Shown: one piece after another, positions 1 through 64,000 of the stretch
How positions within the stretch are numbered: position 1 is the stretch's first letter
Layout of the letters: every line of letters begins with the position of its first letter
Source of the DNA: Pseudogymnoascus verrucosus
Taxonomy: Eukaryota
Assembly (NCBI GenBank): GCA_001662655.1
Contig: KV460230.1
Reading direction: 5' to 3' (one strand)
DNA length: 64,000 nucleotides
Translations under genes and position numbers: made by a program
The notes under the pieces: generated by a model
The model's database searches: none
What the model was told of the DNA's origin: nothing
The model's input: only the letters and a program-made list of their open reading frames with translations

Positions 1-34
1 AGGGCAGATCAATTGATTACTTCTACTATTTGTG

Positions 35-161
35 GTTTACGGTTAGGCCGGGCCAACCGTAAACCGGAAAAATCATGGTTGGACCGGCCAGTTCATGAAC
101 GGGCCGGCCAGTTCATGAACCAGAATAGTTCACGGTTGGGCCGGAACATATATCAACCCTG
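35..161. mobile_element. Terminus of a probable hAT-like DNA transposon with subterminal repeats
   Basis: Ends ...tatcaaccctg (reverse complement begins CAGGGTTGATA, a CAG-start TIR as in hAT elements). Contains GGCCAGTTCATGAAC twice and inverted AACCGT(A/G)AAC motifs. Family assignment is inference. Confidence 0.5.
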
Positions 162-299
162 AATTTGTTCCTATAATTATAAATTCGACTGTGTCCCTCT
201 ATTTATACCTCATCTCCTTCTCAGTTCGGGCAGAGGCGAATCGCCCTGGGAGAGGGAGGATGTGGCATTACCCTACGAGCAAGACGGTCTCCAATAACC

Positions 300-761
300 A
301 CATATAGGCTAGTAAAATCCATGACGCTATGTCACTTACAAGCTTCTTAAACCCCATCGAAGAGAGCGAAGAAGAGGATATAATTACTAATGAGAATACA
401 ATTCTATAGGAGGTAATATAGGAGCATTTGGGCCTACAATCAGCTGGAGCCGAAGCTGACGAAGAAGAAGAAGAATAGAACAGCCATTACTAACGCTACT
501 AGAAGCCCGCTAAGCTCTTTAAGTTCTTATAGAATATATAGAAGGATCAAATACGCTTGGGAAATCATATTCTAGGGCCTTAGAGCGCCTTACTACTGAT
601 ATTGAGGCTCTAGTAATATCATCAAGGCGGCAGAGTACTCTAGATAGTTGGTTTACATAGTCATTCAATTTTATCACGTGTTTCTAGTATACCGATATTT
701 CAATTATAACGATATAAAAGTCTGGTCAAAATTACATCGTTATAACAGGGGTCCGACTGTA
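300..761 (+). mobile_element. RIP-mutated 3' fragment of a pogo/Tigger-like (Tc1-mariner superfamily) transposon with right TIR and TA target site
   Basis: 481-660 translates as QPLLTLLEAR*AL*VLIEYIEGSNTLGKSYSRALERLTTDIEALVISSRRQSTLDSWFT*, with the QxTLDSWF tail typical of pogo transposases. Internal stops are TAA/TAG at likely Gln codons. TIR-like end ...cgttataacaggggtccgactg (to 759) is followed by TA. Confidence 0.75.
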
Positions 762-882
762 AGCGAATGCCAGCCTTGCTCAACGGCAAAAGGCCCCAAC
801 ATCTTTAAATACTTTCTTCCAGTGTCTCATTTTATTCCATCACGTCTACTATTATTGTGTATCTCCGTTTTTTTTTATAAAC

Positions 883-3800
883 ATGGTCGAAGCAGTTGCG
901 CTCGTTGGCCTTACTGGCTCAATCCTCCAATTTGTTGACTTCAGCTCTAAAGTTATTAGACGGCTACGGGATTTCCAGTCTTCGCTCAAAGAAAAACAAA
1001 ATATATTCAGCAACTTACTAGTCATACTACCTTTTATGAGAGACGCACTGGATGGCTTATGTAACCCGGATGTGACAAAATATTTGAGTGAACAAACTGA
1101 GGTTGTTCTTCACATGATCAGAGGATGCGTTGCTCAGGTTGAATTGCTTGAAGGGTTTATGAGGAGAACAATTCCAAAAGAAGATGAGACTTCATTCAAC
1201 TAAAGATGGAAAGCACTCTGTAGCCTTGCTCGCGAAGAGGATGTCAAGCAAGCCGCTAGGCGTCTTCGTCAGTTCTCGAATTTCCTGATCTTGCATCAAT
1301 CTATTCATACTTCGCACCTTAGCACTCAAGTGCTTAGTCGACTTACAGCTCTAGAAGAAATCGCCAAGACGGCAACTGAAACTTTTAATCAGTCGACTGG
1401 GAGCCGAAGAAAAGACGACACAGAATGTGTCTGAAAGCAATAAGGGAGATAGTATCCACTCCCTCATACAGCCTCAGCGACAAGTTAAAAGGCCAACTAC
1501 TTATTCAGATCAATCAGGCACACTATTCTTAAACGACAGATGTGGTTGTTCTTGCCACAAACTGTTGTCAAAGTCTGCCCGTTTCTGGTCTTGGAAACTG
1601 ACCTCACTTGCTAATCTTCTTTCCGCCTGCGACAGGCCATCTTGTGCGAACAAGACTATCCGTACGTCGGTTTACATCAGCCTCTCTCATTTCAACATTC
1701 GTCAAGCCATTCATCTTGGGTTGGGCTTTGCATGGGGCGAGAGTGGATGTTCATTGTCGTTTGTGCTTCGCCCTTCTCGAACTGTCAAATACACATCTCC
1801 CGGATTTGTGCTACTATGGAAATGCGAAACAATGCAACTTCGGTGGCCAGAGGCCCAAACGATGCTAGCAAAGCTCTTCAACGAAAAAGAAGCCTCACCG
1901 GAGGACGTTGACCCATCGGGGAAGACATGGCTAGAGGTAAGTTTACCATATTTGTTTTTAAGTCGAGAGCTAAATTTTAATGTATTTTAGAAGTTATTGC
2001 AATATCCATGGAAGTTCGGCTCTAAAGAAGCACAATTTGGGCTCTTCAAATTGCTGGTGGAGTCTGGCGCAAAGCTGGATACCGATATGTCGTAAGTTTA
2101 GAAGAAATTATGCTGTTTTACACTTCGTTGACTCTTGACATGTAATTTCTAGACTGCTATGTCTCTGTGCTCACTGGATTGGAGAAGCTCCACACTTGAG
2201 TACAGTGGAAGAATTACTAGACCATGGATATGATGTTTCGTTAGTAAACTCTCAGTCGTTATTGAGTTGGCCAGAGCCTTCCAACCCTTGCTGGATAAGT
2301 GAAGAAATGACCCCTGATCCCTTCTTCATTGGACTTATCGGAAAATGTGTGAAAAACGACCCTAGTGAGTATGTCTGCGTCGTCACAAAAACAATTGCTA
2401 ATGAATCTTCTCATGCACAGGTTTCGGCGACACAACCCCTCTCATGGAAGCTGCCTTAATAGGATCTGAACAAGAACTCCGTCAACACTTCTCGAAGTCT
2501 CATGATCTCAAAATAAATTTCTTGGGCCAATCTGTGCTTCACCTTGCCATATTGCGTCCTAAAGTTTTGCGGTGGCCCATCTCGATCTACGAGACTGTAG
2601 ATATGCCAGACAAGAATGGGACGACTCCGTTGATGTATGCAGCCGCATATGACAAAGCCGAATCAGCACTCCTATTGCTAGATCAAGGAGCTGATCCCAG
2701 AGTAACTGATCGGCTTCGGCAACGTAACTTCTTGGATTATGCGCTTACTCGAGACAACTGGAGCTTCATTACCGTAGTAGTTAATCATCTCAAACAACGC
2801 TACGAAGCCCACTCTTATCAAGGTATGCTTAACTACATCATGCAAGCATATGTTTTATCTCGCGAGAATCGGTGGGGGGAGAAGCATTTTCAAGAACTGC
2901 TTTCCATGGGAGCTGATTCCAATATGATATTTTATGACGAAAGCACGCTTCTCCACCAAACACAGGATGTTAATGAAGTAGAAGCGCTTTTCCGAGCTGG
3001 ATTTGTAAGGATTAATCACCAGGACAGGAGTGGCATCACACCGCTTATGAAAGTGGTTAGGTTGAAAAATGCCGCTTTAGTCGAAGCATGTTTAGGCAAG
3101 GGCGCTTCCATTAATGAGAGAGACCACAGGGGATGGACAGCACTACATCATATTGCTCAGGAACTACAAAAGTCAAGGAGCACCTCCTATGACCCCGATT
3201 CTGCGGATTGGTATTTGCTACTACATTCAGAGCTTCTCGATACAGTAAGACTACTTCTTCGACATGGAGCAGACCCTGCAGCAAGAGATCACTGTGTATG
3301 CGCTTGTTCACTCTCAGGATGTACACCTTCGACTGTCCTACTAGGAAAGGGAGATTTTCCATGTCTTTTTCCGAATGGGGATATGTGGTCGTTAGAATGG
3401 CTTCAGATATTATCAGAGCTTGGATCTGAGGATACTGGAGAGCAAAGGATGCTTGATTTGGTTAGAGTTAAGCAGTTCGAGAAGCGTGAATTGACTCATG
3501 TCTGCTGCCAGAGAGGCTTTTATTCGCAACTCGACGAGGACGACTTTCATGAAATTATAGACGAGGAAAACGAGGGCATACAGGAAGTTGACGAAATGAT
3601 GCAATGTTACTTAGAATGCGGTAGAGGCAATGTCCAGGAGAGATGGATTGAGCAGCTTTCATTGATGTCAAACCCGCAAGGAATACATTCACTGGACAGA
3701 GTCGTAGCTAACGGGCAGCGTAAGTTAAGACAGCCTCCTATCAAACCCTATTGGGACTTACATTCTAAGTGAACTAACACTTCATGGTGTATTAAAGGGT

Positions 3801-3997
3801 CTAGCAGTTAAAGATCCTATACGTGTCAATTCGTTCTCTAGATACAATATTAACACTGTCCGAGACAGATTCGAGGAGCACTTTGGCCCTCTATCTTCCT
3901 TTCCGCTACGAGAGCAAATTAATATGAAGGACTATTGCATCTGGCTCGAATACTACTACAACAATCAGGCAAAATTCAGCACATCGTATTCTGTTAA
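883..3997 (+). pseudogene. Ankyrin-repeat protein with SesA/HeLo-like fungal N-terminal domain (NLR-related architecture), disrupted; Starship cargo
   Basis: N-terminus MVEAVALVGLTGSILQFVDFSSKVIRRL. Ankyrin motifs GTTPLMYAA, GITPLMKVV and GWTALHHIA. Introns at about 1937-1990, 2092-2152, 2365-2420 and 3720-3804. In-frame TAA at 1201-1203, after which the frame continues RWKALCSLAREE. Frameshift near 1430. The last exon runs into antisense captain sequence at ~3998. Confidence 0.75.
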
Positions 3998-5974
3998 TCA
4001 TAAAACAGCCTGTCCTTCTTTGCTCTGTAGATCTTTAGTAACTAATAATGCATTTGCGATACGATTGCGTTCCGGCATAAGGTGGCGGATCAAAGGAAAC
4101 TTGCTAGCTGGTTTTGGTAAAGTTTCATCATCCTCTCCTTCTTGTTGCAATTGCCGTTGAGCCTCTTCATCGAAACTACCAGAGAACCACTTCTCTCTAT
4201 GTGACGCGCGAGCTGATTAGAGTAGATTACTTTTTTCAGTGTATAGTTTATGTCGCTCTTTGAACTAGGCTAAGCCTTTGTTAGGATTTAGAGGTATCTT
4301 TGCCGTCGCCTCCTTAATGCGCTTATTTAGCTCTTGAACTTCAGGCTGTTAATGAAACTCATCTTTCTCTTTGCATGTAAGGTCTCTAGGGGCGTTCTAG
4401 TCACGTCGATGACCTACGCTACATAACACCTTAATGTGTTTAGTAGATCTAACTTTGTTAGAGAACAAAGCAAATATATTCTCTTTAACAAGCCCTAACC
4501 TATAGTATTCCTTATATACAGCATCGCTTTTCTAACCTATAACTTGTTTGCGTATCTAAGGATCTTAACACAATTAGAAGATATTAAGTATAATATAGAT
4601 TAAACTCACCTTTAATCTTATTTACAACCCTAGCGCAGATTGCATAGATCTTCACATTGTCCCTATAGCTAGCACGTTTTGTAAGAGAGACGATTTAATC
4701 TTAGAGAGATACGAATGTTAGTGCCCTATTTTCGTGTACGCTATTTGAAGATACCATTCAAAGGACAGGACAGTTAAGGGCTTCGTCTTTCCATTTTAAA
4801 GTCCACGAATCTCTTCCTCTTAGCACGCGAGCCTTCAAAAGCTTTTCTAAAGTCTCAAAGTGTTTAAAAGCATTGTTAGCTATTACTATAGTAAAAAAAG
4901 ACATTACTCTATTATCTTATAGATTGTCTGTTAACTCTATAACGATCTTAAGGCTATGTCTAGTAAGCATTGCCTATAGTGTTCTGCAAAGTTACATACT
5001 TATCATTCTTATCATTACGTTTTCCTTTTAATAATCGCTAAACTACTATAAGCTTAAAAGTAAAACTGCTATTAGCCTCTCGTAACAAGTGAACATAGCA
5101 ATCCTAATTAGTTAGCAAATTATCGCACTTTTTAGACTTAACATACCTTATAAGCAATTACTTCATTTATTCCCCTATAAGAGCTTAACTCTATATAGGC
5201 ACTACCTCTAGCGCTACTATTAGCAAAGAAAAGCAAAGTAAACGATATCTAGAGCCTATAGCGCTTATATAGATAGTTATAATCATTAGAACACTATAGA
5301 TATGTTATTAGCATTATTAGGTCTATGTTAGTAACTAAGTATTTGTTATGTTTCTTTATACTTAGACTAAGGTTGTCTTTTAAAGATCTTTTAATATACT
5401 AGATATATGTTAATTAACATTTAATAAAAGGGGATTATAGATTATATACTAGCTACATTACTAACAATGTCCTTAGTAAGCTTAGATTTTATAGCTTAAG
5501 TATAATAGCTAACATATTAGTACTATATATTAACAATACTATAGACTATTAGAAGTTCCTTAATTTAACTATATTATAATAAAGCATAGTATTTAACAAA
5601 GTCTTTATATAGAGTGCTGTTATGTTATAGTAATGACTCTATCTCTATATCCTTTATAGCTAGAAAACTAATATATCTATTAGTAGCACTATACATAGTG
5701 TTAAGTCTTATGTACTTTTAAAATACCTCTCCTATGTCTATGTGCCTAACTTTAGTAGCGCTAGAGAGATATTTTTGTTCAACTTAACCTATTATATTCT
5801 TTTCCTTAAATGTTTTCTACTTAAAGTAGCCTTATAACTATGCTAGAGCAGCTTATTCTTCTTTAGAGAGAGTTTTTCACCCTATAGTTCTAGGGTCCTT
5901 AAAAGTAAATAAAGAATGTTGTAGATGGTAGAATTCAAAATCTAAACATAGCAGGAGCGTTTCTTTTATACCAT
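3998..5974 (-). pseudogene. DUF3435 tyrosine recombinase (Starship captain), RIP-inactivated and 3'-truncated
   Basis: Manual minus-strand translation gives DUF3435-type blocks: YLYKRYRL*ISFTLLFFANSSARGSAYIELSSYRGINEVIAYK (~5150-5280, catalytic R in S[G]AR); LTKRASYRDNVKIYAICARVVNKIK followed by a gtgag intron (~4610-4690); RKQVIG*KSDAVYKEYY (~4500-4555); GHRRD*NAPRDL (~4380-4420); LIRHLMPERNRIANALLVTKDLQSKEGQAVL (~4000-4095). Very TpA-rich. Candidate ATG at 5974. Confidence 0.85.
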
Positions 5975-5980
5975 TTTTAA

Positions 5981-6036
5981 GCTCACCCTCGCTTACCTTG
6001 CTTACCCTCGCTCACCCTACTCACCTTCGCTCACCT
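5981..6036. repeat. Degenerate ~10-bp tandem repeat (GCTCACCCTC) just upstream of the captain ATG
   Basis: gctcaccctc gcttaccttg cttaccctcg ctcaccctac tcaccttcgc tcacct, about 6 units. Confidence 0.85.
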
Positions 6037-6242
6037 AGGTACCGGATTATCTATAGCCATCTAAAGTCGCAGTGCATCGCGTTCATCGCGTCTCAATACA
6101 TGACCCACTTCGTGCGTGTCGACGTGGCTGCTATTAGGAAGCTAAGGGGGATAACCGGATTATCGTAAGGCATCAAAAACTTAAGGGCGGCGACGCTCAC
6201 CCGCTAGTCCAAATGGCACCGTCCTGAGTATTAATCCACTGA

Positions 6243-6307
6243 AAGCTTGAGATCGGTGGATTAGTAGTTGGGTGGGTGACCACCAGCGAATACCCACTGT
6301 TGTATGT
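6243..6307 (+). pseudogene. 5S rRNA gene, 3' half only (about nt 55-119)
   Basis: Identical to 18757-18821 of the intact 5S gene and followed by a T-run Pol III terminator. The 5' half is absent. Confidence 0.95.
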
Positions 6308-8285
6308 TTTTTTTGCCTCATTTTTTTTTGTTGCTTGTGTGGACTCTACTGTGGATAGTTGTCACGATCGTGGTAATAGGTATATCGCGGAATCGAGGCC
6401 CCTTATGGCATGAAGGGTGAGCAGGGGGTGAGTTGGATGAAAGCGAGGCAGAGGAACATTTTCATATCAACACCGAAGTTTGGCCATCGTAGCATACATA
6501 CCATAAGGATGAGAGCTTCATCCAACTCATGCGGCCCTGAGGGGACATCTCCTCAAATCTCTCATCTCGATGTAATGTTTCCACGCAATAGAATCAATGA
6601 ATTCCCGCACATCTTGTGTAGAGGCATTACTGAATTGTTGATTTTGAGGTCCGCCTGATTCATGCGTTTGGCGTCCGCAATCATCACACTCCTTCAGTCC
6701 AGATTTCCAGCCACAGCACCCGCTCCGGTGTTACTTCCCGACATGTTTGCGTTATTCACTGAGATCTGGCTAACTTCCTCAAGACTGTCACTTCTCACAC
6801 TGGACTCTTCCGAAGGACTTCGGTCTCGGTATGTTGTGAACGCTCCTCTTTCTCGGCTTCTTTCCCACTCAGGTTCCCGAGCGCCTTCACCTTCCATACA
6901 AGTCGATCCACCTCACAGCTCTAAATCGCCGTTCACTGACTGTAGGGTTTTTATGTGGTTACTGCTCACGAGCCTCTTATAACAAAAGGCCACCGTCCCT
7001 CAAGAGGAATCGTTAACCAAAAGTCGGCTAGACAAAACGTTTGACGTGTTGTACCGCAGTCGTAATGAGGTCGCGGGCGATTTTCAAAAACACAGTCATT
7101 CGCAAAGAAACTGATCGACGCCGTAAGTGGTGGCTTCTCTATGCGGTAGGTACGGTGGTTCTTGCTGTCGCTATGGTGTTCTCACCCCCGCTCTTCTCGT
7201 GATACGCCTTCTTGCCACCATCACCTGCCCACAATTCAAATTCTCGTCACCGCCACCCTCCCTATCGACACATTCATATCCCTACCCCTTCCCATCTCGG
7301 CGCCTGCCTGACCCCCGTTCCCGCGTGTTGGGCAGACTTGTCATGCTGCCGGAGGATATTCATCATGACTCTCTCTTGGTAATTCTTTGTGGGATTGAAG
7401 GATGTTTGAGGAGGAGCAGCGGGGTTTTATATTTCGAGACGGTCAGTGAGAGGGGTGAGCAGGAGCAGGAATTTAGACGGACTACTCTTTTATCCCGTGT
7501 CGAGGAGAAATCGGGAACAGGGGGGGGGGCTATATGATGGACTCTAGAATCTGGGAATACAGCTTGTTTCATTCACCGGCTACCGAAAAACCTTTTTTTG
7601 ACGTTGTGATTGTGGCCGAGAATATACCTTTTTATGTGTTGAGTGGTTTACTCAACCTCTTCGGCTTCTCGATATGGTAGACACGGTGGTTCTTGTTGTC
7701 GCGATGGTGCTGTCACCTTCCCTTCTTCTTCTCGTGACACGGGTTCTTGTTGTCGTGATGACCTTCTCACCTCTCCTTTCTCACCAGATAGATTCTCAAC
7801 CAGTAACCCCATAACCACCACACTTCCCACACCCACCGTTCACGAGTTTCGATTGTCAACATGTTACGCGCATTGGTTCCAGCAGCTTGTTTGTCCTAGA
7901 GAATTTTGTTTCATGCTGGATAGGCAATAGGAACGGCCGGAGCGAACACTAAATACCTAGAGCTGTTCTCGGCTTTGGCTTACTGCTGCTGGAATGAAAT
8001 GGCGATTTTCACTCTGAGGAAGGCGTTTTATACTTATTCCCTGTCCGCAGTGAAGAGCTCAGCTCAGCTGGTGAGCTTGGGGTCCGGGTTTTACTTTTTT
8101 TGTTCTTGGGGAAAGTGGGAAGAGCGAAGAGGGGAGAAGGGGGGATAAGGGGGGATAAGATGGGTGAAGGGGGGATAAGGGGGGATAAGATGGGTGATAG
8201 AGGATATATATATATATTTTTCATTCACTGCTCACCTTGGATATTTTGCTTCATTGACTAGTTCTATTGGCAGAAAATGCCTCTC

Positions 8286-8333
8286 GCGCATGCAAAGCGC
8301 ATGCAAAGCGCATGCAAAGCGCATGCAAAGCGC
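8286..8333. repeat. 11-bp tandem repeat (GCGCATGCAAA)x4
   Basis: Four perfect copies plus GCGC. Confidence 0.95.
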
Positions 8334-8779
8334 CGTATCCGCATAGCTAAAGCCGTAATACAGTGCATCTAAAACCGTCGAACGTAGATAAACAAACTGA
8401 TTGCGAAGACTGTCATATAGAGGCATATCAGTTCGTCGACCTTCGTTGGCTTCTTAGAAGCTTAACTTACTAACCTTAAACATGTTGAGTTATTTCATCA
8501 GATCTTTGAATAATGGTACAGGTAGTAGGGAAGCATAATTGTCGTATTCAAAGGATGAGGAGACATATCTGCATACCTCGCGATACGTATTCTTAGGAGC
8601 TTGCGTGTCACTAGGTCATTGGGTGAGAGTGTAGAGTTGTAGTTACACGGCATTGCTGTCACGCTGAGGTCCAATTACTGGAAAACCAGACACGAAATAA
8701 CTAGAGCTTCGACTCAATGATCCCCATCATCCTTTCTCCTGAACAACTGAATTAATACGGACCTGAGAACTTTGACACT

Positions 8780-9843
8780 ATGAGCTTCTGTTGTATTCTT
8801 TGTGATCGGTCCTTCAATATCAAAAACGCGCTACAACAGCACCTGCGGGATTCGCCAGCGCATGCCCTGTCCTTTAACTGCGATGACTGCGATCGATCTT
8901 TCAGTAGCGAGGAGGCACTGCAGCAGCACCTGCGGGATTCACCAGCGCATGCCCCGTCCTTCAACTGCGATGACTGCGATCGATCTTTCAGTAGCGAGGA
9001 GGCACTGCAGCAGCACCTACGGGATTCACCAGCGCATGCCCCGTCCTTCGATTGCGATGACTGCGATCGATCTTTTAATAGCGAAGAGGCGCTGCAACAA
9101 CACCTGCAAGATTCGCCAGCGCATGCTCCGTCCTTTGACTGCAATGACTGCGATCGATCTTTTAATAGCGAAGAGGCGCTGCAACAACACCTGCGGGATT
9201 CGCCAGCGCATGCCCCGTCCTTCGACTGTGAAACCTGCGATCGTCACTACGGCAGTGAGGAAGCTCTACAGCAGCATCTGCGGGACTCTCACGTTAACCA
9301 ACAGGATACGGAGACTCCTTTAGATGCCTTTTTCCGCTCTTTCCCAATGTTTGATTATGACCCTTCTCTCTCCCCCGCTACTTCTTATGCCAAGTTGCAG
9401 AGACACGAAGGATGGCACCGCGGGAATGCCGCGTCGGAAGATGCGTGGGACAGATACCAAGGTGCGCTGCAGAACGAACTACACATGTGGTATGGTGCAG
9501 AGAGCGATTTGACTGCGTGGCATGCGCTTTGTCGCGCGATCGGTGTCAAGCCGCTTCCAAAAACGAGCGAGCAATGCGAGCAGGTACGTACCGCATAACG
9601 AAAGTTGGTGGATTTATGATGACACGAATAAAGGCTGTGCGAAAGACACAGGTCAACATCGTTGATTTGATCGAATGGGGACGAAGTGGTAGTAAGGGAA
9701 GAGTTCGGACCTTTCGTGATGTAGAAGAGCTGCGAGCCTACACTAAGGAGACAGGCAAGATATTTCACAATATGTTCGCCAAAGAAAGCAGCAATGTTGT
9801 CTTGAGACACCTGCTTCGACATATCTTTCGAGTGAGCTTGTGA
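8780..9843 (+). CDS. C2H2 zinc-finger tandem-repeat protein with conserved fungal C-terminal domain; join(8780..9583,9634..9843)
   Basis: Six CxxC...HxxxxxxH fingers in 29-aa (87-bp) repeats, SFNCDDCDRSFSSEEALQQHLRDSPAHAP. GT-AG intron 9584-9633 joins CEQ to AVRKTQVNIVDLIEW. Confidence 0.85.
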
Positions 9844-10124
9844 AACAGAAACAAGGTCATCATAAGGTCGGACAGTAGAGTTACATCTGTAAATGCTGTT
9901 ATCTGATCCAGATCTACGTGATACAGCAACGGAGATTCTTGCTAATCTAGATCAATTGGAGCTTCAAGTTAACTCTCCTGATATCCGTTTAAGTCCGTGG
10001 AGAGTATAGGGTTATTTTAGTTGATCTTATTGGAAACTTTCCAGAGTATGTGGTCTATCCTATGTGAAGGGTTAGGAGGGGTGAAGATTTGCTGCCCGTA
10101 AAAATAATATATAATAAATTTGCC

Positions 10125-11332
10125 TTACGGGCCATTTTCAAGCTCATACGTGTTGGATGGATACAGTGTGCCCTTCTTGAGAATAACAAGCGGATGGTGA
10201 TAAAGTCCCGATTGAGTTGGAACACTCCAAGCCTGAACCGGTTGTTTCTGCGCTAGTTCCCAAAAAAGGTCCATGCTGTAAAGCTCCTCAGATCGCACAG
10301 CATAGAACCAGGTCAATAACGTATACAAACTGACCTTTAATCGGCCTTCATAATGCTCCGCCCCAGCTGCTGAATCTGCTGATGGAGGTGGAGGAGGAGG
10401 TGTGGTTGAAGGGACGAACTTCGCGTCATACGCCCATATCCACGGTGTACGAGTGTTAATGCACGCATTCACAACCTCGGGAGTGACGAGTAGGAAAGTA
10501 TTAGTCAGAATACGTGGATTTGGGTCAACCTCTCCTGCCACTCGGTCTTGGAAAATGCTAGAATATTGTCAGTCAAGGAAATTTGAGGAAAGAGTAGGAA
10601 ATAGGCAGACCTGCGTAAAATTTCAGGGCTACTCTCAGACACAAGCCCGTCTGAGAAAGTAAACTCTTTCGTTGGGATGATGGCTGTGCCGCCCTTCAAC
10701 AGCCTGAGGCCCTCATCCACGCGACTGTCCATAACCGTAAGAAACCTTTCCCAAGAGTCATTGTTGCTGTCACCAATTGTTGCACTATCCCTGAAGACAA
10801 CAAACCCCCAGCGTCTAGTCTGATTGCTCCATGACACGGATGGGTCGATAAGTTTCCGTACCCATTTGCAAGGCTGCTTCATGTCCTCAGCGTAACTCTC
10901 CAATCTCGCCTTGGTTTCTTTTGCTCTGGCAGCTGAAAAGTCGTTTGCCCGACATCTAACAGCTAACGATACAGCGTCATCCCGAGGAGTTACAAGTGCA
11001 CGACGAGCTTTCAAGTGAGCCGTCCGATCCTCGTGACACCAGTGAATTTTGCTGTTTGCTGTCGACTCCCATGGATCCCAAATGTGGTACCCATTTCTCA
11101 TTAAACGGCATTCTTCAGATGTCATCGACTCGGGACTTGTGAGGGCTTTGTTCTCCAATTCTTCCGGTGTTAATCCACTGACTTCGAGGGCGTGGGCAAT
11201 TTGTGTAGTGAGGTCCGCTTGTCGAAGTACAATGAGTCTTTCGGCGTCTGTCACCTCACCTGGAGTTTGTACAGCCTTGGCCCATAACTCCCTCTCTAGA
11301 GGAGTAGGATAAACGTCCTTCGGGAGGTCCAT
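10125..11332 (-). CDS. Hypothetical fungal protein; complement(join(10125..10557,10611..11332))
   Basis: Two ORFs join in frame across intron 10558-10610 (GT...CTGAC...TAG). Contains a WGFVVFR motif seen in fungal hypothetical proteins. Confidence 0.75.
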
Positions 11333-11384
11333 GCTTGATGTTTTCCAAGAGTGGTGATTTGGATGCGATTTACAGTCGATGTGA

Positions 11385-11481
11385 CCTCACCCCGCGGCTA
11401 ACCCTCGCTTCACCCCTAAGGCGGCAAGGGGCTCACCGGCTAGGCCGGGATGTCACCAACCGAAGTAAAAAGCAAGTGGTT
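11385..11481 (-). mobile_element. Second Starship-like terminus (element B), homologous to the 6182-6242 terminus
   Basis: Aligns with the element A end at the same distance from the 5S junction (taaggcggc...gctcaccggctaggcc...atgtcacc..cc..agta). Includes GCTAACCCTC/CTCACCCC-type subterminal motifs. Confidence 0.65.
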
Positions 11482-11544
11482 GCTTGAGATCGGTGGATTA
11501 GTAGTTGGGTGGGTGACCACCAGCGAATACCCACTGTTGTATGT
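11482..11544 (+). pseudogene. 5S rRNA gene, 3' half only (about nt 57-119)
   Basis: Identical to 18759-18821, with a T-run terminator. The 5' half is absent. Confidence 0.95.
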
Positions 11545-14500
11545 TTTTGTTTTGTTATTTTTTGTGGTTGCCTTTTTTTGCACCAGGCTTGAAAGCGGTA
11601 AGGAGACCCTGGGGGGGGGGAAGGAGCTCAGAAGACACATCATCCGTGTGAACCACTTGATTTTCTGAGTCCTTGAATTCCTTTTAAGGCAGGTGTATGG
11701 CTGATGTATTGACCATACCGGGTTTCTAGAGAGGAGAACTGATATATTGTTCTTAGGCTGTCTTCTTTTGCTCCATGATTAAAGCAGTTTCCCCCAGCAT
11801 AGCCTTATTTATATTTATGCTCATCAGTGAGGAGCTACTTTGGCGGCGCATGTGCTGGATGTCACTATAACAGCGAGACAAAACGGTGTACGTTTTGGAA
11901 ACTAATCGACTTGACCGGTGACTCTGACGTGGTCGTGTACGTGATAGATGTGAATAGAGGGTTCTGTCGTGGTGGTGTTCTCACCTACCATTCTTCTCGT
12001 GATACGGGTTCTACTTCTCACCACATACCTTCTCACCACCACCCCCCTCCTGTCACCTCCAATACACCATCCCCAGAAGCATTCAAGAGTCGCTAGGGGG
12101 AAGTTCGAAAGACACCTCTTGTGTGCGTGTGGCCCGTTTTACGTCAGTTCCATAAAAAAAAACCTTTCAGCTCCATATATCGCCGTTGGTTTGACGAAAC
12201 TTTCCTCTCAGGAGCTCTTTTTATACTTCGCCACTGCAGGAAGGAGTTCATCTCAGATTAGCTGGTGAGCCTGGGATCCCGAGTTTTGCTTCCTTTATCT
12301 TGTGTCTTGGGGAAATGGGAAAGAGGAAGGGGATATATGATATACGATAGACGTGCTATATATAGTCTAGTTAAGCCATTCCCAACCTATCCGCCTTGAA
12401 ACTCGTTTATGACAGTGTTCAGCCGTTATAAAGCAATCCCAATTCCGACTGTACAATGTCTTGTGGGTTCTTACTGTTGCGATGGTGCACTCAGCTCCCC
12501 TTCTTCTCAGGATACGGGTTCTTCCTGTTGCGCACTATTCTCACCTCTACTTCTCACCACAAACCTTCTCACCACCGCCACGCCCCCGTCACCTCCAACC
12601 CCCCACCCTCAAAGAACCCAGGAGCCGCCGCTCGAGACCAGCTTAGCATGCACCTCGTGTATGTGTCACCTATCAACCATTTTCCGTCATTTGACCACTT
12701 GAAAGTGCAGCTCATCCAATTTTTGGATATCAGCACCACCAGCGTCTTCAAACCCGAATAAAACCCCACGAGGGGCCCTATATTATCCCAGCCCCAGGGG
12801 AGACCTGTCGAAATGTTTATACTTCTTTATTTTGTCCTGCAACCGAGGATGTTTTCGTTCCAGAAGCTCGTTTTATACCCCGTCCTCGTCCCTGGAAGAG
12901 GGAGCTTATCTCAGCTCAGCTCAGTTTAGATGGTGAGTCTGGAATCCTGTTTTACTGTACGGCGATGGTGTTGTTGTTGTTGTTGTTGTCTCACTTCAAA
13001 TAGGGATGGGATGGATGGGGGAGACACGGGTCACGGTGGTGGTTTGGGGTGAGACACATAGGTTGGACGCGTATATACTGCATGCCAGATAGGGGGGTAT
13101 ATACCGTACATATCGTATTAGATGTCAAAAGGGGGATTGATTGCTTTTTGATCCGCCTCCTGTCGCGAGTGACACCATACCATACCCCTACCATACACCC
13201 TTTCACGTGACCACCACCGTTGACTGGTTCGGGTGATCGACATGTCCTGGTTCGCGCCGCTGTGACTGACTGGTTGACATGTTTGATAGTTCGGATGGCG
13301 ATATATTGTGGTTCTTTTGAAGAAATATTTTCTTCCTGCATGGTTGGGTGGATTAGGGAGGCAAGGACTGACTGGTTCTGACATGCGTAGGGGGGGAACT
13401 TGGCAGGTTGTGGTGTGTGTGTACGCAGTGAACTGTGGTTCGTGTGAGGCGAATATTGGTATAAGGTGGAACAGTCTTGGTGTAGGGCTGACTGGGTATA
13501 GGATGGATGACTGGTTGAAGGCTGACTGGTTGGGTAGTGTGTATGGTATTGTGCTGTGGTTATTGGGTAGAAAATTTGAAGAAGTTGATGTAAAATTCTT
13601 CTTCGTGGCGGCGTGGCGGCTTGGTATGTGCTGTTCGCCTCCTGTGCGGTGAGTTGTCGCGTCGTCGCTGCCAGCTATGCTGCCAACTCTGCTGTCAACT
13701 CTGCTGTCAACTCTGATTCATCCCTAATATCCCATCCCATCCCTCATCTCCACTACCAGACATACTCACCACCATCCAAAAACCACATGTCATAAAAAAC
13801 AACACCACCTCCTGAGCTTCAGACACACACACATCCCTCAGACACCCAATTGTCCAGACCACCAGATCGTCCCGATCGGCTGCCGAGCAACAAACACCTT
13901 CACCTTCACCAGTAGTGCATTTCCCAAAGCGTGCGCTCCTGTGCACCTCTGCTCTCTCCTCAGCACATCTCCGATTAAGTTTGTGTGCAGCGCGGCAGAT
14001 GAGAACTGTATCTGGACAAAGGGAGTGGAACCGTGAAAATGACGCGAAAGCTTGGTTGGTGCTGATCCCAATCACCACCATTTAAGAGGCGAGAGTAGAC
14101 AACAAAGCGCATGCAAACTATCCCGTAGTGTCACCAGAGTAAAGTGCTCAAAGTGCGCAAAGTGCGCATATACCAAGACTAACCAAGGCTAACCCAAGGC
14201 TAACCCAAGCCTATAAACCACTTCTGTAAAGGTCACTTATGCCAAACTGGCGTATTACCTCACATGGGACTCACCTCACATCCCGTACCGCCTGCTCATT
14301 TCCATCAATGCAACCCTCCCATCAGCCAATCAGCGCGTCGCAGGACCTGAAATACGCCCTGATGGCTGCTGTGTTCCTGCCTGTGGGTTCGCCTCAAATC
14401 TCGCTAACGCGTAGTAACTCCCTTATTCGGGTCTAGCTTCCCGTTCGCTTGCTTTCCCCCTTCGCACCTTTAGCATCTTTAGCACGCGCTCACTACAGAT

Positions 14501-15328
14501 GTGGACAGCACGGGGTACGGGGAGCGTTAGCGCCACCCCCCCTGATGGTAACTGTTTGGCCAGACCCCGTGTCTTGTGCGTTGATCGCACGCCCGGCACG
14601 CGTTTACTGGTAATTAACACCAATTTACACCAATTTACTCCGGCTTTTTCTCATTTTACGATCCACACCCCCCTCCCCCCCCAAACAACTCTACCTCTCA
14701 CTACCTCTCCCATAAACACCAGTCCATTCCATAGTAAACAAGTAATCTCTTACTCCGTACACCCCCCTTTCCTCTTCCCTCCCTCAACCAGACACACGTT
14801 CCTTTTCTGTTCCCCCCCCTGGTTTCCTCAATCTGCGGTCCCCACTCTTCTTCCTAACCGGTCACTTTACGGTCACTTTACACACTACTACTCTACTTGC
14901 CGCCCTCATTTCGTTCTTGTCCTCTCCACACCTTCTACCAACTTCCTCACTTCACCGTTCTATTTCCACCCAACTGAGAGTCAAGACTCTCAATCACACT
15001 CCTTTGGAAGGTCGCTGTCGGTGAATACACTCTTTGATCAGGAAATTCACTTTACCTTCAACCTTTCGTCGTCGTCAACTTCACCTTTGAAACCCGGGAT
15101 CAACAACAGCACACAGCTGTCTGTTATCAATCCGATCAACCCAATGTGAGTAGACCCTCTCCCCTCTCCTTCAACAGATTGAATATGATTCAATTCCACG
15201 CATCAATCGCGCTGGATTGTTTTCCAACGCGCAAACATTCTCAATTGCGAACAAAGCGCCTCCATACAACTAGAAACTGACAACTCCTCCTTCGCGTCCA
15301 GACCAAAGAACTACACGAACCCTTCACA

Positions 15329-16663
15329 ATGAAGCTCATCACCATCGCCCTCGTCGGCGCCTCTGCCGTGGCCGCGGCTTCCCACCGCCACGTGCATCGC
15401 CATGCTCCCCACGTCCGCGGCTCCGCAGTCGCCAAGCGCGCCGACGCAACCGTCGTTGAGGACGCCGTCGTGACCAAGTACGAGATGAACGGCAAGGAGC
15501 TCAACGCCGCCAAGGTCGAGCAGGGTGTCAAGGACGGAATCTACATCCTCCTCGACGACACCACCTCTGCTGCCCCTGTTCCCACCAAGGCTGCCGTCGC
15601 CGCCGGTGAGTTCTTGGAGCAGAAGAAGCCCACCACCCCAGCGGCTCCATCGACCACCAGCGTTGCGCCACCACCTCCGCCACCAACCACGAGCGCCGCC
15701 CCCGTCGTGCCGACCCCGGCTCCTTCTTCGGGAGGTGGTTCCGGTGCCACCGGCCTTGACGCCGACTTCCCCAGCGGAACCATCGACTGCGACCAGTTCC
15801 CCTCCGCCTACGGCCCCGTCGCTGCCGAGTGGCTCAACCTCGGCGGCTGGACCGGTCTCCAGATGACCCCCAGCTTCAGCCCTGGTGATGCCGCGATCCA
15901 CCTGATCAACACCGGTATCGGTGGCGACAACTGCATCAAGAACTCCTTCTGCTCGTACGCCTGCCCACCCGGATACCAGAAGTCCCAGTGGCCCTCTTCC
16001 CAGGGCGCAACCGGCCAGTCCATCGGCGGTCTCTACTGTAACGCCCAGGGCAAGCTCGAGCTCACCAACCCCACTCTGTCCAAGACTCTCTGCATCAAGG
16101 GAACTGGCGAGGTTAAGGTTAAGAACACCATCGGCCGCAACGTCCCCATCTGCCGTACCGACTACCCCGGTACCGAGTCTGAGACCGTCGCTCTCGACAC
16201 CCAGCCCGGCCAGGAGTACGAGCTCACCTGCCCCGACGCCAACAAGTACTACAGATGGGGCAACGCCGCCACCTCGGCCCAGTACTACATCAACCCCGCT
16301 GGATCCCCTCTCAAGGATGCGTGCCGCTGGAACGAGGCCGGCTCGAACATGGGTAACTGGGCTCCCGTTAACTTGGGTGTCGGAAAGGGACCTACTGGCG
16401 AGACGTACATCTCGATCTTCCAGAACAAGCCTACCAACCCTGATGGAAAGCTCAACTTCAACTTGGAGATTGTGGGTGATGTTAGCGGAAAGTGCGCGTA
16501 CATTGATGGCCAGTTCTATAACAATGGTGTTGCTGACCCAAGTGGTTGCACTGTAAGTCTTGATTCCCCCCCTCACCATCTTCATATCACTCCAAGAAAA
16601 CCGGTTTTCTAACACAACCACCAGGTTCTCGTCACCGGCACCGCCACCTACAAGATCTACTAG
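15329..16663 (+). CDS. SUN1: Secreted SUN-family (GH132) beta-1,3-glucanase, Sun4/Uth1/Sim1-like; join(15329..16552,16625..16663)
   Basis: Signal peptide, His-rich HRHVHRH, Pro/Thr linker and the SUN motif CSYACPPGYQKSQWPSSQGATGQSIGGLYC. Intron 16553-16624, and a probable 5' UTR intron at ~15145-15302. Confidence 0.93.
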
Positions 16664-17289
16664 ATTTACTCTCTCTAGTTTCTTGTACCAATAATTCCAC
16701 CATTCGCGCTACCAGTTCGATTTTCCAATAACAGCCCAGCCCCAGCCCAAGTCTTCTTATTTGTTGAGACAATTGCTGAACACAAACACGTACATAATAA
16801 GATGTCCCTGCACACAAACAACACAAACTAGTTCATAGCAGTTACATGAAATGATGATTCTTTCTAAAACACTACTACACAATTCGATTCTAATTTAATG
16901 CTTTCTTCGTTTTTGTTTTTTGCTTATTTGCTGTTTACTCTCTTTGCGTGTTTTTGCAGTGTTTTTCTTGCTTGGACTGGTGATGGTGTGATGTAGATCG
17001 TCAACCTGATACTGTTTGAAGCTTGAAAAACGAGTGATGTTCGGTGGTGTGGTGAGGGTGAGTGAGGGGTGGGATGGCTGTGGTGAGCAAGGTGATTGTA
17101 TGTGTATGCAAACGTGCTACTGAAATGTGATGGAGTTATATGGTTACTGTGACCGACTGATCCTACAATCCTGCCCTCCCCTCCCCTCTCATTTCCACCC
17201 CTCTTTCCCCCACCATAACCGCCCCAACAGCCATCCCTAAGTGTGCACCACATACACATCTTTCGAACCAGACGCTATTCCGACTCGAG

Positions 17290-17486
17290 AAAGAAGGAAG
17301 GAGCAACCAGAACCACATTAACTAGGAAAGGGAAGGAACGACCCCCTCAACTGAGGAAAGAACGAGGGGCTTTCAGAGGGAAGGAACGACCTTGTAAAAA
17401 AAAGGGGGGGGGAGGAAGGAACGACGTATTAACTGACTGAGGAAGGAACGAACGACCTGAGTAAAAAAGGAAGGAAGGAACGACCC
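17290..17486. repeat. Cluster of about 6 dispersed GGAAGGAACGAC motifs
   Basis: Copies near 17330, 17354, 17378, 17413, 17440 and 17473. Confidence 0.75.
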
Positions 17487-18671
17487 GATTATAGAATAGA
17501 CGGAAAGGTCGAGAGCTGTGGTACGTATACCGTTAACTACTAATGTAACTTCGACTATTCTACTGACTGCCTATAGGTATAGCCTCCGGAGAAGGAACAT
17601 ATACACTGCTTCGCGCGGCGTCTTCTCGGGAGTATGTAGTGTGGAGATTGGATTGCTACTCGTCGAGGTTGTTGTCTGGCGGTTGGATGCGGTTAGGGGT
17701 GTATATATAGTTAGAGAAGACGGGGGAGGCGGTGGTGTGGAAAGTACGATGGCTGGTGCCGATCCATGCCACCTCGCTGGTTAGTAAAGGAGGTTATTGA
17801 GTCCTCTGGTAACACCCCTGCAGATGTGCCAGCAATGGCCATTTACTCTGCCTGGATCAAAGATGCCCTTGAGTCTGGAGAGATCATCGTTAGAGCCCAC
17901 TCGACACATACTGTGCTGGAAAAGGAGGTGGGAGCGGCAAGTCGGTCAACCCAAAACAGATCAGCATTTCAGGGGGGGGTTACGATTTGGGTTTGGAGGG
18001 TGGTTGGGGGGGGAGGGGGGAGGGGGGATTGTCGAGGGTGGTGCTGTTGATGTCGTTGCTCCTGTTGCTGTTGCTCATTCCTGATGCCGTCGTTCGTCCT
18101 GCTGCTGTCACTACTACCCCCATCTCTCGAATTTCCATCGCTCCCATTCCTATCTCTGCTGCGCTATCACCCCTTCCACTACCAACCCCCATGTCAAAAG
18201 TGGGCGCCTAGTAGATCAAATATCGGATGAGTAGTCCAATCCGATACGCGTCCAAGTCTGTCTTTTTATAGCCCCTGCACAGGTTTTTTTTACCATCCAG
18301 CGGATCGATTCTGTGTGAATGAGAAGTTTATCTCGCGCTGAGTCGAATAAGAACCCCTCCCCCCGGTCATTCATGTTCCTTCCTCGGCCCTCTCGCCTTT
18401 TTTCCATATCTCAGAGACGGTGCTATACCGGCGAGCTCATTCTCCTATTAGCTTTACTAGCCGCACAGATCATAGGTGGAGACTACATAACGCGGGAACC
18501 ATTATAACGGCACACAGTTCAAGAGCGACCAACAGGAGATTACTCTCAAGTCGAAGATCGCAGAACTAGAGAGATCTAGGTGACTCAACTTGTAGCCGTG
18601 ATGCCACAACCTCGAGACACAAAATCCTAGACGGCCGCCGGTTTAGCCAACCTATTGTATGCAGTATGGGG

Positions 18672-18680
18672 TTATATATA
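18672..18680 (+). promoter_or_regulatory. TATA-like element about 25-30 bp upstream of the 5S gene
   Basis: TTATATATA upstream of the 5S start, as is known for dispersed 5S genes of Neurospora. Confidence 0.6.
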
Positions 18681-18702
18681 CTCTACGTTGCGAACAACTG
18701 TC

Positions 18703-18821
18703 ACATACGACCATAGACTCAAGAGAATTGGGCATCCCGTCCGCTCTGCCATACACAAGCTTGAGATCGGTGGATTAGTAGTTGGGTGGGTGACCACCAG
18801 CGAATACCCACTGTTGTATGT
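18703..18821 (+). rRNA. 5S ribosomal RNA gene (intact, dispersed copy)
   Basis: 119 nt, ACATACGACCATAG...CTGTTGTATGT, with complementary ends, the conserved GATTAGTAGTTGGGTGGGTGACCACCAGCGAATACCC and a T-run terminator. Confidence 0.97.
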
Positions 18822-20809
18822 TTTTGCCTTTTTTTTTTGCCATTTTTAGCTATGGAATTACGAGGGCGTAGTTTGTTTGGGTTGAGAGGGAGGTTGATAT
18901 AAAAACGTATACTGTCCTGTCCGATCCCACTTCGCGTGGGGGGGCTACGATTCATGTTTGGACGGCGGGTGGTGGTGGCGCGGGATTGTTGATATTGGTG
19001 CTGTTGCTGCCGTTGCTCCTGCTGCTGTCGTCACCCCTGTTGCTGTCGCCCACCCTTGTTGCCGTCACCCCCTATTGCTGTCACCCCTTTCACCCATGCC
19101 CGCCCTCCCCATATCACCACCATCCTAGCGCAATCACAACCTACCTATCAACACACCCCCCCCAGCCGCAACTCACACACGCCATAAGAGAGGCATTGAT
19201 CTCCTTTGATGCATGGTCAAGAAGCAATATCTCTGGCAGCAGCAGGCCAACTATATATGTGTATCTCGACTACGGATTTCTGACCCAGTGGTGGTGCAGA
19301 CGTGCTTTAACACCAAGACGACACCGCGGTGACTGGTGTCTGCACAGCGACTTCGAGACGAGATACGGGTATGTTGGCATGCTGGTAGAATAGTTTTTGC
19401 GGGGACTTGTCGTCTTTTACTTCCTGGAGGGGGGGGGGAGGGGGAGGGAGGGGGACTTCATTATAAACCCACGATACTTCCTGTTTTCTGGTGTCTACCG
19501 TATCACGTCCTGTCCTCAAAATGTATTTGCGTGGAGAAACTTCGCCGCCTAGTCGGTATATGGATGACATGTATACACCGTAAAGAGCCTCAGAAAGTCC
19601 TAGCTTGCTGGACAAAGACAACTAAAGAATGATTTCGCTCAAGAGTACACCCATCTCTGAATATCAACCTGTCTTAAAAGCACGATTCGAGAGTGAGGAA
19701 AAACTCGCCTGCCTCTTCTCCAACGAGCTATAGCTACACGAGAGACTTGCTACAACCACACACCAGATCCTCAAACTGCACACGACAAGATCACGGTTGT
19801 GGCAAAGCGAGTCTCGGATGAGTTCAAGCTTGCTACCAAGAAGGAGAGGGAGCGCATTCGCAGAAAGCGGGTTGCCGAAGACGAATGGATGGTTATGATC
19901 TTGTTGCTATTGCTCCTGTTGCTGTCGCTCCTGTTCTTGTCACCCCTTTTCTTGTGACCCCTTTTCCTGTCACCCCTTTTCTGTCACCCCTTTTCTTGTC
20001 ACCCCTTTTCCTATCACCCCCTGTTCCTATCAAGCCTTTTCCTAGTACCCCCCGAGATAGTCTCGCTGCATAATAGAGTACATATCGGACGTGTAACCAA
20101 TCCGATAATTTGTTGTTGAGCTGCGGAAGTTCGCATCCTGGTGTCTTTCGCAGTATGATGACTCGTATAATACACCTGGATGCACAAGAAAGAAGCTTAT
20201 CTAGTGCTGAGTTGAATACGAAACCCCCCCCCCCCCTTCCCCCAACTCTGCCACCATCTTATTCCATGCATCCCACAAGCAGAAACGCATGTGGGGAGAT
20301 AATGGAGAAGTATGTATTCTGCCCCGGTCTTGCCCACACTGCTCACATAGAGGATTAGATATACCAGGAGGCCATATTTTGTGAATCTGTAATGTGTGAC
20401 TGGAATATCACCGGTAATAGCATATGTATGCCTTGCTCCCTCTCATATTGTCTGAATATCTATCGCGAGATCCCACATACCCACTTTTACGATATATGGA
20501 ACAAACTGTCTGCAATGTTGCCCTGGAAGGAGAGACAAGAGTGTGACGAGGGTATGAATAAATGTTTCTTCGGCCATGATACCGAAAGAGCACAAACAAT
20601 ATGCAGCGCCCAAACAGCATCGTGAACCAATATGCACTATGGGCAAAAGAGAGGATGAAGCTAATGAAGATAAATATGATACCGAGGCAGTTACAGATCT
20701 GGAATTAATAAACAAAATATTCGAGCGACAAATGAAGAACCTGTGTGGCGAACATAAAGCACTTTAAAATTACTATGCTACCATGTCCATTGCGGGTATG
20801 TCTGCGATA

Positions 20810-21262
20810 TTATAACAATATATGGTGTGGGGAGCGCTGGTAAGAGGGGTGATGGTGGCGAGGGGGGTATCGACAGCAAAAAGTGGTATTGACAGCAAGG
20901 AGTATCGACAGCAACAAGAGCGCCAGCAACAAGAACATCATCCACGATCCCGAACCCTCCTCCTGTCGAGCCACTCTCTGCCTCTTGATCTCGTTCATTT
21001 GCTCTTGGACAATTGCCAATAAAGCATCAATCTGTTCTGCCTGGTGATTGAACAGATCTGTTGTGACCGCCATACGGATGTCTTCTTTGTACGCCAGAAT
21101 CTTATATGCCATGCCACTAGGGATTTTATCACATTGGTATTCTTTGCACGCTGACTCTTGGATATTCTCTGCCTCTATTCGTGGAGTTGGTGAGGAGGTT
21201 ATGCCTCCCCATAGTAACAATAAGTCGGCACGACACAACTGGCTTCTCCCTACCAAAGCCAA
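20810..21262 (-). CDS. Hypothetical coiled-coil protein with C-terminal hydrophobic segment (possibly a relic)
   Basis: 150-aa ORF without an ATG start, containing EQMNEIKRQRVARQEE and WMMFLLLALLLLSILLAV. A similar degenerate copy lies on the plus strand at ~19700-19990. Confidence 0.35.
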   Translation of the reverse strand: MALVGRSQLCRADLLLLWGGITSSPTPRIEAENIQESACKEYQCDKIPSGMAYKILAYKEDIRMAVTTDLFNHQAEQIDALLAIVQEQMNEIKRQRVARQEEGSGSWMMFLLLALLLLSILLAVNTTFCCRYPPRHHHPSYQRSPHHILL

Positions 21263-21545
21263 GTTTTGATTTATTGATATATCAGTATGCGACTACCAGG
21301 TGGCATCAATCTGTTCGTGCGGTTCATGTAAATACAGTAAGTATATTGTATCCTAGAAACATGCATCTCATCAGATCACGTCGGAAGATTCATCACACAC
21401 CCTCTCATCCACCCATAACACGACAGAACCAAGCGCATCAAAACATGTCACGTCAAAACAACCACACATTCCCTCACAAACACATTAGTTTTAACTGATT
21501 TGATTCTTCTTGATCTCCCCTCAACCCCTCCGAGCATCAAGCCCA

Positions 21546-23975
21546 TCACCGGGCCCTACTAGCAGCCGGACCCTTCGGCGGCTCCCTAACCAACATCCTC
21601 ACCTTCCCATCCCCAATCTCATGCCCCTGCGCCAGCAAATCCTCCGGTTTCTGTTGCACCTTCGGCGTTTCCTTCTCCACATTCCCATTTCCATTTCCAT
21701 TCGCATTGGCATTCTCCTTCCCCGCCGCCGCCTCCACCCCACCAACACCAGCAACACCAGCAACACCCTCCCTCCTCTCAAAGCTCCTCGCATCAATCCC
21801 CAAAATCCCCCCAACATTATTCCGATCCCCCGGCACCGAAAACTCTCTATACGCATACCTCCACTCGCCCAGAAACCCCCTGATAGCCTTCCCAACCTTA
21901 TCCTTCCCATTCTTGCTATGGTGCCCCGTGCCCGTGATCGCATACACGGGCCTCGCGCTCGCGGCATGCTCAACGAGCACCTTCTCCAGGTAATCGACCG
22001 CTTCTTCGGGGTGCAGGCCGTGCAGGTCGACGTAGACTTCTGCGGTGGAGGAGGAAGAGGTGGAGGTGGCGGAGGGCTTGTTGCGGGATTCGTAGAGCTC
22101 GCGGGCTGCTTCGCGGTGCGCTTTGCGCATGAGGTCGTTTTCGGATTGGCCGCGCAGGCTGAGGGCTTTGGCGGCGCGGGCGTCGTTGCGGTTCCATGCT
22201 TGTGCGGCACTATGGGGGGTGTTAGTAAAACTGATTTCATTTTCCTCACAGGGGGGATGGGGCGGCTTACCTCTGCAAAAACTTATTCCTCAAGCCACCG
22301 TGCTTAATAGCATCCGACCTGGCCTTGAGGTACGCCTTATTCGCCTTCTCGCCCGTCTCGAGCCACGGCACATGCTGCGGACTCGGGATCGCCTGGGCCG
22401 CGGCGCTGTTCTCGCCATTGCGCATGCTGGAGGAGCTGCCGTTGCGGCCGAGCTTCTTGATTTCCTGGCGCAGGGCGCCCGGGCCGGGCGAGGGTGACAT
22501 CTTGACGACTTCGGCGAGGGAGCTGGGGACGGGTGGCTCTTTGGCGTGGTTGCTTCGCTTGCCGTGGTGCTTTTTGCCTCCGCGTGTGGAGACTGCGCCA
22601 AGGGAGGGGAAGGCTTCGTTATCGTCTAATGCTGGTGCTGCGGGGGTGTCTCTGGCGCGGCTTGTTGGTCGAGATCTGTTGTTGTTTGAGCCGTCGCTTG
22701 CGTAGCCTTGGAGGGCCTTGAAACCAGTGGGGGGCGTGAAGCCCATATTTGGGTAGTTAAAAGCTGCTGTTTGATAAGAATTTCCCCACTGATCTGGCGT
22801 TGGGGGTTGAAGCGATGGGAAGCTATTAGGGTCCTGAAATTGTATATTTGGCTGCGCATTTTGCAGCGGTGGCGTGCAGCTGCCGTCTAGGGCAAGGCGG
22901 TTCATGAAATGGGATGGGTCATGAGAAAATATGCATGTTTCGCCGGCGAGACAGTTGCCCATCACCCAGTACCTTCAGGAGTGTCAGTATTAAAACCAGG
23001 ATATTTTCAAGGGCTAACTTACTTGCAGATATGGTTACTCAGGTCGTGGCTAAACCGGCAGTCCGCGCGGAGACACGACCCAGTCGAGAGAAAGAACCTA
23101 CAAACGACACCGTTTCGCTGCTGGCCTGCAGGAGTGACCGGTCTCGCGAGGTCTGGTGTCATAGACTTGCCAATCAATATGGCTTTGATTTCATTCGCCT
23201 GGTTCTGTTGGTTGACGCCATCGGTAGGCTGTCCTTCCATAAGCGCGGCGATTGCTGCGCTGAGATCGTAGCCATGCATCGCTAACGCTACTTTGAGCTC
23301 CTCGTCCGACTTGGTTGGGCCAAGAACTGAGCGAAGCATATCCATAGGGCTCATATCTGTCTGCTGTGGAGGCTGTACAAACTCGGCCGCAGCAGCATTG
23401 AGTCCGCTATGGCCACCGTTTGCATTCGCGGATGCAGCAGCAGCAACAGCATCGTCGTTGACAATCCAATCGACATTATCGCTTCCAAGGTCACCATATA
23501 TATCTTGTGTGGGGCCCGTATCTGTCGGGAACTCGTATGCATTGAGGCTAGGACTATGAGGTATCACAGGGCTGGAAAAGTTCAGCCTTGGAGATGGGCG
23601 CGGTGAGGTGAAGGGCGAGTTGATGCTCGATGTTTTGTTTCGGTACGACGAAGGCACGAAACCCGGGGGCACCAGCGGGCTGACCCCAAGACGGGGCGAG
23701 GAGTTCGCGGAGGGTCCATTTGGCCGGGGTATTTGCCATGAGGCGGGTGATGCCCGTCTCAGGACGGTATGGCGCATTAAAGGAGGGGAGGAAGTATTTG
23801 TTGAGCTCTCGCGGTGGCGCCAGAGGATATCTAGGATCGCATTTTCAAGGGTGCTGCCAGTGAGGCTCGTCTCTTTCTTTAGAAGCTCCTCGAGCTTATC
23901 TGTCTTGTCTTCGTCTTCGATAGTTGAGTCCCGGAGGATGGGTAGGCAGAGTTCGTAGGTCTCTTCGGACACCAT
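21546..23975 (-). CDS. CCCH zinc-finger and Smr-domain protein with PAM2 motif; complement(join(21546..22209,22271..22972,23023..23975))
   Basis: PAM2-like LNAAAAEFVQP. Two CCCH fingers (CRFFLSTGSCLRADCRFSH and CKYWVMGNCLAGETCIFSH). Smr motifs VDLHGLH and ITGTGHHS. Introns keep the frame. Confidence 0.92.
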
Positions 23976-25655
23976 GGTGCCGGGTCGGTCTTCAAGCTGG
24001 AAATTAAAACGAGGTGGAGGCGGTGAGTATTAATAGGGCCGTCAACGGCCTCTGAGTGAGAGGCAAGCTGTGAGAAGCGGTGGTGCCAACCAAGGTAGGA
24101 GGTTCACGATGCCCGGGTGGGTAGCTGCGTAGAGTCTGATGTTGGAAGTGACGACGATCGTTACCCGGAGAAGGAACCAAGTACAATAGGCTCTGTGACG
24201 CGACGGCTGCAGCAGTGACACTATAATGAAGATGTCAGATGCCAGATATCTCGTCACATTGTCGACATGGACTGTTGGTAGGCGATATAGATAGGTCGAT
24301 AGACGGTCTGCGGGACGGCCGAGGGGGGTAGCGCGAACGATGCTGGGGCTGGGATGAGCTGAGCTGAGCTGCGGACTAGTTCGTTGGGGTGTTTCGGGGA
24401 TTAGATCGAACCTCCGGCAGTGAGGTTGAGGGAGGGCGACAAGCAGGCGCAAAAGCACGAACGAGAAGACCTTGGGGTAAAGAAGAGGTGAGGTTGGTGG
24501 GTGGGGGTTGTTGTTTATCGGTGGGATAGAAGGTGAGGCGTAGGGGAAGTGGGACAAAGAGAGCCTTGCGGATCGATATTGGATTGGGGGGTGAGGAGGA
24601 GGGGAGGGGGGTTTGGGGATGGGGGTGATCTCAGATGTTGATGGGACTCAGCTCACCACAGTTTAGTAGTAAGTTTAGTAGTAGAGTGGAGTGGCAGTAC
24701 ATCTTTGTAGCGCTATTTTAGCCGCAGACACCAGGTACTCTCTCACCATCTGTACCTGCACGTTTTGGCACCACCCACCACCCCATAAACCCCACGTATG
24801 TGTTTACTGTGGTGATGCGATGGACAGAGGGGACAAAGGGGATGAAGAGGACAATTAGAACAAAGGAGTATAGTTTCAACATAGGCATTATTAGTTTATG
24901 AGAAGGCAGTGGTCTAGGGAAAGGCCTGGAATATGCGATACTTGTCCTTTACGGCGCGATTCCAGTACTACTGTTGACTCTACTCTATAGGATCTAGAGG
25001 GACTCACTCGGAGGAACACCATATCACAAATACTGTACGCAAGGCGATAAGTGATAGAAATAGAAATAGAATAACAAGCACGCCAGCCAAGAGACGTGGG
25101 CTGATCGAGCACTCCCTACGGCCTACTATTACTTACTAACAAACTCCCCACGAACGGTACACGGGATATCGTCCTCCCGAAGCATTTGACACGAAAGGGA
25201 GGGAGGGATCCATGACGTCTCATGTCAGCCTCAGCAGCCTCAGCACCCAATCCACAGGCCTCGTAACTCACTCCAGTCCGCCTCTCCCTCCCTCCTCCTC
25301 CAACAATCAGCTCCAAAAGTGGAAGTGAACACGAACACACAGGGAACGCCAATCACCGACGACTTTCTAAGACATGCATCCCTAATCAGGCCTCCACGGT
25401 CCCTCTCGAATCCCCTTTCTTCTTAGCCGCCTACGCGCACGCATCAACCTTTTTCGCTGTCGCCCCGTCGTCGTCGTCGAGAATTGTCGAAAACCCAAGC
25501 AACCCCACGCTGTTTCCGTGCGCGACGAACGCTGGGAATCGCATCGAGACGAAGGGAATAAACGCGTCGACTTCTTCAATGATCTTGTAATACCACAGAC
25601 AACACATACAAGAACACTCTCCACCAACCCGGCCCATCCGGCGCGCCTCTCAACC

Positions 25656-26768
25656 ATGTCATTCAAAGACGACACCACCGCCTCGCACCACCTCCTCCCC
25701 CCCTCCTCGCCCTCCCCCCCTCTCTCCCCCCTCGTCTCCCCCCTCCCCGACGCCCCCCCCCGCCCCTCCTTCTCCCGCCGCCTCCGATCCTCCGCCTCCC
25801 ACCGCCGGCGCCCCTCCCTCTCCACCCCCTCCACAGCCGCCTCCTACCTCCTCAAAGCCAAGATCCTGCAGGATAAAGCCCTCGCGCTCTGGGCCTCGGC
25901 AACACTCACCCAACGCATCCTCTTCGTTGGCGCCTACATCTTCTTCTCCACAATCGGCATCCTCTTCATCGTCTACTCCGAGTCGCTCTTCGCCGCTCTC
26001 GCCCCCGTCGCCGTGAAATGGCGCGCCCTACCGGGGGGCTGGCTCATCAGCTTCGCCCTCATCTTCATCACCGCCTTCCCGCCCGTGATCGGCTACACAA
26101 CCGCCCTCACCATCGCCGGCTTCGTCTACGGCATGAAAGGGTGGTTCATCTGCGCCAGCGCCAACGTAATAGGGTCCTACTGCTCCTTCCTCGCCAGCCG
26201 GACCATCCTCTCCAAATACGTCCACCGTCTCGTCGGCGAAGACAAGCGTTTCGAAGCCTTCGCCTCAATCCTCAAGCACGACGGCATCAAAGTCCTCGTG
26301 ATGATCCGCTTCTGTCCCCTCCCCTACAGCATCTCCAACGGCGCCATGTCCACGCTCCCCACCGTTCACCCGCTTGCGTTCACCGCCGCGACCGCGATGG
26401 CGACGCCGAAACTGCTTATTCATGTTTTTGCGGGGAGTAGGCTGGCTGCTATTGCTGAGGCGGGCAGCGAGATGGATCGCACGACGAAGATTGTGAATTA
26501 TGTTTCCATGGCGGTTTTTGGGATCCTAGGCGCGGTGCTGGGGTTTGTGATTTATAGGCGCACGATGGCGAGGGCGAGGGAGTTGGAGGCGGAGGCGATT
26601 GGGGGGGAGGAGGGGACGTGGGATGGGGATGAGGAGGAGAGGGTTGGGTTGGCGGATCCGGTGGGGTTTGAGGAGGATGATATTAGTTTGTGGGATAATG
26701 ATGACGCGGGGTATAGGGATGATTGGACGGATGAGGAGGGGAGGGTTGAGACGGAGGGGGGGAGGTGA
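25656..26768 (+). CDS. TVP38: Golgi membrane protein Tvp38 (SNARE-associated / DedA-VTT family)
   Basis: Multiple TM helices, FPPVIGY and MIRFCPLPYSISN motifs, acidic tail. Confidence 0.9.
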   Translation: MSFKDDTTASHHLLPPSSPSPPLSPLVSPLPDAPPRPSFSRRLRSSASHRRRPSLSTPSTAASYLLKAKILQDKALALWASATLTQRILFVGAYIFFSTIGILFIVYSESLFAALAPVAVKWRALPGGWLISFALIFITAFPPVIGYTTALTIAGFVYGMKGWFICASANVIGSYCSFLASRTILSKYVHRLVGEDKRFEAFASILKHDGIKVLVMIRFCPLPYSISNGAMSTLPTVHPLAFTAATAMATPKLLIHVFAGSRLAAIAEAGSEMDRTTKIVNYVSMAVFGILGAVLGFVIYRRTMARARELEAEAIGGEEGTWDGDEEERVGLADPVGFEEDDISLWDNDDAGYRDDWTDEEGRVETEGGR

Positions 26769-27187
26769 GAGTGGGTTGTTAGAAGGGAAGAAGAGGTGTA
26801 GAGATATGGGGGTGTAGATTGGGGCTTGAAGTGGTGTTTGGGGTTGGCGTTGATTTGGATATAGCATCACCTGGCAAAAGATCGATAGAAGCGGGTTCTG
26901 ATTTTGTACGGCATTATTATGACAGCGAAGATGAAGAGATAAAACGGAATAGAATACATATATTTCTGCTGTACAGCTACGAATAGACAAGTTTAAATAT
27001 TATGTTTCTGACAGAAGTGTACATTAAAAGCTAAGCTAAACAGCTAAATAAGTGCGCCGGCCTTCTTCCCACAGAAGCCTCCGTAAGAATCAACGCTGAA
27101 AACCCATGCGACAATCTGATATCGTAAAAATCGAATGCTAATCGCTATCAAAAAAAAATCAACGCAACGTCCACCTCGTTGCTCTTA

Positions 27188-28996
27188 TCATCTCGGTTGG
27201 TTGGCTCCAGCTTGCCACTGCTGCATCAACGCCATCGCCTGCTCAACAGGGTATCCGATGAACACAGGGCCCGTGAACAGCATCTGCGGTCCACCATTAT
27301 TCCCCGTCGTCGTGGCAGCCTCGGGCTTTGCTATGAATGCTGGCTGCGATGCAGGTTCCGGCTGCGGCTGGCTCTCGTATGTTGCGCCGAAGCCAGAGTC
27401 TTGCGGTGTTACAGTGGGGTGGTCTTTGGGAAGCGGTGCGTTCGGGTCCATGTTCTGGCTGAATGGGCATTGTCCCGCTGGCCTGGCCTGAGGGATATCC
27501 TCTCGGTCAGAGGATGGAGGTTCTTCTGTTACTTCTTCCGCTTTTGCGCCGTGGCCGAATGGGCAGCGGCTCACGGGCGGCTGGCCTTCGAAGTCACGGG
27601 TAATGGCGGGGGCGGATGGGGAGGCTTGTAAATCGTTCTCGGTGTAGTGAGGAGCAGGCGGGAAGTCGTATGGTACTGAAATACCCCATGGACGGCTCGG
27701 CGACTCGCCAACCCTGACCTCATTCATTTGCCTGTCATACCGCCCTTCGCGCTCTTCTTCGGGCTCGGTAGGGACGTCTGTTGTTGCTTCGGCAGGATCG
27801 ACGCCTTCTTCACTAACAGCCTTCGCCCAGCTCTCGACTCGTCCGTTGGATCTCTTATCCACTTCGTATTCCTCAATTTCGTCTTGCACAGGTAACATCG
27901 GCTGGTGCTTCTGGCCCAGTTGCTGCAGCATGCTCACCATGCTACCATATTTCGCATCCAACTTCCTAGCTCCTTCCTCATTCCTCGTATACCGCTTCAC
28001 GCATACTTCATGGCTTCGTGGGATTTCATGCTTGTGGGTCTCAAAATATCTTGCGACCTCTTCGGGAGAATGCTGGTCTAGGAAACGTATGGGGCATTTG
28101 TTGGAGCCGGCGGCCGATGGAGGCGCGGAGACATGTGTTTCGGCATATAGTGCTGCGCATATGGGATCTGCTGAGTGATGGGGGGTGTTGTCTTCCGTAT
28201 CGGGGACGGCAGTGGTTTCCTCAGCGGTCTCCATCGCTGATACTTGGCTCGATGAGTCTTGGTTCGGAGCGGGCTTATTGGATTTTTGAGAGAATGGGCA
28301 CATCAGTTGGCTTTTTTTGCCCGGTACTGTGAAGTCTTGTTCATGGAATGTTGTAAAGGAGGTTCCCCCGCGGGAGTTCCTATTGTTACTGCTCGTAGCT
28401 ATTGAGGCACTGCGATTACTAACGGCAGATCTATTCCAGCCCTTAAGGGAAGCTATGAGCTGTGACGCCTTTCGCCCATCTCTTATAGCCTCAGCCGTCT
28501 GCTGCTTGGAGTTTCCGGACCTCCGGGGAGGTAGCGGCACCTGTGACGTCCGGTCCTCTACATTCACTCGGATGTCCGCGGGAAGCTGCAGCTTAGCTAG
28601 AGTGCTCGAGATATCTGGATCATCAGACGGCGCGTACTTGAGTGCTAACACTTGATACTATAAAGACGATTGTCAGCGGGCTGTCTTTGCAAATGTATAA
28701 ACGTATTCATAGTGATGAAGGAACGGTATTCAGGAAACATGATTGGTTTTTGTCGGTCGTTGTCACCAGAAGCGACTCCAGATCTAGAGCTAAAGTGTCT
28801 CATCACATAGTGTGGTTGGGGGGGAAAGAACAAAGAAATGATGGATTGTGCATACCTGTTCGTGGGCAAAACGTAGCTTGTGTTCGAGAACAGTCTTCCT
28901 ATCGCTCAACAGTTGAACTTCGTCAGCCAGAACATTGAAGTTCTCTGTCAGTGTTTTCATGAGCTGATCAAAATCAGTGTCTCTCATGTGGCTCAT
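27188..28996 (-). CDS. Conserved hypothetical fungal protein; complement(join(27188..28657,28856..28996))
   Basis: N-terminal coiled coil, then CPIRFLDQHSPEEVARYFETHKHEIPRSHEVCVKRY, repeated CPF motifs and C-terminal FTGPVFIGYPVEQA. The intron keeps the frame. Confidence 0.85.
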
Positions 28997-29779
28997 GATC
29001 TAGATAGCAAAATAGGACCTGATTCAGTCGTCCTATTCCCATGTAAATTCGTTGAAAAGAGAGAAGGGAAGGGAAAGGAAAAGGGTGGAGAATCGGTTGA
29101 CGACAATTTGTAGTCCAGTAGTCTCTGCTTGGCGCCTACGAGGGGTTGATCAAGTTAGCTTTGCCACTAGAACAGCCCTAGCTTCATTGATAAGCATAAT
29201 CACGTGATATGATAACCAGTAGGGGATTGTACCCGCGCGGTTTGGACAGATGCTCATTGGTGACGCGTTGGTTTAAATATAGTAATAGATTCAAGATGGA
29301 CCCTGAAAGGTTGTGTTGCTGTTTACTGAGCAAACTGTACTCTACAAACAAATAGGAAGCTCTACACAACTAACGTGCTATATCCTGACTAAATTGAGCA
29401 ATTTGGAAGAATTGGAGTCAGTTGGAAATACGAGAGACCAGCAGACGTGAATTCATTGAACCACGCAGTTCGCCAAGGTTGCATCTCCGGACCAATGCTG
29501 CAGCCAGGGGAGGGGGGATTACTGTAGTAGTCCGTTTTCCAACAATTGAGATCTGACAACCAACGAGGATCCCCGTGCTACTGTGAGTACAGGGCGCGAC
29601 TATCCTGTCGTCTACATTGAGTACACACTCCGTACGTACTCCTTGCTCCCCCACCACTTAGCCCAGACATCAAACGCGATATTAGTTGGCAGGGGGTTGA
29701 ATCCTAACTATCTATAGAATCAGTCCGCGTCAGGGCTGACTGACTTTCGCATCTTTTTGCGCCTACTCACGACTATTCC

Positions 29780-32700
29780 ATGCCCGCGACAACTTCTAAT
29801 GGCATAGCCGATGATGCAAATTGTGGATGCGCCGATACAGCCGTTGTTATGAAGATGGATAATTCTACAACAGCGGCGTTGACGGACATTGTGGACTCCA
29901 AGGACGCCAAGCACGCCGCATGCGCTTTCGCGAGCCTCCCGGATGAGATCATAGAACTGTATGTCTGCTACGCTTCCATTGTTATCTTACTGACGATGTC
30001 CCAGCATCCTCTCGACATGCGACCCCAGCTCCTTTGCATCTCTTGTTCTGCTTAATCGGAATTGGCGCAGGGTATCGCAACAAGCGCAACTCTATGCCCA
30101 GCAGCTGTCTCGATGCCGATCTTATGCGACAAGCCATCGAACTATCGCATTGCCAGTAGGCGACGACGAGCTTCCGAAACTCCGAAAAGCATTCGCACAT
30201 GAGGTCAAGCGCAACCTCTACGAGGCATATTTACGCCCACAAGAAACGATAATCAAGCTGGTGTCGACGTCTATAAGCTCTTCTGCCGCTTTACCCGGAG
30301 GTGAAGCGTTCCACTTCGCATTCTCCGCCAATGGACAATATGTTCTCGCATATAGCACATCGAGGATTCATGTTCTTCGTTTTGTGGGATTGGATGTCAC
30401 AGTTGAACGCGAGCTGAAGATCCTGCGACGACCTGCATCAATAACAATACTCGACGATGGCACTCTGCTGGCTGTATTATCAATAGATCATCAGGTTGAC
30501 CTCTACGACCTAAGAAACGGGAAGCCAAAACACATTCGAGCAATTGCCCTGGATCACCATCCTCGCACAATTTCACTATCCCCCGGCGGTTCGGTGCTGG
30601 CAGCAGCGTATGATGGGGGCATCGAGGTGTACTCTCTGTCAGCTGCCGCCTTAGCCACGGATAAAAGGGGTGTCAAATCTGACGCAGCGGATTCTTTGTC
30701 ATTCTCCAGAGATGGCATGCAACTGATGGGCACCACTATACATTCTAAAAACCCCAACACTGTCATATTGACAGCGCCATACTTCAACCCCGGCGAATAT
30801 TCACCAGAGGACAGCATTGGCCAGCTTTGGGCAACGTCAATCCTTTTCCCTAATAGCAGTCGAGACTGTAGCCATGCGGTCCTTCTACCAAGCGCCGCGG
30901 ACTGTGGGGCAAACTGGACATTCACTTATGACCGAGCCTTTGAAACTTTCCGAGCTGTCCGTATCGACGATCTTCGCAATGGAACGACCTATTTTACTGG
31001 ACCTGTAGCAGATGCCTCATCGACTCAAAAACTACTTCCCAACACTCTGCCCGCAACAACTGGCTCAGGTGATTTGGTTTCTGCAGGGTTTCAGGGGAAG
31101 GAAATATGGTGTTACGGTGTCCCTGAAAATCTTGATGCGCCTCCTGAACCAACAGCAGAAGCTGACTCGGCTGACTTTGGAACGCCTCTCAGCCACAAAA
31201 GTAGCCTTTCCGGCAACGGGCAACGGGAGACCACCGTCGCGCCCAAAGATACAAACGGCAACAAGGTACCCAAGTGGCAAGAACTCTCCAACAGATCTCG
31301 AAATTCGTTCATTGAAGGGCGGCATGTTAGCAGTCTCGACGGAATTGTGGCTCTGAAGTGGGTAACTTCTTCACCAGGTACTTCATATGAGCGGCTTGTC
31401 GCAGCTGCCCCAGGGGGTGTAGGCTATGCCCAAGGACATGCGTTCGACTTGAACGAAGACGGCATAGCACCAATGGATGGTGGAAGACTGTTACTCTTGG
31501 ATTTTGACTACTCTATTGTGAACGGCGAAAAGCGAACAATCACGATAGAAGTGGGCGAGAAAGAGCCGGAAGTACTCGAGGAAGAGCACCGAGATATGGA
31601 GACAGAGGTGGCAATAGTTCGCAGGCGAACTGTTGCTCAATCAAGAGGAACTCATCCAGCAGTCCTTCGTTCAACCACAATAGCAGTACGGCCGGAGAGA
31701 GGTCCTGTTTTTACTCTACCAAGGAGGTTGGAAGGGCCGCCAACGTCAGGACTCCGAAGGCTGTCTGCTACGAGGGAGGCATTATCGCCGACAGACGAGA
31801 CCTCAGAAACGGCATCTATGACATCAATAGACGACCAAGAAGCACTTGATGCGCCGTATGCGCATGGTACTCCCCGCTCTGTGGCAACACTGCGACGTGC
31901 TGCAACTGCAGCAGCTATAAATAGGGTGCTTCATCCACCTCGTTTTGGGCAACAACCAGGTCCCCCTCGGATGCGGCCCGCAGATGGTCACAACGAAGTT
32001 CCCCACGAAAGTGATGCGGATAATTGGGTCCCCCCACCACCGCCATATAGCAAAGATGACATACCAACACTTCCAGAGCACTTACGAAATGCAATCCAAG
32101 TCGGGGTAACAGGATTGCCACACAGCCTTCACCGATCTAGCACTCAGAGGAGCAGCGCGTCGACGGAGTCAAACCCCTTATCCAGTTTACGCAGATCCAG
32201 AACGACATATGTTCCAATGAGTAGATCCTCGGGGTCACCTGCGTCACCTCATTTATCCCTCGCCTCACCAATTTCACCTCATTTAGCCGTCACTATACCC
32301 CGACCTGCCAGCTCTTCGTCTGCCATAAGTGCATCAAGCGATATAAATCGCGAGCCTCAGCCATTCCAGACTCCAGCAAACGCTGATGATTTTGATGACA
32401 TGTATGATGTTTCTCCTCAGAGGACGCCTGAGCCTCCTGCGGCAGTGCCAGTAGCGCCAGCGCCATCCAACACAATTCCTCGTCGACCTGTGGGCCAGCC
32501 GGTGGTGACTATACCGGAAAGCCCTGTCATGAGTACTCCTTCAGTTGAACCTATGTCTCCAATCCCACGTCGCGCTATACCAATTCCAACAGTCCGGGAT
32601 ATTAGCGTGACACCGGATAACTGGGATGGCGATGCTGGTAGTGCTAGCAACACCATACCCGCCAACGAAGAGAAAACGCGAACTGTTCCCGAACAAACGG

Positions 32701-33575
32701 CGTCAACTGATGGGTCACAAGTACAATACGTGAGTATTCAGGCGCCCGAAGGCTCGCAGTTTACAAGCCTACCAACGCTGTCACCGATAACCCCACTGGA
32801 TCTACACTACCCTCCCAGCCAGGATCCAGCTCCACAGACAGGCATCTCTCCAGATGCCGGCTCAGGAGTACCAGCACCACCTGCAGAGTTAACTCCTGCG
32901 GATGTCAACTTACCTAGCACATCATTGCTAGAGAGGCTGAATAGTCGCGCCCAAAGACCAAGCAGCCAGCAACTATCCAACTACCCAAGAGCTGCCTCAG
33001 GATCCTTCCAACAGCTACCCGTCGTCCAGCCACCCGTCATGCATCCAGTCCACCAGAACATGTACCCAGAATCACCCAACCAAGTGAACACCGGCCTGCC
33101 ACAATTCGGCCAGACCAGCTTCACAGACTTTGGACCGCCTCCCAGGGCAGCTACCGGGGCATACAATGCGCAAACAACCATGTCCCCAATCTACCCGCCT
33201 CCGTCCCACGACCAAGGCTACCCAGTCGGGTATCCCAGCCCATATGGCGACCAACAGCAATTTTCCCCGGGCGGTCTGCGTCCACACATGACGCGTCTAG
33301 AGACGATCTACAGCATCAGCTCCAACGGTGACGCGCCGGCACACCATCCCACCTGGCCCATAGCAGCTGGTGTCTCGCGCCGCGCCAGCCGCGCAGAGCG
33401 TAGCGCGGCGATCAACATGCAGCAGGCGAAGGAGAGGGGGTGGCGCGGGACGATGAAGAAGAAGGGGAAGAAGAAGAAGGATTACGACGTAGCGAGTAGT
33501 GCCGGGTGGACGGATGTTACGACGGCGAGTTATGCGAGTAAGAAGGAGAAGAAGGGGAAGTGTGCGATTATGTGA
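29780..33575 (+). CDS. F-box protein with WD40-like beta-propeller and long disordered C-terminus; join(29780..29958,30005..33575)
   Basis: F-box FASLPDEIIELILSTCDPSSFASLVLLNRNWR spans the intron. Beta-propeller-like repeats follow. Contains PPPPY and ends KGKCAIM (CaaX-like). Confidence 0.88.
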
Positions 33576-34430
33576 GGGGATTGTTTTCAATGGGATAGGC
33601 GTTGGTGTGTCAACCTCTGTCCGTAGTCGGATATTTCGGTATATGGGATTTAGGTAACTTCGCTTAGGGGGGATTTGCTGCGATGAGCGGGATACCCGGG
33701 ATATTGCCGCGAGGCTTTATGGATGCGATGTGTTATATAGCGCTTCTGGCGAATCTAGCTCGATATCGAGTATTTAATGAGAAGAATGAATCTTATTGGG
33801 GATGGATTTTAATATTCCCTATCAGCTACGTTTTCCAAAGCTTTCTCATAGTGCCTGACAAGGCTGACATCTTCTACGCTCTCGAATCTGTATGCCAAAA
33901 TTCCATAGCAGAAGGATAACAATTCCAAGTATCATTTCCTCGGTAGTGACTGGTCTTCAGCCGTAGCTGGTTCCTCGCCCTTATACTCCTCTGCTGTGGC
34001 ACGGTCTTCAATTCCCAACCCCATTGCCCATGGCAACTTCTTCCTCCACTTCACAAACCTCTGTTGCAACGGCGCCTTCAGCAGCGGTATGTTCCTCGAC
34101 GGTAGCTGGCTCGTCAGCACCCGCAATTTTCTTCGTCGCCAAAGGTAAGTTCGCCCACAGGGCAGCTTCGTCCGCCATGGCTCTTTGCCGCGGTTGGCTG
34201 CCCCAGCTTAGTCTCGTATACTGCATCAGGTTCTTTTGCGGCAATAAGCTCTCCAACTGCGACACCTCTGCCAACCTCGAGGGCTCCGTGCCGACTCCAT
34301 TGCTTCTATAGTAACTCCTCCTGATGCAGGACGCCCAGATTAAGCGAGTCCATGAATCCATATCCAGCCTCCTACACCCACTAACTCGATTCCAGCGAAA
34401 CATACATGAGCAAGCCTCCCATCGACACGC

Positions 34431-34823
34431 TCATTGGAACGTCTTCCGCATATCGGATCGAGTCTTGACTCTCCGAGTAGGTGCTGCTCTAGGCAGGGTC
34501 CTCGACTGGGCGGCTGCCTCCGCGCACTCGGCAGTATTAAGTTCTATCCGGGCCCGCGCCACGATCCAGTGGATATATAGAAAATTATGCTCTTGCAACC
34601 ATATCCATCTCCGTTTATGCACCCGCGCTAGTTTCCTTAGCTGCCTGAGATAGTCCTCTGTAGACATTTCCTCATACAATGTACTCTGGGACAAGGACGG
34701 CTTCTTTTGTCTGGGGTCGATGGGCCACGGGAGTATACGAGAGACCGGGAGAGGCGTTCCTGCTGCTATAGCCTCATCATATGAGTCCAGCTCCCTTATA
34801 ACAGATTCCATCCGGGGCTTCAT
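34431..34823 (-). CDS. Lineage-specific hypothetical protein, tandem paralog
   Basis: Shares AIAAGTPLP and ARxELxxAxCAxAAAxSRTLPRA with 35022-35522. Confidence 0.5.
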   Translation of the reverse strand: MKPRMESVIRELDSYDEAIAAGTPLPVSRILPWPIDPRQKKPSLSQSTLYEEMSTEDYLRQLRKLARVHKRRWIWLQEHNFLYIHWIVARARIELNTAECAEAAAQSRTLPRAAPTRRVKTRSDMRKTFQ

Positions 34824-35021
34824 CCGCCTCGTCGCCTCCGCTGCTCAAGCTCCACTCATGGCTCCTATGTGAAAGATTATCTCTCTTGACAAGCTTTCTA
34901 TATTGTAGCAGGTTATCTCACGACAACAGCTCGGTCAACCTGATGGCTCCACGTCGACTCAGTTGCTTCTATAGTACAGCACAGTACTTAAGTAGCTCTC
35001 AATTTTTCTTACAACATCAAA

Positions 35022-35522
35022 TTAATCGAGCCCAGTAACGGGCTCTTCAGTCACTGTACTTTCCCCCATCGCTCGCGGTAGTGTCCTTGAGCGAGCAGCT
35101 GCGTTCGCACAGTCGGCAACATCGAGTTCCTTCCGAGCCATCAGCAACAAGCCCTGGAGACTTCGATTACTCTGCTCTCGCAGTCTTGCTAGATTCTCGT
35201 TCCCCCGCCGCACTGCCCCCCTTAAGAACTCCACATAGTCCATCGTGGACCTCTGCCTATGCTCTCCGCCATTCGCCAACAACTGGTGTTGTTCGGGGTG
35301 ATAGGCCGGAAGGGGAATCGAGTCTGGGAGAGGCGTTCCGGCTGCTATGGCAGCCTCATACATGGCCAGCTCCGACGCCATAGAGTCCAAGATGCTCCGT
35401 CGCCGCTGCAGCACCTCTGGTGGGGTATATTGCAAGAATGTCCGTCGCTGGCGAGGCTGATCCCGCGCTTCCACTTGAGCTAATATAGCCCCTATGGCCG
35501 CGCTTGTGGCGGTTGCTTCCAT
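35022..35522 (-). CDS. Lineage-specific hypothetical protein, tandem paralog
   Basis: 166-aa ORF with the same motifs as 34431-34823. Confidence 0.55.
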   Translation of the reverse strand: MEATATSAAIGAILAQVEARDQPRQRRTFLQYTPPEVLQRRRSILDSMASELAMYEAAIAAGTPLPDSIPLPAYHPEQHQLLANGGEHRQRSTMDYVEFLRGAVRRGNENLARLREQSNRSLQGLLLMARKELDVADCANAAARSRTLPRAMGESTVTEEPVTGLD

Positions 35523-35639
35523 AGTTTGGCCTCCTCTACCTCCTGTACTATATCACGTTCGATCTGTAACGGGTTCTGCTACGGAGACAGCTCTAAACGT
35601 TGAGGGCTCGACATAACTCAATTGGTTCTATAGTACTCA

Positions 35640-35997
35640 GAGTAGCCCTTGCTTTGCGTAACGTCAGATTAAGCGACCCTGGTATTGGGCTCTTCAGCAA
35701 CCCGACGTCCCCCCATCGCCCGCGGCAGTGTCGTTGACAGTGCAGCTGCCTCCGCGCACTTAGCAACATTAAGATTTCGTCGGCCCCCTGGTGCCCATTG
35801 ATTGAGACTTGCAAGACCCCTTTCGGTAAAGTATTTTTGGTTGGAAAGCAACAACTTCTGGACCTGTTGCTCAAAACCTTAAACAGTCCCTTAATAGCCA
35901 CCAGCCCCTCAGAGCTCTCGAGCGCCCTTAAGCGTCTCACATAGTCTTGCTTCATAGCTTCCGTACACGTCGATCCGTCATAGCGGAAGGACTGCAA
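35640..35997 (-). pseudogene. Frameshifted third paralog of the 34.4-35.5 kb family
   Basis: DYVRRLR and GRRNLNVAKCAEAAALSTTLPRAMG lie in different frames. Confidence 0.5.
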
Positions 35998-37008
35998 GCT
36001 GCGTTTACGGGCATTGGACCCGAGGTGAGCAAAAAATGAGGCGGGGAGTGGACGCCCTGTCGCAATGGCGTGGTCATATATGGCTAGTTGCTCTCAGGCG
36101 AAGCCTGGCTCCAGCTGCTCCTCCATCGTTGCAGGTTCTTCCGCTGTGGGCTTCTACTATACTGTAGCTGGTTTCTTAGGTTCGGCCTCGTCTACTGTAG
36201 CTGCTTTCTCAGGTTCAGCCTCATATATTATAGAAGGTTCTTTACCGCAGAAGGCTCTTCCACGGTGACAGCACCATCAACCTTGGTTGCTCCACGCCAA
36301 CTCAATCGTTATCATCGTCCAATATATAGTCCCATGTATGAGTTAAAATTAAGCGAGTCTAGGCGCCTCTACAGCTTCCCACCGCCGGCCACTAATCCCC
36401 TGCGAAACCCACATTTAGCAACCCTTTCACCAGCACGCTCATTGGAAGAGCTTCCCACTTATCGGATCGAGTCTCGACTCCCCGAGTGGATGCTGTGATA
36501 CCAGTAAGTCGTACAAACGGCTACGAGTTTTTATGGGTTGTGGCATGGTTGTGTACCCAATATTTGTTCCTGGAGGCCCAGAACAGGGCGATTTTTGTGG
36601 GCGGGTATGCACGATAAAAGCTGGTGTGATAAGGGTATAGGTGGTTTGTTTATAGGTGGGTTATAATAGCACAGTGACATATTGTTTTTTTTTTGCGTTT
36701 GTTTGTTTTGTTTTTGGGAAGTGCTGAAGATACATATTTTTTGAGGATTTGAAGGCTTCATTCTTTCGCCAGCTTCACATTTCAAGTCCAGTGCGCTCAC
36801 TCATTTGTGCCTGGACATTTCGCTCATTTCAATTGAACTATCATTCCAGACGCAGCAGGAAACCCACCTCAGCTTGCACATACGCAGATCACATAGGCGG
36901 ATCGTTATAGCTACCCGTCGCTGGTGAAGCAACTCTCACTCATTACTCTACTCGGGAAGGGATTCTACAGCCGTCTCTTCGAACTCTCACTTGAGATATC
37001 ACCACTCT

Positions 37009-37492
37009 ATGTCTCGCCCCAAGATGCCCCGCGGGCACCGTCCCTCACCTCTCGCGCAAGAGGTTCACCTACGCCCCGTCTCAGAACAACCCAACCTCGC
37101 CATTGCCGACCCGATATTCTGGAAGCGCTTCTCAGCCGCAATACACGAGGCCGAGGGAGCCGCCGATATAGAGAATGGCAGGGCTAGGTCGACAAGTGCC
37201 AGCACGGGGGAGACTATGGACAAGCATGGGTTAGTTGCATACATACCCCAGATGGTGGGAGCGTGTCAGATGAGATGACAGGGCGGTGCGAAGTAAGCTT
37301 GACTCAAATGCTGACTGTGTTTGGTGCAGGGACGATTGGCTGGTTAGACAGCGTCAGAAGAAGCGCCGGTGCCGAGTTATTTCGTGGAGTATTACGCTAT
37401 CTATCGCGTTGGTGATCATAGCGGTTGCTGTCGTTGCATGGTACTTCACCGCCGGGCCTGGAAAGGCAGATGGTGGGAAGGGCAAAGCTTGA
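37009..37492 (+). CDS. Small single-pass membrane hypothetical protein; join(37009..37229,37330..37492)
   Basis: DPIFWKRFSAAIH, then after the intron GDDWLVRQRQKKRRCR and a TM helix. GT-AG intron with a GCTGAC branch site. Confidence 0.8.
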
Positions 37493-39258
37493 AAGAGACT
37501 CTTGGGATATAATGGGGGTATGGAGTTGCATTCAGTGACCACAGATATTGGGTCTGTTGGCACCGGAGTTGACCGGAGTTGAATGGGGTGAAAATATACG
37601 AGAACTACGACATAATGATAATGGAAGAGAGAGACAAGATCACGTTTTGGATACAATGTCTGGAATTGGACCCTGTATTTGCATGCGGCTGAAATGTGAC
37701 CTGGAGGATCAGGAGGAGTGGATCACCACATCACACTCCTGTGTCACAAAATCGAGACATTTCGCAAATTGAGAAATCATCGTCAATTTGACGCCGTGTC
37801 TAAATATAGTCCCCTAAGATGCAGCCTTGTAGGATGGATGCTGACATAAGAACGGCAGTTCGCTCAATCGCTGCACGTGTATCCAACCAGGGGATCCGGT
37901 GGTCCTTGACGGAACTCCCTTTGGCGGGATGAGGATGCGATAAATAGATGTGGGATCCATTCCTCATCTCGGAGGAGCACGGTCAGTTGGGCTGTGGCGT
38001 TAATATCGATGGGCACAGCACGGCCCATGCTCGCGCGCTTTTTCTCTGATCTGGTGGGACATTGGGAGTGGGACCCGGTGGTATCCCTTCCGTCTGTGCC
38101 TTTCAGCCTTCCCCCCCTTCAGCCCTTCAGCTCTTCTCAGCTTATCCAAGCCGGCGAAGAGCATAAAGGGCGCGTAGAAGCTGATGGGTCTGACTGTGTC
38201 CTGCAGGGCGCCGGCTCAAAGGGCTGCATCGTACGACGTTGTTGAGAAGCTATTTCTTTGAAAATTCATGTTCGTTGATAAGATGGTTATAGTAGTGCTC
38301 CACATTTAGAAAGGCGAGAATCCCAATCGGTGCTTCTTGAGGCAATAACTGCAGGGTGCAAATTAAACGCCACAAGATACTAGGCTTGGTGGGGTGGCTG
38401 GATCACTGTTCGACCATCTTCGACCACTTCGACCACGGGATGGCTGCCCAAAGATGTGACTTGGGCACGCCCCTTCCAAGAGTTTTTGTTTGTTTGTTGG
38501 ATCCAGGCAAGGCCCTTTTTCCCGTATATGAAAATTGAGATAGAGTACCTACCTACTACCTCCCGTGCAAAAATCAACAAAAAGGGATGGGGCAAAAACA
38601 TAAGAATAATAGAGTAATAGAGCCAGTAATAGAGTAATAGAGTAGGCCATTCTAAACCTATTTTGCCACAATAGGAAAAGGACTAGTAGGATCTATGGAA
38701 ATTATGGAAATTACAGTTTATTGTTTCGTTCCATTTTGCCCCCCTTACCCCCCTACACCCCCCACCAGAGACACTTGCACTGCCTTGTTCGTCGTCGTTT
38801 GGTGGTATGGTCCCCCATACTACGTATCTTTCTCGGAATAATGATAATCCACCTCCAAATGTCCGCATCCTGGTTTCTGTCTCACCCCAAGGCCAAGCTG
38901 TCAAGGAAGCTCGAGTTTAATAATAAATAACGCTCCTGTCACCAGTTGCATCTGACCCCCCCATTCCCATTCAACCTCTCAAACTTCAATTCACACTCCT
39001 GTGTTGCTGATCTCAGCCTCATTATTTACGCTTCAAAAATCCTTCGTGCGCTGTTGACATAGGTAAGCTGATCATACAACACCGCCTTTCCCAGCTAAAA
39101 CTGTCCCCAAGGGGTAGTTATTGACGTCAGAACCTTGAATTGCATCCGCTGACAACAGACCTTAAATAGAGAGTGCGCCCACCAGCTCCAACAAGCAGAA
39201 CACACCGAAGATCAACCCTTCCGAAAATCAACCGTTGATACTCTGTACATTTTAAAAG

Positions 39259-41491
39259 ATGGCGTCATTCAAGAGCTCTCTCCCGACTCACCTGAAGCCT
39301 TCATCGGCGCTTGGGGGCGGGAGCGATGGCGGACCAGATAGCGTCCCTAGACACCATGGAAAGTCCCAATCACACGTCGTAAGTGTCACTTCCTGTGCAA
39401 TCCTGTTCAGTCTAGCAATATACCGAAGCCCCTATCTTGGTACCTCCCGCGGTTCAAACATCCAGGGCAATCACGACATGAGTTGTTGGCCATGAGGGGT
39501 TGGCCTCGATACAATGGCGAAGCGATTTGAGATTCGGGCACTCATCTAGCAAGGCTCTGGGAATCAAGTGATAATTTCCTACGAAGCGATCCTACGAAGC
39601 GATCCTACTTGGATTCGCTTCGCGAATCACCACAGCGATTTGAATGGAAGGGGAGGAATTGGACGGGGCGTCGCACTGAGTTACCAGGTCGACAAACCTC
39701 CTTTCAACACACATTCAATATCCTCCAGGTCCCAATTCCACAAAGACGTACCAGTGTCGTCATATCAAATTGGACATTCAATAGGACGTTCCTGGATTGT
39801 ATTCATTCATTTACCAGCCATTCCCCCTCCTGGAATCTCCTTATTTGGTCCTTCCGGACCAAGCTTCAAGTTTCCTTGTATCAGAACTGTCCCAACTGCA
39901 AAAATGGCGTTAACCCAAGATCCTGCTATCTACAATAAAGCAATGTCCGAACTACCACTGACAGAATGTGAAAAACAGGCCTTTGAGAACACATCCACAT
40001 CAATTGCCGCGAGCCAAATGCGAAACCACCTCAACAAGCTCTCAGACACCGTTTCCGACGAGCAGGAGAAGAAGGTAAGGCCCAGACACACACCGTTTAT
40101 GTTTAGCTGCTAATCCTGTGTAGCTTTTCGAGACTGAGATGGACAACTTCTTTGCCCTTTTCCGCAGGTATTTGAACGATAAGGCGAAGGGAAGCACTCT
40201 CGACTGGGACCGCATTGCGCCCCCTGCCGAGGGCCAGGTTGTCGACTACAACGACCTTGCCAACTCCGAGTCTGTCTCGTTCTTGAACAAGCTGGCAGTG
40301 TTGAAGCTCAATGGTGGTCTCGGTACCTCCATGGGATGTGTTGGCCCCAAGTCGGTCATCGAGGTCCGCGATGGAATGTCGTTCCTCGATCTCTCCGTTC
40401 GCCAGATCGAATATCTCAACCGCACATACAAGGTCAACGTGCCATTTGTCCTGATGAACTCGTTCAACACCGACTCTGACACCGAGAACATCATTAAGAA
40501 GTACGAGGGCCACAGCATTGATATCATGACCTTCAACCAGTCGAGGTACCCAAGAGTCCTGAAGGATTCGCTCCTCCCAGTCCCCAAGTCCTTCGACTCC
40601 GCCATTACCGATTGGTACCCACCCGGACACGGAGATGTCTTCGAGTCCCTTTACAACTCTGGCATCCTCGATAAGCTGATTGCTCGCGGTGTCGAGATTG
40701 TCTTCCTCTCCAACGTTGACAACCTGGGAGCTGTTGTAGATCTCCGCATCCTCCAGCACATGGTCGAAACCAAGTCCGAGTACATCATGGAGCTGACCGA
40801 CAAGACCAAGGCTGATGTCAAGGGTGGAACCATCATCGACTACGACGGATCCGTCCGCCTCCTCGAAATCGCTCAGGTCCCCAAGGAGCACGTCAACGAA
40901 TTCAAGTCCATCAAGAAGTTCAAGTACTTCAACACCAACAACATCTGGCTCAACCTCGAGGCCGTCAAGCGCGTCGTCATGAACAACGAGCTCGAGATGG
41001 AGATCATCCCCAACAACAAATCCATTCCCGCCGACAAGAAGGGCGAGTCGGACGTCTCCATCGTCCAGCTCGAGACCGCCGTCGGCGCCGCCATCCGCCA
41101 CTTCAAGAACGCCCACGGCGTCAACGTGCCCCGCCGCCGCTTCCTCCCCGTCAAGACCTGCTCCGACCTCCTCCTCGTCAAGTCGGACCTCTACTCCCTC
41201 AAGCACGGCCAGCTGCAGATCGACCCCACCCGCTTCGGCCCCGCCCCGCTGATCAAGCTCGGCACGGACTTCAAGAAGGTCTCAGACTTCCAGAAGCACA
41301 TCCCCAGCATCCCCAAGATCCTCGAGCTCGACCATCTCACCATCACCGGCGCCGTCAACCTCGGTCGCGGAGTCACCTTCAAGGGGACCGTCATCATCGT
41401 CGCTACGGAGGGAAGCACCATTGATATTCCCCCGGGATCCATCCTCGAGAACGTCGTCGTGCAGGGCTCCCTGAGACTGCTCGAGCATTAG
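39259..41491 (+). CDS. UGP1: UTP--glucose-1-phosphate uridylyltransferase; join(39259..39378,39979..40074,40124..41491)
   Basis: [33 protein letters not shown] and C-terminal GSLRLLEH. Splice sites keep the frame. Confidence 0.97.
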
Positions 41492-42313
41492 AGAGATAAT
41501 CGCAGTGCGATTGTCTGGGTTTTTTTATTAAAAAACTCGTTTATAATTGCGGTGTGCCACCTGTGTCCGACTGCGTTTGTAAACCTGCGGCGGTGAATTA
41601 ATTCTTTACGTTTTCTTGTTGGGAGCGGATTTTGCACAAAGGGAAGGAGGGGCAGGGAGGATGAAGAAATGGAGGAGGAATGAGGGAAGTAAATAGGAAT
41701 AGGGGCGGGCCTAGGCAGAGGCTACGCTGTGAGAGGGTGATGCGGTGCTTATTTGCTCGTTTTGCGCGATTAGGTAGATATTACTGGGCTATACTGTAGC
41801 TATTCAATTGCATGGACTTCCACAAGCTGTCAGTTGTGTTCGTGAGTTCGATGCGAGTTACGTGTTTTTGAATGTTTTTGAATATGTAATTCCCACCCTT
41901 CATCCCCAATGCTTCACTCGCTATGTAAGATATAGAGCACAGCTCCTCCCAGCTATCTCAATCTCATCTACAACCCCACCTCGCACACAAAGGGGAGGAT
42001 CCTCATCCCCCACCCAACCGCACCAAGGTATAAGCATCCAAGCGCACACAAAATCCCAAAAAATGCCACCCCCCCGCCCCCCATTGGCAACAGCGAAAAA
42101 CGTCTACGCTCCCGCGCCAAACAACAGTATTCAAACCCCTCTCATCTACTCTCCTCTGCTCAAAAAACAATCGAATCCGTGAGTTTCCAGCACATGTGTG
42201 ATATCCCACCCCCCTGGATGGACAAGCGGCGCATCTCAGATGTCTCACCTGACCCCACTCCTGTCTCACCCACTCTACTCTAGAGGGAGGCTACTACTAC
42301 TTCCCCACCCGGC

Positions 42314-45300
42314 TCACTCTCCGCGCCTCTTAGTGCTCCCGAAGCGGAACGCGTGTTTTGTCTCGGAAGGGAGGGCTTTGGCGAAGCGGTCGCGCTCTGT
42401 GGTGGTGTTGTTAGTGGGGGGTGTGTCTCAGGTCGGGTGCGGGTAAGATGTGCCGAACCCGAACCAGTGGGGGTGGGGGGATGGGGAATAGGGGGATACG
42501 TACCATCCTCGATATCGAAGGTGACGATGATATCATCGTGCTCAACGGGGTACTCAAGCTGATCTAGACAAACAAACCCATTATCCGCGCCCATACCCGC
42601 CTCATCCTGGACCGGCAGGACGAATTTCGCATCCGCGAGCTTAACGCCGTAGTTCCCACTCTTGCTAAACGACTCGAAGGAATCCGTTGGCTTGAGCACG
42701 AAATTCATGCTCTCACCGTGACTGAATCCCTCAAAGAACGCAACGAGCTGCACGACCCCGTCGCTCTCGAGGAGCTGCACGCACGCTGCTTGCGTCTCCC
42801 ATTTCTTGTGGATGGGCACGACCATGCGGCGCCGCGAGATGGCGAAGGTAGCCGCTGTGCCCGAGAAGAGGACCGAGAAGCCCGTGATGGCGCGCTGGAA
42901 CTCGTGCATGTCATCGTGGGTAGTGAAGCTATAGTGGCGAGCCGTCGGCACCTTCGCAACGAGGACGAGGAGCTGCGCTAGCCGTTGCCGCACCTCGGCG
43001 GGAGTTTGGGATTCGGTGCACGAGATGGTGAGGTCGTGTTGTTCGGAGCGGAGGATGCTGAGGCGCGGGTGCAGGCCCTTAGTGTTGATGCGGATTTTGA
43101 GCTCGCCGGGGGCGAGGACGAGGCGGTCGGTGATGCGGTCTTTGTTTGAGGATTCGGCGATGATGCGGAGGTGGCCGGCGCTTTGGACGGCGGTGGAGTT
43201 GAAGTCGGAGCCTTTGTTGTGGATGATGACTTGGAGGGAGCTCCATTCGAAGCTGTCTAGGACCATGCGGGGGACGACCGTGGACTGGCTTTCTGCGGAT
43301 CGGGTTAAGGAGAAACTCTTTAGGGGTAGGACTGCGGCAGTCGACTCGTTTGGTCGCTGGCCGCCGATGATGGTGTTGTGGAATGCGAAGCGGTCTTGGT
43401 TTGTTTCAAACGTTAGACCTATAGTCGCAGCAGGTCCATCTCCAAAATATAGATAGAGCGAGGCACCGTAGTCGACCCGCGTGTGCTCATACCGGATGGG
43501 CCTTTGGGTGGGGAGGTCGTGAGTAATGCCGCACAGCGACTTTGTGTTCGGCCCTGTGGCCACAGCTAGACGGACACCACGGTGCCGAGTATGAGGCCCG
43601 GTAATCGATTTCTCTACGATCACCTTCTCAAACACCCTTACTTTGCAATGTAGCGCTGCATCCTTGGGGAAGATCTGATCAGTCGGCTCCTTTGTCGCAT
43701 AGTGTGCTGATCGGACGGTTGTTTCCATAACAAGAACTTCATCGCTATGGGCGAGGAAGCTTGTCTGGACCTTGCTTGTATATTCATACATATTCCACAA
43801 CGTGGGTAAGTCCCCAGGTGCAAATAAAACACGCGCCCTAAAGAGCTTTCCGAGCTTAACGTCTATCATGTCTCTCTTGGTGTCCCATGCTACGTCCTGC
43901 CACGTGGGAGAGCTGCCATTCCTAGGCTGGATGGCAATGGAGATAACTCCATCCTGACTGGAGATCACGGCGGTGATAAGTTTGTCGTTACGTTCACGCT
44001 GAACTGAAAGGATGCACGGCAACGGCTGCCGTATAGGTTCATGTCCGTCTCGTGTGAGGCAAACGCCAACGTGTATTCGGCTGTAGGTAAACATATTTTC
44101 GGTGTCTCCCAGCGGCAGTGCCTCCGTTGACGAAATGCTGTCTGGCCCTTTCGGTGATAGTATTGAGGATAGGGGGATCCCAGAGAAAAGTGTCTGAATT
44201 GAGGGGTCTTGCCAGGGGTAGTCGACCCAGATTCCTGTATTGAGCCCTTGTGTAAGAATGGCGTCGTTACTATGCGGAGGCATGATATTGTTCTTCTTCA
44301 TAGATCCAGTCAACTTTCGAAGATTTGAGAATAAAGCCTGATATCGTTCGAGGAGTCTGGCGACATCATCTTGCCCACTGGCTAGAGCCGTCCTTTCAAG
44401 GGCTGTGATCTCTTCAGAAGACCTGTCTCCAATCTCAGGTCGGTGTGCCAATATTTCGCTGAGTATCCACTGACATTTTGCCAAGTCAGCATTGCCTTGC
44501 TGCTGTAGGATATCAAGCCTTTCCGAATTTGGTGCACGGCGTTTGGCAACTTGCTCTATAGTACTCCTGCCCCTCAAAAACCACCACGAAGCTGCCCTTA
44601 ATAGATTTTCGAATGATGATGCGGACAGGGACTCCTTAGATTCTGCTGATAACTCAAATAACTTATACAAGTAGCCGATCCGGCCGGCGAATTCATCCAG
44701 CGACTCGTTATTTACTGGCGACGGCGTTGGTAGATTGGCTACCAGCCTTGCCATTGAATGAGGTTCTGCATTAACAGGAGAGATATTTTGCGTTGGACCA
44801 CCATTTGACCTTGGGCTTCTGGCGGCACTATCGCTATGGTAACTAGGCGGAGGCGAGTTTGAGCTAACATCCGTACCAGGCGATTTCGGCTGTCCATTGA
44901 AAGCGTCGGCGACTTGGGAGGAAAATGATTCCAACGGGGTGTTGCTGCCACGAGATACTGGCCCTCTCTGAACAGAAGACCGAGGGTTTTGCTGGTCGGC
45001 AATGAGAGCTTGTCCTTCACTGATCTTCATCTCTTTCTGCATCCTTGCCACGAGAGCTCCATGGTCTGGGTCACTGGCCGCACTGATACCAGCCGCCGGT
45101 GCGCCGTAATTACCTGGTACGTCGGCCCTTCTTTGCGAAGCACTTGGTTGTAATCTTGGGGCGTTTGGTGGCCAAGGCTGGCCCGCAGGCGCTTGGGATG
45201 CTGGTTGCGACCTTGGATCCCTCGGCGGTTGATTTGATCGTTCCTGGTCGTTCTGCCCATCGTTGCCTCCATTTGGCCGATATCCTGGCGGAGGTTGCCC

Positions 45301-45726
45301 AGCACCAGCCTGAGGATATGATTGTGCTCGTTTCTTTGAAGCAGATATGTGTGCAGTTGGAGCCTCCGCCTCGTCACCGCCTTCTCCGATTATTTCAGGA
45401 TACTTGTCGGTGAAGCGAACCACGAGTCCCTTGCGGCTTGGTCTAGACGGTCTGTGTTCTGGAGGGGCTTGCGACGAATCTCTTGACCGGATAACCTCAG
45501 ATGCTGTAGGCCAGCGCCGTGCGCCAAGGGTATCAAGCTTTGCGAGTTTCGGTGTCGCATTCTGGTTTGGATCGGCTCCAGTCATGCGCAACGTGTCCGA
45601 GGAGGGTCGCTGTAGGAATGAAGCTACATATTCGTCCTGGTTTCCCTTCCTCTCCTGTTTCTTGCCAAACAACCTTCCAACTAGTCGCGCTGCTGCAATC
45701 TGCTTTGAGCTGGGTTGTTCATCCAT
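42314..45726 (-). CDS. Large conserved hypothetical fungal protein; complement(join(42314..42396,42504..45726))
   Basis: ORF of about 1100 aa with RKGLVVRF..PEIIGEGGDEAEAP and FAISRRRMVVPIHKKWE. A terminal intron gives ...ERDRFAKALPS...RRGE*. Confidence 0.85.
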
Positions 45727-47842
45727 GACGAGGCGTCGAGTCGAGAGAGCTGCCCAGACGACATTGGTTAGCAAGAAGTGCGCTGGAAGGACGCGTGGAG
45801 GAGCGTGAATAACTAGACAATGACAGATCTGTCGCTTGTTCGTGATATCCAGTGCTATTTGGGGGTCGTGAATAAGACTTACTGGCTAGATCTCCATGTG
45901 GCAGCCCGTTTTGAATGGGATCGTGTGCCTCGCCCGCAGCGGGGGGTCGAGATAAAGGTCGCGTTTGTCAGGTACGGAAGGCCCAGCGGGGTAATATGTC
46001 TCGATAAGCACTGCAGCTAATGTCGGAGATGGTGACTGGATTCCTTGGCTGATGTTTTGGGCACGACCTTAAACTTCCGAAACAGAGACAGCGCAAAGAC
46101 AAAAACAAAGAGATGCGGAGGTTGTTTGTTTAATGGGCAATCACAGATTAGGAGCAAGTTGAGTGCGCGATTACTGGGGAGTAACGAGTAAAGTTTAAAG
46201 TCAGCTGTAAATTTGTGGTGCCTTCTACTACTGCGCATCAGCCCAGCGCGAGGGGAATCAATCGACCCAATCACGAAAGAGTAGGATAGGCATTTCAATG
46301 GTTAGCATTGAGAAAAGGGAGTGCCCGTCTTCATTTGGGAATGGAGGCATGTGAATGGTCAGAGTGGATAATAGATGTTAATAGGTGCTGTTGGGGGGGT
46401 AAGAGTGCGTTGAAGCATCATCGTGCGTGTAGTGTTAGGGAGGAGTATGCACAGGGCTCGTGTGATCATCGTTCTTGCCGGCTACTGCTTGGCCACGATG
46501 ATACAGACGATGATGCCCAGTCCCCACCGCTGACCCTGAGAAAGTGATACTTGAGTAAAGAGGGGGAAGATCAATCTATATTTGGCTAAGATGCGGAAGG
46601 AAGCTGCTTCGTCGTCACCGTCGCACTCGATGCGCTTTAATAGGCAGTGATGACTATGACTGACTCTGTGCTCTCCTGTTTATTTGCTTTCTGGTCTTTG
46701 GGCTGACTGTGCAATATAAATAAATGTAAATAGTTGGGTTGAAGGAATAACTGTAGTTATTACTGTCTATACTGAACAACCATACGCACAGTAAGATACA
46801 TGCGACACTCTCCACTGTGTGCTGCGGCTGGCTGTTCTTTTTTACCAAGCACTGACTGTATGTAACATAGATATAAATACTATAAAATAAGTGGTCGCTC
46901 AGACTCAGGCTATATTCGCAACGATAAGTCAAACCATAATATAGTACCATACCCATACCCGTGGAGTCTGGTCTGGTGCAGTCTGGACGCTGGTAAACTC
47001 GACACAACTGAGCACAGTGCACCAAAAGGACCTTCCATTTCCATTCGATTTTTCCACTTCTATTTCTATTTCTATGTTTCATCGGCATTCTCCATTAATG
47101 CTACTCTCCATCGGCACCATTAGACCGATTCTCTCGTACTTTGTGGATGTTTTTGTGGATGTGTGAGTGTGTCAGTGTCTCGAGAGGATCAAGGGAAAAG
47201 AAAGTCGGGCGGCACAGCAGACAGAAAGAAGGGTGATGAACTGTCACACATATAACACAGTATACCACAATATATATCCATTGTCCCGAAACCTAACAAA
47301 TATTTACCATCATCCATACAAATATAGCCACAACGTCTTTCTCTCTTTTACTGCTTATTATAATATTATGCCATCCTCCGTATAATCCATCCTATGAATC
47401 CTTTTCTTTTTCCCCCTTCCCCTTCCCCTTTGCTGTGTTGTCTTCAGCCCAGCCCCACATCGTATTCCCATCCCGCGCTCGCGCTCTGCCTTGGTTCAGG
47501 TTCCGCGCCAAGCAGCTTACTTACTCCATACAGTACGAAGTACCGTGCCTTCAAATCGTGGCTTAGCTCGTTTATAGTTTCGCATTTCCATACAGAGAGA
47601 GACTCCACCATAGACACATATTATTGACCTCCCCACGTCACTCCATCGACCCATCTCCTCCTTCCCAGGTCAGCTAGGAAAAAAGGGAAAATCTCGACCG
47701 TTGGACTCACAACCACGGATTCTCCATATATGACGTCGAATTGTCCTTGATCTGGCCTCGACAGAGCCTCCGCCATTGCCTGCATGCTCTCCCAGAACAA
47801 CCGGCCGTGCGCGACGCTGCTCGACTTCGTCGAACGAAACCC

Positions 47843-50800
47843 ATGAGGGTGTTCCCCGAGCCAACTCAAAGCGCCAGCGAATTCTTCGGCCAGAGCGACA
47901 ATGCGCCCAGAAATCAACGGCATATGATGCTCAAGATGTCCGCTGATGTATCCAGCGCTCGCCCCGAAGCCAGCCACTTCGAATCCAGCAGCGGCTACCA
48001 TCACAAGCCATCCCACCCAAGGAGACGCGGTATTGCTGATCACAAAAAGGCTACACGTGCGGTTCGGAAGGCCCCAAGGCGTCGCCTTCTCCAGTATGGA
48101 TTGGCATTAGTAGCTGCGAGCCTCTGCGTCGCGCCTGTTCAAGCTGTCTTGGTCCCGTTTGAAAATTGTCTCCCGGAATCATACATCAACAGTGTTCCCA
48201 AGAAACTACAATTCACACCCACTTTCGTTGATGTTTCCTTCGATGCAGCAAGTGATGCACACAACCTGCTTTTCAAGGTCTATGGGAATGTATCCGGAAC
48301 ATATACGAATGTCAATCTCCCTCCGGCGAATGACCCTGCGTGGTCCGACCCGAAGTTTACAGATGGGAAGATAGAAAACCTTCCGCAACCTATTTACAAA
48401 TATACCACGCTATACAACAAAATCAATGTTCTGACATATCAACCGTGGAGCCAGTTTCTCAACTTCTGTGACCAGTTGGACAACGGAGTGTGCCCCCTTG
48501 GACCGGCATTCTCTGCTGATATGTGAGGATACCCATCCGTCTCCTACTTCATTTGTATATACTAATATACAGTATAGAGACCATCCAGACAGCTTCCCCT
48601 ATTTCAAAGTATCGAATAGCATGGATTCATCATATGCTTTCACGTCCCTGATTGCTACATTTTTGATCATAAATGGCGACAAACTAGACCCCGCGACAAA
48701 TCTCGGCTGCATAACTACAGAAGTGACTCCGGACCTCGGCGGTAGCCTTAGCGGTATGCTGAGGCTCGTTCCATTTGCCGTCCTTATACTGGTTGGAATT
48801 GCAACTGCAGTTGCGGGCATGTGGAGCCCCTGGGGCACCACAAACCTCTTCAAGTGGACGACAAACTACGGCAGAGATGCTGACCTGCTGAGATTGGTTA
48901 CGCCTGGTTTTGGTGACTGCTTACAGTACATTCAATTCGTTGTTCTCACAGGAGGGCTTTCCCTAAGCTATCCCGGCTTCTACCAGCCCGTCGTAAGCAA
49001 GTTTGCCTGGTCAGCGCTCATGTTCGACAAGAGTTTCGTCACGAAAGGGGATGGCACAAAGGCCCTCGTTGATGGCATCTATGTCACGCATGGAGCCCAT
49101 GGCCTTGATCATATAAGCCAGCTCGTTGGAATGACTGGAGTGACTGATATATGGGCAGGCATGGCCGTGTGGCTATTGTCGATTATAGCAATCGTGATAA
49201 CTGTCATTCAAATCGGATTCTTCCTTCAATGGGCTTTCCGTCGGTTCTCTAGGATCCAGGAGGAAGATCTACGGTCAAAGAACATGCCATTCACCGTCGG
49301 CAACGTCATCCGCATAGTCTTCAGTTACTTTTTACTACCGATTACCACGTTCTCGATGTTCCAGCTTGTCATCGCTGGAAGCTCTCCCCCAGCCACAGTA
49401 GCTCTAGCTGCTCTGCTGCTTGTTACCCTCGTCATATTCGCAGGCTGGCTGTTTTACGTTGTTGCATCGAGTAAGCCGCGCTCGTTTCTCTTCGATGACC
49501 TAAGGACCGTTCTCCTATACGGGTCACTCTATAATACATATTCGGACGATGCGGCTACTTTCGCCCTCGTCCCAGTACTCCTCACGTTTGTCCGCGGGAT
49601 TGGTATTGGGGCTGTCCAGCCGTCTGGAATAGCACAGATTGTGCTGCTGGCGATCTGCGAAGTCATCAATATCGTGGCCTTGCACGCATTCCGACCATTC
49701 CACTCACCCACTTCTATGAATGCGTATCATACATTCTTCGCCGGTGTTAGATTTACCTCAATTCTTCTCATGGTTGCATTTGCACCATCCCTCGATGTTT
49801 CGGATGGGGTAAAAGCATGGCTTGGATACTCAATTTTAGTGCTGCACGCCATCGTATTGATCTTCGGGTTTCTACTCAATGCGTTCCAGACGATAGTCGA
49901 GGTTGTAGCACGCCTGGCTGGCGTCGGAGTTGACGATGACAGTGGCTTCGCCAAAGTCTTCGGCTTGAGACAACTATCTCGACGATTGCCGCGCGGCGCA
50001 TACTCGAAGCAAAACCAGTCCTACAATGGTGCGCAGTTGGTTGACCGCAAATCGCCACAGTTATCGAATGGTGGCTTAAGGACCCAGTCGGCAAGCAGTG
50101 GGCATATTCTCTTGGATGGAGCTAGACCCATTGATAGAAATAGCAGCGCCTCAATCCAGCCTACGAACATGGACAGCTATAGTAGCTATACTCCAACGAC
50201 GGTTCAGGATGGAAATGCATTCCCATTCCTGCCATCCGCAGCAGTCCTGGCAGGACAAAAGGATAGAGGTGCTTTAACCCTCAACACTGTTGACACTTCA
50301 GATCCTTACTATCGACCACCTCGAGCCCGTCGACCCACCATAGACGCCTACAGTCCTGGAGCTAGAAGCAGGGGTTCTTGGGCAAGTGGCGATTGGGGAA
50401 TGAGAAGGTCGAGCCAGCCCGAGTCATTGACAGCAGGCGACCCCTTTGAAGGCCCCTCTACCTCTGGTCGCGAAACCCCCGTGCCCTCATACATGGCCGC
50501 CCAGAATCAGCATGCCGACCGCCCCTCCCAAGAACACAGGAGGTCCCAAACGGATTACACGACGCGCGAAGTCGATTTCTACTACGGCGTCCGCGGACCC
50601 GCACTCAACGCCAACGTGCCGAACCGCAGACTGCGCACTGGACCAGTGGACCCCACGAACCCGGTAACCGTTGCCAGCGGCTGGTTCAAGAACCTCCTCG
50701 GCGGAAAGACCAAGGAGAAGGGGAAGGGCTTCGAAGTCGTCCGCAGCTCGCGCATGCCTCCGGGGATGGCTGACCCTCGCAACGGGCCATCGCCCGAATC

Positions 50801-51488
50801 TCCACCCGAGGGCATCCCCATCGCCGCCACGGGCGCTATCAGGCGCGACTTGGATAACGACGAGCCTACGAATGTGGGGGAGGGGAATGAGATGATGGTT
50901 GGTGCCAAGTCGCCGTTGTTGTCGAAACATGATGATGATGATTCGGATGACGATGATTTGGATGAGGGGTTCGAGATGACGCGTATCTCCGATGCGCCCC
51001 CCTTACTCCCCGAGCTAGACCGCGGAAAGGGGTTAGAGATCCCGAGTCGCTTTCCTAGTAAGGCGAGCTCGAGAATGCAGCAGCCGCCGCTTGTGGATGA
51101 GGATATTCCGATTCCTCGCAAGAGCTCTAAGCGCGCGTCTCAGCAGGGCTTACAACCCCCTGATGCCTCGGGACAATCGTCCTTCGTGTCCTCCTCACCA
51201 GGTACTTCGGCTCGAGGCCAGAACGGCGATCACACGGGCCCCTCCTCGCACTCCCGCAACGACTCGGTGGAGCCGCCGCTGATAAGTCTTAATGACGACT
51301 CGCTCATGGGGAATCTGAATGACCACACGCGCCATGATCGCCCGACGAGCATGGGCGTCGTGAGGAATCATAGTATCCGCGTCACGGATCAGGGGTCGGA
51401 TGTGGATGAGGTGCGGAGTAGTGCTGCGGAGATTGTGAGTCTGAGTAGCCAGCGGTCGAGGGAGACGGGGCGGTCCGTGAGGGACTGA
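47843..51488 (+). CDS. TRP-like ion channel / FLC-Pkd2 family membrane protein (ML-like N-domain plus TRP domain); join(47843..48522,48578..51488), start uncertain
   Basis: Signal/TM segment, FENCL...CPLGP, YIQFVVLTGGLSLSYPGFYQPVVSKFAWSALMF, YGSLYNTY and multiple TM helices. Confidence 0.88.
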
Positions 51489-54274
51489 GATGGTGGGATA
51501 ATAACTAACTAATACTCTACTAACTCCTACTACTTGGGATGATTTTCTCTTCATTTTTCTTCTTCTTCAAATTTTTTGTACATGCGGCGGGATAGGGACG
51601 GGGGGAGGGAATAAGGGTTCACGAATCTCCTTTGTTTTCGTCGGAGAGGGAGAAAGCGGCTGGCGGAAAAAAAGTTCTCCTGGGCGCAAAAACGGGAGGG
51701 GGGATGGGGGGTGGGGTAACTTGTATATAATGGTTCTCTTTTTTATTTTTCGGTTTGGGCAAAGCGAGCGGGAGGGAGGGGAGGGATAGCGATTTATTTG
51801 CTGGGAAAGGGGGGAGTTTATCTTTTTGTGTTTTGCGGCTCTGCTTATGAAAGCGATGATGAGGGCCCGGGGGGATGGGGTGTGTGTGATATAATACTTG
51901 GGAAGGGGATGATAGGAGGTGATGGGCATGGGGATTGGGAAGGGAAGGGGCATATACAGTGCGTGCTAGTGGTGGTGGTGGCACGTGGAGTAGCTAGGAC
52001 CGACTGACCGACCGACCGACCTTTTGTGGTGGCGGGAGAAGCAATATATGCAATGTACTGTAACGAGGGACAGACAGGATGGGGAGTGTTGCAGATTGAG
52101 TGAGGTTGGTGGTGGTTGTACAGTAGATGCGTGTGTGTGTGTGGTACTACATCCCAGCCCGTCTAGATGAAAAGACTCTCTCTCTCTCACCCGCGTCTCT
52201 CTAGCCCTCTAGCCACATTGTATTCAAGGACACTGTAGAGTGCGTATGCGAGATGTGTGCAGCCAGACAGGCAGAGCACGGATTACCCCGAACATGCACA
52301 CCCCGACGATCAGGCCAGAATTGTGGAACACCAGCACCAGCCACGGAGCTCTTTCAACCCGCCAAGGTACCACCACCACCACATCTCACAGGAAAAAAAC
52401 ACCGCCAAAGAAACCCACTATAAATTGCTTGGTCTCCTCGGAGTCAATCCTGAGCTGTCCCCAACCCATCCCTCGGCTCACTGCTAGCAAGCAACTTAAG
52501 CCCATCCATCCGTGCCCCCTCAGCGCCTTACCTCTTCTAACCCTAGCAATCTAGCTGCTAGTTAGATTTCCTAGTTAGCGAGGTATAGGGTAGTAGGTGG
52601 TACGTAGGTATGTCTCGTCTCGAAGAGCCCTTTCCCCCATTCCCCCTAGCGCGGGGATTATGTCGACCCCTGCCCAGCTCAGCTCGGCTGGGCTTTGGGG
52701 GATAGAAGCTAGCTATGTAGCTGGACTAGGTGTACCAGCCAGCCAGCTCTCCCAGGTAGCGTTAGTTAGTGTTAGTAGTGTTAGTCCCTCCTTGCTAGGC
52801 TCTGTTCCTAGGCCGGAGCAGCAGGGTTCCACTTTAGATCGATTAGCGACTAGACTGGGAGGAGGCTGTGAGCGACATTTTTTCTTTTGGGTTTGGGTTG
52901 GGTACATGCTAGATTACTGTCTGCTATGGGAATCGTTAGTTCGCTAGTTTCGATTAATCTAGCTGGGCTTGTTTTTCTGCACTGGAGAGGCGCCGATGGG
53001 GATTGGGGACTTGAGTGCTCAACCAGGGTTCGGTTAATGGGTAATGGGTATTTGTTGCCTTTCTCTTATCGCGGTCGTGAGTCGTGGGCGTGCGTGTGAT
53101 TTTTTGGTGAGGAGACGGAGACAGAGGGAAGGAACCTGGTAGGGCGGAGCCAAGGAGAAATTGGGGAGACCGCGTACCTGCCCTGCGGCGGGAGGTGCCA
53201 GCTGCCAACGAGAGAAACATTGCCAATTGAGACGGGATACGTGCGTGCTGGAGGTGGAGGTGGAGGCGGAGGTATGAAGCCGGATGCGTATGAGGAGAGG
53301 GAGAGGGAGGGAGAGGAGAGGAGAGGAGAGGAGGAGAGGAGGGTGGTATTGTATGCACATTCTCTATGGATGGAATTGATAGGATAGGTGTCTAGATGTA
53401 TGGGTGTATGGATGTCTGGACAGATAGATAGAATGAGCACATGAGGGTATATACACACAGACTAAAATCTCAATGTTTAACAATCTCCTCGCTCAATCTC
53501 CCCCTTCCTTTCCCTCATTTATCCTATCCCGTCTGAAATTCATCACTATCTCCTAAACCACTTCTTCCTCCCGAGACCTTCCAAGCCATCCGACCTCCAA
53601 CCTCCACCCAGCCTCCGCCATCTCATCCCATACCCATACCTTCCCACGCCCCTCCCCTCCCCGCCACCCCACTTCAAAATTCCCTCTCAACCACAAAAAT
53701 CTACAACCACTACCACCACCACCCACACCCGAATCCCAATCCCCATCCCCATCCAACCTCCCCCCCCCCAGTCCCCCCCCGACCCCAGCTCGCTCTCCCA
53801 TCAATCCCTGTCCCCGGTTGGCCCAAATCTTGGAACCAGCTCTCTACAAACCCAGCCCTCCACTTTCCGTGAGCGGATTCCCATATCGCCAAAGGACAAT
53901 CCCTGCACCACTCGTTCGTCATCGTTCCATGATCGACAACCGCAAAAGTAGCGAATAGCTCCCCGAATCTCTCTACTACTTTCTCACACACGTCCGTCCT
54001 CCTCCCTCAACGACAACCACCCCCGACCTCTTCCTCGCGGAAAATACACCTGGGAGTTTCAATTCCAGCTGATGCTCAATTCGCAACCTCAGCTGTCGCG
54101 ATATCCCATCCGATCCCATCTCTCATTCAAAACTCCCAGGTAGCCCAGAACACGCCCAATTGATTAACAGCCTCCCACCTCGCCCACACGCCAGCTAGGG
54201 CCTGGCCACATCGCCTGCCTCATTGACGCACCTCCCCCCAACCCCCCACCACCACCACCCAAAAATCCGCAACC

Positions 54275-57200
54275 ATGGCGACCGCCGCGCAGGAAGCAGA
54301 GATCAAGCAGCAGGGCGCCTTCGAGGCGTCGCGCGACCCCACGAACCCGGTGTCGGCCGCGGATGCGGAGGCAAAGGCTATGACGGAGAGCAAGAAGGCG
54401 GGCGTGCAGGCGTACTCGTTTGATCCGGACGCGACGGCTGAGGAGAAGGCCGCGCAAGCTGCTTCGGTGAGGAATCCTTCCACTGCACCCCGACGACCGG
54501 GCGCGCGAATTGTCTACTAACGGCGATTTTAGCATGTGCCAGAGGGATTCCACCACGAGCACAAGGCGAAGGGGTATGCGATTGCGACGGACCTTGATGA
54601 TGGGAAGCCCGGCGCGTACGATCTGCCGCCGCCGACGACGGCGGGTGCGATTGAGCCGGTGAAGGATAAAGAGGGGAATATTGTGCAGGGGCAGCAGGAG
54701 GGCGACAAGGAGAAGTGGGTTGATCGCACGGGATGGGCGCCGAGATTTGGCAATGGCGTGGATCCCAATGCGCCGGTAGAAGAGTCGCTCCTGGACCACC
54801 AGACGTGGGTGGAGGGGCAGCTCCCGGATAAGTTATACGGAGGTAAATTGGGTCAATTCGTGGGGTTTATGAGGCTTTTACTAATTTGGGTGCGCAGACT
54901 GGTATCACAATACGGCGATTATTATTTTTGCTTGTTTGGCTTCCTACTTCATTGCCGTTCTCGGCGGTGGATTGGCCTGGGTTTTCCTGATCATGGCCGC
55001 GTGTGGCACGTACTATCGCACATCGCTCCGCCGTGTGAGGAGGAACGTCCGCGACGACATCAATCGCGAGATGGGCAAGGCCAAGTCCGAGTCCGACACC
55101 GAGAGCTTGGAGTGGATGAACAACTTCCTGGACAAATTCTGGCCCATCTACGCCCCCGTCATCGCAGACACCGTCATCAACTCCGTCGACCAGGTTCTCA
55201 GCACCGCGACCCCCGCATTCCTCGACAGCATGCGCATGCGTTTCTTCACGCTCGGCTCGAAGCCACCGCGCATGGAGCATGTGCGCAGCTACCCCAAGGC
55301 GGCTGACGACACTGTCCTCATGGACTGGAGATTCAGCTTTACGCCTAACGATACTGCGGATATGACTGCCAAGCAGATCAAGAACAAGATCAACCCCAAG
55401 GTGATTCTCGAGATCCGCATCGGAAAGGCGATGGTTAGCAAGGCGATGGATATCATTGTCGAGGACTTCGCCTTCTCCGGATTGATGCGCGTCAAGATGA
55501 AGCTCCAGATCCCGTTCCCCCACGTCGAGCGCATCGAGGTGTGCTTCCTCGAGCCTCCGGTTATTGATTACGTCTGCAAACCCGTTGGAGGCGAGTACCT
55601 TGGTTTCGATATCAACTTTATTCCGGGTCTTGAGACTTTCATCAAGGACCAGATTCACTCGAACATCGGCCCAATCATGTATGCGCCTAACTCCTTCCCT
55701 ATCGAAGTCGCCAAAATGCTGTCGGGCTCCCCGGTTGACCAGGCCATTGGTGTTGTTGCGATTACTCTCCATCGCGGCCAGGGCCTCAAGAACACTGATA
55801 AGTTTGCTGGTACTCCGGATCCATACGTCGCATGCTCGTTGAACTTGAGGGAGATTCTCGCCCAGACCAAGATTATCAAGGAGAACGCCAACCCCGTCTG
55901 GAACGAGACCAAGTACATCATTATCACTTCTCTTCAAGATTCTCTTACCCTGCAAACCTTCGATTACAACGAGATCCGCAAGGACAAGGAGCTTGGTGTT
56001 GCCACGTTCCCGCTTGAGAAGCTTCGCGATGTCCCCGAGCACGATAACGAGCAGCTTGAGGTCCTGTCCAACGGCAAGCCTCGTGGTGTCATTGCTACTA
56101 GCATTCGCTTCTTCCCCGTGCTTGGCGGCGGCAAGACTGAGGATGGAAAGGACGAGCCTGTACCGGAATCAAACACTGGTATTGCCCGCTTTACTGTTTC
56201 TCAGGCTAAGGATTTGGATGGTACCAAGAGTTTGATCGGCCAGCTTAGCCCATATGCCATCTTACTTCTCAACAACAAGGAGATCTTCACCTCTAAGAAG
56301 CTTAAGCGCACTAACAACCCTATCTGGGATGGTTGCCACAAGGAGATTCTCATCACTGACCGCAAATCTGCAAAGCTCGGCTTGGTTATCAAGGATGACA
56401 GAGGACTACAGACTGACCCTATCCTGGGTACTTACCAGATCAAGCTGAACGACATGCTGAGACTCATGGAGAAGGGCCAGGAATGGTACAGTCTCGCTGG
56501 AGACAAGTCTGGCCGCGCTAAGATGACTCTGCAATGGAAGCCCGTTGCCCTTACCGGCGTCGGAGCAGGAACCGGCGGATACGTCACCCCTATCGGTGTC
56601 ATGCGCATCCACTTCAAGAACGCGCGCGAGATCCGCAATGTCGAGACCGTCGGCAAGTCTGATCCATACGCAAGGGTTATGCTTTCGGGTATTGAGAAGG
56701 GTCGCACTGTGACCCACCAGAATGATCTGAACCCCAACTTTGACGAAGTTATCTATGTCCCCATGCACAACGAGCGCGAGAAGCTCACCCTCGAGCTGCT
56801 GGACCAGGAGAACCTTGGAAAGGATCGCACTTTGGGCCAGGTCGAGGTTTTGGCTAGTGACTACATCAAGCAGGGCGAGAACGGAGAGTATCTCGTCTCT
56901 GACGCGAAGACGCCGCTGTCGAAGGGTCTCCAGATCCATGGAAAGGGTAGCTCTAAGGGCACGTTGAACTACGATATTTCCTTCTACCCATGCCTCAACA
57001 TCGCCGATCCCGAGGACGACGAGGAGGAGGAGAAGAAGAAGCAGCACAGGCGTACTGCTTCAGGGTTATCTGCGGCGTCTGGTCGTAAATCTATCGATAG
57101 CGTGGCCACAAACGGTACCAAGGATGCTGTTGCAAAGGAGAACGCGAAGGCGAATGGTGATGGCACGGTTAACAAAGACTTGGCCAGTGCTCTCGCACAG

Positions 57201-58931
57201 GGAGAGCAAGACCAGGAGGACCTGGAAGAGGAGAAGACGGTGCCAAAGATCAAGCTCTCGCCCGAGGAACTCCTCAAGCACGACAGCGGTCTCGTCATCT
57301 TCAAGCTCTTGGAGGCTGATCTGCAAGAGACCAATGTGCACGTGGAGGTCTTGGTTGACGATATGTTGTTCCCATCGTACTCGTCTGCTGAGGCGAGGAC
57401 GAGGCAGCTCACCTTTGACGAGATTGGAGACTGCTTTATTCGTGAGCTTGAGTTCTCTAGGCTTACGATCAGATTGAGCAGGAAGGGTGATGTTCGCGGG
57501 GATGACGATGATGATGACAGGATTGTTGCTACGCTCACCGGTAACACGATGGATACTGTGAAGCAATGCCTTGTGAGTTATACGTATTTGGTTTCTATTT
57601 AGCACTACTAACTCATAGTATAGAACAACCCTACTATTTTGAAACTCAAGGACGACAGGGGACATATCAGCACCATCAAGGTCAGCCTCAAGTACATCCC
57701 CGTGCAGATGCATCTCCACCCCAGCGAGAGCTTGAACAACATGGGAACTCTCCGCGTCGACATCCTCGATGGTGTCGACATGCCGTCCGCCGACCGCAAC
57801 GGCTACAGCGACCCCTTCTGCAAGTTCGAGCTCAACGGCCTCAACGTCTTCAAGACGCACGTCCAGAAGAAGACCCTCTCGCCCGTCTGGAACGAGTACT
57901 TCGAGACGGAGATCCCCTCCCGCACCGCCGCCGACTTCAAGTGCAAAGTCTACGACTGGGACTTCGCCGGCGACGACGACCACCTCGGCGACGCCAAGAT
58001 CGACCTCAGCACCATCGAGCCCTTCCGCCCACAAGAGCTCAAGCTCCCACTCGACGGCAAGTCCGGCACTATTCGCGTCCGCCTCGTCTTCCGCCCGGCT
58101 TACATCACGCGCACCCGCCACGGAACATCGACTTTCTCCAACAACTTCGCGGTACCCGGTAAGATCGTCACCGGCGTCGCTGGTGTGCCCATCAAGGGCG
58201 TCGGCATGGCTGCCTCTGGCATCGGCGCTGGTGTCGGCCGCGGCGCGTCGTTCCTCAAACACGGGTTTAAGAGCAAAAAGGACAAGAATAACTCTGTCGC
58301 CAGCGTGATCGTCGAGGACACGGACGCTACTGCTAACGGCACAAGCCCCACCACTGGCGTCGAGACCATCGTCACCGGCGGCGCTATTCCCGCAGCGGCA
58401 CCTTACAGCGACTCCCTCGCCCCGTCCCACACGCGCAACAAGAGCGTAACAGCCGGATCCATCTACAGCACCGCTGGCGGCGCCGCGCCGACGGGTAGCG
58501 CGACCATCACGATCGTGTCCGCGGAGGGCTACCCGCCTTCCAGCAACGTCATGGTGGTCATCCGCCAGCTGCCGAGGGAGAAGCAGATCCACAAGACCAA
58601 GCACATCAAGTCCCCCAGCGGCTCGGTGAAGTTCGACGAGACCTTCTCGGCGGCGTGCAGCGCGGACACGCAGTTCCAGCTCCAGGTGAAGGATCACGCT
58701 ACGTTTGGATCCGATGAGGTGCTTGGGCAGAGCGTGTTTTTTGTGGATGAGAGCGGGACGCAGCAGGAGAAGATTGTGCCTGCCGGGAGTGGACGGGTGG
58801 TTGTGAAGAGCAATTTTGTGCAGAAAGAGGAGGTGGGTGCGGAGAGCCCGGCGAGGGGGGGGTTGAGGAAGAGCTTTTTGGGGGGGAAGAAGGAGAATGG
58901 GAGGGCTAGTAGGGAGGGGACGCCTGCTTAG
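54275..58931 (+). CDS. TCB1: Tricalbin (SMP plus multiple C2 domains; ER-PM tether); join(54275..54466,54533..54842,54898..57572,57624..58931)
   Basis: TM hairpin, SMP start ESLEWMNNFLDKFWPIY, and C2 motifs GTPDPYV, GKSDPYA and NGYSDPFC. The paralog number is nominal. Confidence 0.93.
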
Positions 58932-59909
58932 GGGGGGGTATGATTAAAGGGGGAAAGGGTCTTTTTTTAGTGTGGTTTTTTTGCGAGGGAGGATGGGAAA
59001 ATGGATGGATTTGGGGGGTGGGTTAGGGTGGTAGGGTATATATTTTTACGGTCTGGGCAGTGGAATATCAATCGTGCGGTTTTTTTGTTCTCAAAAACTT
59101 CTAAATGGATGGGTTAAAGTGAAACCTGTAATGTGCTGTGTTGTGCTGGCTGGCCTTTGCTTTTTTTCGATGCCAATGTGGTGGTGCGTTGCGTGGGGTG
59201 TGGTTGTTACCCGCACGGGTTGCGCGGGAGTGCCACCCGTCTGTCTACCGTACCGAGTTAGAGAGCTGTTGCTGAGCTGTGCTATGGTATGCTCCGGTTT
59301 TTTGTTTTCTGGTAGACGTACGTCTCGGTGACGAACGGGGGGACGGGAGATGGGGTATTCCCGTGCAGCTTACTATATTTTGTTTTTTTCAGGACACGCT
59401 GAATGTGTTCCGACATAGGAGGAAGTGAGGATATAAGCAGCCCTCGTTGAGTGATTTTGTTGATTACTGCTGTATAAGAAAGTATTTAAATTATTATTCT
59501 AGGCATCGTATTGTGTTGTATAGAGAGAGTTAAACGCGTATCGTAACTTGGAAACGGGGGGTTACGAACGCCCGAACGAACGAACGGACACTACGGAATC
59601 CCGTACAGGGAGCAAGCAAGCACCGATCCGCATACGTGGGTGCGTCATCGCCCAGGCAGGCTGCAGGCATCCAAATAAATCGCACCCTCTCCACCACCAC
59701 GCCTGGACCCCGCCAAAAACCCTCCTACTCCTCTACAAACCCCCAACGCCACAAAAATACACAACAATAACAACTACAACTACCCCGTCCAGCGACCAAC
59801 AAACACTCGTGAAGGAAGAGAGACACACCGCATCCGCGGCCAGCAGCTCACCGCTTCCTCACCACCCACCCCGCCAAACCGGTCGTTTCCTCGCCATCCA
59901 GCAGCCATC

Positions 59910-62527
59910 ATGATAGCGGAAATCGGGAAGGTTTTGTTGCCTGGGCATGTCAGGTCGCGCGGCGAGTCGTCTGCTAGTACGTTTCCCCCATTTCCCTTCC
60001 CCCCCCCCCCCCCCCGCTCTAAATACCCGGCAAGCTCTCCCTCTATGGCGGTATTATTTTATACATATTTTCTTATGCCCGCTGCCCGGCGTTGCCTGAG
60101 CCCGGCATAGCGCGTGCATGGCGGGGTTCGTTGGTGGTGGTGGGTGCCAAGGCGGTGGGGGGGATATAGCCCACGAGGACGCTGGGGTCTAGGCGGTGGA
60201 GTAGAAAAAAAATCTACTCACCGCGCAAGGCGGATGGGTTGATATAATTCAGTTTGTTTTGTTCTATTTATATTGGGAGACATGCTAAAGCGAAGGTGGA
60301 CTGTAGGTAATCGGAGTAGTGTCGATGAGGGGAGCGTTGGGGGAACGGAGGATGAGACGACGGTTGTCGAGCCGGAGCAGGGGAATGGTGAGTCTTCTTC
60401 TGTGCTCCTTTTTGGGGGGAGGGGAGGAGGGAGGGCTAACGGAGGGGGGGTTGGTAGTTCTGTCGCATATTATTTCGCAGTTGAGGCCTGGGGCGGATTT
60501 GAGTCGGGTGGTGCTACCGACTTTTATTTTGGAGCCGAGGAGCATGTTGGAGAGGATTACGAAGTAGGTTGTCCTTGGGATACCGGAGGGTCCGGCTGGG
60601 GGGTTGAAGGGATGTGGATATGGGGGCTGACGAGGAGTAGTTTCATGGCGCACCCAGAGACGCTATTGCCGATGGCTGAGATTGAGGATCCGGAGGAGAG
60701 GTTTGTGTCGGTGGTGAAGTTTTATTTGAGTGGATGGCATATCAAGCCACCGTAAGTCTCTCCCTCCCCGATGACTCGAAAATATGTATACTGATATTTG
60801 TGGTCTACAGAGGCGTTAAGAAACCACTTAATCCGATCCTCGGCGAGACGTTTACCTGTGCCTGGGAATACCCTGACGACACAAAGGGCTACTACATCTC
60901 CGAGCAGACATCCCACCACCCGCCGAAGTCGAGCTATTTCTTCATGGCACCGGAGCATGGGATACACATTGATGGGTGCTTGAAGCCGCGAAGCAGGTTT
61001 CTAGGGAACTCAGCGGCGAGTTTGATGGAGGGTATTGCTATACTACGGCTTATGAACCATGGGGGCCCAAAGGGGGAGAAATAGTACGTGGAGATTCCGG
61101 CGATCCGGACAATGGAGTCATCTTTTAAGGGGCTAAGAAAGCTAACATCCACGGGAAAACAGCATCCTCACCCAACCCAACATGTACGCAAGAGGCATCC
61201 TCTTCGGAAAGATGAAGTACGAACTCGGCGACCACAGCTTCGTGCGCTGCCCCGAGCTCGGTCTCACAGCCGACATCGAGTTCAAGACGAAAGGCTACTT
61301 CACCGGCTCCTACAACGCGATCGGAGGGACGATCAAGAACGACAAGACCGGGGAAGTGCTGTACGAGCTGAGCGGGATGTGGACGGGCGAGATGGACATC
61401 AAGAACGTGCTGACGGGTAAGAAGGAAGTCCTATTCGATGCTTTGAAGACGAAGCCCACGCCTCCCCTCGTGAGGCCGCTAGAGGAGCAAGGGGAGAGGG
61501 AGAGCCAGAAGCTGTGGTATCGCACTGCGCAGGCGGTTATTGCGAGGAACCATGAGGTCGCTACGGATGAGAAGACCGCGGTGGAGGATATGCAGCGGAG
61601 AGAGGCGGCGGCCAGGTTAGCGGATGGTGTGGAGTGGCGCCCGAGGTACTTTAGGGAGGTGCGCACTCGACCTGGGGAGTCGGAGGAGGGCGAGGAGGGT
61701 CTGGATTGGATCTTGAATGCTGATATGTATGTTTCCCCCCACTTATTCTCCTTTATTGTGGCCATCTCGATTTTTTTCTAACGCGCAGGAACAGCGATGG
61801 CGCCACTCCGGCGGAAAAGGCCAAGCAGATCTTGGGGGTTATCCCTATCTTACCAGGACAGAGGTTCGAGGAGCGCATGCCGATTCCGCCGTCAAGGCTG
61901 TCGCGGGAATCGACGCGCGGGGGGAGGCTGCAGGATTTGAGGGCGTTGGATGATCCGTTGGCTGTTGGGGTGTCGGAGTCGAGGGTTCCTGTCCCACCGC
62001 CAATGGTGAACGTAGCGGGGAACGACCTCATAGACTTCGGACAAGATGGAGCTCCTGTGCCGGTGCAGGCTCCTGTTCAAGAGGCCCCGATTCATCCAGT
62101 GGCACCTGTACCCGTACCTGCCTTTTCTGAAGGAGCTCCTATCCATTCCAGGGCACCCGTACCCCCACCTGTTGCCATTCAAGGGGGTATCCACCCAACG
62201 GCATATGCACCCGTACCTGCTGTCGCTCCGGGGTCTCCTATCTTCCCCGCACCACATGCACCGGTACCTGCTGCCGCTCAAGCAGGTCCCGTCTACCCAA
62301 CGCCACATGTACCATTACCTGCTGACTTGTTAGCAGCACAAGTAGAACGCGGCGGACTGGCGCAGAGACAGATGGAGGCGACGCTTGCTGAGACAGCCAC
62401 GGGCAACAATGGGAAGCCAGGGTCTCAAAGCCCGCTGCTTGATTTCCACAAAGACCTCAACCAGTCACTGAGACGGGCGGATTCGGACACGAGGAGCATT
62501 GATGAGTTTGTCGATGCTGAGGGCTAG
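59910..62527 (+). CDS. Oxysterol-binding protein, Osh6/Osh7-like; join(59910..59961,60307..60387,60458..60563,60641..60751,60811..61083,61163..61726,61795..62527)
   Basis: [39 protein letters not shown] and the OSBP signature EQTSHHPP. The first exon is inferred via a GC donor. Confidence 0.9.
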
Positions 62528-63244
62528 ATGGTGGGAAGAGGATGGTAAGGGGTGGTTGGTGGATATAGTAGGGGTTTCGGGGCTTGGACGGTAGCATGTT
62601 AGAATGTGCTGTCAGCACGGTAATAGGTAGGAACGGCTAATCAGGGGGGGATGGGACGCATTGATCTAATCGACATGCAGGCGTTTGTCGGGCTTTCGGC
62701 ATTGCATGCAAATGCTTGAGGTTTATGAGCGGGTCAGCGAATAGGGGGCATAGAAGAGACCGTGTTTCGCTGACCGCTTCGCAAAGAACACAGACAGGTT
62801 CGCTGCTTTACCACTGCTTGTCACTTCAACGTGATGCCAGCCCTGTGAATGAGGGGCCCAGGGATTGAGTGATTGAACTGGGCCATGAAAAATGTCACAT
62901 CATCTGTGCGGAAAAGTAAAATGGGGTAGAAGCCACAAGGCTCGCGTTTTAAACTTTGCAAATCGTTCTTTTTTTGTTCATTTCCCGTTTGAGTTTTTCT
63001 CTCTCCTCCGGTTATTTGTCCTAAATTCTTTGCAATCTGCTGCCCGTATTGTAGTTGTACAAAATCGTACATGCATGCCCATGCTCCGTAGATTCAACCC
63101 GGTCCTCTAAACGCCGAAACAAAACGCTGTGGTGTGTCCGCTGAGCCTCATGCGGCCCGAAAGCTCAGCAGGGCTCAAGCCAATGTCCCCTCCCCTTTCT
63201 CCCCCCTAAGTATCCAGTTCACCTCCTTCAACCCCCCGCCCTCT

Positions 63245-63935
63245 CTAATACCGCCTCCTCGTCGGCTCCGGGCTCGGACTCCTCGTCACGCTCCTCTCAT
63301 CCCTCCCCCTCTCCTTCAACCACTTCCTCGTACTCATATCCAGCTCCCTCTCCAGCTCCGGGCTCGGATTCTTGCGATGGATGAAATTGCAGAAACCCGC
63401 GCGCTGGCACCCCTCACCCGAGTTGAGGCGGCAGCACGCCTCGCGGAAGTCGGTCACGGGGCTCAGCTCGCAGTAGATGGGGCGCGCGGCGTACCAGCGC
63501 GAGTTGAGTGCGTCGCAGGCTTTTTGGGCGGAGTCCTCGTACTTGAAGCGCGCGTAGACGTTGCCAATGAGATCTGCGCGGGGGGATTGGTTAGCTTGTG
63601 TTTGTTATCCCTGGATGGGGGGGGGGGGGCTTACGGTCATTATTGTTGTCGCAGATGACGACCTCCTCAAGCTCGCCGTACTTGCACATCTCGCACCAGA
63701 AGTCCTCGTAGAAGGCGTCGAAGTGCATTTGCAGCTGCTTGGCGTCGAGCTTGGCCTTGGGGTCGTAGGCGGGGTTCTGGTAGAGGTTGGGGAGGAGCAC
63801 GGTTTGCGAGTAGGAGGGCTTGACGTGCTTGCGCGAGCAGCGGTCGCCGTGGCGGCAGGCGCCGATCTTGTAGTAGAAGGAGCAGTTGACTTTGTCTTGC
63901 TCTGTGCCGAAGATGGAGGCGAGGTAGTTCGCCAT
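63245..63935 (-). CDS. U2AF1: Splicing factor U2AF small subunit; complement(join(63245..63573,63635..63935))
   Basis: MANYLASIFGTEQDKVNCSFYYKIGACRHGDRCSRKH, a UHM domain, a second CCCH finger and a short RS tail. Confidence 0.97.
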
Positions 63936-64000
63936 TGTGTCGGCGGCCGAGGGGTGCTACTTTGGGTATGTGGTCGGGATAGATGGCTTCCAGATGGTAG

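What the first reader, a model, noticed from the sequence alone, without database searches (positions are those of the whole stretch)
3998..6307. Hidden Starship: RIP-erased DUF3435 captain whose element end sits inside a 5S rRNA gene
Seen in sequence: the ORF-less AT-rich block translates on the minus strand into collinear recombinase blocks (S[G]AR...SSYRG, LTKRA[G]Y..KIYAI, IG*KSDAVYKEYY, RRD*NAPRDL, LMPERNRIA). About 270 bp upstream of its ATG the sequence switches abruptly into 5S rRNA at nt 55. Established knowledge: DUF3435 tyrosine recombinases are the first gene of Starship giant transposons, and some Starships target 5S rDNA. Inference: this is the captain end of a Starship that split a 5S gene and runs off the left edge of the window. 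Standard annotation would miss it.
Basis: partly seen in the sequence, partly recalled or inferred. Interest (0 to 1): 0.85.

Follow-up and report, generated by a model that had tools for sequence, protein, structure and literature searches.

The report
Dead Starship captain beside broken 5S
This is the mutated, cut-off remnant of the recombinase gene and end of a Starship-type giant fungal transposon that once inserted into a 5S rRNA gene, which is a known habit of these elements and so an ordinary if neatly preserved case.

Summary
On the minus strand, 4001-5885 is a DUF3435 (Starship captain) pseudogene. It passes Pfam's threshold in two frames without any de-RIPing. It is collinear with a named Pseudogymnoascus DUF3435 protein over residues 1-500. 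RIP signatures are strong: CRI 0.90, and all 21 in-frame stops lie opposite Q, R or W. A 357-nt non-coding end (5886-6242) abuts a 5S fragment at 6243-6308 that is identical to nt 55-120 of the intact 5S at 18703-18822.

Contigs of the same and related genomes show the reciprocal junction many times: 5S nt 1-61 followed by an inverted copy of this terminus. That implies terminal inverted repeats and a 5-7 bp direct repeat inside the palindrome CAAGCTTG.

The nearest relatives' relatives are Enterprise-family captains in the starfish tables, a family known to target 5S.

- The captain is also truncated at 4001.
- The un-RIPed NLR-like DNA to the left is not shown to be cargo.
- No left end is visible.
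- A second, captain-less relic end sits at about 11392-11481, beside another 5S fragment.

Verdict: a new member of a known kind, of modest interest.

The parts
4001..5885 (-). RIP-mutated, 3'-truncated DUF3435 tyrosine-recombinase ('captain') pseudogene. The start codon ATG is now ATA. There are 21 in-frame stops and several frame changes or introns. The box KIHAIRAG now reads KIYAICAR.
   Evidence: Pfam PF11917 in two frames. tblastn with P0001 and eight relatives gave 36 HSPs, none outside 3990-5900. RIP indices and substitution spectrum. Motif states and missing C-terminus.
5886..6242 (-). Non-coding 5' terminal region of the element, not RIPed from about 5961 (GC 0.50). It contains three tandem 19-nt units (5981-6037, GCTCACCCTCGCTTACCTT-like), a 25-nt direct repeat (6041-6065 and 6154-6178, ACCGGATTATC core) and the inverted terminus at about 6225-6242.
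   Evidence: Repeats. Multi-copy in the genome: the depth of bin 6004-6670 is 6992 against about 200-240 beside it, and about 1873 at position 6055, in X1. Composition.
6225..6242 (-). Terminal inverted repeat arm, read on the minus strand as T(T)CAGTGGATTAATACTC. Its inverted counterpart follows 5S nt 61 in other contigs.
   Evidence: Occurs once in the window, with 0.05 expected by chance. The consensus of loose ends behind 18763 in X1 matches it at 16 of 17 positions, compared by eye (table 7).
6243..6308 (+). 5S rRNA gene fragment, nt 55-120. It is 66/66 identical to the intact copy and is followed by the usual T-rich trailer.
11392..11481 (-). Second, captain-less relic of a related element end. 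Firm homology to 6186-6241 covers only 11420-11478. A CTCACCC-type motif lies at 11397-11409. The left limit is approximate.
   Evidence: Local alignment score 17, ending 1-3 nt from both junctions. It was reached by 0 of 1000 and 5 of 1000 random windows. Motif hit. Hybrid copies 6098>11450 and 6207>11448 in other contigs. No DUF3435 anywhere else in 1-12300.
11482..11545 (+). Second 5S fragment, nt 57-120, 64/64 identical to the intact copy.
18703..18822 (+). Intact 5S rRNA gene. It serves as a paralogous uninterrupted target, with the 8-bp palindrome CAAGCTTG at nt 54-61 (18756-18763).
   Evidence: Rfam 74.2 bits. Palindrome check.
6339..6455 (+). Candidate, weakly supported relic of a left (captain-distal) end. 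Sequence from 6367 onward follows '5S nt ..61 + 24 nt inverted-terminus-like letters' in other contigs. GTTGCTTG at 6330-6337 repeats at 11479-11486.
   Evidence: table 5c, runs X1, X2 and X3. The 8-mer occurs only at these two places. Inverted similarity to the right ends is weak: scores 13 and 12, reached by 26 and 65 of 1000 random windows.
881..4000 (+). NLR-like gene region with a SesA N-terminal domain and ankyrin repeats. It is un-RIPed and abuts the truncated captain tail to tail. Its status as cargo or as joined flanking DNA is unresolved.
   Evidence: Pfam hits. CRI -0.53. Contiguous with the captain in X1 and X2, and no cover of 1335-4000 in X3 or X4.

Best explanation
This is the fossil captain end of a Starship-type transposon, most likely of the Enterprise family, in a genome whose closest named protein matches are Pseudogymnoascus.

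Inferred sequence of events:
1. The element's DUF3435 tyrosine recombinase integrated it site-specifically into a 5S rRNA gene, at the palindrome CAAGCTTG (5S nt 54-61).
2. This left the 5S 3' part (nt 55-120) next to the captain-proximal inverted terminus.
3. The 5S 5' part (nt 1-61) would have been left at the far end, giving a 5-7 bp direct repeat.
4. Because the captain family is multi-copy, RIP then destroyed this copy. The start codon was lost, 21 stops arose, and H>Y and R>C changes hit the H-x-x-R box.
5. A deletion or rearrangement cut the gene at 4001.

The remnant cannot move. A second related end, reduced to about 60-90 nt, sits beside another 5S fragment 5.2 kb to the right, and an intact 5S lies 7.2 kb further on. 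This small 5S cluster was therefore used more than once as a landing site.

Shown here: the pseudogene, the RIP signature, the exact 5S junctions, the multi-copy inverted termini and the truncation.

Inferred: integration by the recombinase, the direct repeat, the family assignment and the order of events.
For: - DUF3435 is hit above threshold in two collinear frames. The pseudogene is collinear with P0001 residues 1-500.
- RIP: for 4381-5960, TpA/ApT is 1.55, (CpA+TpG)/(ApC+GpT) is 0.65 and CRI is 0.90, against -0.47 to -0.53 in the flanks. All 21 stops lie opposite Q (13), R (7) or W (1). Substitutions are mostly of the G:C>A:T type, such as E>K, D>N, G>S and T>I.
- The 5S fragments are 66/66 and 64/64 identical to the intact copy, starting at nt 55 and nt 57.
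- Reciprocal junctions: loose ends directly behind 5S nt 61 occur in 12, 12, 8 and 15 contigs of X1-X4. The X1 consensus contains TCAGTAGATTAATACTC, the inverse of the window's terminus.
- Five more contigs in X1 carry a related terminus directly before the 5S 3' part.
- The terminal region is multi-copy (all).
- The two junction-proximal flanks in the window are homologous.
- The target is an 8-bp perfect palindrome.
- Relatives of P0001 at 37-48% identity are 'tyr' fam06 in starfish Table S4, for 4 of the 6 accessions looked up. One was 'n.d.' and one was absent. Enterprise_Pans-Captain is fam06.
- Literature passages read: Enterprise-, Arwing- and Voyager-family elements mostly sit in 5S rDNA, with DRs of 6-16 bp (PMC11162782). 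The Enterprise-family navis Osiris targets 5S and builds a hotspot at a 5S-rich locus that includes a degraded Starship (PMC12153272). Solo ends of partially deleted Enterprise copies, a palindromic target and RIPed copies at about 30% GC are described (PMC8092012).
Against: - Only one end of the element is in the window. No 5S 5' half and no second inverted terminus were found, so size and cargo, the features that make a Starship 'giant', are unseen.
- The inverted-terminus and direct-repeat evidence comes from 30-nt consensus lines of short contigs with agreement of only 0.5-0.6, compared by eye.
- The family assignment is second-hand. The window's copy and P0001 itself were not found in the starfish tables.
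- No empty orthologous site was seen. X2 has the same structure.
- The terminal 280 nt is not RIPed although it is multi-copy.
- The high number of end junctions per 33-Mb genome would also fit a smaller element family.
Confidence: 0.75

Rival explanations
1. A complete giant Starship lies here, with the NLR-like gene as its first cargo gene and its body running off the left edge of the window. The captain lost only its last exon-sized piece to a small internal deletion.
For: - NLR-like genes next to captains are common in Starships (recalled, not checked here).
- 1-4000 has lower GC (0.42-0.44) than the conserved DNA to the right (0.47-0.53).
- 1335-4000 has no cover in X3 and X4, while 6455-11391 and 11523-18612 are covered at single-copy depth. 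The left side therefore behaves as accessory DNA.
Against: - The captain is truncated at 4001, exactly where RIP stops.
- The multi-copy matches of X3 stop at the same place.
- No other Starship hallmark gene, left terminus or 5S 5' half lies in the 6.2 kb available.
- NLR genes are variable between species anyway.
Confidence: 0.3
2. This is not a Starship. It is a small, high-copy, 5S-specific DNA transposon of a few kb with inverted termini and a DUF3435/Crypton-like recombinase as its only gene.
For: - Many end junctions per 33-Mb genome: at least 7 right-end and about 12 left-end contig variants in X1.
- The RIP-marked repeated unit is essentially just the recombinase gene, about 4001-5960.
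- Starfish resolved element boundaries in only 1 of the 18 Pseudogymnoascus sp. genomes shown in Table S8, despite 5-33 captains each.
Against: - Relatives are classified with Enterprise-family captains.
- Captain-first orientation, TIR plus DR, 5S targeting and solo relic ends all match published Starship behaviour.
- Contig counts also include relic ends and sequence variants.
Confidence: 0.1
3. A 5'-truncated 5S pseudogene and an unrelated decayed recombinase gene lie side by side by chance.
For: Dispersed and truncated 5S copies are common in filamentous fungi (recalled). A second truncated 5S in the window has no recombinase next to it.
Against: - Both truncations lie within 2 nt of each other, inside one palindrome.
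- Both are preceded by homologous termini.
- The inverse terminus follows 5S nt 61 in many contigs of four genomes.
Confidence: 0.02

Closest known systems
Enterprise-family Starships that target 5S rDNA, such as navis Osiris of Aspergillus fumigatus (PMC12153272, passages) and the Enterprise family in Gluck-Thaler & Vogan 2024 (PMC11162782, passages and tables)
   Same: - A DUF3435 captain is the first gene, reading inward from the end.
- Insertion is inside the 5S coding sequence and fragments it.
- 5S-rich loci are used repeatedly and also hold degraded elements.
- Relatives of the closest protein are fam06.
   Different: - The host genus appears to be Pseudogymnoascus, by closest named proteins. 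In Table S8, as far as shown, starfish listed captains there but resolved only one element, and that one is fam05.
- This copy is dead, truncated and without a visible far end or cargo.
- Whether its site in 5S (nt 54-61) is one of the five published sites could not be checked, because Fig. 5C and Table S13 were not available.
Enterprise / Spok block of Podospora and its solo end repeats 'bufo' and 'schoutedenella' (Vogan et al. 2021, PMC8092012, passages)
   Same: - A short direct repeat lies within a palindromic target.
- Ends persist on their own as remains of partly deleted copies.
- A site can be re-used next to an older relic.
- RIP-degraded copies have about 30% GC.
   Different: - The Podospora target is RGGTAG / CTACCT||AGGTAG, not 5S.
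- No inverted termini were reported there, whereas here an inverted terminus of about 17 nt is seen.
Voyager of Macrophomina phaseolina (Gluck-Thaler et al. 2022, PMC9156397, passages)
   Same: A Starship that always inserts into 5S rDNA copies dispersed in the genome.
   Different: Voyager inserts 20 bp from the 5S 5' end and is fam10. This element sits at nt 55-61, and its relatives are fam06.
Crypton tyrosine-recombinase transposons (cited in PMC10104507; properties recalled)
   Same: A eukaryotic DNA transposon moved by a tyrosine recombinase, small enough to fit the high copy number of ends seen here.
   Different: Cryptons are not known to me to carry inverted termini or to target 5S (recalled). 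The recombinase here matches DUF3435, and its relatives sit with Starship captains.

Membership tests
Starship (captain-led cargo transposon) | Encodes a DUF3435 tyrosine recombinase | tested here: met
   PF11917 hits of 43.9 and 29.5 bits against a gathering score of 25.8, in two collinear minus-strand frames read with X at stops. The intact relative P0001 scores 141 bits.
Starship (captain-led cargo transposon) | The captain is the first gene at one end, transcribed inward | tested here: met
   The former start codon at 5885 lies 357 nt inside the boundary at 6242/6243 and reads away from it. No other ORF lies between them.
Starship (captain-led cargo transposon) | Conserved catalytic residues (R-K-H-R-Y pentad; PMC10104507 passage) | tested here: not met
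   In the window copy the conserved KIHAIRAG reads KIYAICAR (H>Y, R>C). The GAR arginine and the AVY..Y tyrosines are kept. Which residues are catalytic is assigned from recalled recombinase motifs. The copy is a pseudogene, so this speaks against activity and not against descent.
Starship (captain-led cargo transposon) | Direct repeats and, often, terminal inverted repeats at both boundaries | tested here: inconclusive
   Only the captain-side terminus is in the window. The inverse terminus after 5S nt 61 is seen only in contigs of other loci. The overlap nt 55-61 implies a 5-7 bp repeat.
Starship (captain-led cargo transposon) | Large size (tens of kb or more) with cargo genes | not testable with these tools
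   The element is truncated at 4001 or leaves the window. No whole genome is held, and contigs break at the repeats.
Starship (captain-led cargo transposon) | Presence/absence polymorphism with an empty target site | tested here: inconclusive
   X2 shares the structure: its contig covers 513-6049 with 14 differences. No contig of X3 or X4 bridges the site. Only a paralogous intact 5S (18703-18822) shows the uninterrupted target.
Enterprise family (starfish fam06) | The captain falls in the fam06 clade | tested here: inconclusive
   Of 6 relatives of P0001 looked up by accession, 4 are fam06, 1 is 'n.d.' and 1 is absent. P0001 and P0002 themselves are absent from the stored part of the tables. 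No tree was built.
Enterprise family (starfish fam06) | Target in 5S rDNA and/or a palindromic core | tested here: met
   The junctions at 5S nt 55, 57 and 61 lie inside the perfect palindrome CAAGCTTG, nt 54-61.
RIP-mutated repeat | TpA/ApT above 0.89, (CpA+TpG)/(ApC+GpT) below 1.03, and C:G>T:A changes (thresholds recalled) | tested here: met
   Values of 1.55 and 0.65 for 4381-5960. All 21 stops are explained by C>T or G>A changes in Q, R or W codons.
Functional 5S rRNA gene | Full-length match to RF00001 above its gathering score | tested here: not met
   24.1 bits against a gathering score of 38 for 6209-6308. Only nt 55-120 are 5S.

The most novel reading that the evidence does not exclude
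The 5.1-kb block 6339-11481 may itself be a captain-less, Starship-derived element. It lies between a candidate left-end relic and the second right-end relic. It is flanked by the only two copies of GTTGCTTG in the window, and it carries ordinary-looking genes that are conserved across Pseudogymnoascus species. If so, this 5S cluster would record a non-autonomous cargo carrier that was mobilised in trans, became fixed in several species, and was later joined by a second insertion next door.
Probability: 0.15. Interest if true: 0.55.

Novelty: new member of a known kind. Interest (0 to 1): 0.3.

Why it matters
The finding gives one nucleotide-exact Starship boundary in a genus where the starfish survey listed 5-33 captains per genome but resolved almost no elements (Table S8 rows seen).

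It provides a target, the palindrome CAAGCTTG at 5S nt 54-61, and terminal sequences: an inverted terminus of about 17 nt and CTCACCC-type subterminal repeats. With these, the other copies could be found and delimited.

It also shows the usual life cycle in one view: insertion into 5S, RIP, truncation, solo-end relics, and re-use of a 5S cluster.

It does not change what is known about Starships.

Tried and rejected
- Whole-genome search: no genome is held for this window.
The raw frames read with X at stops already pass Pfam (after one search failed on stop codons).
- Scan for other captains in the window. Six-frame Pfam of 1-12300 found none besides this one. tblastn with 9 family proteins gave 36 HSPs, none outside 3990-5900.
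- ORF 10505-11332, next to the second junction, has no Pfam family. It has homologues in several Pseudogymnoascus species and in Scytalidium (16 hits). I take it as a host gene, not a captain.
- The metagenome scan for the reciprocal junction gave 1 hit (L001). It is AT-rich with no 5S, so it is a chance match.
- A profile of 8 family proteins against PDB sequences gave no recombinase, only two kinase hits at E 0.3.
- The AlphaFold model of P0019 from the 8-sequence alignment had mean pLDDT 38.6 and pTM 0.23. That is too poor, so no fold search was run.
- The accessions of P0001 and P0002 are not in the stored part of the starfish supplement. The names of the fam numbers are not in the main text. 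The string AAGCTTG is not in the stored tables, and the single CAAGCTT hit was an unrelated Coccidioides flank.
- Inverted similarity between 6309-6508 and the right ends is weak: scores 13 and 12, reached by 26 and 65 of 1000 random windows.
- In contigs of X3 and X4, parts without cover (1335-4000) and contig ends near 6455, 6562 and 11391 cannot show absence. The convention for minus-strand record coordinates is not stated, so I do not say on which side the unmatched tails lie.
- Earlier findings of this scan: none.
- Literature: only 1 paper in the library holds both 'Pseudogymnoascus' and 'Starship', a DNA-repair review seen as a listing only.
Full report
**1. What is in the sequence**

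The window has one sharply AT-rich block. GC is 0.375 in 4001-5000 and 0.283 in 5001-6000, against about 0.47-0.6 for most of the window. No ORF of 60 aa or more lies in 4161-6409.

With stops read as X, and without any de-RIPing, two collinear frames hit Pfam PF11917 (DUF3435) above its gathering score of 25.8:
- profile 107-200 at about nt 4638-4901, with 29.5 bits;
- profile 219-399 at about nt 4025-4552, with 43.9 bits.

The best database relative of the C-terminal part is P0001, a 535-aa DUF3435 protein of Pseudogymnoascus sp. VKM F-4246. It is 74% identical over 96% of the queried region.

tblastn with P0001 gives five collinear minus-strand pieces covering its residues 1-500 from 5885 down to 4001. 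Of 494 aligned residues, 395 are identical.

Nine of nine family proteins begin MGR. The window reads I-G-stop there, as ATA GGG TGA at 5885-5877.

tblastn with nine family proteins found nothing else in the window: 36 HSPs, none outside 3990-5900.

**2. RIP**

| Region | TpA/ApT | (CpA+TpG)/(ApC+GpT) | Composite index |
|---|---|---|---|
| 4381-5960 | 1.55 | 0.65 | 0.90 |
| 881-4000 | | | -0.53 |
| 6309-11481 | | | -0.47 |
| 18823-64000 | | | -0.49 |

All 21 in-frame stops lie opposite Q (13), R (7) or W (1) of P0001. The commonest substitutions are E>K, D>N, G>S, T>I and S>L. All of these are G:C>A:T transitions.

The conserved box KIHAIRAG reads KIYAICAR in the window. The GAR arginine and the AVY..Y tyrosines survive.

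Which of these residues belong to the R-K-H-R-Y pentad is my assignment from recalled recombinase motifs. The pentad itself is mentioned in a passage of PMC10104507.

**3. The 5S junction**

An intact 5S gene lies at 18703-18822, scoring 74.2 bits in Rfam.

Positions 6243-6308 are 66/66 identical to its nt 55-120, and everything left of 6243 is unrelated. On its own the fragment scores 24.1 bits, below the gathering score of 38.

The former start codon lies 357 nt from the junction.

**4.

Positions 11482-11545 are 64/64 identical to 5S nt 57-120.

The 57 nt or so to its left (11420-11478) align with 6186-6241, and both alignments end 1-3 nt from the junction. The score is 17, reached by 0 of 1000 and 5 of 1000 random windows.

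A CTCACCC-type motif also recurs. The pattern GCTCACCCTCGCT with up to 2 mismatches gives 7 hits against 1.73 expected, including 5981, 6000, 6019 and 11397.

No DUF3435 lies next to this second junction. The adjacent ORF, 10505-11332 on the minus strand, has no Pfam family. It has homologues at 92, 68, 63 and 52% identity in different Pseudogymnoascus species and 35% in Scytalidium. I read it as a host gene. The second junction therefore looks like a solo end relic.

**5. Evidence from other copies**

I laid contigs of four coded runs on 1-20000:
- X1, probably the source of the window;
- X2, a close relative;
- X3 and X4, other organisms.

X1 and X2 have one contig across the NLR-like region and the captain, ending at 6049. 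They cover 568-6049 and 513-6049, and X2 shows 14 differences. The arrangement is therefore real and is shared by X2.

The terminal region is multi-copy:
- In X1 the bin 6004-6670 has depth 6992, against about 200-240 beside it.
- That bin also holds the 5S fragment.
- At 6055, which lies outside 5S, the depth is about 1873, spread over at least 5 contigs.

Directly behind 5S nt 61 (18763), 12, 12, 8 and 15 contigs of X1-X4 run on into other sequence. The X1 consensus is TAATTCAGTAGATTAATACTCTCAATCGTG, with agreement 0.6. It contains the inverse of the window's terminus, which read on the minus strand is TCAGTGGATTAATACTC. The match is 16 of 17 positions, compared by eye.

Five more X1 contigs carry a related terminus directly before the 5S 3' part (loose end before 11480, agreement 0.92).

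Hybrid copies (6098>11450, 6207>11448) and length variants (5984>6102, and a CTCACC insertion at 6010) show a family of related ends.

The simplest reading has three parts:
- The family carries terminal inverted repeats.
- It inserts at one site in 5S, leaving nt 1-61 on one side and nt 55-120 on the other.
- This gives a direct repeat of 5-7 bp, (A)AGCTTG.

That site lies in CAAGCTTG (nt 54-61), a perfect 8-bp palindrome.

Two caveats apply. These are consensus lines of short contigs, and 577 further loose-end rows were not shown.

**6. Truncation at 4001**

All 7 relatives that reach the C-terminal region continue after QA.L with QD..SL..D..VAYRP. The window stops at QAVL, and no such block is found anywhere in it, even at E 50.

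Three further observations mark the same point:
- RIP stops there.
- In X3, depth jumps from 0.52 in bin 3336-4002 to 316.6 in bin 4003-4669, against about 32 for single-copy DNA.
- A 2716-nt contig of X4 matches only 4001-5876, with 191 differences (about 10%). Host flanks differ by about 2.2-2.3%, that is 35 of 1588 and 147 of 6450.

So 4001 is the edge of the repeated unit in this copy.

The DNA to the left holds a SesA domain at 883-1203 and ankyrin repeats at 2444-3772. It is un-RIPed, has lower GC, and is not covered in X3 or X4.

It may be cargo surviving beyond an internal deletion, or it may be unrelated DNA. I cannot tell which.

**7. Family**

Relatives of P0001 at 37-48% identity were looked up by accession. 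Of the 6 accessions, 4 are 'tyr' fam06 in starfish Table S4. These are OBT76035.1, KFY94270.1, KFZ13483.1 and KFY94199.1. One is 'n.d.' and one is absent.

Enterprise_Pans-Captain is fam06 and Voyager is fam10.

The window's copy and P0001 themselves were not placed. The Enterprise-family assignment is therefore likely but indirect.

**8. Comparison with what is known (passages read)**

- PMC11162782: 23% of 222 curated Starship insertion sites lie in 5S rDNA. There are at least five distinct target sites. [quoted passage not shown] Some targets are palindromes.
- PMC9156397: Voyager inserts 20 bp from the 5S start, a different site from this one.
- PMC12153272: the Enterprise-family navis Osiris targets 5S in Aspergillus fumigatus. 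A 5S-rich locus there is a Starship hotspot that includes a degraded element.
- PMC8092012: the two ends of Enterprise persist alone as remains of partly deleted copies. New copies insert beside old relics. The target is palindromic. RIPed copies have about 30% GC.

Every feature seen here has a precedent.

Table S8 of PMC11162782 lists 5-33 captains in each of the 18 Pseudogymnoascus sp. genomes shown, and a resolved element in only one of them. Only one paper in the library holds both 'Pseudogymnoascus' and 'Starship', a DNA-repair review seen as a listing only.

The supplement file was cut when stored. Table S13 (direct repeats) and Fig. 5C were not seen, so I cannot say whether nt 54-61 is one of the published sites.

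**9. An open lead**

Sequence from 6367 onward follows '5S nt ..61 + 24 inverted-terminus-like letters' in contigs of X1, X2 and X3 (table 5c).

GTTGCTTG occurs in the window only at 6330-6337 and 11479-11486.

This would fit a captain-less element spanning about 6339-11481. Against it, the inverted similarity of its two ends is weak, and its genes look like conserved host genes. I give it about 0.15.

**10. Verdict**

This is a dead, truncated captain end of a 5S-targeting, probably Enterprise-family, Starship-type element, with a second solo relic nearby. It is a new member of a known kind and of modest interest.

Noticed in passing
window 11392-11545: A second 5'-truncated 5S (nt 57-120) is preceded by a related element terminus with no recombinase gene. 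It looks like a solo end relic, 5.2 kb right of the first.
   Followed up: yes
window 5981-6037, 6041-6065 and 6154-6178: Between the captain start and the terminus lie three tandem 19-nt CTCACCC-type units and a 25-nt direct repeat with an ACCGGATTATC core. Other genomic copies vary in unit number (a CTCACC insertion at 6010, a 117-nt skip 5984>6102). They may be recombinase-binding or promoter repeats.
   Followed up: partly
window 7130-7260, 7660-7800, 11940-12070, 12440-12600: A repeat of about 100 nt (core TGTCGCGATGGTGTTCTCACC...TTCTTCTCGTGATACGGGTTCTT) occurs twice downstream of each truncated 5S. A further shared stretch is 8012-8132 with 12205-12326. The two downstream flanks are therefore old paralogues.
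   Followed up: partly
window 44-153: A GGCCGG-rich repeat. In other contigs of X1-X4 it adjoins the start of 5S genes (joints 151>18696, and 100>18722 on opposite strands).
   Followed up: no
window 18696-18838 (seen in other contigs): Joints that 'go back' 142-143 nt from the 5S trailer to 7 nt upstream of 5S appear in all four runs. This suggests tandem 5S copies with a period of about 143 bp somewhere in these genomes.
   Followed up: no
window 8780-9598 (+): A 272-aa ORF with six C2H2/jaz-type zinc fingers, encoded by 87-bp tandem repeats that are 80-89% identical.
   Followed up: no
window 883-3772 (+): An NLR-like gene with a SesA N-terminal domain and ankyrin repeats, but no NACHT hit at E below 0.01 in the six-frame scan. 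Its last exon's frame runs across 4001 into the antisense of the captain remnant.
   Followed up: partly
proteins P0022 and P0002 (relatives): These annotated family proteins also read KIHAIC in place of KIHAIR, and several gene models lack large blocks. Other family copies in public Pseudogymnoascus assemblies may be damaged too.
   Followed up: no
window 15329-16612 (+): A SUN-family beta-glucosidase gene (PF03856, 288.8 bits), with a long antisense ORF at 15311-16585 that is probably a compositional artefact.
   Followed up: no

Follow-up and report, generated by a model that had tools for sequence, protein, structure and literature searches.

An inverted copy of 5S sequence at the end of a degraded Starship, and a possible recombinase-site model for insertion into 5S rRNA genes

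How the captain of a Starship chooses its target is an open question, and several Starship families independently use 5S rRNA genes. We addressed this question at a locus where the end of one such element abuts the 3' part of a 5S gene, within the 64,000-nt stretch of DNA analysed here (the window). Tyrosine recombinases act on two inverted arms of 9 to 13 bp that flank an asymmetric overlap of 6 to 8 bp, in which the strands are exchanged. An initial reading of the letters alone (the sequence-only reading) had noted a repeat of this kind across the element/5S junction, and had proposed that the captain may recognize 5S because 5S mimics the terminal arm of the element itself. Is the junction a recombinase site, and which of the two partners is the mimic?

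The window holds one intact 5S rRNA gene on the plus strand (18703 to 18822; Rfam RF00001, 74.2 bits, E = 7.7e-14), which served as the reference for an uninterrupted target. The 3' part of a truncated 5S gene (nt 55 to 120) lies at 6243 to 6306 (plus strand) and is identical to 18757 to 18822, and a second truncated 3' part, preceded by TTGCTTG, occupies 11480 to 11545 (plus strand), with 5S identity from 11482. These fragments, 5.2 kb apart, each adjoin the end of an inserted element, here called A and B, respectively. A search of the window at up to 3 mismatches found no second 5S 5' half.

The nature of element A is apparent from the gene nearest to its end. When the minus strand of 3773 to 6232 was translated with stops written as X, the product matched PF11917 (DUF3435) in two frames (E = 2.9e-11 and 6.2e-7). 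A protein search with the captain fragment returned 45 matches, mostly short fragments, and a single full-length relative, P0046, a 535-amino-acid protein labelled in its source as a hypothetical protein of Pseudogymnoascus sp. VKM F-4246. This nearest full-length relative is 74% identical to the best-kept part of the captain, and tblastn placed it on the window in five pieces and three frames, running from amino acid 1 at 5885 to amino acid 500 at 4001 with 55 to 82% identity. The gene (4001 to 5885, minus strand) is thus a captain pseudogene of the DUF3435 tyrosine recombinase type, which begins 357 nt in from the element end and is oriented toward the interior. It carries frameshifts, stops and a RIP signature (TpA/ApT of 1.53 to 1.58 and (CpA+TpG)/(ApC+GpT) of 0.56 to 0.73 over 4600 to 5950), and the G+C content of the captain region is 26 to 32%. 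Because a DUF3435 pseudogene lies on the minus strand 357 nt from 6242, this position is the captain-proximal 5' end of a dead, RIP-mutated, minus-strand Starship. The sequence-only reading had already called this a Starship end with a captain, and the degraded gene at 4001 to 5885 bears this out. The body of A includes an ankyrin-repeat open reading frame (2405 to 3772) and extends past the left edge of the window, so that its own left end lies outside. Ordinary host genes occupy the window from about 12 kb onward; farther along, 28727 to 28807 (minus strand) matches the C/D-box snoRNA Afu_199 at 35.6 bits, below the gathering score of 45.

Several repeated sequences lie between the captain start and the element end. 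Six GCTYACC units (5981 to 6035, plus strand) begin at 5981, 5991, 6000, 6010, 6019 and 6029, a spacing of 9 to 10 nt that corresponds to about one helical turn. A 25-nt direct repeat beginning ACCGGATTATC occurs at 6041 to 6065 and again at 6154 to 6178, and a loose end in related genome X2 (CGTGCTTACCCTGCTCACCCTGCTCACCAT before 11397) indicates similar arrays in other copies. The GCTYACC array and the 25-nt repeat may serve as accessory binding sites of the arm type, or else belong to a promoter.

At the junction itself, the captain-proximal end of A closes with the 11-nt element-side arm TAATCCACTGA (6232 to 6242, plus strand), which is followed by the spacer AAGCTTGAGA (6243 to 6252) and the 5S-side arm TCGGTGGATTA (6253 to 6263). 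The two arms are complementary at 10 of 11 positions, the sole mismatch being T6240, where a C would pair; a script reproduced the strings and coordinates of the sequence-only reading exactly. The intact 5S gene reads CTGCCATACAC at the position of the left arm, so this arm belongs to the inserted element, as had been claimed. This 5' side of 5S has no arm matching the others. The core AAGCTT is a perfect palindrome. The uninterrupted 5S sequence around it is not palindromic (z = +0.38 for the fold of the corresponding 70 nt of the intact gene).

To judge how far chance could produce such an arrangement, we compared the junction with several nulls. A 10/11 repeat straddling the junction with a spacer of at most 20 nt arose in 57 of 20,000 random 60-mers from the window and in 38 of 20,000 shuffles, and in 24 of 20,000 draws once 5S copies and element ends were excluded, which puts the chance rate at about 0.001 to 0.003. 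The whole window contains 25 inverted repeats of 10/11 quality, so the one at the A junction is notable by its position only. It does not stop at 11 nt, however. Extended to 14 nt (6229 to 6242 against 6253 to 6266), the repeat matches at 12 of 14 positions (10 of 20,000 draws), and both mismatches are an element T where a C would pair. Extended to 26 nt, the element arm CACCGTCCTGAGTATTAATCCACTGA (6217 to 6242, plus strand) matches 6253 to 6278 (plus strand; nt 65 to 90 of 5S, including TCGGTGGATTA) at 19 of 26 positions, a score reached in 0 of 200,000 random draws in the fixed register and in 0 of 20,000 when the best of 21 registers was taken. Local alignment of the A end with the reverse complement of 5S gave p = 0.007, against p = 0.60 for the direct-orientation control. 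As single-stranded DNA, the 70 nt from 6213 to 6282 fold into one long hairpin (-14.8 kcal/mol, z = -5.24, 0 of 200 shuffles). The 11-nt arms are therefore the best-kept core of an inverted repeat of about 26 nt, in which the element arm is a diverged inverted copy of 5S nt 65 to 90, and a chance origin of the repeat is effectively excluded.

The similarity appears to be confined to this region. A semi-global test for inverted similarity over the distal 50 nt gave p = 0.096, 0.24 and 0.55. A MAFFT alignment had hinted at inverted similarity through the whole 5S 3' half and terminator, and this idea was dropped since the distal test was not significant. An origin of the arm from hairpin P nucleotides was also ruled out, because such additions would abut the break and here 10 nt separate arm from arm.

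If the repeat has a role in recombination, its position relative to the crossover matters, and we located the latter with contigs of four related genomes placed on window positions 1 to 20000. Stretches without cover were not counted as evidence, and the figures for these genomes rest on the best-supported rows among the matches listed. In 8, 12, 15 and 16 contigs of the four relatives (among the matches listed), the 5S sequence is kept to 18763 (..ACACAAGCTTG, AAGCTTG) and then diverges. These contigs are left junctions of the family of A, in copies other than A's own. Since left junctions end in AAGCTTG and the right junction starts at 6243, where 5S identity begins, the repeat common to both is AAGCTTG (6243 to 6249, plus strand; 5S nt 55 to 61). 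Element B and a metagenomic junction described below (L001) carry TTGCTTG in its place, so that only GCTTG (6245 to 6249) is common to all. We infer from these strings a crossover of (AA)GCTTG, that is, 5 to 7 bp beginning at 6243 or 6245 and ending at 6249. The centre of the inverted repeat, at 6247.5, falls within one nucleotide of the crossover centre (6246 to 6247). The claim that the element end mirrors 5S holds, in that the element arm repeats, in inverted orientation, the stretch of 5S next to the crossover.

The same contigs point to a terminal inverted repeat (TIR). The commonest left-end consensus among the matches listed, ..TTGGTTAATACTCTC (agreement 0.57, mixed copies), forms a putative TIR with the right end of A, whose reverse complement is TCAGTGGATTAATACTCAGG. 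In a longer comparison, the reverse complement of the A right end, ..TGGATTAATACTC.., agrees with ..TGGTTAATACTC.. of the relatives at 12 of 13 positions with one gap, the latter being a mixed-copy consensus and not A's own left end. The motif TGG.TTA.TA is common to the left-end consensus and the 5S arm. Both the crossover and the TIR depend on loose-end consensus strings with agreement of 0.51 to 0.57. Window positions 1335 to 4002 have no counterpart in genomes X3, X5 and X6, and no contig bridges an empty site.

Farther left, positions 1 to 153 of the window are a multi-copy repeat with GGCCGG-rich palindromes and an inverted repeat (29 to 49 and 50 to 70). Its depth in the relatives is 5 to 8 times that of single-copy sequence, and it is often joined to 5S genes in contigs (152 to 18744, 153 to 18703 and 156 to 6314).

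We then compared the end of A with two further right ends. One is that of element B. The other comes from a metagenome scan with DWWGCTTGAGATCGGTGGATTAG, which identified 8 loci on 5 contigs; L001 is the sole junction among them, with its element end at 1282/1283 and a P450-like open reading frame adjoining it. The extremities of the L001 contig (1 to 41 and 2883 to 2921) look like what we take to be sequencing-adapter sequence, so the contig ends are probably artefacts; the junction is internal and unaffected. The remaining 7 loci, spread over 4 contigs, belong to another species and are tandem 5S genes, all intact, in which a T precedes AAGCTTG. Among these, L003, L004 and L007 (overlapping L002, L005 and L008) are three intact tandem 5S genes 540 to 670 bp apart, in which the AAGCTTGAGATCGGTGGATTAG segment is identical, yet a T instead of a C precedes AAGCTTG. 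Scans of viral contigs and of genome contigs found nothing.

Conservation among the three ends is uneven. At the place equivalent to the inner arm of A, element B has AAAGCAAGTGG (11469 to 11479), just as the sequence-only reading wrote, and in both B and L001 just 5 of 11 positions pair with the 5S arm (hand count), or 7 of 14 over 14 nt. The 11-nt arm TAATCCACTGA, on whose conservation among close relatives that reading had made its model depend, is thus not kept. Of the last 14 columns, the three ends agree in only 4, and a subterminal block at 6184 to 6220 (plus strand) is far better conserved, with the invariant columns AAGG.CGGC..GCTCACC..CTAG.CC..ATG.CACC in the alignment of all three. 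What B and L001 do retain is the outer part of the arm, CACC..AGTA. The earlier model therefore needs correction here: the symmetry spans about 26 nt rather than 11, and it is the outer part, not TAATCCAC, that relatives keep.

In the register of A, matches to the reverse complement of 5S nt 65 to 90 number 19 of 26 for A, 16 of 26 for B (11454 to 11479, plus strand) and 14 of 26 for L001, while controls with direct-orientation 5S and with the reverse complement of the 5S 5' half gave 9 to 12 of 26. For B, the null probability is 2.1e-4 in the fixed register and 0.00275 for the best of 21 registers; for L001, the corresponding values are 3.2e-3 and 0.042. When the ends were aligned locally to the reverse complement of 5S without anchoring, the result was significant for A only (B, p = 0.074; L001, p = 0.39, with its best alignment elsewhere), so it is the in-register count that carries the case for B and L001. 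The fold of the B junction has its outer stem in register (z = -3.92), and that of L001 is weaker and pairs differently (z = -3.26). The three ends match one another at 16 to 17 of 26 positions (hand count). As they are homologous, they point to one common ancestor that was 5S-like in inverted orientation, not to three independent events, and because they share states unlike 5S, this ancestor already differed from 5S at some positions. Each of the three copies is dead or captain-less: the captain of A is degraded, B has no DUF3435 within 9900 to 11479 (the 1.6 kb before its end), and L001 has the P450-like open reading frame beside its end.

Positions 6243 to 11545 form a stack in which the end of Starship A is followed by a 5S 3' part, element B of about 5.1 kb, and another 5S 3' part. 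No 5S 5' half lies between A and B; instead, B is apparently bounded by TTGCTTG at 6331 to 6337 and at 11480 to 11486, and on its left it abuts the T-rich tail that ends the first 5S fragment, not a 5S 5' half. The TTGCTTG at 6331 to 6337 (plus strand) is a possible, weakly supported left direct repeat of B, 29 nt before 6367, a position at which contigs of relatives pass from a 5S 5' part into a B-like left end (18763 to 6367). Comparing the left end of B (6338 to 6382), the one actual left-end sequence available, with 5S in both orientations and with the right ends gave nothing significant (p = 0.17 to 0.96), so left ends add little to the case. One possibility is that the stacking arose from an element boundary that had once captured a 5S 3' half, rebuilding the target. 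In three related genomes, the body of B (6455 to 11391) occurs once and differs by about 2%, as the host flank does. Long contigs of X3 and X6 agree with the window as far as 10876, beyond which they run through at least 11.8 kb of DNA absent from window positions 1 to 20000, so the right part of B is arranged differently there, and B in these genomes is possibly a fuller element. Within B, an open reading frame at 8756 to 9598 encodes a run of C2H2 zinc fingers (zf-C2H2_jaz, E = 2.3e-34) derived from five 87-bp tandem repeats (8714 to 9288), and GCGCATGCAAA occurs in three copies at 8286 to 8329.

How does this junction compare with recombinase sites and with other Starships? The attL and attR sites formed from lambda attP and attB, and likewise loxP and dif, have inverted arms flanking a short asymmetric overlap, and after integration one junction pairs an element arm with a target arm. 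The junction of A resembles these in both respects. It differs in dimensions, since in those systems arms of 9 to 13 bp flank an overlap of 6 to 8 bp, whereas here the symmetry extends over about 26 nt, the best arms lie 10 nt apart around a 5- to 7-bp repeat, and binding is putative. The description of the repeat as recombinase-core-like holds for the placement of inverted arms around a crossover and is less certain for the spacing, as the best arms lie 10 nt apart and the repeat shared by the junctions is 7 bp, or 5 bp for B and L001.

Among Starships, the closest parallel is Osiris of A. fumigatus (Enterprise family), for which 5S direct repeats aagcc, aagccacacg and ttaagccac and a curated TIR, gaacgcggtcaataccc, are listed (PMC12153272, Tables S3/S4); Starship1 of A. 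nidulans SP-2605-48 likewise has an AAGCC repeat in 5S rDNA (PMC11162782, Table S1). The empty-site 5S blocks of PMC12153272 Table S4 align with the 5S gene of the window, and AAGCC and AAGCTTG accordingly start at the same coordinate; in both the Osiris sites and the window 5S, 10 nt separate CCGTCCGCTC from AAGC. The Osiris TIR also shares GGTYAATACYC with the left-end consensus found here. On the other hand, the 5S at the site reads AAGCTTGAGA here against AAGCCACACG there, the 5S genes of A. fumigatus and A. nidulans differing at nt 58 to 75, and the host differs. If the Osiris TIR directly adjoins the repeat, an adjacency that we assume, it matches its own 5S at 6 of 17 positions (hand count). 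The comparison covers insertion position and TIR, and the nearest full-length captain is from Pseudogymnoascus sp.; KFY08696 is not among the captains in the starfish tables through S10. By insertion position, A is a degraded Starship at an Osiris-type 5S site in a Leotiomycete-like genome.

Other 5S-targeting Starships use different positions. At least five independent 5S sites with repeats of 6 to 16 bp have been reported (PMC11162782), and Voyager of Macrophomina phaseolina is described as always inserted in 5S rDNA, with its captain at the 5' end (PMC9156397). The Voyager target, GCCCTGTATTCT, is placed there at 20 bp from where the 5S gene begins, compared with nt 55 to 61 for A. For Enterprise of Podospora, PMC11162782 (Gluck-Thaler and Vogan 2024) reports a true target that is a 10- to 12-bp palindrome with a repeat of 5 to 6 bp. 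This parallels the A junction in being a symmetric site around a short crossover; for Enterprise, though, the palindrome lies in the target itself, while here the symmetry arises at the element/5S junction only. Urquhart et al. 2023 proposed that Starship termini carry target-homologous sequence. In the accessible parts of the literature on 5S Starships, and leaving aside starfish tables S11 to S13, which may contain such ends, we came across no account of a Starship end related to 5S in inverted orientation, nor any report of captain-DNA binding for a 5S-targeting Starship.

The reading that we favor, with about even confidence, is that the A/5S junction is an attR-type tyrosine-recombinase site, with the captain reading both arms. 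The junction would then comprise an element arm C (6217 to 6242), a short asymmetric crossover (AA)GCTTG (6243 to 6249) and a 5S arm B' (6253 to 6278). The captain would bind the same kind of sequence at its own end and within 5S, and this shared recognition would both select 5S as the target and let the junction be cut again at excision. Several lines of evidence support an attR-type site: the repeat is non-random (10/11, 12/14 and 19/26, with hairpin z = -5.24 against +0.38), B and L001 match the 5S reverse complement in the register of A, and a DUF3435 gene lies 357 nt from the end and reads inward. The arms are inverted and centred on the crossover within one nucleotide, the left-end consensus forms a putative TIR with the A end and resembles the 5S arm, and the Osiris repeats sit at the homologous 5S position, with a TIR that shares GGTYAATACYC. 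Published work also proposes target-like termini and a palindromic Enterprise target. Other observations weaken it. B and L001 do not keep the inner 11 nt, the three ends are homologous and all dead or captain-less, and the best arms lie 10 nt apart rather than the 6 to 8 bp of studied tyrosine recombinases. The 5S 5' side (CTGCCATACAC) lacks a matching arm, the left end of B gives nothing significant (p = 0.17 to 0.96), the crossover and TIR rest on a 0.51 to 0.57 consensus of other copies, and the Osiris TIR, with adjacency assumed, matches its own 5S at just 6 of 17 positions. The proposal of the sequence-only reading that mimicry of 5S underlies target choice is thus left partly standing, in that the repeat is non-random and in register in B and L001, while its inner arm is unconserved and its direction is likely reversed. 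As 5S is the invariant partner, we infer that the element end changed to match 5S, or arose from it, and not the other way round, which makes the element end more likely the mimic of 5S.

Symmetry of this kind could have other origins. The terminal 26 nt or so may be a relic of an inverted 5S capture in an ancestor of the family, for example, when copies that had entered the palindromic AAGCTT core rearranged with one another. It would then have no present role in recognition, and the functional recombinase sites would lie in other places, such as the subterminal block, which is better conserved. We regard this as unlikely, though it fits with each end being about as similar to the 5S reverse complement (14 to 19 of 26) as to the others (16 to 17 of 26), with terminal 14 nt that are less conserved than the block at 6184 to 6220, and with the perfect palindrome of the core. 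A captured fragment, however, predicts similarity continuing into the remaining 5S 3' half and terminator, where the distal p values were 0.096, 0.24 and 0.55; nor would random capture be expected to centre the repeat on the crossover, and the non-5S states shared by the three ends argue against an ancestor that was an exact 5S copy. It is very unlikely that a weak similarity between TIR and 5S was instead perfected in A after insertion by templated mutation (replication template switching), in which case the near-perfect inner arm would be a consequence of insertion and not its cause. Such sharpening would explain why the near-perfect inner 8-mer TAATCCAC/GTGGATTA occurs in copy A only, being absent from B and L001, and why the A arm (GGATTA) and the local 5S have in common an extra A that the left-end consensus (GGTTA) lacks. 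But contigs of X2 and X6 carry A-like ends from 6219 at other loci, with at least 85% identity (18838 to 6219), so other insertions besides the one in the window probably share the A-type arm, and the template switching itself is hypothetical.

Less likely still is a role for the arm as a decoy for host factors, by which an inverted copy of the 5S internal control region would recruit the 5S-specific transcription factor or the Pol III machinery. The arm would then not be, or not only be, a recombinase site, and the host factor would bridge element and target, by analogy with the use of Pol III factors by Ty3, or alternatively regulate the captain. From its mapping in Xenopus and yeast, the internal control region has an intermediate element and a box C that overlap the mirrored 5S nt 65 to 90, and at about 26 nt the arm is longer than a typical core-type site. 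A repeat centred on the crossover is more simply explained by recombinase binding, however, and conservation across the three ends is patchy. That the resemblance arose by chance at one junction is scarcely credible: the window does contain 25 repeats of 10/11 quality, and many kinds of pattern could have been noticed, but 19 of 26 was reached in 0 of 200,000 draws, B and L001 match in register, and the hairpin has z = -5.24.

The architecture of this junction is, from its sequence, a testable hint on how Starships choose their targets. If the decoy explanation were true, 5S targeting by Starships would be guided by host factors rather than purely read from sequence, and if the arm is a relic only, part of the terminus of the A family is still built from 5S sequence. 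If the attR-type site is functional, the junction would provide a site model for the Osiris-type 5S position, consisting of an element arm, a 5- to 7-bp crossover and a 5S arm in a symmetric site of about 60 bp. Such a model would account for the unusually long repeats at 5S sites, would predict 5S variants that escape insertion, and would establish a mechanistic tie between these eukaryotic elements and the att sites of bacterial integrative elements.

Follow-up and report, generated by a model that had tools for sequence, protein, structure and literature searches.

A candidate captainless unit with ends of a 5S-specific Starship family beside a degraded Starship in Pseudogymnoascus verrucosus

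Several families of Starships target 5S rDNA, and the available parts of three sources describe 5S hotspots that hold multiple insertions along with degraded copies (PMC9156397, PMC11162782, 10.1101/2024.06.28.601215). As far as these portions cover them, the 5S-targeting elements (Voyager in Macrophomina; Osiris in Aspergillus fumigatus; and the Enterprise-, Arwing-, and Voyager-family elements of the starfish catalogue) insert site-specifically and split the 5S coding region, carry a DUF3435 captain that lies a few hundred base pairs inside one end and reads inward, and are flanked by short direct repeats derived from the 5S sequence. The family presented here likewise splits the 5S gene, in a way that implies a short 5S-derived repeat, and one of its members, element A, has a captain in the same position. 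Insertion sites differ, in that Voyager cuts 20 bp from the 5' start of the 5S gene according to the available part of PMC9156397, whereas the family at this locus uses nucleotides (nt) 57 to 61. Also, the Starships described in the accessible portions of these sources are tens to hundreds of kilobases long and were found by way of their captains, whereas the candidate unit considered here, B, is 5.1 kb long and without a captain. The supplement of PMC11162782 lists "tyr" captains in Pseudogymnoascus genomes; the supplement rows listed include neither entries for individual elements nor a table of 5S targets, and none of them has a repeat string that matches.

The window, by which we mean the whole stretch of 64,000 nt of P. 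verrucosus DNA that was analyzed (contig KV460230.1 of assembly GCA_001662655.1), contains one intact 5S rRNA gene and two isolated 5S 3' halves (Table 1). An earlier note, made from the sequence alone, had recognized element A upstream of one of these halves and proposed that a second, captainless terminus of the same kind abuts the other. In what follows, R denotes the captain-side end of the family, which adjoins the 3' part of a 5S gene, and L denotes the end on the 5S 5' side.

Table 1. Features of the window that bear on element A and candidate unit B
Feature	Positions	Strand	Remarks
Captain pseudogene of element A, DUF3435 tyrosine recombinase	4001-5885	-	RIP-degraded, many in-frame stops
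Captain-side (R) end of element A	5950-6244	+	Subterminal CTCACC repeats and terminal block
5S 3' half no. 1 (nt 57-120)	6245-6308	+	Identical to intact gene; cmscan 24.1 bits for 6209-6308
T-rich run behind 5S half no. 1	6309-6337	+	Ends in GCTTG (6333-6337), candidate left direct repeat of B
5S-5'-side (L) family end, candidate left end of unit B	6338-6505	+	Contig joints in relatives; GGTGAG
C2H2 zinc-finger gene, six fingers	8780-9843	+	Pfam zf-C2H2; 87-bp tandem repeats (family D1), then intron and second exon
First gene inside B end, intact hypothetical protein of ~384 aa	10125-11332	-	ATG at 11332, 149 nt inside end
R-end module of unit B	about 11392-11481	+	CTCACC twice, TAAGGCGGC, GCTCACC.GCTAG.CC, terminal 32 nt
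5S 3' half no. 2 (nt 57-120)	11482-11545	+	64/64 identical; first 5 nt are GCTTG
Intact 5S rRNA gene	18703-18822	+	Rfam 74.2 bits; unoccupied target with same sequence

The second 5S 3' half, which the earlier note had located and traced to nt 57, is exact at every one of its positions. When the intact gene was used as the query in blastn-short, the first half was recovered as a match of nt 55 to 120 at 6243-6308 (66 of 66 identical), and no 5S 5' half of at least 9 nt was found elsewhere in the window, including the interval between the two 3' halves. At a relaxed threshold, Rfam returns two partial 5S matches, at 6209-6308 and 11455-11545. Two serial 3' halves without a 5' half may have arisen through serial insertion beside a resident element, through capture of the flanking 5S half by element A, or through repair copying. 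Among other features of the window, the regions downstream of both halves contain a tandem duplication (7132-7798 and 11964-12611) with a period of ~510 to 536 bp, made of related CTCACC-rich units (families D6, D11, D12, and D13), and the minus strand holds a C/D-box snoRNA candidate matching Afu_199 (28727-28807), with a score of 35.6 bits that is below the gathering score of 45 (E = 0.012).

Element A is what is left of a genuine Starship. Its DUF3435 captain was inactivated by RIP and has the orientation that the earlier note had given it. A stop-free fragment on the minus strand (4761-4916) matches the Pfam model of DUF3435 (E = 1.3e-6; 28 bits, cutoff of 25.8). In a tblastn search, P0019, a 535-amino-acid DUF3435 protein from another Pseudogymnoascus, aligns over amino acids 1 to 500 in five pieces that run from 5885 to 4001 on the minus strand, with 55 to 82% identity and with in-frame stops, such that the captain begins 360 nt inside the 5S-touching end of A and reads inward. 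The interval 4001-6000 is AT-rich (28 to 38% GC) and has RIP-type dinucleotide indices. A 2,716-bp contig from a related genome (X3; see below) matches the captain stretch at 4001-5876 with ~90% identity, and A>G and T>C changes are overrepresented in it, as expected if the copy in the window was mutated by RIP. At the end of the element, CTCACC occurs 5 times within 5980-6244, compared to 0.21 times expected (P = 2.7e-6). The cargo of A (1335-4002) has a depth of 0 in three of the four related genomes (X3, X5, and X6) and is absent from them, indicating that element A is polymorphic. An ankyrin-repeat open reading frame (ORF) occupies 2444-3772 within this cargo.

The terminus of B resembles that of A in exact register with the 5S breakpoint. 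The 32 nt preceding GCTTGAGA are identical between the two ends at 19 positions without a gap; when 200,000 pairs of 32-mers were drawn at random from the window, at least 19/32 identical positions were seen in a fraction of 7e-05. This alignment had been reported in the earlier note together with the blocks TAAGG(G)CGGC and GCTCACC.GCTAG.CC, which are indeed present at both ends. Over the 60 nt before the junction, the global alignment of A and B has a z score of 3.9, and its score is reached by 5 of 3,000 random pairs; over 100 nt, 11 of 3,000 random pairs reach the observed score. CTCACC occurs twice at the captain-side end of B, compared to 0.08 times expected. The inner limit of the B module is indicated by three marks: a contig from X5 diverges after 11391; paralogues of the B end leave the window sequence just before 11397, where they pass into more CTCACC repeats; and a joint in relatives falls at 11401. 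Separately, an inverted match to the B-end tip (13 of 14 nt) occurs at 11651-11664, 105 nt past the second 5S half and with GCTTG at 11587; taken alone, it is not significant (E of ~3).

When the 64-kb window is searched without anchoring to the 5S junction, the likeness of the two ends is weak (33/48, E = 0.36) and is equalled by chance matches, so the weight of the comparison falls on the related genomes and on the fact that both ends are in exact register at the 5S breakpoint. The E value of 0.36 is what coincidental similarity in the DNA preceding a 5S pseudogene might give, but the in-register probability of ~7e-5, the identical 5S breakpoints, and the collinear hybrids in three other genomes described below render coincidence extremely improbable.

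Related genomes were represented by Logan contigs of four public runs (X2, X3, X5, and X6), which were found by a search with 6001-16000 and mapped to positions 1-20000 of the window at 85% likeness. Other copies of the B terminus, on which the earlier note had made its reading depend, are present in these genomes: depths at position 11416 are 805, 107, 353, and 456 in the four relatives, compared to ~52, 19, 32, and 31 to 51 for neighboring single-copy contigs, which suggests ~5 to 15 copies of the B end per genome. The subterminal region of A (5962-6055) is covered by 3 to 9 contigs per related genome. In X3, X5, and X6, single contigs track A as far as 6207, where GCTAG ends, continue with 3 other letters, and then follow B from 11448, exactly collinear with the A/B alignment, indicating that hybrid family members, part A-like and part B-like, exist.

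At the opposite side of the target, contigs leaving the 5S gene after nt 61 (position 18763) number 12 in X2, 15 in X3, 8 in X5, and 16 in X6, and they enter a shared L-tip consensus, of which ~14 of the first 18 nt agree, by eye, with the reverse complement of the B tip. The presence of 5S nt 1 to 61 at L ends and of nt 57 to 120 at R ends indicates that the family normally splits the 5S gene and implies that the 5 bp common to both parts, GCTTG, would form its repeat. Depth at the 5S 3' end suggests ~40 to 60 copies of the 5S gene in total, and loose contig ends suggest 8 to 16 copies per genome interrupted after nt 61; a sizeable share of the 5S genes of these relatives may be split by this Starship family. 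A metagenome scan for the junction pattern from both ends produced 0 matches.

The A and B ends are siblings that have diverged within one family, and they occupy the same 5S position, as the earlier note had held: both breakpoints are at nt 57, and hybrids of the two occur in relatives. With high probability, the captain-side end at 11392-11481 is authentic and belongs to a multicopy Starship-type family. It might instead have originated by an old segmental duplication of the A junction (the end plus the 5S half), after which gene conversion from other 5S genes preserved the identity of the 5S sequence. The T-runs behind both 5S halves, which align at ~25 of 36 positions, and the patchy repeats of 75 to 82% identity downstream of both halves are in line with such an event; however, the flanks show no homology past the T-run, and the many independent copies in relatives, including A/B hybrids, identify the A and B ends as family members and not as a local duplicate. 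A duplication is accordingly very improbable.

The interior of B contains no captain, as the earlier note had noticed. Within 6300-11500, none of the 88 stop-to-stop ORFs of at least 35 amino acids matches the Pfam model of DUF3435, and a tblastn search of the window with a family captain found nothing outside element A (next-best E value, 2.4). The first gene inside the end, which had been described as an intact hypothetical protein with its ATG ~150 bp in, begins where predicted and consists of exon 1 (11332-10613), one intron, and an exon 2 that extends to 10128; it aligns to a 382-amino-acid homologue at 92% and 83%. Its best protein matches in Pseudogymnoascus range from 92% (sp. 05NY08) down to 52%, and a match in Scytalidium is at 35%. 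No Pfam family was found for this gene, and in the Atlas it matches only Ascomycota clusters that are unnamed or "hypothetical" (at 0.93). The AlphaFold model has a mean pLDDT of 59 and is confident only for approximately residues 10 to 140, predicted to form a helical N-terminal domain; Foldseek returned no match of the model in PDB at an E value of ≤0.001 (best, 0.25). The possibility that the gene is a hidden recombinase is thus unsupported by Pfam, by the Atlas clusters, and by the AlphaFold and Foldseek predictions, an exclusion that is not strong. A metagenome scan for relatives of the gene yielded 16 pattern matches, none of them confirmed.

The gene that follows is the C2H2 gene named in the earlier note, and both genes of unit B are intact and not RIP-mutated. 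Nearly identical C2H2 fingers are encoded by five 87-bp tandem repeats (8714-9288; 81 to 88% identity), and in X5 the zinc-finger region is represented by 3 contigs at ~3 times the single-copy depth, indicating that it is multicopy in that genome. Two simple repeats occur to the left of the gene, a G-rich 10-nt microsatellite (8109-8194) and four copies of the 11-nt repeat GCGCATGCAAA (8286-8330).

The body of B is present in all four relatives, with differences among the genomes on the right. X2, which is ~99% identical to the window, has everything, including a contig (10420-11491) that reaches into the 5S half. In all four genomes, contigs extend from 6455, 6562, or 6664 to 8149 and from 8231 to 10876; an X6 contig (record 24) spans both sides of the microsatellite at 8.15 to 8.23 kb; breaks in contigs from relatives fall between 8149 and 8231. 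The matches of contigs from X3 and X6 end at 10876, inside the first gene, and are followed in both genomes by exactly 11,810 nt unlike the window, and an X5 contig matches up to 11391 and then has 428 unlike nucleotides. The right flank (from 11509, 11523, or 11525 to 17972) was found in X2, X3, and X6. Neither an empty 5S site nor a second full copy of unit B was seen in the contigs of the four relatives.

These contigs alter the extent of the unit. The earlier note had set its left limit at 8.3 kb, for which there is no support: 6562/6664-10876 is a single conserved block in relatives, and the X6 contig crosses 8149-8231. The note had also taken presence or absence of 8.3 to 11.5 kb as a touchstone, and here the outcome is divided: 8231-10876 is shared by all four relatives, as syntenic core sequence would be, but 10877-11391 is found in two of the four and the exact junction (11392-11491) in one of the four (X2). 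A left end near 8.0 to 8.3 kb was considered and rejected, since relatives run straight across 8.0 to 8.9 kb. Within this region, 8020-8135 shares homology with 12205-12332 (78% over 82 nt, E = 2e-9), and both segments hold the GCTCACC.GCTAG block in inverted orientation; when the end of A was compared with the window in inverted orientation, 12233-12295 scored highest (16.5 against a mean of 8.7, the next best being 14.5). Both segments may be further decayed ends.

A more distant left end, at 6338-6505, is the only one of the family type that has support, and it is suggested by two joints in the relatives. In each of the four genomes, one single-copy contig follows the 5S gene to nt 61 (18763), has 24 other letters, and then continues from 6367 onward, and two of the four (X2 and X3) have a contig of single-copy depth that links 6505 with 11401; both joints have short matched sides of 21 to 38 nt. 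Together, they suggest that a miniature copy consisting of L plus R may exist elsewhere in these genomes. GGTGAG occurs twice within 6338-6505, compared to 0.07 times expected (P = 0.002), and is inverted relative to the CTCACC of R ends. GCTTG is found at both candidate boundaries (6333-6337 and 11482-11486), although as a 5-mer it has 82 copies on the plus strand, and its left copy lies outside a 5S 5' part. Within the window, the inverted similarity of the L-like end to the R ends is weak (E of ~1 or worse), and 6338-6505 is not among the top matches of an objective inverted-match scan.

Because no 5S 5' half lies between the two 3' halves, the left junction of B is non-canonical, with an L-like end placed behind the first 5S half and a 29-nt T-run. 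On the basis of 6367-6505 as the interior of an L end and of GCTTG on both sides, B is read as 6338-11481, a length of 5.1 kb, and not as 8.3 to 11.5 kb. Whether these borders are the matched L and R ends of one captainless unit is, in our judgment, evenly balanced. With 5.1 kb and two genes, this unit lacks the large size and many-gene cargo that are traits of Starships. Alternatively, B could be a large element whose left end lies beyond the window, with A inserted into B's own 5S gene and 6309-11481 forming only its right part. Two 3' halves that share an orientation, without a 5' half in the interval, would fit such nesting, and the available part of PMC9156397 reports nesting of Starships; against it, an L-type end lies directly behind the first 5S half (joint at 6367), and B would still be without a captain at its captain-side end. 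We regard nesting as improbable and, like duplication and chance, as less likely than either of the two readings that follow.

The reading that we prefer, at a probability of about 0.5, is that B represents a non-autonomous, captainless unit of 5.1 kb within a Starship lineage specific for 5S. The family integrates at GCTTG (nt 57 to 61 of the 5S rRNA gene), and under this interpretation the B end would close a unit, 6338-11481, whose opposite extremity is presumably of the type that normally adjoins the 5S 5' part. The terminal modules and the subterminal CTCACC/GGTGAG repeats, which are opposed at the two ends, would be putative binding sites of the captain. Such a unit could not move by itself, and to excise or integrate, whether in the past or in the future, it would have to draw on a captain supplied in trans by an autonomous relative. 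That B ever did move as a captainless unit is doubtful.

The chief competitor holds that 11392-11481 and its 5S half are all that survives of a larger Starship, one that had a captain and lost its interior by deletion or replacement, that the genes are residents or leftover cargo, that 6338-6505 stems from another decayed insertion, and that the locus holds no functional non-autonomous element. Though tentative in itself, this relic reading is nearly as likely as the non-autonomous unit, given the sequence replaced in X3, X6, and X5. The body of B is kept in all four relatives, and it is the junction region that differs (11,810 nt to the right of 10876 in X3 and X6; 428 nt to the right of 11391 in X5), as a relic would predict; the lack of a 5S 5' half in the window and the weak TIR-like similarity point the same way, and degraded Starships at 5S clusters are known in A. 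fumigatus from the accessible portion of 10.1101/2024.06.28.601215. A relic accounts less readily for the joint of L and R pieces (6505 to 11401), which X2 and X3 have at single-copy depth, which carries the 5S 5' part next to L, and which is what matched ends would give, or for two genes that have stayed intact and free of RIP.

A bolder extension of the non-autonomous reading is that the lineage holds natural captainless "mini-Starships," namely, the 5.1-kb two-gene form and a miniature L-plus-R form of ~0.25 kb, that parasitize the captains of autonomous 5S-specific Starships and are piled head to tail. Head-to-tail neighbors would then be separated by 5S 3' halves without 5' halves. We consider this extension unlikely.

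The nearest precedents come from sources of which parts were available. An engineered mini-Hephaestus, miniHphi, was moved by the captain HhpA supplied in trans (PMC10104507, available in part). Like B, miniHphi is small, has Starship ends, lacks a working captain, and depends on an outside captain; it differs in its laboratory origin, its family, and its target site, whereas B is natural and known here from sequence. A "derelict" captain-less region has been described in Pyrenophora, again in a source available in part. In the portions of the literature available, no natural captainless Starship derivative was found described, the only related items being miniHphi, the Pyrenophora region, and unrelated non-autonomous transposons.

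Starships are found and classified by way of the captain gene, such that captainless relatives dependent on others are invisible to current surveys; if mini-Starships are real, annotation pipelines that begin with the captain miss them by design. The existence in nature of a small unit that has the family's ends at its 5S target would demonstrate that Starships, like other DNA transposons, give rise to non-autonomous derivatives. Such a unit would also provide a compact natural substrate for defining the end sequences that a captain needs and would help to explain 5S clusters crowded with split gene copies. Should B be a relic and nothing more, it adds another decayed Starship end to a 5S hotspot, an ordinary finding.

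Cut-and-paste DNA transposons offer a general parallel. Their non-autonomous deletion derivatives, including MITEs, have ends in common with autonomous relatives and are missing the enzyme gene; as with B, there may be longer forms (here, 5.1 kb) and miniature forms (here, L plus R). Unlike the parents of such derivatives, Starships use a tyrosine recombinase and integrate site-specifically. A second parallel is with the tandem integrative islands at bacterial tRNA genes, in which 3' gene fragments in the same orientation separate neighboring elements, an arrangement that the two 5S 3' halves in this window resemble. In contrast to those islands, the family described here normally splits its target gene and does not restore it, with most L ends in relatives adjoining nt 61 of the 5S gene.
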